A stretch of DNA of 64,000 bases from the NCBI GenBank assembly GCA_964016885.1, contig OZ024757.1, positions 8,494,001 through 8,558,000 on the forward strand, read 5' to 3'. Position numbers and translations under genes: made by a program. Below, one piece after another: positions 1 to 64,000 of this stretch. Positions within the stretch are counted from its first letter, which is position 1. Every line of letters begins with the position of its first letter. The stretch is from Eledone cirrhosa (lineage: Eukaryota). The notes beneath the pieces are model-generated. The model did not search any database and was not told where the DNA came from. It saw nothing but the letters and a program-made list of their open reading frames with translations.

Positions 1-64
1 GTTCAACACGGAGTGTAGAAAAGTACACAGTATCTGCTGTGGTAACAATACAAATAATACGTAC

Positions 65-153
65 TTTATATTTCAAGTCCAAGTGTAAAGTCAAGAAAGA
101 CCAGGAAAGCTAATTGTTCAGATGTTGGTGATTTAGACCTATTTCTCACTGTC
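65..153 (-). other. Putative 89-nt non-coding (5' UTR) exon of a diverged zinc-finger gene paralogue running off the left edge
   Basis: The reverse complement reads cattttacag|GACAG...CTTGACTTTACACTTGGACTTGAAATATAAA|gtacgt. Length and splice signals match the copies at 9390, 17131 and 33400 despite internal divergence. Confidence 0.6.
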
Positions 154-721
154 CTGTAAAATGTGGAGCAACCAATTCACGATGTAGCGTAGTTTCTCAT
201 GAAATGAAATATTTAATCATGTAGGAGATGGAACACCTACCCTGGAACATGGAGCTCACTCTATGTTATCTACAGAATATTAACTTTCACCTTAACATGA
301 GATAATTGATACACAAGATATAATTAGATTAATTAAAGTTATAATTAAGATAGTAGGTACGTGGTGTTGTTGAAAATGTTCCCGCGCTCTTAAATAAAAC
401 CGGTGTCATACGTTAAAAGTCCCTGACCTAATTTAATACCTTTAGCCAGACCTTCAGTGACATCAATTCACTCCATCAATTGTATCCAACCCCTGGTAAA
501 ACAAGTAGCATCTCCCAGTGAAATATTTATTACGTATCAAGCAGGGAGTCTCCTACCTGGTTACTTGACTTGGTAGAAATAGCAGCCAAATACCACTATC
601 TACTGTCTTACAACAACAAAGACCATATTTTGCAGTTTACTCTCTCACACACGTATGTATATATATATATATATATGAGAATAAACGTGCTGTGTGGTTG
701 CTAATGGGTTACATATGAATA

Positions 722-819
722 AAGTTAGTCCATCATCAGTGATCTTCCAACCATCATTGGTATTTCATCGAGCGATGAAATACCAATGATGGTTGGAAGA
801 TCACTGATAAAGGACTAAC

Positions 820-821
<2 letters not shown>
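722..821. repeat. Near-perfect palindrome (49-bp arms, 2-nt loop) in a TA tract; possible Penelope-like inverted fragment
   Basis: aagttagtcc...tatttcatcg AG cgatgaaata...ggactaactt with 2 mismatches. The minus strand contains CTGATGA. Confidence 0.85.
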
Positions 822-888
<67 letters not shown>

Positions 889-1023
889 GATATGCCTCAT
901 ATGAAATAATACAGCCAATTTTCCAGCACCCCAAACGCTTAATTAGGAATATACTCACTTATTTCCTAATGTTTGTTGAGTGAGTTGGAATTTGGCCGGA
1001 GTATCGCTAAAAAGCTTTCTCCG

Positions 1024-1099
<76 letters not shown>
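822..1099. repeat. (TA)n microsatellites
   Basis: Two long TA runs separated by ~140 bp of imperfectly self-complementary sequence. Confidence 0.9.
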
Positions 1100-1103
<4 letters not shown>

Positions 1104-1104
1104 G

Positions 1105-2098
1105 GCACTACAACGGAATTGGCTGTCAGAAGTGAAAGTAGAAGAATGTGACGTCATTCGTCAACCTTCGTATATTTCCGTATCCCCACCACCACCATGT
1201 GTAAATAAATAAACTTTGAAATCACCTTGTTAATGCATAGTCATAGTTATAGAGTTAGAAAACAAATGAAGTTCAGGGGGCCAACACTACCGACTTTCTT
1301 AAACAAAAACAATTTAACGCGGGTAACTACAAGATAACCTTGTTTTGTAATACTGGTAGACATTGAAGAAAGTTTTCCCCATTGAGATTCTTTATGGATG
1401 GTTGATACTCAGCTGCCAGGAACACAGGAGGGAATTAGTATATAAAGTCCTTGACGATTGCTTGTGCCTTCCAAATATTTAAAATTCTCTATAATTTCCT
1501 TTTTATCAGGTCCCAAGCAGTAACACTTCGAATATTTCAATAAATATTAACCAGTTACTCCCGTTTTCGTTCTTTCTTTAATGTGGTAGAGTGTATAAGA
1601 TTTGCCTGCTATTTCTAGCAACTTCAATGACCACATAATTGGTTTGTAATTTTGTTTTAAAGTGTAAGGGTTTACACAGCCATTTATGAATTTCTCAGAG
1701 ATACGTTTACGATGAGATACACTTATTAAAAATACTTTCATTGCATAGTTCCGTTCGTAAAGGCTTTAATTTACTGTACTACTCGGGAACCTTTTAATAA
1801 CATACAGGATTAAGTCCATGTTTTAAAACCAATTAATGGTATCTGCTGTAGTAGGGGTAGCGATGGAAATATGGCGATGATTAACTCCACGCTGGGGTAT
1901 AATGTAGAATTCATATTATTCAACTTGCAAATACGTGTATTATCCCAAAGTGAAAAACCAAGTTTTACATCAACGTGGTGATTTCAAAGTTTATTTATTT
2001 ACACATGGTGGTGGTGGGGATACGGAAATAAACGAAGGTTGACGAATGACGTCACATTCTTCTACTTTCACTTCTGACAGCCAATTCCGTTGTAGTGC
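1105..2098. mobile_element. Non-autonomous DNA transposon with ~120-bp terminal inverted repeats
   Basis: GCACTACAACGGAATTGGCTGTCAG...TTTGAAATCACC at 1105-1227 is the reverse complement of ~1977-2098. A second copy starts at 8172. Confidence 0.85.
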
Positions 2099-2233
2099 GA
2101 TATATAAACATGATGGTCACGGCTGGAACAACTTTAATTATAGGTCTGCTCAATAATACTAACATGCGATTTAAATTGAGCAAAGGTGGAGTTGTCTCCC
2201 CTGGTACTTTACTACGCTACATTGTTTATATAT

Positions 2234-5200
2234 ATCATCATCATCATCATCTTCAGCATTATCATTTAACGTTCATTGTTATCACACCTGCATGGGTTAA
2301 ACAGGTTGTCACGTTATGAGACATGTCAGGTGTGGAGACCAGGTCTCATATGGATGTGTATTTTGGTTTGGTTTCTAAGGCTGGATGCCCTTCTTAACAC
2401 GAAACACGTTACAATGTGGACTGCACACTTTTGTATGACCACCTTACAGGATGAACTGGGTGTTTTTATTGTTGTAGCATCAACGAGGTGTGTGGGATAT
2501 TTAGCAGGTGAGGGTAGGGTCTTATGAATAGGGAGGGGTGTTGAGAAGATGGGTGAAGACTAGTGTGTTCTCTACATGTTTGTTTTATTTGAATTTCAGC
2601 ACATGGGAGGGGGGGGGGTCTTCTACATTACAGCATGACGCCAGAGGTCTCGATCCTGTGACATTTCCATTGAGAGGTTTAATTGGGCAAGGTGAACTTT
2701 TATTATTTCATCCCAAGCTTTCCTAGGTCTTCCCCTTTCATAGTTAACATCGACTTTGACAACCCTGTCCTTTTTATACAGCTGTCATATACATCACATG
2801 TCCAAACCACCACCATCTCCTCCCCTCTACACTGTATCTGACCTCTCTTATACCTAGTTTCTCTCTCAGTTTATTAATGCTTGTTGTTCATGCACACCAT
2901 TACACCTCTATCAGATCCTGTAAACTTCATTTCTTTCCAGTCTTTATAGGTCCTCTGAATATATTGCCCTGGTCTCACTTCAATGTAACATTGCTGTTTG
3001 TACACAGACTTCATACAATCTGCCTTTCGCTTTCAGGGGAAATCATTTTGTAGGCAGCAGTAGTAGTAGCCCCCTAAACTGCTTCCATCCCATTCTCACT
3101 CAGGCTACTGTACCTTCAGAACACCCACCTCCACTGTTAATTTGGTCATCTAGTTAACAGAAATTATGAACCGGTTTCTACAGAGCCTTCTGGACATTTA
3201 ACCCTTTAGCATTTAAACCAGCCACACCTAGCCAGAATACTCTCACATTTTTCTGTTCGAACCGACCATAACTGGCCACTCATACCGACATTAAGGTATT
3301 GTTCTCAATATAAATATCAAAATCTCATAGATTCGATATAAAGTGATATAATTATGTAAGATAAAGCCTTTACCACAAAAATACAATAGAATATATAGAG
3401 TAATGTAAATGCTGAAGGGTTAAAGTAGCTTATTTTTTTGTGAGCTGTTGCTACTTATTGCTCTTGTGCATCAAGCACATACACAACTTACATTCTTTTG
3501 CAAACCTCACTGAGATCCAATGTACATCTCTTGTTTATCCATAGTTTGGAATTTCTACCTACTCCTTTCATTTAGACTGAGCTAGGCCATTTCCTTGAGG
3601 GGATATACACCCTGTTTTCCTTTCTATTTTGCCAAGTTAACTTTAAGACATTTTCATTCTAGGCCATGCTTACAGGTTTGGAATTTCTCCTCTAATTTTA
3701 CCATAGATTAAGTGACATGGGTTCAATCATGTGCATAGAAGAGTTCCCATGGACAGCCAGTCTTAAACTCTTATATAATAGCCTGCAGGATGAAAATAAA
3801 CAGAAGAGGGTTAATAACAGAGCCCTGATAGACTTGCTCACTCAACTCCTCACTATAGCCATCATTACTTTTAACCTTACTGACTGCTCCTCCATACATG
3901 GCTTTTACTGCTCTCACAAGCCACTCATATATCCCTAGTTTTCTAAGTTACACACCAGATTATGGAACGGGGAAGTCTCACAAAAGCTCTCTCTGGGTCA
4001 ACAAATGCCAAGTAGAGGGGCTTATTTTAGCTAGGTACTGCTCTTGCAGTTGCCACACAAGGAAGAGGACATCAGTGGTACTTTGACCTGGCACAAATCC
4101 TTCATCTCATCTAGGTTAACTTGGTCCCTAATCAGCTGTGTTATAACTCTAACACCTTCATGAACTGGTCCATCTAATGTCTCTATAGTTTTCTAGCTCT
4201 AGTACATCTCCTTTGCCCTTGTAGCAGTTGATGATGATGATACTACACCATTTATTTGGTATGACACCATTGTGTATTACTTGCTTTACGATACCAGTGG
4301 TTAAGATGTGACCCACCATCCCAGATACTTTCAGTATCTCAGCAACTATCACCAATGGACAAGATACTTTCTCTGTCTTCATATCCTTAATTACCTTACT
4401 ACGCTACTGCTTACTTGTATGGCTGGACCCTCTGTTGGGCCCACTTTCTGTAGACTATCTCCCTCCCATGCATTCTCCTCATTCAGTAATCTTTCATAAA
4501 GGCATTTCCATGTTACAAAGGATGGCTGAAAAGTTTATGACTATCAATGATAGCATGATGCTAGAGCTGTGAAATCTTGCCTGCACTAATTTCAACTCTT
4601 CTTATTAACAACTGCATTGTTTCCCTCCAGGGACTATGTTGAAATATAAACCTCCTTTGGTCATTCCATGAGAGTATCTTGGTCTGCCTATGAACTTTTC
4701 AGCTGACCCTATTCAGTGTCAGTGAGGGCAACTGCCCCATTATCATCCTGGACACACTTTACCCCAACATCACAATTTTCCCTCACACACTGCCTCACAA
4801 TCCTGAACATCTCATGTATTTCATCCTCACATCATAAAACCAGCTGAAATTATATATTCTCTGCTTCCCTCCTTGCAAAGAATACTTCTTGCCTAGCTTC
4901 CTGGTAGTGTACCCTCCAGCTTCCCCCATTCTGCCATTATTCCATGCCTGTCTCTTGGCCTTAACTGTCTCATCTACCCTAGTGTTTCACCACCAAGATA
5001 CTCTCCTTCTCTCTGAAGCCCTGCTCCAGCCACAGATCTATTTTGATACCTTCAGCAAAGTTTCTTTCAGGAACTCCCACTGTTCCCCTATATTGTATGT
5101 TTCTATTTGTCCTTCCTTACTGTTGTAAAGATCAAACAAAATATCTCTAAATTTGGAAATGGCTGAGGGGTCCTTCAACTTCCATATCCCTCTCCTCCAG

Positions 5201-5390
5201 GTTGCCCTCAGTCTTCAAGTTAATCTAAGTCTATGAAATCACTAACTACTGGGTTATGTTGGGAGGTGCATTCTTCCCCAGGGGGTGGGGATTGTGTGTT
5301 TACAAATGTCACTATCTCATCTTCTGGTGAGGATAAAAATCTGACTGGCATGCTCACCTGATCAATAGGTGTTGAAGTGGTTGTCGGGTA
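2234..5390 (-). mobile_element. Old degenerate RTE-clade LINE
   Basis: (CAT)n tail at the left end. Broken minus-strand ORFs match the RTE ORF (IINCYKGKGDVLE, CPWELF). Many stops and frameshifts. Confidence 0.85.
3202..3419. mobile_element. piggyBac-type MITE nested in the RTE relic
   Basis: TTAA|CCCTTTAGCATTTA ... TAAATGCTGAAGGG|TTAA. A related copy lies at 55911-56119. Confidence 0.8.
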
Positions 5391-5424
5391 AACGTTAAGA
5401 CCCTCTGATATACATATATATATA

Positions 5425-5888
5425 CTAGCAGTGGTACCCGGCGTTGCACGGGATAACGTATTTTGGAACGCGGGCCACCATCTTCCACTTCAGCCGGTCG
5501 TCCTAAAGGGTTGGCTATTCAGTCTACTTGAGGCCATCTGGTGAGGGGGGTAAAGCTTTTAGTGTGCTACTACCCTCACGGTCAAATAGAAAGGGAGAGG
5601 AAGATAAGTCAGCGTTAATATCATGCTACACGAAAAAAGACAGAAAGAAAGGGGAAGAAAATGAAGAAGAAGAAAAGTCAGCGTTAATGTCGAGCTACAA
5701 GAAGAAAGGCAGAAAGAAAGAGGAAGAGAAGTCCGTACTAATGTCAAGCTAGTCAGGCGAGGAGTGGCGCGAAAAAATGTTATTCTAAAGGACCCGTATC
5801 TTAACAGAGGTAAATATAGTGGGGGTCTGCATATTACAATGTGTGAGCAGAAGATTGGAATGTTAAATTTGTGTTTAGATTTATAGGA
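5425..5888 (-). mobile_element. Non-autonomous Helitron
   Basis: The minus strand ends CCCGTGCAACGCCGGG (hairpin)-TACCACTG-CTAG|T. Candidate 5' end A|TCCTATAAATCT at 5888. Internal purine-rich ~50-70-bp repeats. Confidence 0.7.
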
Positions 5889-6197
5889 TGAAGTTACAAA
5901 AATTTAATATTTAATATTAACATTATAAACTTTAAGAAATTAGAAAATTGAAAATTAAACAGTTTAAAATTTGTGAGGTTTAAGTAAAGAAAGAGTCTTT
6001 TATGAAGAAACTTAAATTGTATTATAGAGTAAAGATTATGTCTTTGTTTAGCAGTCAAACAGCATGCGGCGACTTCAGGCTCCGTCGGCCCAACCTTACC
6101 CCGTGTCAGCCCTTCCGAGTGATATCGCCTAGCGAAAGATACGGAAATCAATTTTTCCAAGCACTCTAGGAAGGTATAACAGGCTTCAGGTGCGCCA

Positions 6198-6823
6198 AGA
6201 CAATAGGGTTTGCCAGTCTCTATTTAAGAATAAATCAAGAAAATAAATACAAACCGATTTGAACACATATATGTATATATCTGAGTTCGTTTTTCTTTTA
6301 TATTCAATTATAATATACGGCTCGGAAAAATCTCTTTCTTAGAGGTATTTTATTGTAAGAGACTATTTTGAGTTCCTAACTCAATATATACCTTTGATAT
6401 ATTCGGCTCCGTTAATTTGTTGAGCTATTTCAAATGTCGCATAAACCTGGCTGCTATTTTTAGTGGTGTAAGTTTGTTAGACACGCTAAGATACCATGTG
6501 CGTTGTTATATATAGCACACTATTCAGTTACTTAATATACTTAGAAGTGTCTAGGATACTAATTCATCACCCACTGATGAGCAAGAATTGGTATTTCTAT
6601 TCACAATTAATATTGCGAAACAGCACCAAGAGCTGTCTGGGTGATTGGTAGTTACCACAATTCCGGTTTGTATTTATTTTCTTGATTTATTCTTAAATTG
6701 AGACAGGCAAACCCTATTGTCTATAGTTAGTATTCTTTTCACCTTAGTGAATCTGGCCCCTTGCGATTTGAACACATATATGTATATATCTGTGTTCGGT
6801 TTTCTTTTATATTCTATTATAAT
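6198..6823 (+). mobile_element. Hammerhead-bearing Penelope-like pLTR or retrozyme-like unit
   Basis: ~60-bp direct repeat at 6255 and 6764 (period 509), a 59-bp inverted repeat at 6198-6256/6664-6722, an internal hammerhead, and an end in a CA/TA microsatellite. Confidence 0.7.
6566..6645 (+). ncRNA. Type I hammerhead ribozyme
   Basis: Stem I ATCACCCA/TGGGTGAT (8 bp), core CTGATGA, stem II GCAA...TTGC, GAAA, stem III ACAGC-accaaga-GCTGT. GUC cleavage triplet, cut after C6637. Confidence 0.9.
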
Positions 6824-6847
6824 TACACACACACACACACACACACG

Positions 6848-6885
<38 letters not shown>

Positions 6886-6886
<1 letters not shown>

Positions 6887-6994
6887 AAAAAGTATGATCC
6901 CGACGGCAGAGCTCAAGCCGTTTCGACGGCTACTTCGAGTCCAGAAATAGCCGTCGAAACGGCTTGAGCTCTGCCGTCGGGGTCATACTTTTTC
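6886..6994. repeat. Palindrome (~47-bp arms) containing the 3' half of a hammerhead ribozyme
   Basis: Arms at 6886-6932 and 6948-6994. The right arm reads GCCGTC-GAAAC-GGC-ttgagctct-GCC-GTC-GGGGTC. There is no CTGANGA half. Confidence 0.8.
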
Positions 6995-7739
6995 ATATTT
7001 CCCACTCTACTACTCTACGTATTGAGTACTCTGGTGCGTTATGGTCCACCTGGTTCCTTACCACACTTCCTTTGTTATATATATAATTAAATATATATAT
7101 ATATAGAGAGAGAGGGGGGGGCGAGAGAGAGAGAGATAGAGATAGAGAGAGAGAGAGAGAGAGAGAGTAGACAGACAATGACAAACAGACAGAATCAGTA
7201 TTTCATTTATGGACCTCAAAATATAGAAGCAGCTTCACCTCAGTGGGATTTTTACTCTGAGAGCTAGAGCAGACACTGAACATATATCCAGATGTGCACA
7301 CATCTATATAAGAACACATATATAAATATACACATATGTACACACATATACACATATTTATACACACCTAATTATACTCACATATAGATATACATATACA
7401 CAAATGAAGATACAATCATTTTTCGCATGTGGAGCGTACTTCATCTTTATACTGTATATGTGTGTGTGTATATATGTGTATATTTATCAGTGTATATGTG
7501 TATATTTATGATTGTATGTATGTACGTATTTGTATGAGTGGCCGTATGTATGTATGTCTAAGTTTGTGTCTACGTGCGCTTATATGTATGTGTATACGCA
7601 TGTATATGCGTATTTGTGTGTATATATATATATGGATATGTGTGTGTATGTGTATTTATATATATATATTTGACGTTATAGTCACTTATATATTATGGAA
7701 TACTGTTGGCTTCTTGCTACAATAATTTCTATACTTTTC

Positions 7740-7817
<78 letters not shown>

Positions 7818-8025
7818 ATGTAGTATAACAATAAAATGTTAAAGGTAATCCGATAAGAGTCTACGAAAACGTCTCATGGACAGTTTAAGCACACGGTAGT
7901 ATGGGACTCAACAAGATGTTTACTTTGGGGACAATTGTGCTTGTCTTCCTATGTAAATATATCTTGGAGTAATAACAAAGTTAAGAATAACATGGTTGAC
8001 AAAACAATCAAGGGTATTTAATTAT

Positions 8026-8130
8026 AGTCTTACAATTGTTTCCATGGTGGAATTGTCTATAAATTGCTAATACTGGAGAAGTATAAATCAACTTACAATA
8101 CATTTAAATCAAACCATTTCATCAGAAACT
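8026..8130 (-). ncRNA. Minimal (Penelope-type) hammerhead ribozyme, probably slightly degenerate
   Basis: Minus strand: AGTTT-CTGATGA-a-ATGGT...ACCAT-g-GAAAC-AATT-GTA-AGACT. Stem III is palindromic (CAATTG); the stem II closing pair is mismatched. Confidence 0.6.
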
Positions 8131-8171
8131 CTTAATAAATATAAAATATATGCGTAACGGTAAACTTAAAA

Positions 8172-9185
8172 GCACTACAACGGAATTGGCTGTCAGAAGT
8201 GAAAGTAGAAGAATGTGACGTCATTCGTCAACCTTCGTTTATTTCCGTATCACCACGAGTTTATTAATGTTTATTTACGTTAGCGTAGTAATCAATGAAA
8301 ATATATATATTTCGCTCTGTATATCAAATTAGACAACAAGTTAGCGTGATCGATTTGTTTTCAAATGAAAATATATATATATATTTCAAAAATATTTCAA
8401 TAGCATGGATACAGTAAAGTGAGTAGATTTGCAAACACATCGATTACGCTAACACCACCAATGCAGACTCTCACACAATCCCCACCACCGCCATGTGTAA
8501 ATAAATAAACTTTGAAATCACCACGTTCATGTAAAACTTGGTTTTTCACTTTGGGATAATACACGTATTTGCAAGTTGAAAAATATGAATTCTACATTAT
8601 ACCCCAGGGTGGATTTAATCATCGCCATATTTCCATCGCTACCCCTACTACAGCAGATACCATTAATTGGTTGAAAAACATGGACTTAATCCTGTATGTT
8701 ATTAAAAGGTTCCCGAGTAGTACAGTAAATTAAAGCCTTTACAAACGGAACTATGCAATGAAAGTATTTAATAAGTGTATCTCATCGTAAACGTATCTCT
8801 TAGAAATTCATAAATGGCTGTGTAAACCCTTACACTTTAAAACAAAATTACAAACCAATTATGTGGTCATTGAAGTTACTAGAAATAGCAGGCACATCTT
8901 ATACCCTCTGCCACATCCTGTGTTCCTGGCAGCTGAGTATCAACCATCCATAAAGAATCTTCAATGTCTGCCAGTATTACAGAACAAGCTTATCTTGTAG
9001 TTACCCGCGTTAATTTGTTTTTTGTTAAGAAAGTTTTCTAATTTTATAACTATGACTATGAAATAAAATGCGTGGAGATATGGAAACAAATCGATTACGC
9101 TCAACGTAAATAAACATAAATAAGTTGCAAATACGTGTATTATCCCAAAGTGAAAAACCAAGTTTTGCATCAACGTGGTGATGCA
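8172..9185. mobile_element. Second, inverted and rearranged copy of the 1105-2098 DNA transposon
   Basis: Same TIR start. 8481-9060 is the reverse complement of most of 1230-2020, with extra inverted segments and a truncated right TIR. Confidence 0.85.
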
Positions 9186-9254
9186 TCAACGCTGGAAGAT
9201 CCCACTCAGGATGAGAGAGCAGCCCGGGTGCCGGTAGCCGATGCCCTCGCTTCC

Positions 9255-9735
9255 TCTTTTATGGTGATTATTTCATATTAAGGTGGACGTTAATGTTTGT
9301 AAATAACATAAGGTGACTTATTTACCTTATAGTTGTTGTTTTATCACCTGTATTATTAAATATTGAAGTGGTTGTTCAACATTTTACAGGACAGGAAAAT
9401 ATTATTTTAATCAGAAATCAGTGAACATTTAGTTTTTACTAACTTTTCTTGACTTTATATTTGGTCTTGACAACTAAAGTACATATTATTTCCTTTTCCA
9501 CCACAACACAAACATTGTGAACTTTTCTATCTGAAGTGAAATATCTTGATTTATTACAACACCTACACACATATTTCTACACACACACACACAAATTTCT
9601 ATACACACACACATCTCTCTAACCCCCCCCCCCCATCTCTCACACTCTCTCTCTCTCTCTGATTGAATTATTCATATATATAATATACGCTCGAATTTTC
9701 TTCGTCAAAAATCAGTCTTATGTTGTCATATATTT
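9255..9735 (+). pseudogene. Zinc-finger gene relic: 5' non-coding exon (9390-9478) and intron start, coding exon deleted
   Basis: Nearly identical to ~16995-17310 and ~33265-33590. It then joins directly to sequence that follows the ZNF gene elsewhere (compare ~36240). Confidence 0.7.
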
Positions 9736-10527
9736 CCATTCATGGTTGATAAAAAACAATACCAGTCTACCACTGGGGTCTGTTCTTCCTCTCTATATTT
9801 CTATCTCACTTCCTCTCGCTCATTCTCTCTCCTTCTCTAGAAGAAATAAACTGTACAAACCTGTAGCGTGAAGGGCTCCACCAAGCTTCAAATGTCCACA
9901 GTGACATTCTTATGACTCCATCATTAAAAAACAAAACAAAAGAATTATGTGTTTATTTTGTAAACCTTAATTGGTTTATATCTGACAAAATATCCACATG
10001 TGTAAATAAAACCAATTCTATAACTTTAATATTTGTTGGATGGTACTTTCATGACAGTTGAAATTATGACTTTTTAAAAAAAAATAATTCACATTTGAAA
10101 ATACTTTACAACTTTCTTCTCTTTTTCTTCACCCATTTATTTCTGAGTGGGTTGTAGGGGGTAGAGTCCTCACACACCCCTTATCAGTCCAATGTTTGTA
10201 AAATGTCCTCTATACACTACACTCACACAACAACACATCACTCTGCACACACACACCACATCAAAACACCACAATATACACCCCATCCCACACAACAGAC
10301 ACACATCATACCACACCACACCACATCCAACACATACCACACCACAACACAACACATACAAACCAGGTAGTTATACCAACCCAGTATCTTGGTTTTAGTG
10401 ATATTTTTGTAATGAATCCCAACATCCCTGACCTTAGAGTGGACATTAAATGATGAGCTGTGACATCATTGGTGTCAACCTGTTTCAGCCATACCTTTGG
10501 ACAACAATGTATAGATATATAGAAATC

Positions 10528-10536
<9 letters not shown>

Positions 10537-10564
<28 letters not shown>

Positions 10565-11988
10565 AATTATTGTGTACAGTGCTCAGGTGCACTACAACTC
10601 GTCAAAGGTATATGTATAGTACATAGAAAAATAAACAAATGTCAGGGAAATGAATAGTGTATGAGTCATGATATACAAGTGTCTATGTGTATGGAGGGGG
10701 AACATTAGGTGTAGTGTTGGTGAATCTCGGGAAGCATGGAGGCCTTAAAGGATGCAGTGTCTTGACAGCTAACAACTGATGGAGGTTTTAAAGGATGCAG
10801 TGTCTCAACAGCTAACAACCGATGCAGGTAGTTTGTTCCATGGAGGTTTTAAAGGATGCAGTGTCTCGACAGCTAACAACCGATGCAGGTAGTTTGTTCC
10901 ATGGAGGTTTTAAAGGATGCAGTGTCTCGACAGCTAACAACCGATGCAGGTAGTTTGTTCCATGGAGGTTTTAAAGGATGCAGTGTCTCGACAGCTAACA
11001 ACTGATGCAGGTAGTTTGTTCCATGCTTCAACAACTCTGAGCGTGAAAAAATGTTTCCGAAAGTCATGGGAACTGTGCTGTTTTCTGACTTTGTGGGCAT
11101 GTCCATGTGTGTTAGACACATGGAAATCAAAAAGGTGCTCAGGGTTGTTGTTGGCAAGATGGTTAACAATTTTGTGGGTGTTTACCAAGTCAGTTGCCAG
11201 GCGTCGGAGCTTCAATGAATCCATGCCCAGGGAAGCAAGGCGTTCAGAGTATGGTAGATGCCTGATGGAGGGTATTCACTTGGTTGCACGTCTCTTAACA
11301 GTTTCCAGGCGGTCAATGTTCTGAGCAAGATAGGGGTTTCAGATTGGTGATGCAAATTCTAAGTGTGGCCACACCATAGCCATGTACAGCCTTAAATAGA
11401 TAGCTGGAGAGTGGCTGACAAAGGTCTTGCTGAGTGATGCTAAGACACCCTCGGCCCTCTTGACAATTTAAGAGATGTGCTTCGTCCAACGCAAATCGCT
11501 GCTGACCGTAATGCCCAGGTCACGTTCACAAGAAGACTTCTTGATATTAGTGCTGTGGAGGGAGTATGTGGACGCTGGGTTTTTAATCCCAAAATGCAGC
11601 TAGCTTGAGTTGCCAGTCTGTGATCCATTGCTGCATTGTGTCCAGGTTAGACTGCAAGCAAGATCTATAGTGTTCAGGATCTGTCCTTTTTATCTCAAGG
11701 TACAGCTTGATGTCATCTGTGTACTTTAGTACTGTGGCATTCTTTAAGTTGGCATCTGTGTCATTAATATATGCCACAAACAAAAGGGGGCCAGAACAGA
11801 TCCCTGTGGTACACCAGATGACATCTCATATGGTGAGAAATGCTGTCCCAGAACCGTGACTACCTCTCTTCGACTGAGAATGAAGGACTTCAACCAGTTA
11901 AAAACATCATCCTTCACACCCATTGCAGAGAGTTTTGCCGTAAGTATTTTGAGTGGCACAGAATTGAAAGCTTTCGCAAAGTCAAGGT
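10537..11988 (-). mobile_element. 5'-truncated CR1/L2-group LINE (same family as 40715-45170)
   Basis: GVPQGSVL, YINDT, KYTDD and FFTLRVVEAWNKLP motifs; (TAA)n tail at the left end. Confidence 0.9.
10736..11024. repeat. 61-bp tandem repeat amplified from the CR1 ORF2 C-terminus (~4.5 copies)
   Basis: Unit catggaggttttaaaggatgcagtgtctcgacagctaacaaccgatgcaggtagtttgttc. It is single-copy in the 40.9 kb element. Confidence 0.9.
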
Positions 11989-11998
11989 ATATATATAT

Positions 11999-14889
11999 AT
12001 GTGTGTGTTCAAGAGACGAGGTGCAGGGGTGGGTCTGCTAGATTCATTGTGGGTAAAAAAAGATGCTATGAACTTTTCTGGATGGGAAATGACAATGGGC
12101 TGGGTGGAGTAGGAATTATGTTAGCAGAGAAATGGGTAGATAAGATAATTGCCATAAATAGAGTGAACAACAGAATAATTAGAATAAGACTAATTTTAAA
12201 TATAACAACTATGACTATAATATCCACTTATGCACCCCAATCTGGCCTACTTGATGTTATAAAAGACAGGTTCTATGATTTGCTAATGCTCACTTCCTCC
12301 CAAATAACAGACAGTGACTGCATAATTATTGCTGGTGACCTAAATGGTCACATTGGACAACATAGTGATGGCTATGATGGAATCCATGGAGGCTATGGGT
12401 TTGGTACTAGAAATGAAGAAGGCTTCAGGATCCTGGAATTTTGTGACGCTAATAACCTAACTATCTGTAACACAAACTTCGAAAAAAACGAGACAATCAC
12501 TTCATCACCTATAGATCAGGGGACCACGCCAGCCAGATATACGATATCCTTACTAGAAGACATTTCAGAGTGTTTGTTGTAAACACTAAATCCCTCCTCT
12601 GTGAAGAATTCACCTCCCAACATAGCCTAGTAGTTAGTGACCTCACAGTCAGGACTAGATGTACTCGACGACAGAGGAGGACTACCTTGAGGAGAAGATG
12701 GAAGTTGAAGGACCTCACAGCCAGTGACAAATTTAAAAGCATATTAGTTAATACTTTTGACAGTAAAGAGGTGCAATTAGAGACATACAATATAGAGGAA
12801 CAGTGGCAATTATTGAAAGTTAACCTGCTGAAGGCGACAGATGAAATCTGTTGCTGGAGCTGACCTATAGGCAGGAGGAGAGTAACTTGGAGGCGGAGGA
12901 GACAATCAGGCTTGGAAAGTATTGTGGGATGGGGAAAGTAGAGAACACTATTAGGTGGCCAGGAGACAATTGTACTTTGCAAGAAGGGAAGCAGAGAATA
13001 GAAAGTTCAAGCATGTTCTACAGCGTGAGGTGTTCAGGATCGCAAAACAAAGTGTCAAGGAAAACCGTGATATTGTCAGGGAGAAGTGTGTCCGTAACGA
13101 TGATGGTGTACTTGTCCTCACTGATACTGATAAGAAGGTAGCTTCGAAGTGTCACTGCGAGAGACCACTAAGTAAGGTGAATAAATGGGAAAAAGATAGT
13201 CTTCCCCAAATCGATCCAATAGAGGGACCAGCGGTGCAAGTTAATGGTAGTATAGTAAGTAAGGCAATCAAAGATATGAAGACGGGCAAGGCAGCTGGGC
13301 CTTTGGAGATAGTTGTTGAGATGTTGAAAGCATCTGGAATGGTGGAACATACTATGGACATCCAGATAGTAAACCAAGTAATACAGAATGGGGTCATACC
13401 AGATGACTGGCATAGCAGCATCATCGTTAACTGCTACAAGGGTAAAGGAGATACGCTAGATAGGGGAAACTATAGAGGCATTAAGGTAGTTGACCAGGTC
13501 ATGAAGGTCACAGAAAGAGTTATAGCACAACTAATCAGAGACCAACTTGATCTAGATGAAATGCAGTTTGGGTTCATGCCATGTAAAAGTACCACAGATG
13601 CTATTTTCATTGTACGACAACTACAGGAGAAGTAGCTAGCTAAAAGTAAACCCCTTATACTCAGCTTTTGTTGACTTGGAGAAAGCATTTGACAGAGTCC
13701 CCCACTCCATTATTTGGTGGGCCCTTAGAAATGTAGGAGTAGATGAATGGCTTGTGAGAGATATACAAGCCATGTATAAAGAAACAGTCAGTAAGGTTAG
13801 AATTAACAATGAATATAGTGAAGAATTTAGTGCAAAAGTAGGTGTTCAGCAAGGCCCCATCCTTAGATTCCTCCTGTTTATTATTGCCCTTCAGTCTATA
13901 ACAGAGGGGTTTAAGACCAGCTGCCCATGGGAACTTCTATATGCAGATGATCTAACTCTCCTAGCCTAATCTATGGCTGAACTAGAGAAGAAATTCCAAA
14001 AATGGAGGTATGGCCTTGAATCAAAAGGCCTTAAAGTTAACTTGTCTAAGACTAAAGGTTTAGTATGTAGAAAAGAAAATAGGGCACTGATGCCATGCTC
14101 AGTGTGTAGGAAAGGAGTAGGTAGAAATTCCATTCTATGTCCCAAATGCAGACTATGGGTACATAAAAGATGTAGTGAGATCACAGGTAAGCTATCTAAG
14201 AATGTAGATTTTATATGTGGCCGATGCTCATGTGAAATAAGAAGCATGAACGGCAAAACATAAAGGAACTAAGTGAGAATTAGGAATAAGAGGGATCAGA
14301 TTCTGTTTACTTGAGAGAAGATTATGTTGGTATGGTCCTGTGATGCACATGAACGATGACAGCTTTATAAAAAAGTGCAGGGTGATCAAAATTGATGGAA
14401 GTTACGGAGTAGGTAGACCCAGAAAAACCTGGGACAACATAAAATCCAACCTTGCACACTTACACCTCTCTTAGACAATGTCACTGGAACGAGATCTATG
14501 GCACCACACAGTAACAGAGAAGAACTGCCATCCCTATGTGCAAAGGTAACCTACAGTCAGTAGGACCCTCCTAACCAAATATACACCCCAACCCACAACC
14601 CCTACTCCATCTTCCCACCATCACTACCCTGTCTCTGTAAAGTTATGTTGGTGCCACAACATCCAGTCCAAACTAAAGAGGTAGTGTAGGTGTCATCACG
14701 CAAAGACTCCCAGTCCATACTGGAAATGTGGTTGGTGTTAGGAAGGGCATCCAGCTGTAGAAAACCTGCCAGATACAGTCCTATACGAGCGAGACACGGT
14801 CACCCAATCAATCTTGCCTCAAGTGGGACAATTCCCGTCTAACCCATGCTAGCGTGGAAGATAGACATTAAATGATAATGATGATGATG
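11999..14889 (+). mobile_element. Degenerate RTE LINE (APE + RT + PHD), duplication copy 1
   Basis: ORF pieces QETR, GDLNGHIG, NYRGIK, QFGFMP and LLYADD; (TGA)n tail; multiple frameshifts. Confidence 0.93.
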
Positions 14890-15667
14890 ATATATAGTGT
14901 ATATAATAGTTGTAATGTCACTGGTGCTGATCTATATCAGCCTTTCCCTTGGACAACATGACATATAGTCTATATATATTGGACAATATTATATATGGTG
15001 TATATGTGGTGTATATAGTAGTTGTGACAATATTCTATATACATATGTACACACACACTGACAAACATGTATATACATATAGAAGGGTCGGATGAGAAGT
15101 TCATAGACTGACCAAGTTACTCTCATGGAATGAGACAATGTATACACAAATATATACTATATATATGTATACAAACACATATATATTGTATAGTGAAGTC
15201 ATACATCATATGGTAATATCATGTTTTCAATTGTCAGTTAGGGAGGTACATTGTGTCCTTAAGCAAGACACATCATTCCACATGTCTCTAATCTCCACAG
15301 CTGAAAAAGACAAGTATCAGCTTTAGTTGGAGGTTTAGCATGGGTTGTATCATTCTCTGCCTCCAACATTTTCCCTGCAGCCACAAACCCAGGCTTTACT
15401 ACCTGCAATAGAGAGAAGAGGGAGATAGTTAAATACTGGGGCCTGACAAACCACTTCCTCTCTGTCCCCACACTGCTGATTTTCTCCTCAAAATTAGAAA
15501 GACAGCAGCCCCCTTGGGGAAGTAGTCCCATGAGGTGGGGTGGATGTTGTAGTGGGTGACTCTGGCTATTCTCTGTGGTAACACCTTTGCAATTTTGTCT
15601 GTAGGGTGGGGCTGAATCACAGCTCAGACTGAAATATAAAGTCTGTCCCTCTCCCGTTAATTTCGTT

Positions 15668-15855
15668 GGATTGGCAGTGTTGGTAGAGCGTCGGGCGCCA
15701 AGCTTTGTAGCATAGAGTTACCTCCCTCTATGATCTGAGTTCAAATCCCGCCGAGGTTAACTTTGCCTTTCATCCTTACGAGGTCGATAAAATAAAGTAC
15801 CAGTAATACACTGGAATAATTGCTGGCCTTGTGCCAAAAGTAGAAACAATTATTT
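15668..15855 (+). mobile_element. tRNA-derived SINE (MetaSINE-like central domain)
   Basis: A-box-like TGGCAGTGTTGG, B-box GAGTTCAAATCC, then GCCTTTCATCCTTACGAGGTCGATAAAATAAAGTACCAG. Many copies in the window. Confidence 0.8.
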
Positions 15856-16430
15856 TCGTTGTTTGATTCGTTTTTTTTTTTTTTTCCATTACGTAAATCT
15901 TTTATTAACTTTAATAATGTGTTTTGGTTTAATATGAACAGTTATATAAAATTAATAACGTTATTTATTCAAATCTGAATAAAGTACTAGCATATCTATT
16001 GAACGTATGAATCTAAACTATAATAAAAGAAGGAGCGCGGGACTGCGTACAGTTTCTAATTGTTTATCCCATTAATAAAATAAGTTAGATTACTTTGAAT
16101 AAATAATGAATGAATATTACATAATTTATCTACTAAATTTCGGGGCTGTTGATTAAATATATTTTGTTTGTTTAAAAATTCACTTCTTTAAAATTTCTGA
16201 AATGCCAACACTTCCGGTTTGCCATCACTTCAATAAACTATTAATTTTCTGTCACTAATTTTCTCCTAATGCAGTTTATATATAATATCGTCTTTTTTAA
16301 TGTATCATGGATTACGTTACTGATTACATAAGACAGTGTAACACAGTCTTCGTTCAATTTCTGTGTATTATATATTTGTTTCTACTTTAGGCACAAGGCC
16401 AGCAAATACTCAGTTCATTACTGGTACTTT

Positions 16431-16625
16431 AAGGCGGTGGATTGGCAGTATTGGTAGAGGATCGGACGCCATGCTTTGACGCATAGAGTTACGGCCCTTG
16501 TCATTCTGAGTTCAAATCCCGCCGAGGTTAACTTTGCCTTTCATCCTTACGGGGTCGATAAAATAAAGTACCAGTAATACACTGGCAAAGTTACTGGCCT
16601 TGTGCCTAACGTTGAAACAATTATA
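16431..16625 (+). mobile_element. tRNA-derived SINE, same family
   Basis: Same A/B boxes and central domain, preceded by an inverted piece of its own tail (16380-16430). Confidence 0.8.
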
Positions 16626-16864
16626 TATTGTAAATTACGATTTTATTTGATGTATCATATCTACATGTATATATATATACTTGCGTATAATATCAATATA
16701 CACACTACACATGCTAGCTGAAAACCACCCGAAGGTAGCATGTGTAGTGTGTATATTGATATTACACGCAGGTATATATATACATGTATCATATATACCT
16801 GCGTATAATATCAATATACACACTACACACGCTACCTTCGGGTGGTTTTCTGCTAGTTCATATA

Positions 16865-16925
16865 ACGGAAGTTGTTTCTGAATGTATTAAATTATGTGGG
16901 GGACTTTTAAGTGATGACACCGGTG
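16865..16925 (+). promoter_or_regulatory. Conserved upstream motif of the ZNF gene module (candidate promoter or first exon)
   Basis: CGGAAGT...TGAATGTATTAAATTAT...GGGACTTTTAA...TGACACCGG recurs at ~33135, ~47590 and, reversed, at ~400-440 and ~40605-40645. Confidence 0.4.
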
Positions 16926-17130
16926 TCAACTAGACGGTGAAATATTACCATTTATATCTGCTCCATTGTTACAACTTAAACCTCATCTAATTTTATCTTT
17001 TATGGTGATTATTTCATATTAAGGTGCACGTTAATGTTTGTAAATAACATAAGGTGACTTATTTACCTCATAGTTGTTGTTTTATCACCTGTATTATTAA
17101 ATATTGAAGGGGTTGTTCAACATTTTACAG

Positions 17131-17219
17131 GACAGGAAAATATTATTTTAATCAGAAATCAGTGAACATTTAGTTTTTACTAACTTTTCTTGACTTTATA
17201 TTTGGTCTTGACAACTAAA
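17131..17219 (+). other. Putative 89-nt non-coding exon of ZNF gene 1
   Basis: cattttacag|GACAGG...CAACTAAA|gtacgt. Stops occur in all three frames and there is no ATG. Confidence 0.6.
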
Positions 17220-17785
17220 GTACGTATTATTTCCTTTTCCACGTCAACACAAACATTGTGAACTTTTCTATCTGAAGTGAAATATCTTGATTTATTACAA
17301 CACCTACACACACACACACATCTATTTCTCTCTCTCATACCTACACACTGTATGTCTGTATATATATTAACCTTCATCTTTTGAAATTATGGATATTAAT
17401 TCTCTTGTCACCTGAACTGTCCTCAATAACAAGAACCTTAACTATAGAAGTCTTATTCGTCTGTTTTATGAACTGAGGATTTTATTGTGAATAGAGCTTC
17501 TCTCAACTTAACAATAATAATAGTGGAATATTCCACAATAATCACACTCACACACACACACATATATATATAAGCACTTGCCTTTTCTTCATCCAAGATC
17601 AGTCTTACACTGACATATGTCTTATTACTTGTACCAATTAAATGCTACATTACAACTTTGTAGAAGAAGAAAGCGGACTTCTGCAGTCTTTTATGGACCC
17701 TTTGTATATTAGAATACATGGCATCTATTAACGATACCTACATTTCTTAATGTATCAGTAAAAGTGGTGAGACTCCTTTATGTAA

Positions 17786-18484
<699 letters not shown>

Positions 18485-18584
18485 ACCCCATCACTGTGAA
18501 ATGTGAAACACACAAATATACAGACACACTCTGGACTGAAGTATATAAAATGTGAAGCTTGAAAAATCCTTATCTTATACTTAC

Positions 18585-19130
18585 CATCATCATCATCATC
18601 ACGGTTTTCCCTCCATTCTTCCACGCTAGCATAAGTTAGACGGGTTGTGGGCAATGCCAGGTCAGGGAACTGATTTTGGCTTGATTTCTACAGCTGGATG
18701 CCCTTCCTAACACAAAACCTCATTTACAGTGAGTGCTGGGTGCTTTCTTTACCATGGTATCTACACGACTACTTTACAGTGTGGGCTGGGTGATTTTTTT
18801 ACCATGGTATCTACATGACTACTTTACAGTGCGGGCTGGGTGCTTTTTTTTTCGTGATATCTCCATGACCATTTTTGCAGTGGGTGGGGATGGGGAGATA
18901 TTGTCTATATGCTTCAGCTTCGGCTTGTACCCGTGTGAAGTCGGGTCTTCTGTATTACCAACTGACATCAGAGGTCACGGTCCTGTGTCATTGTATTTGA
19001 GAGGCACAATTGGGCAAGGTCAGCTTTTATCACCTCATCCCAGGTCTTCCTGGTTCTCCCCACTCCATGGCTTACATCGACTTTTAGAACTCTGCACCTG
19101 TTAATGCAGCTGTCATCCTTCATACGCATC
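18585..19130 (-). mobile_element. RTE LINE 3' fragment
   Basis: (CAT)n tail, RTE 3' UTR motif cagctggatgcccttcctaac, and a KTWDEVIKADL-like C-terminus. Paralogue at 35115-35560. Confidence 0.8.
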
Positions 19131-19161
<31 letters not shown>

Positions 19162-19820
19162 TCCTCAATCAAACAAGAAACATACCACCATATATTGAAG
19201 ATTACTACAATAACTAGGGAGCCGAGGACAAGACATAACAGACATTCCTACCAAAGAATGGATGCCCTGATTAGCTGGCTCCTGTGGTGGATACCTAAAC
19301 ATAGTAAGACCCTAGTGGGATGACTGAAAATGTCCTACATAGATCAGATGTCTAGGGATGTTCAGCTGGGGATTAATGATCTCAAGAATGCCACGAAATA
19401 ATATATATATATATTGATGAACATTTATTATTCTCCTTCTCTGGAAGAAATCACCTGTTCCAACCTGGTGAGTGAAGGGCTCCACCAAGCTTCAAATGTC
19501 CACAGTGACACCCCTATGACTCCATCAATATAAGAAAAACAAACAAGATTGATGTGTTTATATGTGTTATTTTACAAACACTAACTGATTTATGTTTATA
19601 TTTATGACAAAATATCCACATTTATGTGTAAATAAAAACAATTTTATAACTTTAATATTTGTTGATGGTACTTTCATGACAGTTGAAATTATGACTTGAT
19701 TTCTACAGCTGGATGCCCTTCCTAACACCAACCTCATTTACAGTGAGTGCTGGGTGCTTTTTTGCCGTGGCACCTCCACGTCCACTTTACAGTGGAATGA
19801 TAGGGACCCCAGTCCCTATC

Positions 19821-19962
19821 ATCTCATTTCTACAGCTGAGTAAACTGGAGCAATGTGAAATAAAGTGTCTTGCTCAAGGAAACAACACATCACCCGGTCT
19901 GAGAATTGAACTCACAACCTTTCGATTGCAAGGCCAATGCTCTAACCATTAAGCCATGTGCC
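19821..19962 (-). mobile_element. tRNA-derived CORE-like SINE
   Basis: Minus strand TGGCTTAATGG (A box), GAGTTCAATTC (B box), then CCTTGAGCAAGACACTTTATTTCAC. Confidence 0.8.
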
Positions 19963-20488
19963 TCCACACATATATATGTATACATATTATTTCATCATCA
20001 TCATCATCATCATCATCAGGTTTAGCGTCCGTGTTCCACGCTTGCATGGGTTTGGACGGGGGTTTTCCCACTTGAGGCAAGAGTGGTTGTCTTGCTCGCA
20101 TAGGACTGTCTGGCGGGTTTTCTACAGTTGGATTCCCTTCCTAACACCAACCACATTTACAGTGTGGGGCTGGGAGGTTTTAACCGTGTTGCCTACACGG
20201 CCACATTACAGCGTGGACTGTCTGGCGGGTTTTCTACAGCTGGATGCCCTTCCTAACACCAACCACATTTACAGTGTGGGGCTGGGAGGTTTTTACCGTG
20301 TTTCCTACACGGCCACATTTACAGCGTGGACTGTGTGTTTTTTGTCGTGACACCTACACGATCTCATTTGTTTCGGCCTGGATGTTGTGGGCCCAACATA
20401 ACTTTACATTGAAAGGGGCGGTGTGGGTGGGGTGGAGGTGTGTTTTGATAGAGATGCCTACTGACTGTAGTAGGTTTTTACTTTGTAT

Positions 20489-22624
20489 TTAGGTAAGGCG
20501 GGTCTTCTCTATTACTGAGTACCGCCAAAGGTCTCGGTCCAGTGACATTGTCTTGGAGAGGTGTAAGTGTGTGAGGTCGTAATTTATCAGCTCGTCCCAT
20601 GTTTTTCTGGGTCTGCCTACTCCGTGGCTACCGTCTATCTTTATTGCCCTGCACTTTGTTATACAGCTGTCGTCTTTCATGCGCATCACGTGACCGTACC
20701 AACGTAGCCTTCTCTCGAGTAAACAACATCTGATCCCTCTTATTTCTAATTTTTTCCTTAGTTCATTTATGCTTTGCCGTTCACGTATATTACTATTGCA
20801 CATCCAGCGGAGCATGCAAGCTTCGTTCCTCTCTAGTCTGCGTATATCCTCTGCACACAATGCCCAGGTCTCACTGCCATGCAGCATTGCTGTTCGTATG
20901 CAGGCATCGTATAACCTGCCTTTCATTTTTAGGGAGAACCCTCTAGCGGCTAATAGTGGTATAAGCTCTCTGAACTTTTTCCATCCAGTTCTGACTCTAG
21001 CTACTGTACTTTCAGAGCACCCTCCCCCACTGCTGATTTTGTCACCCAGATAACGGAAGCTGTCCACTATTTCTATAGAACCCTCTGCGCAGTTGAAGGA
21101 GCTAGTATTTTGTGGGCACTTGCTGCTACTTATTGCACCAGAGCACCGGCCACATGTAAAATCTATGTTCTTAGTTAGCTTACCTGTGATCCCACTACAT
21201 CTTTTATGCACCCATACTTTGCATTTGGGACATAAAATGGAGTTTCTACCTACGCCTTTCCTACACACTGAGCATGGCCATTTCCCAGATGGGACCGCCG
21301 CCTTATTTTCTTTCCTACAAACTAGAACTTTAGTCTTAGCCAGGTTAATTTTAAGGCCTTTTGATTCTAGGCCGTGCTTCCATGTTTGGAATTTCTTCTC
21401 TAGTTCGGTTATTGATTCAGCTATGAGCGTTAGATCATCTGCGTATAGGAGTTCCCATGGGCAGCCGGTCTTGAACTCCTCTGTTATAGCCTGAAGGGCA
21501 ATAATAAATAGTAGGGGGCTAAGAACAGAGCCCTGATGGACACCAACTTTTACGCTAAACTCTTCACTATATTCGTTGTTAATTCTAACCTTACTGATTG
21601 TTTCTTTATACATGGCTTGTATAGCTCTCACAAGCCATTTGTCAACACCTAGTTTTCTAAGAGACCACCAGATAATGGAACGGGGGACTCTGTCGAAGGC
21701 TTTCTCCAAGTCGACAAAAGCTAAGTATAGGGGTTTACTTTTAGCTAGGTACTTCTCCTGTAGTTGTCGTACAATGAAAAGAGCGTCTGTGGTACTTTTG
21801 CCTGACACAAACCCAAACTGCATTTCATCTAGATCAATTCTCTCTCTGATTAGCTGCGCTATTACTTTTTCCGTGACCTTCATGACCTGGTTGATTAATT
21901 TAATGCTTCTATAGTTACTCCTATCTAGGGCATCTCCTTTTCCCTTATAGCAGTTAACGATGATGCTGCTACGCCATTCCTTCGGAACAACCCCATTCTG
22001 TACGACTTGGTTAACTATCCGGGTGACCGTGGTGTGTCCCACCGAACCAGATGCCTTCAGCATCTCAGCAACTATTTCCGAAGGCCCAGCCGCCTTACCC
22101 GTCTTCATATCTTTGATTGCCTTACTTATTATACTACCTTCAACTAACACTGCTGGTCCCTCTATTGGATCGATCTGGGGGAGACTGTCTTTCTCCCATT
22201 TGTTCTCCTCATTTAGAAGCTTTTCGTAGTGACACTTCCAAGCTACCTTCTTATCAGCGTCGGTGATGGCAAGTACGCCATCATCGTTAAGTACACACTT
22301 CTCCCCGACAATATCACGGTTTTCCTTGACACATTGCCTGGCAATCCTGAACACCTCACGTTTTTGGTCCTCACGTTGTAGAACATGCTTGAACTTTCTT
22401 TCCTCTGCTTCCCTTCTTGTGAAGTACACTTGTCTCCTAGCTTCCCTCCTGGCCACTTGATAGTCTTCTCTACTTCCCCCATCCCGCCATACTTTCCAAG
22501 CCTGCTTTTTGGCCTTAATTGACTCCTCCACCTTACTGTTCCACCACCATGTTACTCTCCTCCTACCTACAGGCCTGCTCCAGCCACAGACTTCGTCAGC
22601 AGGTTTGCTCTCAGGAATTCCCAC
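20489..22624 (-). CDS. RTE reverse transcriptase portion with embedded PHD finger (downstream of the frameshift)
   Basis: NYRSIKL, QFGF, FVDLEKAFD, GVHQGSVLSP, LLYADD and FRYLG; C4HC3 motif at 21143-21274. Confidence 0.9.
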   Translation of the reverse strand: MGIPESKPADEVCGWSRPVGRRRVTWWWNSKVEESIKAKKQAWKVWRDGGSREDYQVARREARRQVYFTRREAEERKFKHVLQREDQKREVFRIARQCVKENRDIVGEKCVLNDDGVLAITDADKKVAWKCHYEKLLNEENKWEKDSLPQIDPIEGPAVLVEGSIISKAIKDMKTGKAAGPSEIVAEMLKASGSVGHTTVTRIVNQVVQNGVVPKEWRSSIIVNCYKGKGDALDRSNYRSIKLINQVMKVTEKVIAQLIRERIDLDEMQFGFVSGKSTTDALFIVRQLQEKYLAKSKPLYLAFVDLEKAFDRVPRSIIWWSLRKLGVDKWLVRAIQAMYKETISKVRINNEYSEEFSVKVGVHQGSVLSPLLFIIALQAITEEFKTGCPWELLYADDLTLIAESITELEKKFQTWKHGLESKGLKINLAKTKVLVCRKENKAAVPSGKWPCSVCRKGVGRNSILCPKCKVWVHKRCSGITGKLTKNIDFTCGRCSGAISSSKCPQNTSSFNCAEGSIEIVDSFRYLGDKISSGGGCSESTVARVRTGWKKFRELIPLLAARGFSLKMKGRLYDACIRTAMLHGSETWALCAEDIRRLERNEACMLRWMCNSNIRERQSINELRKKLEIRGIRCCLLERRLRWYGHVMRMKDDSCITKCRAIKIDGSHGVGRPRKTWDELINYDLTHLHLSKTMSLDRDLWRYSVIEKTRLT

Positions 22625-23499
22625 TGTTCCTCTATATTATACGACTCTAATTGCTCTTCCTTACTGTCGAAAGCGTCAAGTAATATGCTTTGGAATTTAT
22701 TTCTGGCTATGGGGTCCTTTAGCTTCCATATTTTTCTCCTGAGGATAGTCCTCTTCCGCTGTCTAGTACGTCTCGTCCTGACTATGAGGTCGCTAATTAT
22801 CAGTCTATGTTGGGAGGTGAATTCTTCATGGGGGTGGGATTTAGTGTTAACAACAGACACTCTGTCACGTCTTCTGGTAAGGATATAATCTACCTGGCTT
22901 GTGTGTTCCCCCGATCTATAGGTGATCAAGTGATTGTCTCGTTTTTTGAAGTTAGTGTTACAGATAGTTAAGTTATTTGCGTCGCAGAATTCCAGGATTC
23001 TGGAGCCTTCCTCATTTCTAGTACCGAACCCATAGCCTCCATGGATTCCGTCATAGCCGTCACAATGTTGTCCAACGTGACCATTTAGGTCGCCTGCAAT
23101 AACTATATAGTCACTGTCGGTTATTTGGGAGGTAGCGAGCATCAGTGTCTCGTAGAATCTGTCTTTTATAGCGCCGGGCAGTCCGGATTGGGGTGCGTAC
23201 GCAGATATTACTGTCACCGTAGTTTTATTGAGGACAAGTCTTATTTTAATTATTCTGTCGTTCACTCTATTTACGTCTATTATCTTATCTGCCCACTTTT
23301 CTGCTACCATGATTCCTACCCCACCCAACCCATTGTCATTTCCCACCCAGAAAAGCTTATAGCATCGTTCTTTACCCACGATGAATCTAGCCGACCCTCC
23401 CCTCCACCTGGTCTCTTGAATACAACAAACATCGACCTCCTTACGTTCAAGCATTTCTACAACCTCGTTAGAGCGACCCTTTAAGGTGCCTACATTCAT
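22567..23499 (-). CDS. RTE apurinic-like endonuclease (APE) portion
   Basis: NVGTL, IQETRW, SAYAPQ, GDLNGHVG, VDYIL and SQHRL motifs. Confidence 0.9.
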   Translation of the reverse strand: MNVGTLKGRSNEVVEMLERKEVDVCCIQETRWRGGSARFIVGKERCYKLFWVGNDNGLGGVGIMVAEKWADKIIDVNRVNDRIIKIRLVLNKTTVTVISAYAPQSGLPGAIKDRFYETLMLATSQITDSDYIVIAGDLNGHVGQHCDGYDGIHGGYGFGTRNEEGSRILEFCDANNLTICNTNFKKRDNHLITYRSGEHTSQVDYILTRRRDRVSVVNTKSHPHEEFTSQHRLIISDLIVRTRRTRQRKRTILRRKIWKLKDPIARNKFQSILLDAFDSKEEQLESYNIEEQWEFLRANLLTKSVAGAGL

Positions 23500-25409
23500 G
23501 GTACCAACTCTGAAGTTTTGGATTGCGTTTGGAGGGTGGGAGCGGTGGGGGATGGCGTTATGTTAGCCATCCTGGGCCGAAACAAGGAGGAGTGCTTGCA
23601 TTCTCGTCCACGAGGTGAATTTGTCTTTATCTTTGGCATTGTCGCTGAGCGTCCACATTTTTCTCTCTTCAACTCTCCAGAATTCCGTAGTCCATCCATC
23701 ATATCGAAAAGCAACCAGTTAAGCGATAGTATGGGCCTCAGACTTATGATTGGTCCACGTAATAATGGTGGTGCATGGGGGCGGGAGGGAGGGATGATGG
23801 GTTGTTAGCGAGAATGTAAGGTTTAAGATAAGATCGCCGTATTTTGGGCATAATTTAACAATAAACGAAAATACAAGATTTGTTTTGTTTAAGAAAATAC
23901 AATAGAGAAAATGCGGTGATAGGGAAAATATGATTTTTAGAGAAAAGATATGATATAGAATGGTGAAAATATGATATAGTGTGAAATTAGGACATAGAAG
24001 TGATTGAATGAATGGGTTCGAATGGAGAGAAGAATCGAGAAAAATTTGAACGTTACTTTATACCGAAGGAACCGAAGGGAACAGCCATCCCAGAAATAGC
24101 GAGTTGGCGATTTTGATTAATTTTGGTAGGGTTTTATCTTATATGTATAGAGAGGGAGGGGGGGGGCAGGAACCAGCATGATGTATGGGTAGGGGGTAGA
24201 AGATGGGATGGAGCAGAGGTTAAGAGTTTAAATAGGTACTCGAAGTTTTGCGTAAAACTTAGCAAGTTTAACAAAATATATTTAAAGGAATATATAATAG
24301 TGATTTGTTTTGATATGAAAATACGACAGAATATGAAAATATGACAGAATGTAAGGTTTAAGATAAGATCGCCGTATTTTGGGCATAATTTAACAATAAA
24401 CGAAAATACAAGATTTGTTTTGTTTAAGAAAATACGATAGAGAAAATGCGGTGATAGGGGAAATATGATTTTTAGAGAAAATACGATATAGTGTGAAATT
24501 AGGACATAGAAGTGATTGAATGAATGGGTTCGAATGGAGAGAAGAATCGAGAAAAATTTGAACGTTACTTTATACCGAAGGAACCGAAGGGAACAGCCAT
24601 CTCAGAAATAGCGAGTTGGCGATTTTGATTATTTATATATATATATTGTGTATATTTTGTGTATCATCATTACATGTACTATCCATGCCTGCATGGGTTG
24701 GACGGGTCCTTCTTAGCATGACATCTCTCCACTAAATGCGCTCCTTCGTCATCTCCTCTTCCAGTCTTCACGATTTGAGTTAAGCTCACACAACATTCCC
24801 CTTTCTCTTCAAATTGCTGGCCTTGAGTTAAAAGTAGAACATTTATTTAAAGTCTATAAAACAATAGATAGAATGTTTTCTGCCATATTTGTTCTCGTTC
24901 TCTGCTCTCTGAGTTTAAATCCTGCTGAGGTCAACTTTCTTTCATCCTTTCAAGGTTGATAAAAAACAATACCAGTCTATCACTGGGGTCTGTTCTTCCT
25001 CTCTATATTTCTATCTCACTTCCTCCCTCTTATTCTCTCTCCTCTGGAAGAAATCAACTGTTCAAACCTGGAGAGTGAAGGGCTCCACCAAGCTTCAAAT
25101 GTCCAGTGACACCCCTATGACTACATCATTTAAAAAAAAAAAAAAACGTTCATGTGTTTATTTTGTAAACCTTAACTGGTTTATATTTATATTTATGACA
25201 AAATATCCACATGTGTAAATAAAAACAATGGCATAACTTTAATATGTGTTGGATGGTACTTTCATGACAGTTGACATTTTGACTTTTTAAAAAAATAATT
25301 CACATTTGAAAATACTTTACAACTTTCTCTTTTTCTTCACCCATTTATTTCTGAGAGGGTTGTAGGGGGTAGAGTCCTCACATCCCTTGTAGGTCCTAGG
25401 TGCGTAAAA

Positions 25410-25765
25410 TTTCCTCTTTACACTACACATCACCTTGCACACACACACACCACAAGACACTACACCACATACCATACCACACCACAACACATACCATACC
25501 ACATTGCATACCACACCACATCATATACCACACCACAACACACTACACCACACCACATACCACACACCCCATCACCACATACCACAACACACCACACATC
25601 ATGCCACACCACAACACACCACACAACAACACACCACATACCATACCACACCACGCCACACACCACAACATACCACACCACCACATACCACAACACACAC
25701 CACAACACACCACACCACATCAAAACACCACAACACACCACACCACACCACAACAGACACATACA
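25410..25765. repeat. (CACAC/CACCA)n low-complexity tract; shorter paralogues at ~10210-10360 and ~27800-27930
   Basis: CA-rich degenerate repeat that generates spurious His/Thr and Cys/Val ORFs. Confidence 0.85.
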
Positions 25766-27044
25766 AACCAGGTAGTTATACCAACCCAGTATCTTGATTT
25801 TAGTGATATTTTTGTAATAAATCTCAACATCTCAGACCTTACTTAGCAAGTGGAGTGGAACTCATCAGATTGGACCAAGGAAACAATGTTTCCATTGGTC
25901 TTTCCAATTGATGATATTGAATCGGATTAGAAAGAAAGAAAAAAAAAATAGAGAATATATTTATTTGCCGTTGTGTTGCCAAACGATGCCAAAAGCCATT
26001 GACCTACATCTTTGGTCAAGAAGGCCATTGGAGCGTCACTCAGAGAAGCTGATACAGCAGCCAGCTTGACAGCCGATATAGGTAGCACCAACAATTATCA
26101 CTACCATTAACAAGAGGAAGGCAGCGACAGAAACAGTGACAATAACAACGACCCCGCATCTTTGGTTAAAGAAGGCGTTCGAGTCCCAGCAACCAGCCTG
26201 GCAGCCCGAATAGGTAGCAGTTTCAACTACCACCAACATCAACAAGAGGAAGGCAGTGACGGCAGCGGTGACATTAACAACAACAACAACATATGTGTAT
26301 ACACCAACAACTTACCAGCAAACACTACCACCACCACCAACAAGACAAAGGCAGCGGTGACATTAACAACAACAACATATGTGTATATACCAGCAAACAC
26401 TACCATTAACAAGAGGAAGCCAACTCCAGCATCAGTGACAATAACAACAACACATATGTTTTCAGGATTGAAAGACTCACCTTTAGCCACAAGATTCTAT
26501 GAGAAACTGCTAACATGCTCGCATGTGTGCGTGCTGAACTCTGGGTCTTCCTGCTGGGAACAACCCCCTGTTTTCTTTTTTGTATATTCATCCATTCATT
26601 CATTTATTTATTTGCTAACATTCTACCTTGTTGTGCCCCCCCCCCTCCATGCATTCCCTTCTTTTCTCTCTTGTCTTCTGACGCCTCCATATCTGATGTA
26701 GGTGAGCTTTGAGGCCCTCTTATCAGCACTTTCCCTTCCACCCACACAGTTGTGCCTAGCACCTAGGTTGGTGACAACCAGCCACTCAGCCCTGATGCCG
26801 CTTAGTGCCCCCCCCCCCCCAAAAAAAAATTCCTCCATCACCTGCAGCACCACGAATAGACGGAAGAGGGGCCGGAACTGTTTGGGGTGCGGCTGCTTCC
26901 ACCACCTCACCTGTGATGGCTTAACGCGTGAAGCCTCCAGTGCCCTCGCAGCGTGGAGAATCTGAAACTGTCCCTTCGCCTTGTCTGCCCATTATCTCGC
27001 CTGCCCAAGGTTTCTTATAGAGACACCTCATTTCATTGTTGAGG

Positions 27045-27420
27045 GTGGGGGATTTGCAGAATCAGTAGAGTGTCAGACGATATGCTTTGTGTCATATAGT
27101 TACAGCCCTTTACATTCTGTATTAAAATCCTGCTGAGGTTAGCTTTACTTTTCTTCCTCAGAGGTTCAGTAAATAAAAGTACCAGTAATCCACTGGGGTT
27201 GATTTAATCAACTTTCTCCTTCCCTTACAATTGTGGCCTTGAGTTAAAAGTAGAAACAGTTATTTAAAGTCTTTAAACAATAGATTGAATGCTTTCCCGC
27301 CATATTTGTTCTGGTTCTCTTCTCTCTGAGTTTAAATCCTGCTGAGGTCAACTTTGCCTTTCATCCATTCAAGGCTGATAAGAAACAATACCAGTCTACC
27401 ACTGGGGTCTGTTTTTCCTC
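27045..27420 (+). mobile_element. Two adjacent decayed tRNA-derived SINEs (paralogous to 35960-36290 and partly 24800-24990)
   Basis: gcagaatcagtagagtgtcagac...aaatcctgctgaggt...taccagt...cactgggg. Confidence 0.7.
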
Positions 27421-28139
27421 TCTCATTCTCTAGAAGAAATCAACTGTTCAAACCTGGTGAGTGAAGGGCTCCACCAAGCTTCAAATGTCCACAGTGACAC
27501 CCCTATGACTACATCATTAAAAAAAAAAAGATTTATGTGTTTATTTTGTAAACCTTAACTGGTTTATATCTGACAAAATATCCACATTTATGTGTAAATA
27601 AAAACAATTCTATAACTTTAATATTTGTTGATGGTACTTTCATGGCAGTTCAAATTATGACTTTTGAAAAAAATAATTCACATTTGAAAATACTTTACAA
27701 CTTTCTTCTCTTTTTCTTCACCCATTTATTCCTGAGAGGGTTGTAGGGGTAGAGTCCTCACAACCCTTCTAGGTCCTATGTTTGTAAAATTTCCTCTATA
27801 CACTACACTCACACAACAACACATCACTCTGCACACACACCACACAACAGACACACATCATGCCAGTCCAACACACCACATCCAACACATACCATACCAC
27901 AACACACCACAACATACCACACCACATACAAACCAGGTAGCTATACCAACTCAGTTTCTTGGTTTTAGTAATTTTTTGTAACAAATCTCAACATCCCAGA
28001 TCTTAGCAACTGGAGTGGAACTCATCAGATTGGACATTAAATGATGAGCTGTGACATCATTGGTGCCAACCTGTTTCAGCCATTCCTTTGAACAACAATG
28101 TATAGATATATAGAAATCATATATATATATGTGTGTGTA

Positions 28140-31100
28140 TTCTATAGACTCGGTGCAGGGGTGGGTCTGCTAGATTCATTGTGGGTAAAAAAAGATGCTA
28201 TAAACCTCTCTGGGTGGGAAATGACAAAGGGCTGGGTGGAGTAGGAATTATGTTAGCAGAGAAATGGGTAGATAAGGTAATTGCTGTAAATAGAGTTAAC
28301 GACAGAATAATTAAAATAAGACTAATTCTAAATATAACAACTGTGACAATAATATCCACTTATGCACCCAAATCTGGTCTACCTGACGTAATAAAAGACA
28401 GGTTCTATGATTTGCTAATGTTCACTTCCTCCCAAATAAACCTCAGTGACTACATAATTATTGCTGGTGACCTAAATGGTCACATAGGACAACATAGTGA
28501 TAGCTATGATGGAATCCATGGAGGCTATGGGTTTGGTACTAGAAATGAGGAAGGCTTCAGGATCCTGGAATTTTGTGATGCTAATAACCTAACTATCTGT
28601 AACACAAACTTCAAAAAATGAGACAATCACTTCATCACCTGTAGATCAGGGGAACACGCCAGCCAGATATACGATATCCTTACTAGAAGACATGACAGAG
28701 TGTCTGTTGTAAACACTAAGTCCCTCCTCTGTGAAGAATTCACCTCACAACATAGCTTAGTAGTTAGTGACCTCACAGTCAGGACTAGACGTACTCGACA
28801 ACAGAGGAGGACTACCTTGAGGAGAAGATGGAAGTTGAAGGACCTCACAGCCAGTAACAAATTTAAAAGCATATTAGTTCATGCTTTTGACAGTAAAGAG
28901 GTGCAATTAGAGACATACAATATAGAGGAACAGTGGGTATTCTTGAAAGTTAACCTACTGAAGGCGACAGATGAAATCTGTTGCTGGAGCAGACCTATAG
29001 GCAGGAGGAGAGTAACTTGGAGGTGGAGGAGACAATCAGGCTCGGAAAGTATTGTGGGATGGGGAAAGTAGAGAACACTATTAGGTGGCCAGGAGACAAT
29101 TGTACTTTGCAAGAAGGGAAGCAGAGAATAGAAAGTTGAAGCATGTTCTACAACGTGAGGTGTTCAGCATCGCAAAACAAAGTGTCAAGGAAAACCGTGA
29201 TATTGTCAGGGAGAAGTGTGTCTGTAATGATGATGGTGTACTTGCCCTCCCTGATACTGATAAGAAGGTAACTTGGAAGTGTCACTACGAGAGACTACTA
29301 AGTGAGGAGAATAAATTGGTAAAAGATAGTCTGGCCCAAATCGATCCAATAGAGGGACCAGCGGTGCAATTTAATGGTAGTATAGTAAGTAAGACAATCA
29401 AAGATATGAAGACGGGTAAGGCAGCTGGGCCTTTGGAGATAGTTGTTGAGATGTTGAAAGCATCTGGAAAGGTGGGACATACTATGGACACCCAGATAGT
29501 AAACCAAGTAATACAGAATGGGGTCATACCAGATGACTGGCATAGAAGTATCATCGTTAACTGCTACAAGGGTAAAGGAGATGCCCTAGATAATGGAAAC
29601 TATAGAGGCATTAAGGTAGTTGACCAGGTCATGAAGGTCACAGAAAAAGTTATAGCACAGCTAATCAGAGACCAAATTGATCTAGATGAAATGCAGTTTG
29701 GGTTCGTGCCAGGTAAATGTACCACAGATGCTTTTTTTCCTTGTACAGCAACTATAGGAGAAGTAGCAAGCTAAAAGTAAACCCCTTATACTTAGCTTTT
29801 GTTGACTTGTAGAAAGCCTTTGACAGTCACACCCGCTCCATTATCTGGTGGGCCCTTAGAAATGTAGGAGTAGATGAATGGCTTGTGAGAGCTCTACAAG
29901 CCATGTATAAAGAAACAGTCAGCAAGGTTAGAATTAACAATGAATATAGTGAAGAATTTAGTGTAAAAGTAGGTGTTCAGCAAGGCCCCATCCTTAGATT
30001 CCTCCTGTTTATTATTGCCCTTCAGGCTATAATAGAGGGCTTTAAGATCAGCTTCCCATGGGAACTTTTATATGCAGATGCTCTAACTCTCCTAGCCGAA
30101 TCTATGGCTGAACTACAGAAGAAATTCTAGAAATGGAGGCATGGCCTTGAATCAAAAGGCCTTAAAGTTAACTTGTCTAAGACTAAAGGTCTAGTATGTA
30201 GAAAAGAAAATAGGGCACTGGTGCTATGCTCAGTGTGTAGGAAAGGAGTAGGTAGAAATTCCATTCTATGTCCCAAATGCAAATTATGGATACATAAAAG
30301 ATGTAGTGAGATCACAGGTAAGCTATCTAAGAATGTAGATTTTATATGTGGCCGATGCTCAGGTGAAATAAGCAGCAAGTACCCACAGGATACTAGCACC
30401 TTCTACTGCCCAGATGGTTCTATAGAAATAGTGGACACTTTCCGTTGCCTGGGTGACAAAATCAGCAGTGGGGGAGGGTGCTCTGAAAGTGTAGTAGCCA
30501 GAGTTAGAACGGGATGGAAAAAGCTCAGAGAGCTAATACCGCTGCTAGACACAAAAAGTTTCTCTAAAAATGAAAGGCAGATTGTATGATGCGTGCATAC
30601 GAACAGCAATGTTACATGGCAGTGAGACATGGGCATTGTGTGCAGAGGACCTGCGCAGATTGGAAAGGAACAAAGCATGCATGCTCTGTTGGACGTGTAA
30701 TGGTAATATACAGGAATGGCAAAACATAAACAAACTAAGTGAGAATTAGGGATAAGAGGGATCAGATACTGTTTACTTGAGAGAAGATTACGTTGGTATG
30801 GTCATGTGATGCGCATGAAAGATGACATCTATATAAAAAAGTGCAGGGTGATCAAAATTGATGGAAGTACTGGAGACATAAAATCCAACCTTGCACACTT
30901 ACACCTCTCTTAGACAATGTCACTGGATCGAGATCTATGGTGCCACACAGTAACAGAGAAGACCTGCCTTCCCTATGTGCAAAGTTAACCTACAGTCAGT
31001 AGACCCCTCCTAACAAAATATACACCCAACCCACACACCCTACTGCATGCTCCCACTCCCACCAACACCACCCTGTCTCTGTAAAGTTATGTTGGTACCA

Positions 31101-31333
31101 CAACATCCAGTCCAAACTAAAGAGGTTGTGTAGGTGTCATCACGAAAAGACTCCCAGTCCACGCTGGAAATGTGATTGGTGTTAGGAAGGGCATCCAGCC
31201 TTAGAAAACCTGCCATATACAGTCCTATACGAGCGAGACACGATCACCCGATCAATCTTGCCTCAAGTGGGAAAATTCCCATCTAACCCATGCTAGCGTG
31301 GAAGATAGACGTTAAATGATAATGATGATGATG
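28140..31333 (+). mobile_element. Degenerate RTE LINE, duplication copy 2
   Basis: Shares lesions with 11999-14889 (e.g. the same deletion after VTWRWR), so it inserted before the duplication. Confidence 0.93.
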
Positions 31334-32113
31334 ATATATAGTGTATATAATAGTTGTAATGTCACTGGTGCCGATCTATATCAGCCTTTCCCTTGGACAA
31401 CATGACATAAAGTCTATATATATTGGACAATATTATATATAGTGTATATGTGGTGTATATAGTAGTTGTGACAATATTCTATATACATATGTACACACAC
31501 ACTGACAAACATGTATATACATATAGAAGGGTCAGATGAGGAGTTCATAGACTGACCAGGTTACTCTCATGGAATGAGACAATGTATACACACAAATATA
31601 TACTATATATATGTATACAAACACATATATATTGTATAGTGAAGTCATACAACATATGGTAATATCATGTTTTCAATTGTCAGTTAGGGAGGTACATTGT
31701 GTCCTTAAGCAAGACACATCATTCCACATGTCTCTAATCTCCACAGCTGAAAAAGACAAGTATCAGCTTTAGTTGGAGGTTTAGCATGGGTTGGATCATT
31801 CCCTGCCTCCAATATTTTCACTGCAGCCACAAACCCAGGCTTTACTACCTGTAATAGAGAGAAGAGGGAGATAGTTAAATACTGGGGCCTGACAAACCAC
31901 TTCCTCTCTGTCCCCACACTGCTGATTTCCTCCTCAAAATTAGAAAGACAGCACCCCCCTTGAGGAAGTAGTCCCATGAGGTGGGGTGTATGTTGTAGTG
32001 GGTGTCTCTGGCTATTCTCTGTGGTAACACCTTTGCCATTTTGTCTGTAGGGTGGGGCTGAATCACAGCTCAGACTGAAATATAAAGTCTGTCCCTCTCC
32101 CGTTAATTTCGTT

Positions 32114-32300
32114 GGATTGGCAGTGTCGGTAGAGCGTCGGGCGCCAAGCTTTGTAGCATAGAGTTACCTCCCTTTATGATCTGAGTTCAAATCCCGCCGA
32201 GGTTAACTTTGCCTTTCATCCTTACGAGGTCGATAAAATAAAGTACCAGTAATACACTGGAATAATTGCTGGCCTTGTGCCAAAAGTAGAAAAAATTATT
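32114..32300 (+). mobile_element. tRNA-derived SINE (paralogue of 15668-15855)
   Basis: Near-identical sequence. Confidence 0.8.
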
Positions 32301-32819
32301 TTCGTTGTTTGATTCGTTTTTTTTTTTCATTACTTAAATATTTTATTACCTTTAATAATGTGTTTTGGTTTAATATGAACAGTTATATAACATTAATAAC
32401 GTTATTTATTCAAATCTGAATAAAGTACTAACATATCTATTGAACGTATGAATCTAAACTATAATAAAAGGAGGAGCATGGGACTGCGTACGGTTTATAA
32501 TTGTTTATCCCATTAGTAAAATAAGTTGGATTACTTTGAATAAATAATGAATGAATATTACATAATTTATCTACTAAATTTCGGGGCTGTTGATTAAATA
32601 TATTTTGTTTGTTTAAAAATTCACTTCTTTAAAATTTCTGAAATGTCAACACTTCCGGTTGGCCATTAGTTCAATAAACTATTAATTTTCTGTCACTAAT
32701 TTTCTCCTAATGCAGTTTATATATAATATCGTCTTTTTTCATATCATGGATTGTGTTACTGATTACATAAGACAGTGTAACACAGTCTTTGTTCAATTTC
32801 TGTGTATTATATATTGTCA

Positions 32820-33010
32820 AGGCGGTGGATTGGCAGTATTGGTAGAGGGTCGGACGCCATGCTTTGACGCATAGAGTTACGCCCCTTGCCATTCTGAGTT
32901 CAAATCCCGCCGATGTTAACTTTGCCTTTCATCCTTACGGCGTCGATAAAATAAAGTACCAGTAATACACTGGTTGTTTGCTGGACTTGTGCCTAACGTA
33001 GAAACAATTA
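32820..33010 (+). mobile_element. tRNA-derived SINE (paralogue of 16431-16625)
   Basis: Near-identical sequence. Confidence 0.8.
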
Positions 33011-33399
33011 TATATTGTCAATTACGATTTTATTTGATGTATCATATCTACCTGTATATTTATATACTTGCGTATAATATCAATATACACACTACACATG
33101 CTCCCTTCGGGTGGTTTTCTGCAAGTTCATATAACGGAAGTTGTTTCTGAATGTATTAGATTATGTGGGGAACTTTCAAGTGATGACACTGGTGTCAACT
33201 AGACGGTGAAATATTACCATTTATATCAGCTCCATTGTTACAACTTAAACCTCATCTAATTTTATCTTTTATGGTGATTATTTCATATTAAGGTGGACGT
33301 TAATGTTTGTAAATAACATAAGCTGACTTATTTACCTTATAGTTGTTGTTTTATCACCTGTATTATTAAATATTGAAGTGGTTGTTCAACATTTTACAG

Positions 33400-33488
33400 G
33401 ACAGGAAAATATTATTTTAATCAGAAATCAGTGAACATTTAGTTTTTACCGACTTTTCTTGACTTTATATTGGGTCTTGAGAACTAAA
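33400..33488 (+). other. Putative 89-nt non-coding exon of ZNF gene 2
   Basis: cattttacag|GACAGG...GAACTAAA|gtacgt. Confidence 0.6.
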
Positions 33489-34087
33489 GTACGTATTATT
33501 TCGTTTTCCACCACAACACAAACATTGTGAACTTTTCTATCTGAAGTGAAATATCTTGTTTATTACAACACCTACACGCATATTTCTACACACACGTCTA
33601 TTTATTTATTTCTCTCATACCTACACACTGTATGTCTGTATATATGTATATATATTAACCTTCATCTTTTGAAATTATGAATATTAATCCTCTTGTCACC
33701 TGAACTGTCCTCAATAACAAGAACCTTAACTATAGAAGTCTTATTCGTCTGTTTTATGAGCTGAGGATTTTATTGTGAATAGAGCTTCTCTCACCTTAAC
33801 AATAATAATAGTGGTATATTCCACAATAATCACACTCACACACACATATATATATATATATACATAAAAGCACTTGCCTTTTCTTCATCCAAGATCAGTC
33901 TTACACTGACATATGTCTTATTACTTTACCAATTAAATGCTACATTACAACTTTGTAGAAGAAGAAAGTGGACTTCTGCAATCTTTTATGGACCCTTTGT
34001 ATATTAGACTACATGGCATACCTACATTTCTTAATATATAAGAAAAAGTGGTGAGACTCCTTTATGTAAAGATCACTAGCTAGAAAT

Positions 34088-34999
34088 ATGTCTGAATATA
34101 GCTGTGAGATTTGTAGGAAAACTTTCCCTTCAAAACTGAAACTATCCTCACACGAGAAAATACACACAGGAGAAAAACCCTTCCATTGTGAAATATGTGG
34201 GAAGTCTTTTGTCTTGAACAGAAATTTAAAAAGGCATATAAGAACACACACTGGAGAAAAACCTTTTGCATGTGAAATATGTGGGAAATCCTTTTCTTGT
34301 AATTCTAATCTTGTAGTTCACAAAAGAATACACACAGGAGAAAAAGCTTATTCATGTGAAATATGTGGGAAATCTTTTTCTCAGAAGGTCCATCTTGGAG
34401 ATCACAAAAGAATACACACAGGAGAGAAACCCTTCTATTGTGAAATATGTGGGAAATCTTTTTCTCGTGGTCCTCATCTTGTAGATCACAAAAGAATACA
34501 CACAGGAGAGAAACCTTATTCATGTGAAATATGTGGGAAATCTTTTTCTTGTAATTCTAATCTTGTAGTTCACATAAGAACACACACAGGAGAAAAACCT
34601 TATTCATGTAAAATATGTGGGAAATCCTTTTCTTGTAATTCTCATCTTGTAGATCACAAAAGAATACACACAGGAGAAAAAGCTTATTCATGTGAAATAT
34701 GTGGGAAATATTTCACTCAGATGGTGCAACTTGAATATCACAAAAGAATACACACTGGAGAAAAGCCCTTCCATTGTGAAATATGTGGGAAATATTTTTC
34801 TCTAGGTTCTAATCTACAGCAACACAAAAGAATACACACAGGAGAAAAACCTTATTTGTGTGAAATATGTGGGAAATCTTTCACTCAGAAGGTCCATCTT
34901 GTAAAACACAAAAGAATACACACAGGAGAAAATGCTTATTCATGTGAAATATGTGGGAAATCTTTCTCAGAATTCTTCACTGGTTGTTCACCTACGTAG
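34088..34999 (+). CDS. Tandem C2H2 zinc-finger protein, 10 intact fingers plus a frameshifted 11th (303 aa)
   Basis: The N-terminus is nearly identical to the 17804 ORF. A 2-bp loss (tctttctcag vs tctttctctcag) disrupts the last finger. Confidence 0.88.
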   Translation: MSEYSCEICRKTFPSKLKLSSHEKIHTGEKPFHCEICGKSFVLNRNLKRHIRTHTGEKPFACEICGKSFSCNSNLVVHKRIHTGEKAYSCEICGKSFSQKVHLGDHKRIHTGEKPFYCEICGKSFSRGPHLVDHKRIHTGEKPYSCEICGKSFSCNSNLVVHIRTHTGEKPYSCKICGKSFSCNSHLVDHKRIHTGEKAYSCEICGKYFTQMVQLEYHKRIHTGEKPFHCEICGKYFSLGSNLQQHKRIHTGEKPYLCEICGKSFTQKVHLVKHKRIHTGENAYSCEICGKSFSEFFTGCSPT

Positions 35000-37177
35000 T
35001 CAACACTTGCAATAAACCCCATCACTGTGAAATGCGAAACACACAAATATACAGACACACTCTGGAAGGAAGAATATAAAATGTGAAGCTTGAAAAATCC
35101 TTATCTTATACTTATCATCATCACCGTTTTACGTCATGTGACCTCATCTTGCTCGTTCGGGAACTGATTTTGGCTTGATTTCTACAACTTGATGTCCTTC
35201 TTAACACAAAACCTCATTTACTGTGTGTGCTAGGTGCTTTTTTTTACCATGGTGCCTACACAGCCACTTTAATCTGGGGGCTGGGGGCTTTTTTGTTGAC
35301 CACTTTGCAGTGGGTGGGGATGGGGACATATTTGTCTATATGCTTCAGCTTCGGCTTGTAGCCGTGTGAAGTCAGGTCTTCTGTATTACTGCATGATGCC
35401 AGAGGGCACCGTCCTGCGTCATCGCTTTTGAGAGGTGCAATTGGGCAAGGTCAGCTTTTATCACCTCATCCCGGGTCTTCTTTGATCTCCCCACTCCATG
35501 GCTTCCAGCGACATTTAGTGCTCTGCACCTTTTAATGCAGCTGTCATCCTTCATATGCATCTATATATATATATACTCTATCAAATGGAAGAAGTATACT
35601 GCCATATATTGAAGATTACTACAATATCTAGGGAGCGAAGGACAATATATGCCAGACATTCCTACCAATGAATTGATGAGCTGGCTCCTGTGGTGGATAC
35701 CTAAACATAGTAAGACCCTAGTGAGATGACTGAAAATGACCTACATAGATCAGATGTCTAGGGATGTTCAGGTAGGGATTAATGATCTCAAGAATGCCAC
35801 GAAATAATAATATATATTAATGAACATTTATTATGGTAAAATATGTTGGAAATTATTCTCAGGTTTTGTATTGTAATCCACAAATACACTCTGTAGAAAG
35901 TTCTACTTCATATTTGTCATTAAGGTTTCTTATAGAGACACAATCTTATTTTATTGGTGATGGTGGTGGATTGGCAGAATCAGTAGAGTGTCAGACGATA
36001 TGATTTGTGTCATATAGTTACATCCCTTTACGTTCTGTATTAAAAACCTGCTGAGGTTAGCTTTACTCTTCTTCCTCAGGTTCAGTAAAATAAAGTACCA
36101 GTAATGCACTGGGGTTGAGTTAAAAGTAGAAACATTTATTTAAAGTCTACAAAACAATGGATGGAATACTTTTTGCCATATTTGTTCTGGTTCTCTGCTC
36201 TGAGTTTAAATCCTGCTGAGGTCAACTTTGCCTTTCATCCATTCAAGGTTGATAACAAAAAAGTATCAGTCTACCACTGGGGTCTGTTCTTTCTCACTTC
36301 CTCTCTCTCATTCTCTCTCCTTCTCTGGAAGAAATCACCTGTTCTAACCTGGTGAGTGAAGGGCTCCACCAAGCTTCAAATGTCCACAGTGACACCCCTA
36401 TGACTCCATCAGTGCAAGAAAAACAAAACAAGATTGATGTGTTTATATGTGTTATTTTACAAACACTAACTGGTTTATATTTATATTTATGACAAAATAT
36501 CCACATTTATGTGTAAATATAAACAATTTTATAACTTTAATATTTGTTGATGGTACTTTCATGACAGTTGAAATTATGACTTTTTTTTAGAAATAATTCA
36601 CATTTGAAAATACTTTACAACTTTCTTCTCTTGCCAAACAAGGGTTTGGTAGGACCCTTCAGTTGTGTCAAAGACATAACAACCTCTTTAGTACTGGTGC
36701 CCCAGTAGAATGTGGGACAAAATGTAAGAGAGATGTGGTCTACCACTGCACCCTGGTTTGTAAAGACCTGTCCCACCCTTGCTAGCAGGGAAAGTAGACA
36801 TTAAATGATGATCTATGATGTCATTGGTGCCAAGTTGTTTCAGCTATTCCCTTGGACAACATTATATATAATGTGTATGTAGTATATATATAGTTTATAT
36901 ATTGTCTATATGTAGCATATACTCTATATATGCAGTATTTATATATAGTGAATATATTGTGTATATGTAGCCCGTACATATTATTTATATGTTTATATAT
37001 AGTGTATATATTGTGTATATGTAGCACCTACTCTATATACATAGTATTTAAATGTAAATATATAGTGTATATATTGTGTATATGTTAGCACATACACTAT
37101 ATACATAGTATTTATATGTATATATATAATGTATACATAGTATTTATATGTATACATATACATAGTATTTATATGTA

Positions 37178-39584
37178 TCAATTAAGGCCAAAAAGCAGGC
37201 TTGGAAAGTATGGCGGGATGGGGGAAGCAGAGAAGATTATCAAATGGCCAGGAGGGAAGCTAGGAGACAAGTGTACTTCGCAAGAAGGGAAGCAGAGGAA
37301 AGAAAGTTCAAGCATGTTCTACAACGCGAGGACCAAAAACGTGAGGTGTTCAGGATTGCGAGGCAATGTGTCAAGGAAAACCGTGATATTGTCGGGGAGA
37401 AGTGTGTACTTGATGATGACGGCGTACTTGCCATCACTGACGCTGATAAGAAGGTAGCTTGGAAGTGTCACTATGAAAGGCTACTAAATGAGGAGAATAA
37501 ATGGGAGAAAGACAGTCTCCCCCACATCGACCCAATAGAGGGACCAGCAGTGTTAGTCGAGGGGAGTATAATAAGTAAGGCACTCAAAGATATGAAGACG
37601 GGTAAGGCGGCTGGGCCTTCGGAAATAGTTGCCGAGATGCTGAAGGCATCTGGTACGGTGGGACACACCATGGTCACCCGGATAGTTAACCAAGTCGTAC
37701 AGAATGGGGTTGTTCCGAAGGACTGGCGTAGCAGCAGCATCGTTAACTGTTATAAGGGTAAAGGAGATGCCCTAGATAGGAGTAACTATAGAGGCATTAA
37801 ATTAATCGACCAGGTCATGAAGGTCACGGAAAATGTAATAGTGCAACTAATCAGAGAGAGAATTGATCTAGATGAAATGCAGTTCGGGTTTGTGTCAGGC
37901 AAAAGTACCACAGACCCTCTTTTCATTGTACGACAACTACAGGAGAAGTACCTAGCTAAAAGTAAACCCCTATACTTAGCTTTTGTCGACTTGGAGAAAG
38001 CCTTCGACAGAGTCCCCCGTTCCATTATCTGGTGGGCTCTTAGAAAACTAGGTGTTGACGAATGGCTTGTGAGAGCTATACAAGCCATGTATAAACAAAC
38101 AGTCAGCAAGGTTAGAATTAACAATGAATATAGTGAAGAGTTTAGCGTAAAAGTTGGCGTCCATCAGGGCTCTGTTCTCAGCCCCCTACTATTTATTATT
38201 GCCCTTCAGGCTATAACAGAGGAGTTCAAGACCGGTTGCCCATGGGAACTCCTATACGCAGATGACCTAACACTCATAGCTGAATCAATGGCCGAGCTAG
38301 AGAAGAAATTCCAAACATGGAAGCACGGCCTAGAATCAAAAGGCCTTAAAATTAACCTGGCTAAGACTAAAGTTCTAGTTTGTAAGAAAGAAAATAAGGT
38401 GGCGGTCCCTTCCGGGAAGTGGCCATGCTCAGTGTGTAGGAAAGGCGTAGGTAGAAACTCCATTTTGTGTCCCAAATGCAAAGTATGGGTGCATAAAAGA
38501 TGTAGTGTTAAGCTAACTAAGAACATAGACTTTACATGTGGCCGGTGCTCTGGTGCAATAAGTAGCAGCAAGTGCCCACAAAATACTAGCTCTTTCAACT
38601 GCGCAGAGGATTCTATAGAAATAGTGGACAGCTTCTGTTACCTGGGTGACAAAATCAGCAGTGGGGGAGGGTACTCTGAAAGTACAGCAGCTAGAGTCAG
38701 AACTGGATGGAAAAAGTTCAGAGAGCTTATACCACTATTAGCCGCTAAAGGGTTCTCCCTAAAAATGAAAGGCAGGTTGTATGATGCCTGCATACGAACA
38801 GCAATGTTGCATGGCAGTGAGACCTGGGCATTGTGTGCAGAGGATATACGCAGACTAGACAGAAAAGAAGCTTGCATGCTCCGCTGGATGTGTAATAGTA
38901 ATATACGTGAACGGCAAAGCATAAACGAACTAAGGAAAAAATTAGAAATAAGAGGGATCAGATGTTGTTTACTCGAGAGAAGGCTACGTTGGTATGGTCA
39001 CGTGATGCGCATGAAAGACGATAGCTGTATAACAAAGTGCAGGGCATTAAAGATAGACGGTAGCCACGGAATAGGCAGACCCAGAAAGACCTGGGACGAG
39101 CTGATAAATTCCGACCTCACACACTTACACCTCACCAAGACAATGTCACTGGACCGAGACCTTTGGCGGTACTCAGTAATAGAGAAGACCCGCCTTACCT
39201 AAATACAAAGTAAAACCTACTACAGTCAGTAGGCATCTCTAACAAAATACACGCCCGTCCCCCCACCCCCATTCGTCCACACCGCCCCTTTCAATGTAAA
39301 TTTATGTTGGTGCCACAACATCCAGGCCGAAACAAATGAGATCGTGTAGGTATCACGACAACAAAACACACAGTCCATGCTGTAATGTGACTGTGTAGGC
39401 AACACGGTAAAAACCTCCCTGCCCCACACTGTAAATGTGGTTGGTGTTAGGAAGGGCATCCAGCTGTAGAAAACCCGCCAGAGAGTCCTATGCAAGCAAG
39501 ATAATCACTCTTGCCTCAAGTGGGAAAACCCCCGTCCAAACCCATGCAAGCGTGGAACACGGACGTTAAACGTTGATGATGATG
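37178..39584 (+). mobile_element. 5'-truncated young RTE LINE with uninterrupted RT ORF
   Basis: Close match to 19993-22520 in the opposite orientation; (TGA)n tail; inserted in a TA-rich minisatellite. Confidence 0.95.
37244..39202 (+). CDS. RTE reverse transcriptase (N-truncated, 652 aa) with PHD finger
   Basis: All RT motifs including YADD; C4HC3 at 38426-38548; no APE domain. Confidence 0.85.
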   Translation: MARREARRQVYFARREAEERKFKHVLQREDQKREVFRIARQCVKENRDIVGEKCVLDDDGVLAITDADKKVAWKCHYERLLNEENKWEKDSLPHIDPIEGPAVLVEGSIISKALKDMKTGKAAGPSEIVAEMLKASGTVGHTMVTRIVNQVVQNGVVPKDWRSSSIVNCYKGKGDALDRSNYRGIKLIDQVMKVTENVIVQLIRERIDLDEMQFGFVSGKSTTDPLFIVRQLQEKYLAKSKPLYLAFVDLEKAFDRVPRSIIWWALRKLGVDEWLVRAIQAMYKQTVSKVRINNEYSEEFSVKVGVHQGSVLSPLLFIIALQAITEEFKTGCPWELLYADDLTLIAESMAELEKKFQTWKHGLESKGLKINLAKTKVLVCKKENKVAVPSGKWPCSVCRKGVGRNSILCPKCKVWVHKRCSVKLTKNIDFTCGRCSGAISSSKCPQNTSSFNCAEDSIEIVDSFCYLGDKISSGGGYSESTAARVRTGWKKFRELIPLLAAKGFSLKMKGRLYDACIRTAMLHGSETWALCAEDIRRLDRKEACMLRWMCNSNIRERQSINELRKKLEIRGIRCCLLERRLRWYGHVMRMKDDSCITKCRALKIDGSHGIGRPRKTWDELINSDLTHLHLTKTMSLDRDLWRYSVIEKTRLT

Positions 39585-39713
39585 TATATTTTGTGTATAT
39601 GTAGCACGTACACTATATACATAGTACTTATATGTATATATTTAGTGTATATTTTTGTGTATATGTAGCACATGCTATATACGTATGTATATATATAGTG
39701 TATATTTTGTGTA

Positions 39714-40235
39714 TCATCATTACACTACTTTTCCATGCTTGCATGGGTTGGACGGGTCCTTCTTAGCATGACATCTCTCCACTAGATGCGTTCCTTCGTC
39801 ATCTCCTCTTCCAGTATTCACAATTTGAGTTAAGCTCTCACAACATTTGCCCCTGACTTTCTTGGTCATCCTCTCCTGCAGCTTCCTTCCACTAAGATTT
39901 CTCCAAGCTCTGTATTTCTCTAACATATACGTTGCAGATCCAACAAAACATGGTTGCTTCATTTTTCTCCAGTCTAATCGCATCATCTACAGTCACAGCC
40001 CATGTTTCTCTAGCATGCAGTATTGTGCACTTCACACAGGCTTTATATACCCTTCCTATTGTGTGTAGGGAGAAACCTTATGTTATCAGCAGTAGTAGTT
40101 CACTAAACATCCATCCTATCCTTATTCAAGCCACTCTACACTTGGCATACCCTCCTCTGCTGCTGATTAGGTCACCTAGATAGCAGAAGCTATCAACCAC
40201 ATCTACAGATCCTTCCTGTGACTGGAAACGGTGTA
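39714..40235 (-). mobile_element. Old RTE 3' fragment
   Basis: EGSVDVVDSFCYLGDLISS in a minus-strand ORF. Its tail is paralogous to 24660-24800. Confidence 0.75.
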
Positions 40236-40707
40236 TAACAGTAGCACTCTTCCTCTCAATTTCTGCTCTGCTGCCTAACCAACCACTTCCTCTCTGTCCC
40301 CACACTGCTGATTTCCTTCTCAAAATTAGAAAGACCACAGCCCACTTGAGGAAGGAGTCCCATGAGGTGGGGTGGATGTTGCAGTGGGTGTCTCTGGCTA
40401 TTCTTTGTGGTAACACCTTTGTCACTTTGTCTGTAGGGTGGGGCTGAATCACAGCTCAGACTGGAATATAGTGTCTGTCCCTCCCCCTCTCCCATTATTT
40501 TCGTTGCTAGATACGTTTTCGTTACTATATAAAATATAATTAGATTAATGAAAGTTATAATTAAGATAGCAGGTCGTTGACAATGTTTCCCTTTCCGGTT
40601 TTTGACCAGTGTCATACGTTAAAAGTCACTAATATAATTTAAAATATAAATATATTGCCTGTACGTTTATAAACACACTCTCTCGTGTGTAATCGTTTCT
40701 TATATTA

Positions 40708-40714
<7 letters not shown>

Positions 40715-40739
<25 letters not shown>

Positions 40740-43700
40740 AATATTGTGTACAGTGCTCAGGTGCACTACAACTCATCAAAAGTGTATGTATAGTACATAG
40801 GGTAATGTACAAACATCAGGAAAATGAACAGTGCATGAGTCATGCTACACGCACGTGTATGGAAGAGGTACATCAAGTGTAGTTTTGGCGTATTTCGGGA
40901 AGCATGAGTGTCTTAAAGGATGCAGTGTCTCGGCAGCTAACAACTGACGCTGGCAGTTTGTTCCATGCTTCAGCAACTCTGAGCGTGAAAAAATGTTTAC
41001 GAAAGTCATGGGAGCTGTGCTGTTTTCTGATTTTGTAGGCATGTCCACGTGTGTTAGACACATGGAGATCAAAATGGTGCTCAGGGTTGTAATTGGCAAG
41101 ATGGTTAATACCTTTGTGGGTGTTTACCAAGTCCATTGCCAAACGTCGGAGCTTCAATGAATCCATGCCCAGGGAAGCAAGGCGTTCAGAGTATGGTAGG
41201 TGTCTGATGGAGGGTATGCGCTTGGTTGCACGTCTCTGAACAGTTTCCAGGAGGTCAATGTTCTGAGCAAGATAGGGGTTCCAGACTGATGATGCGAATT
41301 CCAAGTGTGGTCGTACCATAGCTGTATACAGTTTTAAATAGATGGCTGGAGAGCGGATAACAAAGGTCTTGCTGAGTGATGCCAAGACACCCTCGGCCCT
41401 CTTGACAATCTTAGAGACATGCTTTGTCCAACGTAAATCGTTGCTGACAGTAATGCCCAGGTCACGTTCACAAGAGGACTTCTTGATATCAGTGTTGTGG
41501 AGGGAGTATGTGGACGCTGGATTTTTCCTCCCAAAGTGCATGGTGGTACACTTGTCCACAGCCAGCTTCAGTTGCCAGTCTGTGATCCATTGCTGCATTG
41601 TGTCCAGGTCTGATTGTAGGAAAGAGTTGTAGATTTCAGGATCAGTCCTTTCGATTTCAAGGTACAGCTTGATGTCATCTGCATATTTCAGTACCATGGC
41701 ATTCTTTAAGTTGGCATGTATGTCATTAATATATGCCACAAACAAAAGGGGACCAAGAACAGATCCCTGTGGTACACCAGATGACATCTCATATGGTGAA
41801 GAATGCTGTCCTAGAACCGTGACTACCTCTTTTCGGCTGAGAATGAAGGATTTCAACCAGTTCTAAAGATCATCCCTCACACCCATTGCAGAGAGTTTTG
41901 GCATAAGTCTTTTATGTGGCACAGAATTAAAAGCCTTAGCAAAGTCAAGGTAACCAACATCCACCCATGAGGCGTTGTCAGTGATCCGGGTGATGTCTTC
42001 AAGGAACTCGATAAGCTCATCACAGCAGCTGGAGTTAGGGATAAATCCAAACTGTGAGGGCCGGATGAGGCTGTGAGAGCTCCAGAAGTTCCAAAGTGTT
42101 TCCTTGACACAGGATTCCATCTGTTTGGCCATAGAGCTAGTAAGACTAACTGGACGATAGTTGACAAGTGACATGCGGTTGCCCTTTTTGAACAGGGGAA
42201 TGACACTGGCAGTTTTCCACTGCTCCAGAATAGCACCATTGTTGAGACAGTATTGAAAGAAGAAAGAAAGCTGGTGCAAAATGTAATACCCGCCATGTTT
42301 GAGAAGCAGTTATGTCACACCATCAAGACCAGGGAGGCATAGTTGCGCTTATTCTTAAGGTGACGTCGCAACATTGCAGGTGTAAATTCCATAGTTGTTA
42401 TGGAATTTGATGTTAGAGATGGTACATTCTGGTTTTCAACAGTAAAAATACTTGCATAGCACTCAGCAATAAGTTCTGCGCATTATTTGGGATCATCAGT
42501 GATCTGGCTTGTGTGGGGATTGCAAAGAGGACCAACTGGAGAGTGAGGTCTCTGCTTTGAATGAACATATTTCCAGAACACCTTATTGTCAGGATTGGTT
42601 GCTATGCACTGTTCAAATTCAAACACTGCCTTCTTTGTCACTTGCTTGAGATGGTTAGAATATTTATTCCGCTTTTTTCTGTTGTCATCTGATTTATGCA
42701 GTTTATATTCCCGTTCAGCGTTCCAACGTTCTTTCCTGGCAAGTCGGACCGCTGAAGTTTCCCAAATTGCACTTTTGGGGTGGTTATTTTTCCGCTTACG
42801 TGGCACCGATGCTGCACACGCTATCCATATTGAGTCCAGGATGCTCTGGAGTATAGTGTTCACATCTCATGCCAGTTTGGGCACTGTAGCTCAGTGCAGT
42901 ACAAGTTCCAATCCGCCCTCTTCCAATCAAAGCAAGCAGACTGGAGATGGCTCTGGTTTTTGTTGCTGCCCTCAAGTGCCAGATTGGCAATGATCATAGC
43001 ATGATCAGAGTCGCCTAGAGGTTCCTCAGTAGTACAACTGATAACCACTTCAGGAGTAGTGGTGAAGATCAGGTCCAAAGTGTTGTTACCTCTTGTTGGA
43101 GAGGTGACTACTTGTGACCAGTTTGAGTCCAGCACTAGTTCAAGGAAATCGTTTGCACCTTGTGGCCAACGAAAGGTTTCCCAATCGATCTCAGGATGAT
43201 TGAAGTCACCTGCAATAAACACATAAGTGGCTGTTTTCTTGGCAGCAACTCTGAGGATATCGCAAAGCTGTGTGTCCTGATGGTAGTTTGGGGGGCGATA
43301 AACAACACCAAGCAGAAGTGTTGACATGGCCATACGTACGTCACAGAAAAAAACTTCTTCCTGTGATTCGTTCAAATCAATGCAAAGAATTACCGAAAAG
43401 TTTGAACGAACGTAGACCATCACACCACCACCACGGCGATTAATGCGGTCCTTGCGGAAAGGTTGTACCCAGTAATGCTGAAAACCCCATCACAGAGTAA
43501 GGAATGTGCCCATGTTTCTGTGACTGTGATGAAGTCAGGGTCGATGCTTCTGACGTAGGAGTCAAACAGATGTATCTTGTTGCATAAAAATGCGAGCATT
43601 TAAGGACAACAATTTGTACCCTGGTTACAGTTTATCATGGTGTGTAGAGGGTGGCAGGTTGTTCTGGTTTAGTTTCCCAGAGTTGTTGCAGTTTTTTTTA

Positions 43701-45170
43701 TTGCTAGTTATTGTGGATAGAGCACACTCAGACCTGCTGGTATCTCTCTTCCACGTTTCACCAGCCTTAACAAACCTCTAGATCTGCCCATCATCACGCA
43801 GACTAAAACTTTCATGTTGTGCTGAGTTCCGATTCAAGGAAGCTGCAGCACGTAGCTTTCGACGTACATGGGGTGGTAGGCCTGGGTGTGTTCAGAAGGT
43901 AATCCGATTTTCACGCCCAGCTTTAACAGAGGCCAGATGGTATGAGATTGCCTCAGCGGGGTCCGAAAAAGACAGCCTGATGAGTTTAGTTTTGGACGAG
44001 GTCGACCAAGGCAAAGACCACCCTTTGGGGGAACACAGCCTAGGTCTTTGGCTGAGCTGGCAGCAAATGCCTGAAGATCAGCTTTGTCCTCTGGTACCCC
44101 AATGGCAATTACTTCATGGGTAGCAGATTCCGCAGTCTTCTCAGTGTGCTCAGATGCGGCAAGAGGTACAGGGAGATTCTTTAGCAAGGCATTCCAATAA
44201 GACCCCTCATTGTGGGGTCCTACCCGAATGCTTGCCTTTATTCCTGTTACTTCCCTTCTTAAAGCAGAAATCATTGGTTGCAATTCTGCAAAATCTGTAC
44301 TGGTCGGTTGTTGTTGTTGTTGTTTGCTGCTGTTGTTGTTGTTATTGTTGGTGGTGGTGGTGATGATGATGATGTTCCTCCACAGGAATGGTAGGGGAAG
44401 ACTCAGCCGCCGGTTGTTGATGTCGAGATGTACTGGGAGTGGAAGACATGGGTTGTTGTTGTTTCTGATGTTCTCCCACAGGAATAGCAGCAGAAGCCAG
44501 TGTCATAGGTTTTTGCAGTTGTTCAGTAACAATGGTGGAGGGAGATACAGTCATTGGTTGTTGTTGTTGTTGTTGTTTTTCAATAACATTAGTGGAGGCA
44601 GGCATACAGTCCAGGCACTGAAAGGACCAAGATTTTAGCTGTACCATCTCCCAGATTCCATCCATCATAGCATTATGATGTCTCTTTTTTTGGCCTGGGA
44701 TCCTCCGGAAGCCTGTGGCGCATTGAAGGCAGACAGAGATGTGACAGGTTCCACATTCGACCCATCGATAATGGAACGAGTTTTCGTGTTCCGAACAGAT
44801 ATGGCAGATGTGGTTTTCTGGGCAATGTTCTATTTTGGAACATCGACCAGTTTTGTCGCATACTTCATCCATGGACATCACCGTGGCAATTTTGTTATTT
44901 CTGCCCATCCGTAGAAAAACACAGAATGTAAACAATATAGGTTTAGCGCACTTGATTACGATAGAAATAAATAAAAAAAATTTCTGTTTGTTTTTTGGTG
45001 TATTTTGTTTCCGTTTTCCTAAATGATGTGTGTACAGAAGATTCTGTGCATGAAACAAATAAATATGTTGTGTAAGTTAACAAGATAAATGTTTGTTTAT
45101 GTTTTGTTTTTGTATTTCTGTTTCTGTGTTCCTATGTATTATGTGTGTGTGTATGCAATAAGATCTGCAC
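40715..45170 (-). mobile_element. Near full-length CR1/L2-group LINE (ORF1 + ORF2), inactivated
   Basis: ORF1 from ATG 44908 has a Cys-rich finger and polyQ/H. APE (YRPP, GDFN, LDLIFT, SDH) at 42860-43600. RT (NYRPVSLTS, QFGF, DFAKAF, GVPQGSVLGP, YADD) at 40873-42300. (TAA)n tail. Confidence 0.93.
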
Positions 45171-45767
45171 ACGCATATATAATTATATATATATATAATT
45201 AAAATGTGTATGTGGGTTAGAAGCGAAGTCAGTGTTCAGAGATATTTGACAAATGTACGTAAGATTGGCCGGTATAGTGTCTCTCACGAAATAGTGTGGT
45301 TTCTTTTCACTTGTGTGTATATGCATGTGGTATATATCTGTATATAAATCTGTGTGTATATGCATGTGGTATGTATCTGTATATAAATCTGTGTGTATTG
45401 TTGTTTATAGATTTTGTGAAGTACTTACTGCGATCCCTAAGGAATGTAGTGATTTGTTGTTTATTTCCCCTGTCCATGTCCACACGTGGTTTGTTGGCGA
45501 AAATCAAATCAAATCAAATATACTTTGTTAAAATAATTCTATGTTGAAACTGGTACTAATTGTCAGGGAATAGTCAAAGTATTTGTAATAATGAATATTG
45601 TAATCCATCTGACATGTGTTTAAAGGCAGTTTTTGGTGATATGGAACTTATGCCCAACAGCTACATGAACCTGGGACACACAACAGATTCTACACAAAAT
45701 TGTTAATAAAATACATGTATATTTATTTATACACATGTAGGAGTCACCTTACATGATATGTATATTA

Positions 45768-45842
45768 CAGTGTACCCCAAAAATGTATACACACTTACAT
45801 AGACTGTAGTTGACGTGTGTATACATTTTTGGGGAGACCCTG
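45768..45842. mobile_element. Tc1/mariner-type MITE (75 bp)
   Basis: TA|CAGTGTACCCCAAAAATGTATACACAC ... GTGTGTATACATTTTTGGGGAGACCCTG|TA. Confidence 0.75.
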
Positions 45843-46289
45843 TATATATTTTATATACACATATATATGTTAAAAGATGATTGATATATAAATATAAACA
45901 TATAAATATATATATATATACGCACATATATTTATAAATATATACTCTTATGTATTCCATTAAATATTCTACACGTGTATATATATATTTATATGAATAT
46001 ATATATATATACTCTTATGTGTATACGTCTGAAAATGTATATATGTATGTAAATATATTTTTATACATACATGTATACATATAGATGGACAGTTATGCAC
46101 ATAAAATATTTTATTTATTTATATACATACAATGAATTATTAACTTATTAAAAACTACAATGTATGATTAAATTATGTTTGATTTTAATGTCTATGAAAG
46201 AAGATTATTATAATTTATCTAAATTAATGTTAAAATAAATTTTTAAAAATCTAAATAAACAGTTTATTTGTTAACATAACCGTGGTGAT

Positions 46290-46440
46290 AATATTGGTTC
46301 CTTATATAGGCATAAGACCAACAATTTTGGGGGAGGGGAAAGTAGATTAAATCAACACCAGTGCATTACTGGTACTTTATTTTATTGACCCCGTAAGGAT
46401 AAAAGGCAAAGTTAACCTCGGAGGGATTTAAACTCAGATC
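46290..46440 (-). mobile_element. tRNA-derived SINE 3' part
   Basis: Reverse complement of the 15668-type SINE (actggtactttattt...gaccccgtaagg...aaaggcaaagttaacctcgg). Confidence 0.75.
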
Positions 46441-47330
46441 ATACCATCGTCATAATATTACAAATAAAAAGAGAGGGAGTCGGGCTGCTAACTGTAAGGT
46501 TCTTGTCTTTAGGTGGGGTGTTGTGTTGGTTGTTGGGTAGGAGCTGTTGGCCGATGGGTTGAGCATGTAGTGTCACTGAACCACGATCAAGGCTGCGATA
46601 GTGATGCTTCTGTGGTTTCATATTTCAACACAGGCAAGATGATCTATAATATGAACGGCGAAATTGTGGAGAAATTCATTCAATTACTACAGGTCTGACC
46701 CTTGGTTTGAATTATATCTACTTATGAAGGTTTAAAGCAACCGACCAAACAGTCCTTTCCTAATTCAAGAAGGTATGTGACCTGAAAGAAATTTGGCTGC
46801 TATTTCCAACAGGTCAAGTAACCACATAGAGGTCTTCTCTCCCTCTCTCGAAACAAACATATTTGTTATTGTTGGTGGTTTTAGCCAAAAAGTTGTTGTT
46901 GAAATCAGTAATTTTTTACAGGAAAGTTAGGATTAACTAATGAACTTGATATAATTGAGTGAGGGAAGATTTTAGCTGGCCAACATACAAAACACTTTCT
47001 AAATGAGACAGAACACTTTGTAGAATAATTATTTCAATGATTCTTTTCTAACTTTTCCTTTCAACTTTCTCTTTCATTTCACTTGTTTTTCCTTCTTTTC
47101 TTTAACCTTCTTATTAGATTATATGTTGTCTTATATTTTCACTTGGACTTTATACTTCTCTGTGTTATATATATAAGGTTCCATGTGAAACCCCATAACT
47201 AGAATACAATTGAACAAGAAACAGACGATTTATTTCGATTATAAAGAATTTGTCGTTACAACGAATTATCTTTATACCCGTGAATTTCGTTATAACGGAA
47301 TTTCACTGTATATATATTATGTGTGCGTGC

Positions 47331-47368
<38 letters not shown>

Positions 47369-48415
47369 CAAGAAGGAGAATGATATTCTGGCGGTTTTCG
47401 AGCTTATTCTGAAGTCTGTACAAAAGACTTGCTGTGTTGATTGTTTAACTAAACGTAAAAGTTTAAAGAAAGAAAAATCCTTAATGGATATTTTCACTGC
47501 TATTTCTAGCAGAGTGAGAGACTACATAGATATATAATTGATATTTTACTGAGTGATACTTTTTGATTTATCATCAATTAAATACGATTGGAAGTGTGTC
47601 TGAATGTATTAAATTATATCAGGGAATTTTAACGTATTACACCGGTAAGGGAGTTAAATCATTTTCAACGACACCGGGTACTTGCTGTCTTCATTATAAC
47701 TTTAATTATTCTAATATATATATACACACAATTTTATTTCCCCGACATCAGTCTTACACTGTCATATCTATTCTTACTTTACAATTGTGTCTTCTAAGAG
47801 TTCCATTACAATCTGTAGTAGTAAAACTACTATTTCACCAGAACATCTGCTATCAGTCATTTATAGACAATATATATATTTTAGACCACATATCAACCTA
47901 ATATATATATATTTCCTATCTAATCTGTAGCTAAAGACATAAAGTCAGCCTCACTACTTCATTCTGACAAGATATCAATTTATGACTAAAGATGAAGAAG
48001 ATACACCAACGTTAATGTCGTGAAATAAAGCTGATAACATTGAAACTTCTAATTTGATAACAAAGAGATTATTTCTTTGGTTAGTAAAACCTAACAACAC
48101 AACACATTGATTATATGTGAAGGAGGTAAGTTGACAAAGATTTACGTAATGTCTATATTAATGTGTGTAAATAATATAATTATGTGACCCCTACAAAGAT
48201 CGAGTAATTAATCAGATTCCACTGTTACATGTGATATAAAATATATTGTTATCATGACTGTCTTTATTATTTAAATTACCTCCGTCTATATTTCAACCAC
48301 TGGAACAATCTCAAACAAGAAACAGTTGTCACCCTCAGTCAACATATTAATGTAAAAAATCGAAATAAATGTTATGTGTGTATATAGATAGATGTATGTT
48401 GTGTGTGTATATATA

Positions 48416-48992
48416 CAGTAATCCCCCGCTATATCGCGGTTCACTTTTCGCGGTCCCGTTACATCGCGGATATTTCTTTGGAACGTATCTAATTTCCTAT
48501 CGCGGTAATCTTCGCCACATCGCGGATTATTCGTTAGAACATATCTAGTTTCTTATCGCGGTACGTCTGAATAAAAAGTGTTTAAAATTTAAACTTATTA
48601 AATAAGTTTCAATGTTATTAAAGTGTATATCGTAAGGAAGGGACATCTTAAGGCGTTAATTATGAACAAATGTTTATATTTTTCATTCCATTACTGTTTT
48701 ACTGATTGTGTTTTGCTCTAATCTACTACAAACCCTTCATAGATTGACGGGAGATGTGCAGTGTATTACCAAGTGGCTACCGTAGCTGGCAATAGTCCTC
48801 ATTGGTAACTAGTGGTATGATGGTTGGTGGTAGTTTCTATACGATCGTTACATGGTTGTTTAAATACAAAAGTGTGTTTTAATGAGTTTATATGTACTTA
48901 AAGCATGTATGAGAGGTATTTTAAGGCTTAAACTATGAAAACAACGGTTGTCTTTATGGTCTCTCTAAATCACGGTTGGTTCTGGAACGTAT
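48416..48992. mobile_element. pogo/Tigger-like non-autonomous element, right end truncated
   Basis: TA|CAGTAATCCCCCGCTATATCGCGGTTCACTTTTCGCGG with repeated ATCGCGG subterminal motifs. Confidence 0.7.
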
Positions 48993-48996
48993 CATG

Positions 48997-49180
48997 TCTT
49001 AGTGGTTAGAGCATTGGGCTTACAATTAAAAGGTTGTGAGTTCGATTCTCGGACAGGGTGTTGTGTTGTGTCCTTGAGCAAGACACTTTATTTCACGTTG
49101 CTCCTGTTTATTCAGCTGTAGAAATGAGTTTTGATGTCACTGGTGCCAAACTGTATCGGCCATAGCCTTTCTGTTGGACA
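48997..49180 (+). mobile_element. CORE-like tRNA SINE head
   Basis: TAGTGGTTAGAGC...GAGTTCGATTC...GTGTCCTTGAGCAAGACACTTTATTTCAC. Confidence 0.8.
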
Positions 49181-51295
49181 TATATATAGTGTATATATAC
49201 TGTATAATATATATATATAGTGTATATATACTGTATAATATATATAGTGTATATATACTGTATAATTATATAGTGTATATATACAGTATAATATATATAT
49301 AGTGTATATACTCTGTATAATATATATAGTGTATATATACTGTATAATATATATATAGTGTATATATACTGTATAATATATATAGTGTATATATACTGTA
49401 TAATATATATATTGTGTATATATACTGTATAATATATATAGTGTATATATACTGTATAATATATATAGTGTATATATACTGTATAATATATATAGTGTAT
49501 ATATACTGTATAATATATATAGTGTATATATATACTGTATAATATATATAGTGTATATATATACTGTATAATATATATAGTGTATATATACTGTATAATA
49601 TATATATATATATAGCGTACATATACTGTATAATATGTATAGTGTATATATACTGTATAATATATATATAGTGTATATATACTGTATAATATATATAGTA
49701 TATATATACTGTATAATATATATAGTGTATATATACTGTATAATATATATAGTGTATATATACTGTATAATATATATAGTGTATATATACTGTATAATAT
49801 ATATAGTGTATATATACTGTATAATATATATAGTGTATATATACTGTATAATATATATATAGTGTATATATACTGTATAATATATATATAGTGTATATAT
49901 ACTGTATAATATATATAGTGTATATATTCTGTATAATATATATATATATATAGTGTATATATACTGTATAATATATACAGTGTATATATACTGTATAATA
50001 TATATATAGTGTATATATACTGTATAATATATATAGTGTATATATACTGTATAATATATATAGTGTATATATACTGTATAATATATATAGTGTATATATA
50101 CTGTATAATATATATAGTGTATATATACTGTATAATATATATAGTGTATATATTCTGTATAATATATATAGTGTATATATACTGTATAATATATATATAT
50201 ATAGTGTATATATACTGTATAATATATACAGTGTATATATACTGTATAATATATATATAGTGTATATATACTGTATAATATATATAGTGTATATATACTG
50301 TATAATATATACAGTGTATATATACTGTATAATATATATATATATAGTGTATATATACTGTATAATATATATATAGTGTATATATACTGTATAATATATA
50401 TAGTGTATATATACTGTATAATATATATAGTGTATATATACTGTATAATATATATAGTGTATATATACTGTATAATATATATAGTGTATATATACTGTAT
50501 AATATATATAGTGTATATATACTGTATAATATATACAGTGTATATATACTGTATAATATATATTGTATATATATACTGTATAATAAATATTGTATATATA
50601 TATGTTGTGATGTTACCAGTCCCAAGCTGTATCAGCCATAGCCTTTCTCTTGGACATATATATAGTGTATAGATACTGTACACAGTGTATATATAATATA
50701 TACATAGTGTATATATATAGTATATATATACGTTGTGACGTCACTGGTGCCAAGCTGTATTGGCCATTGCCTTTCTCTTGGACCTCATATATAGTGTATA
50801 TATACTGTATAATATATATAGTGTATATATACTGTATAATATATATAGTGTATAGATACTGTATAATATATATAGTGTATATATACTGTATAATATATAT
50901 AGTGTATATACACTGTATAATATATATAGTGTATATACTCTGTATAATATATATAGTGTATATATATACTGTATAATATATATATAGTGTATAGATACTG
51001 TATAATATATATAGTGTATATATACTGTATAATATATATAGTGTATATATATACTGTATAATATATATATAGTGTATAGATACTGTATAATATATATAGT
51101 GTATATATACTGTATAATATATATAGTGTATATATATACTGTATAATATATATATAGTGTATAGATACTGTATAATATATATAGTGTATATATACTGTAT
51201 AATATATATATAGTGTATATATACTGTATAATATATATTGTATATATACTGTATAATATATATAGTATATATATACTGTATAGTGTATATATGTA
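49181..51295. repeat. ~27-bp AT-rich minisatellite (tatatatagtgtatatatactgtataa)n
   Basis: About 2 kb of units varying by TA steps. This is the source of the spurious 505- and 523-aa ORFs. Confidence 0.95.
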
Positions 51296-51296
51296 T

Positions 51297-52715
51297 ATCA
51301 TCATCATCACTGTTTTACGTCCCTTCTTCCATGGTAGTATGGGTTAGACAGGTTGTCCTGTTTTGGGCAGTGCCAGGTAGGGTGACCTTGTCTTGTTCAG
51401 ATGGGAACTGATTTTGACTTGATATCTACAGCTGGATGCCCTTCCTAACACCAACCTCACTGAGTGATGGGTGCTATTTTGTTGTGACACCTCCACGGCC
51501 ACTTTACAGTGGGAGGGGGTGGGGGCATATTGTCTATATACTTCAGCTTTGGCTTGTACCCGTGGGAAGTCGGGTCTTCTATATTACTGTGTGAAGCCAG
51601 AGGTCACGGTCTGGGGTCATCGCCTTCGGGTGGTGCAATTGGGTAAGGTCAGCTTTCATCACCTCATCCCAGGTCTTCTTGGGTCCCCCCACTCCATGGC
51701 TTCCATCGACTTCTACTGCTCTGCATCTGTTTATGTAGCTTTCATCCTTCATACACCTCACATGTCCATACCAACACAACCTCCTCTCCTGCACACAGCA
51801 TTTGATTCCTCTGATGCTCAGTCTCTCTCTCAATTTGTTAATGCTTTGCTGTTCGCGTATATTACTATTACACATCCATCGGAGCATGCAAGCTTCATTT
51901 CTTTCTAATCTACGCAAGTCTTCTACACACAGCACCCAGGTCTCACTACCATGTAATATTGCTGTTCGTATGCACACATCATACTGTCTGCCTTTCATTT
52001 TGAGGGAAAAGCCTTTTGTAGCTAGCAGTGGCAATAGCTCCCTGAACTTCTTCAATCCCGTCATTACCCTGGTTTCTGTACTTTCAGAACACCCACCTCC
52101 GCTGCTTATTCGGTCATCTAGGTAGCAAAAGCTGTCTATTGTTTCTACAGAGCTCTCCCAGAGTTTGGTGGTGCTTGTTTCTTTAGTTCTGCCATAGATG
52201 CAGCTATAAGTGTAAGATCATCCGCATATAGGAGTTCCTATGGGCATCAGGTCTTAAACTCTTCTGTTATAGCCTGCAATACTATAATAAACAGGAGAGG
52301 GCTAAGAACAGAGCCCTGGTGGACACCGACCTGTATGCTAAATTCCCCGCTATAGTAATTGTTAACTCTTTGCTGACTGCTCCCCTATACATGGCATGTA
52401 CAGCTTTCACAAGCCAATAATCTACTCCTAGTTTTCTAAAAGGCCACCAGATTATAGCAAGGGGCACTCTGTCGAAGACTTTTTCCAGATCGCCTACAAG
52501 GACTCTAGTGGACTCTCCTCTCCATCTAGTCTCTTGCCCAGAGCATACATCAATATCCTTTCACTCTAGCATGTCTATAATTTCTCCTTCCCTTCCTTCC
52601 ATTGTGCTTATGTTGATGCTGCCAACTAAGAGTTTTGGACATTTGCCATCATTTCTGGGAGAGGGTGAATTTTTGCGGGGGAGTGTGTATGCTTCCTGTC
52701 TCTGAATTAAAGCTT
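51297..52715 (-). mobile_element. Old internally deleted RTE LINE
   Basis: C-terminus KKFRELLPLL...HGSETW...KTWDEV; LLYADD region; N-terminal QETRWRG near 52520-52640. Confidence 0.85.
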
Positions 52716-52825
52716 CGCATGGGAGCTTGGTAACTCACAGATTCATATTCATTTATTTATTCGGGGTTGTTCCATTTATCCTTCACTCCTCCATACATAA
52801 CAGTAATCAAGAATTCTTTGGTGCA

Positions 52826-53166
52826 GGGCTAGAAGGACAGTAGTAGTAATGGCAGGGTTTGTTTGGGGCTGGTAAGGGCTAGAAGGACAGTAGTAGTAAT
52901 GGCAGAGTTTGTTGGGGCTGGTAAGGGCTAGGACAGTAGTAGTAATGGCAGAGTTTGTTGGGGCTGGTAAGGGCTAGAAGGACAGTAGTAGTAATGGCAG
53001 AGTTTGTTGGGGCTGGTAAGGGCTAGAAGGACAGTAGTAGTAATGGCAGAGTTTGTTGGGGCTGGTAAGGGCTAGAAGGACAGTAGTAGTAATGGCAGAG
53101 TTTGTTGGGGCTGGTAAGAGCTAGAAGGGCAGTAGTAGTAATGGCAGAGTTTGTTGGGGCTGGTAA
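52826..53166. repeat. 49-bp tandem repeat, ~7 copies
   Basis: Unit gggctagaaggacagtagtagtaatggcagagtttgttggggctggtaa. Confidence 0.92.
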
Positions 53167-53711
53167 TGGGTAAGGGCATGTTGCTGAGGTTTGATTGGTC
53201 AAATAGCCTATGGTGGTGAGTGGGAAATTGTGAGATAGGTAGCCATCATGACATATATCATCACAGGAGATTTGGGGGAAATAAGCAGATATAAGTAGAC
53301 ATATTAGACAAGGCAAATATGCAATAGTTTAGAAGATTGTCACCTAGCTTTGTAAACACTGAAATGAATGAGTGAGAGAAAGGGGAGGTAATGGTGGGGG
53401 TTAGGGATGAGTTTGTAGAGAAAGACACAATCTCCAACATGGTTAATATCAAAAACAAGGTCGAAGTAGATACGTTGTGGAAACAAGTGAATGATAATAA
53501 TAATAATGTAAACAGAACATTTTGAAATTGGGGAAGCGAGATAGCTGTAGAATAGAAATAATCTATGGAAGTCTGGGATATAAGTTATATAAATATGTTG
53601 TATATAAACACACTGTAAAGTGGACGTGTAGGCTTCACGAAAAAGCACCCAGCACTCACTGTAAATGAGCTTGGTGTTAGGAAGGGCATCCAGCTGTAGA
53701 AATCAAGCCAA

Positions 53712-54600
53712 ATCAGTTCCTGTATGAGCAAGGCATGGTCAGCCGACCAGACACTGCCCACAACAGGACAACCCGTCTAACCCATGCTAGCGTGGAAGAA
53801 CAGACGTAAAACGGTGATGATGATGTGACGTCACTGGTGTCGAGCTGTGTCAGCCATTGCCTTTCTCTTGGACAACATATATAGTATATACTATATATTG
53901 TACACAGTGTATAATATATATTGTACACAGTGTGTATATATATATAGTGTATATATGTTGTGACGTCACTAGTGTCAAGCTGTGTCAGCCATTGCCTTTC
54001 TCTTGGACAACATATATAGTGTATAATATATATTGTACACAGTGTATATATATATGTATATAGTGTATATATACTGTACATAGAGTATATATAATATATA
54101 TATATATAGTATATATATACTCTACATAGAGTATATAATATATATATATCAGTTCCTGTATCAGTTCCAGATCAGTTCCTGTATGAGCAAGGCATGGTCA
54201 GCCGACCAGACACTGCCCACAACAGGACAACCCGTCTAACCCATGCTAGCGTGGAAGAACAGACGTAAAACGGTGATGATGATGTGACGTCACTGGTGTC
54301 GAGCTGTGTCAGCCATTGCCTTTCTCTTGGACAACATATATAGTATATACTATATATTGTACACAGTGTATAATATATATTGTACACAGTGTGTATATAT
54401 ATATAGTGTATATATGTTGTGACGTCACTAGTGTCAAGCTGTGTCAGCCATTGCCTTTCTCTTGGACAACATATATAGTGTATAATATATATTGTACACA
54501 GTGTATATATATATGTATATAGTGTATATATACTGTACATAGAGTATATATAATATATATATATATATAGTATATATATACTCTACATAGAGTATATAAT
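53712..54600. repeat. Near-exact direct duplication, period 459 bp
   Basis: Identical 122-aa spurious ORFs at 53713 and 54172; partial inverted copy at ~54720-54850. Confidence 0.92.
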
Positions 54601-55194
54601 ATAAATATATATATATATATAATATATATATATATAGTATATATATACTCTACATAGAGTATATAATATAAATATATATATATATATAGTATATATATAC
54701 TCTACATTGAGTATATATATAGTCTATGTACAGTATATATACACTATATATATACACTGTGTACAATATATATTATACACTATATATGTTGTCCAAGGGA
54801 AAGGCAATGGCTGACACAGCTTGACACTAGTGATGTCACAACATATATACACTATATACTAGTATATATATACTATATACTAGTATATATATACTCTACA
54901 TAGAGTATATGTAATATATATATAGTGTATATATATGTGATGTCACTGGTACCAAGCTGTATCAGCCATTACCTTTCCCTTGGACAACATGGGTGGCATG
55001 GAGAGGGTAGACTGGTATACTTGGGTGACCGATGTGGGGTCTTCAATATGTTAGGTGTGTATATAGTAATATGTGTATATATAGATGTGTATTGATGTCC
55101 ATTGTGGGAGTCATTGATACCAATGCTAGGGAAGGCTGGTCTTCTATATTACTGTATAACAACAATTATCTCAATCCTGTGTCATTGTCTTTGA

Positions 55195-55810
55195 GAATTG
55201 TGTGAGGTCAGCTGTTATCACCTCATCCCGGGTCTTCTTACTCTATAGATTCCATCAATTGTGTGAGGCCAGCTTTTATCACCTCATCCCAGGTCTTCCT
55301 ACTTCACATCTTCCATCAATTGTGTGAGGTCAGCTTTTATCACCTCAAACAAGGTCTTCCTCCTCTATAGCTTCCATCAATTGTGTGAGGTCAGCTTTTA
55401 TCACCTCATCCCAGGTCTTCCTACTTCATAGCTTCCATCAATTGTGTGAGGTCAGCTTTTATCACCTCATCCCAGGTCTTCCTACTCCACAGCTTCCATC
55501 AATTGTGTGAGGTCAGCTTTTATCACCTCATCCCAGGTCTTCCTACTTCACAGCTTCCATCAATTGTGTGAGGTCAGCTTTTATCACCTCATCCCAGGTC
55601 TTCCTACTTCATAGCTTCTATCAATTGTGTGAGGCCAGCTTTTATCACCTCATCCCAGGTCTTCCTACTTCATAGCTTCCATCAATTGTGTGAGGTCAGC
55701 TTTTATCACCTCAGACTAGGTCTTCCTACTCCATAGCTTCCATCAATTGTGTGAGGGCAGCTTCTATCACCTCATCCCAGGTCTTCCTACTTCACAGCTT
55801 CCATCAATTT
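55195..55810. repeat. 61-bp tandem repeat derived from the RTE ORF C-terminus, ~10 copies
   Basis: Unit caattgtgtgaggtcagcttttatcacctcatcccaggtcttcctacttcatagcttccat. The minus strand encodes RKTWDEVIKADLTQL. Confidence 0.92.
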
Positions 55811-55910
55811 TATAAAATGCTTGAAAACGACTTAGAAAACTTTTTAATCAAAATCAAAATTTAATCCCAAAGAGAGGAAATTGGAACATTATCTACTGAA
55901 AGTTGCTTAT

Positions 55911-56119
55911 CCCTTTCACATTTAAACTGGCCATAACTGGCCAGAATTTTGTCTACCTTTTCTTTTTAAAACAGCCGTAATTGGCCACTCATACTGATGT
56001 TAAGGTATTGTTCTCAATGTAAATAATATCAAAATCTCATAGATTCGTGACATATGTGAGGTAAAGACTTTACCATGGAAATATAATAGTATATATAGAA
56101 TAGTGTAAATGTTAAAGGG
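55911..56119. mobile_element. piggyBac-type MITE, degenerate copy
   Basis: Aligns with 3202-3419; CCCTTT...AAAGGG ends, TTAA sites mutated. Confidence 0.7.
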
Positions 56120-57172
56120 TTCAACCCTGAAGAAAGGACTTTTAGGTCCCAAAATATTGGACAAATAAAAGAACAACAACAACAAAAAAAAACAACAAAG
56201 ATTACCAGGTAACTTTTACTTTTCCTTACCTCATCTTACAGTCCATTTTGCATTGTTTAGCCTTCTATCTCTTTCAATGTTATATATTATATAGAATGTT
56301 TCAAGCAAACTACATTTTATTATATATCATCATCATCATCATCAATTAACGTCCATCTTCCACGCTAGCATGGGTTAGACGGGTCCCATATAGAGACAAG
56401 TTGGGTCGGGTCACAGTGTCTAACTCATATAGGGGTGTTTCTGGCTAGTTTCTACAGCTGGATACCCTTCCTAACGCCAACCACATTGACAGTGTGGACT
56501 GGGTGCCTATGACACCTACATGTCCACTTTACAGTGTGGGCTGGGTGCTTTTTGCTGTGTCTTTTACACGTCCAGTTTGGGTGGGAGATATATATATGTC
56601 TGTGTCATCTCCATTTAACGTCCATTTTTCCATTCTTGCATGGGTTAGACGGGTCATCCACGCCAGGAGGCAAGTCTGGCCATGTGTCACACCTGGCTCA
56701 GGTGAGGTCTGTAAATTTGGTCGGGTATTTTACAGCTGGATTCCCTTCCTAACACCAACCATGTTTACAGTGTGGAACTGGATGGCTCTGTTATGAGGAG
56801 GGACAGGCCCGTTGGCTGCACTGAACCCATCTCACGGTGCAACTATAATTTTGGGGCGTGGTACTGGGTGGCACCACTGTGAGGAGGGGTGGCCAGCCAG
56901 ATGGGCCTAACCCTTTTCATGAGGTTACCATAGTTATGTGGACTGGTACTGGATGGTACAGTTACGAGAAGGGCTGGCCAGTTGTCTGTGCCACTATGGA
57001 GAGGGTAGCCACTCGGCTGAGCCAAGCCCATTTCACAAGGTTACCACAGTTTTGGGGCCCTGTACTAGATGACACCACTATAGTGATGGTGCAGCTGTAG
57101 TTTGACATATGTATAGCCTTGGTTTATATAAATAAACATCACACAGGTATATTTCTACAGTTTACCAATGTA

Positions 57173-57308
57173 CCGTATTTACCGGTGCCGAAGCCGTCAG
57201 AATTTTTGAAAAACAATAATAAACAGCCTTCGGCCTCCGTGACATATGGTAGATTTTTGAGACTTATATTAGGGAAAAAGTAATGTCTTCGACGCTGGTA
57301 AATATGTA
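57173..57308. mobile_element. pogo-like MITE remnant
   Basis: TA|CCGTATTTACCGGTG ... CGCTGGTAAATATGT imperfect TIRs. Confidence 0.5.
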
Positions 57309-57551
57309 ATATTTCCACTGTTAAATCTATCTCTGTATTTTAAGTATTCTCTATTATCTCATACTGTTTCTTTCTTATAAGTCCTATAAGAATGAATTTT
57401 TTGCTAAAGTGCAATAGAGCAGACCTCTGAAGAGATAGAGGGATATAATTTATATAACATGCTGGAATACTACTGCTTACATTGGAGAGAATTACTCTGG
57501 ACAGAAAAGTTTATATCTACAGTTTACAATATAGAAATATAAAATTTCCAC

Positions 57552-57810
57552 TGTGTTATTTCCTTGAGCAAGACACTTTATTTCACATTGCTCCAGTTTA
57601 CTCAGCTGTAGAAATGAGATGATATGGTCCATATCATTCCACTGCAAAGTGGTCGTGTAGGCGCCACAGAAAAAAAGCACCCAGCTCTCACTGTAAATGA
57701 GGTTGGTGTTAGGAAGGGCATCCAACTGTAGAAATCAAGCCAGAATCAGTTCCCGTCCCACCCTTGCAAGCAGGGAAAAAGCGGACGTAAAATGAAATGA
57801 TGATGATGAA
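57552..57810 (+). mobile_element. SINE core joined to an RTE-type 3' tail
   Basis: CCTTGAGCAAGACACTTTATTTCAC followed by ggtgttaggaagggcatcc and (TGA)n. Confidence 0.65.
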
Positions 57811-58216
57811 ATCTATCTCTGTTTCTAAAGTATTCTGTATTATCTCATACTGTTTCTTTCTTATTTTAGAATACCAGATGACATTGGGATACATTTTTAT
57901 TTTCAATCTTGGATACATCACCTCTATTTATCATCATTTGAAGACTAAAACTTTCTAAACACAACTTATATAACCCTGTTTATATAAATCTCTCGTAATA
58001 TTACTGTGAAATATTTCCTCAAAACTGAGTTTATTTTCTTCACTATAAGATGGTTTTGTATTTTAACTAAACTTGGATGAAAAAGAAGTTTGTATTATCT
58101 TCAGATATGAATTGAAATATAGTTGAGGGAAATATAGAAGATATATTTTTTAGGAATATAATATAAGAAATATTACAAGTAAAACATTTATATATTCTGT
58201 TGAAGAAGGAATAATT

Positions 58217-59647
58217 ATGGAAAATAAATTGACAAAGGAGATTAAATACGAAACACAATCTAAAGTGTTTAGTATTCCTGGTGAGATGACGAAGGTTCGA
58301 GAAGGGAAGCCATATTGCTGTGATATCTGTGGTAAATCATTCTCTGATAGTAGTGCCTTGCCTCGACACAAATGTATACATACAGTAGATAAGCCATATC
58401 ATTGTGAGTTCTGTGGGGTATCATTCTCTCAAAGTAGTGCCTTAACTAACCACAATCGTGAACATACAGGAGAGAAGCCATATCCCTGTGATATCTGTGG
58501 TAAATCATTCTCTCATAGTAGTAACTTAGCTTATCACAAACGTATACATACAGGAGACAGGCCATACCAATGTGATATCTGTGGTAAATCATTCTCTCGA
58601 AGTTCTACATTAAATAAGCATGAACGTATACATACAGGAGACAAGCCATATCACTGTAATATCTGTGGTAAATCCTTCTCTCAAAGTGGTACCTTAACTA
58701 GCCACAAACGTGTACATACAGGAGACAAGCCATATCACTGTGAGATCTGTGGTATATCATTCTCTGATAGTAGTACCTTAACTAGACATAAACGTACACA
58801 TACAGGAGATAAGCCATATCACTGTGATATCTGTGGTAAATCCTTCTCTCGAAGTAGTCACTTAACTAACCACAAACCTATACATACAGGAGACAAGCCA
58901 TATCACTGTGATATCTGTGATAAATCATTCTCTCAAAGTGGTACCTTAACTAGCCACAAACGTTCCCATAGAGGAGACAAGCCATATCACTGTGATATCT
59001 GTGGTAAATCATTCTCTCAAAGTGGTACCTTAACTAGCCACAAACGTATACATACAGGAGACAAGCCATATCCCTGTGATATCTGTGGTAAATCATTCTC
59101 TGTAAGTGGTCACTTAACTAGCCACAAACGTGCTCATACAGGAGACAAGCCATATCACTGTGATATCTGTGGTATATCATTCTCTCAAAGTAATGCCTTA
59201 ACTAGCCACAAACGTATACACACAGGAGACAAGCCATACCACTGTGATATCTGTGGTATATCATTCTCTCGAAGTAGTCACTTAAATATTCACATACGTA
59301 CCCATACAGGAGACAAGCCATATCACTGTGATATCTGTGGTAAATCATTCTCTGAAAGTAGTTCCTTAATTAAGCATAAACGTATACATACAGGAGACAA
59401 GCCATATCACTGTGATATCTGTGGCAAATCATTCTCTTTAAGTAGTAACCTAACTACACATAAACGTACACATACAGGAGACAAGCCATATCACTGTGAT
59501 ATCTGTGGTAAATCATTCTCTCAAATTAGTCACTTAACTAGCCACAAACGTACCCATACAGGAGACAAGCCATATCACTGTGATATCTGTGATAAATCAT
59601 TCTCTGTAAGTATTAGCTTAACTAGCCACAAACGTATACATACATGA
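58217..59647 (+). CDS. Tandem C2H2 zinc-finger protein, 16 fingers (476 aa), TGDKPY-linker subfamily
   Basis: Intact ORF. It ends at a GGA-to-TGA change inside a linker, and degenerate fingers continue to ~59850. Confidence 0.9.
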
Positions 59648-59862
59648 GACAAGCCATATCACTGTGATATATCATTCTCTGGAAAAAGTAGCCTAACTAC
59701 TCACAAACTTATACATGCAGAAGAGAAATCATAACTCATTGACATCAGTGATAAATCATTCCCTCAAATTTGTGAATTAATGAGAATACAAATACATATC
59801 TTGTGACATCTGAGGGAAATCATTCTCTTTGAATGTTACATTAACTACACACAAATATATAT

Positions 59863-60307
59863 ACTAGACCTGAAAAATGCGCAAGCTCAAAAGAGCCACA
59901 GAATGTTATAATAAACCTTCAAAAGTGTGCGACTAGAGTTGTTGCTCAAAAATATTGTAACCATTATCTATCGTACACTCTGTGGCATCCTTTTATAAAA
60001 AAGAGACTCATAACGAACTCAAGATGACACAATAATTATTTAAGCTAATGTTCAATATCTCATATTAGATGTTTAGTAATGATTAATACGAAATTCACTT
60101 AAACCGAATTCTATATTATAAATTCACTTAAATAATTATCGTGTCGTCTTAAGTTCATTATGAGTCTCTTTTTTATAAAGGATGCCACAGAGTGTACGAT
60201 AGATAATGATTACAATATTTTTGAGCAACAACTCTAGTCCCACACTTTTGAAGGTTTATTATAACATTCTGTGGCTCTTTTGAGCTTGCGCATTTTTCAG
60301 GTCTAGT
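59863..60307. mobile_element. Fold-back element with ~180-bp inverted arms and ACTAG...CTAGT termini
   Basis: 59863-60044 is the near-perfect reverse complement of ~60127-60307. Confidence 0.88.
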
Positions 60308-61039
60308 TTAATATTTTTTTAAGGCAACGCTTGTAATAACTCTAGTTAAACATGATATATATTAATAATGAATTATAGTTGTAATGTAATTAGATTATAT
60401 AATTGTTATTTTATAAATGATCTTATAAATATTATTGTAAGATGTATTAAAATATTTTCAGACTTTTAATATAAACAACTACAAAAAACAATCAATATTA
60501 AATAAATATATTTTACATAATAATTGTTATAGTTGAATTAATAAAAATTAAATATTACACACAAATAGTCTAACATAATAATAATAAAATAATCTAACAT
60601 AAAACGAACAATAATATGGACAAATATACAAGTAAATATGATACAACCAATATTATAAGCATGTTATAACAAACTGAAAAAAAAATAGTTAATATAAATT
60701 TAAAAAATCATACATAAATTAACAATATAACTTACCAAAACGAGAAAAATATTTTGATGATAAACAACGAAATACAGGAGGAAGATTCGAAAGCGAAACG
60801 ATAAATAAGCGTGCAAACAAAATAGCGGATGCTTTTGAGCAACAATTACTCTCATTGGTTGATTAGCCAATAAGACGATGAAATTAGCCAATACGACGAT
60901 ACATTACAAAATATGTTTGGGAGGGATCACCATGGCCAGCGAAACCCCTTGAATTTTTTATTCACAAGCTACGCATATATGTCAAACATGCAGACTTAAA
61001 ACATTCTGTTGTTAGTCACTGCGTGTCTAACAGATACAG

Positions 61040-61290
61040 CTGGGAAGCCATATCACTTTGATATATTTAGTAAATCATTCTCTAAATGTTGTGGCTTCAC
61101 TACATACTAACATCTACAGGAGAGGAACTATATCACTGTCATGTCTGAGGTAAAATCTTCTCTAAATGTTGTGACTTCACTACATACTAACATCTACAGG
61201 AGAGGAACCATATCACTGTGATGTCTGTGGTAAATCCTTCTCTAAATGTTGTGGCTTCACTACATACTAACATCTACAGGAGAGGAACTA
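61040..61290 (+). pseudogene. Decayed C2H2 finger fragment amplified as an 80-bp tandem repeat
   Basis: acaggagaggaaccatatcactgtgatgtctgtggtaaatccttctct (GEEPYHCDVCGKSFS). The period is 80 rather than 84, so the frame shifts each unit. Confidence 0.75.
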
Positions 61291-61599
61291 GATCGATGTG
61301 ATGTCTTGTAAAGGTCACTTGATGCAACACAAACACTATCAGACAAGATAAAAACCATATCACTCACCCAAAATAGTGCCACCATTGTTGTTAATATTTT
61401 GAATAAAACTGTTTTACTAAGAAATTCTTCTTTCATTTTATTTGTAGAAGTTGTAAGCAAGAGTTTTGCCGACAAAACTGTATTGTTCAGAATTTACACA
61501 CGTTATATATATGTGAATGTATGTGTGTAGACATTTGTGTCCATTTATATGTGCATATCTGTGTTTGATTTATTTGTGTATGTATGTGTGTATATGTAC

Positions 61600-62330
61600 G
61601 TCATCTTCATCAACATCATCAAGATCATCACTGTTTTTATGTCTGTTTTTCCATGCTTGCTTGGTTGGACAGGTCCTTCTCAACACGGCATCTTTCAACT
61701 CGTCATGTTCCTTTGACATGTCCTCTGTGAGAGTCGGTTATTTGAAGTCAGTTCACACAGCCTCTGTCCAGGTCTTTATTGGTCTACCTCTACTATGGTT
61801 TCCTTCTACTGGGATTTCCTGGCACTTCATCACCCAGTGGTCATTATCCATGTTCGTCACATGTCCGTACAAACACAGTCTTCTCTCTTACACACCACTT
61901 CAGATCACTCTTGAACCCAGCTTTTTCTTGAACTTGTCCAAGCTCTGCCTTTCTCTCACACTTTCATAACATATCCTACAAAACATGGTTGTTCCATTTC
62001 TCTCCAGTCTACATATCCTCTGCAGTCACACCCTTGTTTCGTTACCATGCATCATTGCACATCACCCACATGTGTCATACAGTTGTCCTTTTGTACAGAG
62101 AGAGAAACCTTTTGTGGTCAACTGTTGCAGTAGCTCTCTAAACTTTTTCCATCCTATCCTTATTCTAGCTATTAATCTTTCAGAGCAGTCTCCTCCACTG
62201 CTAATTAAGTCACCTAGATTGCAAAATATATTTGTCTGCATACCTAATGAAGGGTGTTTGGAAGTGCCTCCCCTAATAAACAGTGGTGCCATAACTCAGA
62301 AACCAATGGTCACACATACATGGTAAGTTA
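61600..62330 (-). mobile_element. Old RTE 3' fragment
   Basis: LGDLISSGG...RIGWKKFRELL in a minus-strand ORF. Confidence 0.75.
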
Positions 62331-63460
62331 GCTAAGAATGTAGGTTTTACATTGGTTCACTGCGCTGGAGAAGTAAGCAGCAATCACGTTTAGGAGACAA
62401 GCTCTATCAAATATTTAAAGGGTTCCATAGAAGCAATTGACAGTTTCTGTTACCTGGGGTATCAAATAAGCAGTGGAGGTAGGTGTTCTGAAAGTACAGT
62501 AACCAGAGTAAGAACAAGATGGCAGAGGTTTAGGGTGTTACTACTGCTACTAGCTACAAAAGGTTGTTTCATCAATTTGATGTGTGCATATGAACAGCAA
62601 TGCTGCATTGCAGTGAGGACCTCAGAAGATTGGATAGAAATGAAGCTTAAATTTTCCAATGGATGTGTAATATTAATTAATATACATGAAGGGTAAAGTG
62701 TAAATAAACTGAAAGGGAAAAGATACAGTATGCAGGAGAGGAGATTGCTGTGGGTTGGACATGTGATGTGTATGAAGGTAGAGATTGCTGTATAAAAGGT
62801 TGACCACGTGAAATTGATGAAAGAGGAAGACCTAGGAAAGCTTGGGATGAGGAGGTAAAAACTGACCTGACACCATTGTACCTCTCAAAGGTGATGACAC
62901 AGGATTGAAATCTCTGGCGTTATATAGTACTGCAGGAGACCTGCATTCCCATGTCCACGGGTTGACACAACATTTAGTGGTTTGAAGTATGCTCTAATTT
63001 TCCACCCCTTCACATCTGAACACTCCACAACCTTACCAGCTAAGTACACCACCCTGACCTAACTCGCAAATCCCCACCCTACATACACACAACCCCACCC
63101 CCACTTTCACATCTGATACACCTCTCTTGACCAACCCATGTATACAAGTATGGAATGCTTAACATGCTCTTCTCCAATGCGGCTGAAATGGCTAAACCCT
63201 CAGGCAACCCTGTAAGGTGGTCGTGCAGGTGTCATGACAAAAGAACACAGAGTCCTCTCTGTTAGGTAATATGACAAAAGAGCACCTAACCCTCCCTGCA
63301 AGGTAGTCATGCTGGTGACATGACAAATAAGCACCCAGTCCACCCTGTGAGGTAGACTTGACAGAAGGCCCCTAGCCCAGTCTGTAAAGTAGTCATGCTA
63401 GTGGCAAGACTGAAGGGACCCGAAGCACCCTTCAAAGTGGTCAAATTGGTGACATGACTT
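62330..63460 (+). mobile_element. Old RTE 3' fragment and 3' UTR with degenerate ~45-bp repeats
   Basis: GSIEAIDSFCYLG and GRPRKAWDEEVKTDL on the plus strand. Confidence 0.7.
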
Positions 63461-64000
63461 GACACCATATTTTAGTTTACTTCTAAAATATCTCATTTTT
63501 AGTTTACTTCTAAAATATCTCATATATTTAAAAATTACTTATTTTTAAAAATTATTATTTATTTCTTAAAAAAATTACTTTTTAAAGATTATTTAAAATT
63601 TTTTTATATTTTTTAAATATTTGAAAACATTTTAAATAGTTTAAGTACTTTTTACGTATTTTATTTTGTTAAAAAGGTTTTTTGAGTATCTTCTGAGATT
63701 AAAAAAAAATTTTTTTTTATTTTTCCAGAAATTTTTTCGAGAACTTAATATTTTTATATTTTTTAATATTTTTTAATTATTTAATATTAGAGTTATAACC
63801 AATAACTAATTCTGGCTAAATATATCTTTCAACATTTATATCTTCGTCAAAATGGTCTCATACTAACTAATAAATAAACAAAACTGGGTTTTTCAATATC
63901 TTCCTAATTTAAAACATTAAAAACATATAAATAATCTTATTAACTCAGTTAATTTAATTACTTACACTAAATATAAACCAGTATCCCTCATAACTTATTA

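Follow-up and report, generated by a model that had tools for sequence, protein, structure and literature searches.

A decayed, ORF-less hammerhead repeat with a 509-nt unit, probably copied from a linear tandem transcript and likely mobilised by a Penelope-like retrotransposon

The insertion treated here, which takes up 6198-6823 of the window (the whole stretch of DNA analysed, 64 kb), is an old, decayed copy of a high-copy, ORF-less repeat likely mobilised in trans by a Penelope-like retrotransposon (PLE), and the template for its 509-nt non-autonomous unit was probably a linear tandem transcript that had been cut in part. The family to which it belongs is multi-copy, has no ORF, runs in the order A-B-C-A (A, 6255-6402; B, 6403-6637; C, 6638-6763; then A again), has its main 3' end in (TA)n and contains joints with a switch of strand at other loci as well. 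The locus, ~1.3 units long and carrying one ribozyme, is best called a monomeric offspring of the PLE-mobilised, non-LTR kind of retrozyme (Table 1).

Table 1. Features of the insertion and of the sequence next to it, in window positions.
Feature	Position	Strand	Remark
Separate multi-copy repeat outside the element	5425..6197	-	interrupted by the insertion at 6197/6198
Inverted copy of 6664-6722	6198..6256	-	57/59 identity; 5' part of the insertion
Segment A, 3' end of the incomplete unit lying upstream	6255..6402	+	depth peak 6364-6397, drop after it
Left copy of the 60-bp repeat	6255-6314	+	start of segment A
Segment B, non-coding spacer before the ribozyme	6403..6565	+	under-represented in the family
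Type I hammerhead ribozyme motif	6566..6645	+	descriptor scan with chance control
Segment C, predicted cut to unit end	6638..6763	+	depth step at a bin boundary
Right copy of the 60-bp repeat, where segment A begins anew	6764..6823	+	57/60 identity
(AC)n then (AT)n microsatellite, likely insertion target	6824..6884	.	family ends in (TA)n

Comparison of the window with itself (blastn) recovered both repeats that a preliminary description of this DNA had noticed around the ribozyme, namely the direct repeat of about 60 bp starting at 6255 and 6764 (spacing 509, E 2e-21) and the 59-bp inverted copy of an internal stretch (E 1e-22), and its remark that the unit ends in a CA/TA microsatellite also agrees with what is read there, (AC)n followed by (AT)17.5. 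A second copy of the 509-nt unit was not found by blastn in the 64-kb window. The unit (GC 0.33) holds no credible ORF, as had been stated, with stops throughout its six-frame translation and with the Pfam cut-off reached by 0 of the 58 frames scanned (68 frames of at least 50 aa overlap 2500-11000, 10 of which, rich in simple repeats, were left out), a scan that is insensitive to decayed ORFs and missed the RT-like remnants at 3540-5385 too. Five sub-cut-off Pfam matches among those flank frames were rejected. An ORF with a telomerase-like RT and a GIY-YIG endonuclease was present neither in the unit nor in the scanned flank frames and, judged by this ORF of the EN+ PLEs, the locus is no autonomous PLE.

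The 60-bp repeat is an arbitrary overlap and no defined terminal repeat, because other copies of the family run through both of its ends; of the terminally redundant ~509-bp unit that had been proposed, the 509-nt spacing stands and the terminal repeat does not. Its reading as a target-site duplication was rejected as well, the repeat being internal family sequence that lies inside the inverted piece, and around the element there was no sign of a target-site duplication of at least 3 bp. The redundancy is also larger than the 60 nt that had been assumed: in cyclic order 6255 equals 6764, which places the inverted piece (6664-6722) directly upstream of the sense start, and because of this position the overlap amounts to 160 nt (the equivalent of 6664-6823, made up of 60 nt direct, 59 nt inverted and 41 nt lost) and the template to at least 669 nt, its 5'-most copied base lying 26 nt after the upstream cut site. 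Across the junction the sequence runs antisense from 6722 to 6664, loses 41 nt (6723-6763) and goes on in sense from the 6764-equivalent, the letters CG (6255-6256) being shared. The twin-priming model, which comes from LINE-1, gives just such a succession of an antisense piece, a small deletion, a short microhomology and then the sense part, and the 5' inversion was likely made in this way. The duplicated parts differ at 5 of 119 positions; among these differences are variants frequent in other copies (6705) as well as rare ones (6284), a mixture that favours neither one circle nor two different tandem units. The right 60-bp copy stops at a TA-rich stretch 88 nt before the family's main 3' end (6402).

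To the left, the preliminary description had let the element extend into different sequence at 5889-6197, and this part had to be given up: 6488 RAD reads (run X6, see below), possibly from few loci, align up to 6197 and continue into other sequence, which is why the element is taken to start at 6198, and further groups of RAD reads do the same at 6194 and 6195. The repeat on the left shows depth in all bins of 5820-6193, and its continuation was met nowhere else in the 64-kb window (0 matches at up to 3 mismatches). The reading of 5889-6197 as the 5' UTR of the element, behind a pLTR end at 6722, was rejected because contigs cross 6722/6723 (6596-6735, 6666-6821, 6679-6823) and the left repeat continues separately. 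At 5425-5450 this repeat has a GC hairpin followed by a CTAG end motif, which we take to be a Helitron-like 3' end, and we infer that 5425-5820 and 5820-6197 are one element, within which a 69-bp tandem duplication lies at 5596-5727.

Scanning the 64-kb window on both strands with a type I descriptor gave one hammerhead, its core at 6574. Stem I is formed by 6566-6573/6638-6645 (8 bp), followed by the CUGAUGA box (6574-6580), stem II (6581-6584/6613-6616, 4 bp) with a 28-nt inner hairpin loop, GAAA (6617-6620) and stem III (6621-6624/6632-6635, 4 bp), so that the conserved core (CUGANGA, GAAA, UH) and the three stems, stem I being the open one, are all present, and the cut is predicted to fall after C6637 (6637/6638). 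The hammerhead with a cut at this place, as proposed in the preliminary description, is thus upheld as a complete type I motif at the level of sequence: 150 order-3 Markov copies of the window, scanned on both strands, gave 8 matches at the loosest setting and 0 with stems of 8-4-4. Rfam returned no match at its gathering threshold and no hammerhead family among its 19 weak matches, a miss for which the 28-nt hairpin inside loop II is the likely cause. The constrained fold of the region has -24.6 kcal/mol vs -27.6 for the free one, and the active fold makes up ~0.3% of an ensemble predicted with tertiary contacts left out, from which it follows that this copy (6566-6645) may cut poorly. A long-range helix between 6553-6564 and 6725-6736 (predicted pair probabilities 0.5-0.96) would close the ribozyme domain; its 3' strand falls in the 41 nt missing from the upstream overlap. 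There is also a ribozyme subfamily (7 X1 contigs with loose ends before 6633) that has a longer stem III loop and an A replacing G12 (6617), likely a CpG decay that would inactivate cleavage.

The family was surveyed by aligning 5820-6830 of the window at 80% likeness or more to four public sequence runs, X1 and X2 (contigs of one sample), X5 (contigs of a second organism) and X6 (raw RAD reads), which gave 4127, 4239 and 14 aligned contigs and 11708 aligned raw reads, respectively, with most of the family contigs 90-99% alike. Five public runs were listed as containing all or part of this DNA, none of them registered as RNA. Depth was present in 30 of 30 bins of this stretch for X1, X2 and X6 (13 of 30 for X5), and therefore both the unit and the sequence to its left are repeats. 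Between the single-copy and the multi-copy unit that the preliminary description had weighed, the contig counts speak for a high-copy family, and within the 64-kb window there is only the one copy. What is said below of individual places, joints, ends and pieces draws on the best-ranked entries, namely 40 substitution places (of 191), 15 joints (of 37), 24 loose ends (of 841) and 24 pieces (of 8496). Among those listed, other copies continue past the end of our copy at 6823 into 6315 onward, as seen from the joints 6823->6348, 6791->6298, 6796->6346, 6804->6313 and 6808->6303 and from an X5 loose end behind 6823 that reads as 6315 onward; others pass from 6738 into 6256. Listed pieces cover 6377-6545, 6394-6549, 6309-6490, 6517-6673, 6521-6691, 6526-6720, 6596-6735 and 6666-6821, one X5 contig is contiguous over 6299-6430, and the joins 6763/6255, 6823/6315 and 6402/6403 are crossed unbroken in other copies. 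Taken together, the spanning joints and the pieces mean that every join of the cycle A, B, C, A exists elsewhere, with 6517-6549 bridged only by overlaps of ~29 nt. The longest listed piece has 175 aligned bases, and neither a two-ribozyme tandem nor a complete second unit is among them. Contigs running on with 20 or more unlike letters make up 1% (X1) and 0% (X2). Ten of the 15 listed joints of other copies (37 in total, joint orientation not being given) switch strand, and in 7 of these 10 a break falls within 6399-6627, on the upstream side of the cut, from which it follows that templates reading across the ribozyme were not rare.

The ends of the copies and the profile of depth along the unit are what points to linear templates. 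Depth peaks at 6364-6397 and drops 6.5 fold (X1) and 6.3 fold (X2) in the next bin, the loose ends of 30 and 32 contigs of these runs show (TA)n behind 6402, and the X5 ends at 6390 and 6812 run into TA/CA repeats. All four end points (6812, 6823, 6390 and 6402, the exact 3' ends being uncertain insofar as the aligner tends to run through TA-rich letters) are preceded by TA-rich letters, which suggests that synthesis was primed through a few base pairs with a (TA)n target. At the other end, depth in bin 6636-6669 exceeds that in bin 6602-6635 by 7.1 and 7.5 fold (X1, X2), and the single-position depth of X1 rises from 6.2-11.7 thousand at 6440, 6478, 6530, 6596, 6599 and 6607 to 56-63 thousand at 6662, 6664, 6748 and 6757, so that the predicted cut 6637/6638 falls in the 55-nt interval holding the step. 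Over longer distances C+A is ~5-fold deeper than B (X1 medians 70,770 vs 13,253, with a low of 2.1 thousand at 6505), contig depth here being summed word depth and no copy number. Indels at 6624 and 6630 (local depth 2.3-3.4 thousand) and the variant stem III loop (loose ends 6630, 6633) depress the depth just before the step, and a stall of the reverse transcriptase at the ribozyme fold would look identical to a cut. The raw reads of X6 show a step of only 1.4 fold near the cut, and this restriction-based library is unable to test the step because its molecules are bounded by GCATGC and AATT sites. The simplest reading of the profile is that most family copies are a 274-nt form that reaches from the cut site to 6402, and linear templates that have preferred ends account better for the unevenness of depth than free permutation does.

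The course of events that we consider probable would begin with a source locus holding two ribozymes that is transcribed through, after which the RNA would be cut at one hammerhead, most templates then having ~274 nt (6638-6763 plus 6255-6402) and giving short copies that leave the ribozyme core behind. A minority of templates, with the upstream hammerhead cut and the next one left uncut, would have been the source of the present locus, which calls for at least 669 nt. A Penelope-like RT/GIY-YIG protein would act on them in trans by target-primed reverse transcription, with internal initiation at TA-rich sites, and in our case a second priming at the 6722-equivalent would have copied 59 nt oppositely, with the loss of 41 nt and the joining of the two cDNAs through CG. 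By itself the copy at this locus cannot yield a unit-length RNA whose ends suit circularisation, because it has only one ribozyme and misses 88 nt of the usual 3' end. Against this account it must be said that the autonomous partner was neither found nor linked in the 64-kb window and the metagenome contigs, that the two-ribozyme source locus is absent among the listed pieces (of 175 aligned bases at the longest), and, as far as a canonical PLE is concerned, that the inverted piece is internal and no 5'-truncated copy runs to the element end. The metagenome contigs gave no match to the element with two patterns; 4 loci of viral contigs with a 19-base match, lacking further similarity and a ribozyme, were set aside as chance. 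One could go further and read the copy-depth profile as a record of hammerhead cutting in vivo that sets the 5' end of the retrotransposed RNA, the family being in essence a SINE-like 274-nt element that leaves its ribozyme behind and is spawned by rare longer-than-unit sources, themselves derived from uncut or re-ligated (circular) 509-nt RNA, a thought that we put forward tentatively and would sooner doubt than accept.

Was the template, then, a circle? According to this alternative, a tandem RNA would be cut at two hammerheads, the 509-nt monomer ligated, and the Penelope RT would have travelled ~1.3 times round it, and we hold this to be unlikely even though every join of the 509-nt cycle is present in other copies and the locus cannot be explained without a template of 669 nt or more reaching across an intact ribozyme. 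Circles are made by the retrozymes of mussel, coral and axolotl (PMC7229834), and a model of this sort has been proposed for PLEs (PMC4209133). A linear tandem transcript, however, accounts for the same joins, and one and a third units could arise on either kind of template; partial tandems are formed by Naiads, which lack canonical hammerheads (PMC8557442), and a depth step near the cut is unexpected if the RT crosses a ligated join. A linear cut RNA would leave a 5'-most copied base such as is found here, 26 nt past the cut site, and the locus has one ribozyme, with no tandem among the listed pieces. When folded as a circle the unit attains a z of -2.9 (0 of 60 shuffles as stable), but 2 of 16 control stretches of the window reach z -2.3 and -2.7 and the fold score is not diagnostic. 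The preliminary description had thought of reverse transcription slightly more than once round a ~509-nt circle; the longer-than-unit template in this proposal holds good, and the short redundancy that was to point to a circle does not.

Quite improbable, too, is the possibility that the locus is plain pLTR debris of an autonomous Penelope/Neptune element, with C+A as the pLTR, most copies as autonomous insertions truncated at the 5' side and the 509-nt unit as a minor internal-deletion subfamily that does not propagate itself. The ~5-fold greater depth of C+A over B in X1 would be explained by it, and PLE hammerheads are mostly single motifs of truncated elements (PMC4209133); X1 record 6 (313 nt) aligns only over 6563-6722 and has 148 further letters that could be flank or ORF-side 3' UTR, loose ends are known from the best 24 of 841, and the Pfam scan is insensitive to decayed ORFs, as the remnants it missed at 3540-5385 illustrate. 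These points are countered by other copies (15-21 differences each) that together cover 6377-6549 and 6517-6720 free of foreign inserts, overlapping by ~29 nt, by the second organism (X5), which is contiguous over 6299-6430, by the near absence of contigs that continue into unlike sequence, and by the full 4-bp stem III as against the minimal motifs that PMC4209133 gives as typical of metazoan autonomous PLEs. A local accident, that is, repeats made by DNA repair or an assembly error around a chance hammerhead motif, is highly improbable and largely refuted by the family contigs of the public runs: it could appeal to the missing Rfam hammerhead match, to an active fold that is a minor predicted state and to the circumstance that no listed contig (best 24 of 8496 pieces) spans the whole stretch, but 0 of 150 simulated windows yield an 8-4-4 motif, thousands of related contigs exist, with similar strand-switch joints elsewhere, and 5 differences in 119 positions between the repeat copies are unlike an assembly duplication.

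How the locus relates to the systems already described depends on which of its traits are compared. Like the metazoan non-LTR retrozymes, which are known in the mollusc Mytilus at 350-390 bp, it is a high-copy, non-coding unit low in GC (33%) that carries a single type I hammerhead, occurs as scattered monomers and has PLEs as its proposed helper. In coral, mussel and axolotl, circular RNAs arise from tandem non-LTR retrozymes whose units measure 170-400 nt, with PLEs as a candidate helper (PMC7229834), and our 509-bp unit lies above that range; it does fall inside the 51-972 bp given for animal retrozymes in a bioRxiv preprint (10.64898/2026.07.22.740005) in which these are argued to be non-autonomous PLE derivatives of pLTR origin, many of them monomers. 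In the available text of the same preprint molluscs are absent from the sampling, an 'active' retrozyme is one with two ribozymes, and of nine predicted Xenopus retrozymes one cleaved in vitro and eight did not. Unlike such active metazoan retrozymes, the locus, at 1.3 units, has one ribozyme and is no two-ribozyme tandem, and most of the family's depth lies in a 274-nt part lacking the ribozyme core. The retrozyme label chosen earlier is hence fair for a non-coding hammerhead unit and fails at the locus where two ribozymes are demanded, and the opposition once drawn between a retrozyme and a Penelope pLTR lapses, the two now being argued to be one thing (10.64898/2026.07.22.740005).

The Penelope-like partial tandem with an inverted 5' segment, in turn, was borne out, and the (TA)n ends may be added to it. 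PLE insertions are described as partial tandems truncated at the 5' side, frequently accompanied by an adjoining inverted copy, with an optional tail of 30-40 bp and a bias for microsatellites/(TA)n, and the role of hammerheads in PLEs is stated to be unclear (PMC8557442); inverted pLTRs, joins with microhomology, palindromes at inverted junctions and mobilisation in trans through pLTR sequences alone are also on record (PMC3846280). With the EN+ PLEs (Penelope/Poseidon, Neptune) the locus shares the partial tandem, the inverted 5' piece with microhomology, a hammerhead in the repeat, variable 3' ends, a (TA)n target and the lack of a clear target-site duplication; it differs from them in having no RT/GIY-YIG ORF, in an inverted piece that is internal and stands in twin-priming order (the inverted copy of PLEs runs to the 3' end) and in its full stem III vs their minimal form. 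The PLE hammerheads, found in pLTRs, are mostly minimal and single, and the circle model is offered for them as tentative (PMC4209133). In an anole PLE, internal initiation of the RT leads to variable 3' ends and explains the tail, and, within the available part of that report, no RNA reads begin or end at the cut site and cleavage is dispensable in vitro (PMC11167929); unlike there, where the initiation site is not homologous to the target, our ends lie at TA-rich stretches. The resemblance to the twin-priming inversions of LINE-1 (antisense piece, small deletion, short microhomology, sense part) stops at the poly(A) tail and the target-site duplication, both absent here, and at the enzyme family, which is another one.

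Taken by itself the locus is unremarkable, a dead copy of a transposon whose kind is known from mussel, coral, amphibians and fish, and what is of use is the signal at the level of the family, a step in depth where the ribozyme is predicted to cut. A pile-up of copies at the cut site in a high-copy family would make the role of PLE hammerheads testable by a genome-wide map of ends, and copies longer than the unit would separate linear-tandem from circular templates; were the cut in vivo indeed to set the 5' end, this would be direct genomic evidence for a ribozyme role of the Penelope type. No cephalopod hammerhead retrozyme was found among the titles and abstract openings listed for the open-licence literature, and if the above holds and the host is an octopus, the family would be the first cephalopod retrozyme family described. 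The 509-nt family may be undescribed and would then be an expected extension, and published supplementary family lists may include it. A cephalopod host is plausible but was not confirmed by protein searches with a zinc-finger ORF of the window, whose best hits were generic zinc-finger arrays of at most 60% identity, with one Argonauta protein at 40%. For an octopus host it would also be relevant that 336 recently active Penelope-like insertions are reported in Octopus vulgaris, in a study whose main text does not contain the word ribozyme (PMC13282606).

Beside the ribozyme element, at 6882-7085 (plus strand, end approximate), there is a 55-bp hairpin (z -21) that forms the 3' half of another type I hammerhead, unrelated to the first, with a long stem II, GAAA at 6956, a 4-bp stem III, UC and a predicted cut after 6978. 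In the place of its CUGANGA box stands the downstream part in inverted copy, as though the cDNA had folded back on stem II and primed itself, and the half motif is unique in the window at that stringency (both palindrome strands; no chance control). Standing between TA-rich runs, 6882-7085 is likely a second family of the Penelope type in the same target.

Elsewhere in the window, several copies of one LINE lie at 11988-16715 / 28120-33102, 20215-23432, 37178-39600 and 3540-5385, the endonuclease and RT motifs in its ORFs at 11968-13969 being presumably those of an RTE-like element, and two of the copies sit inside a segmental duplication of ~6 kb with 92-94% identity. Minisatellites of 27, 49, 61 and 61 bp and a 459-bp duplication (98%) occupy 49180-51298, 52825-53166, 55196-55809, 10779-11025 and 53708-54610, and the descriptor scan gave no type I hammerhead in them. 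Arrays of C2H2 zinc fingers with an 84-bp period are found at 17875-18444, 34159-34972, 58154-59647 and 61070-61306; that at 58154-59647 is an open frame of 497 aa, and the others look decayed.
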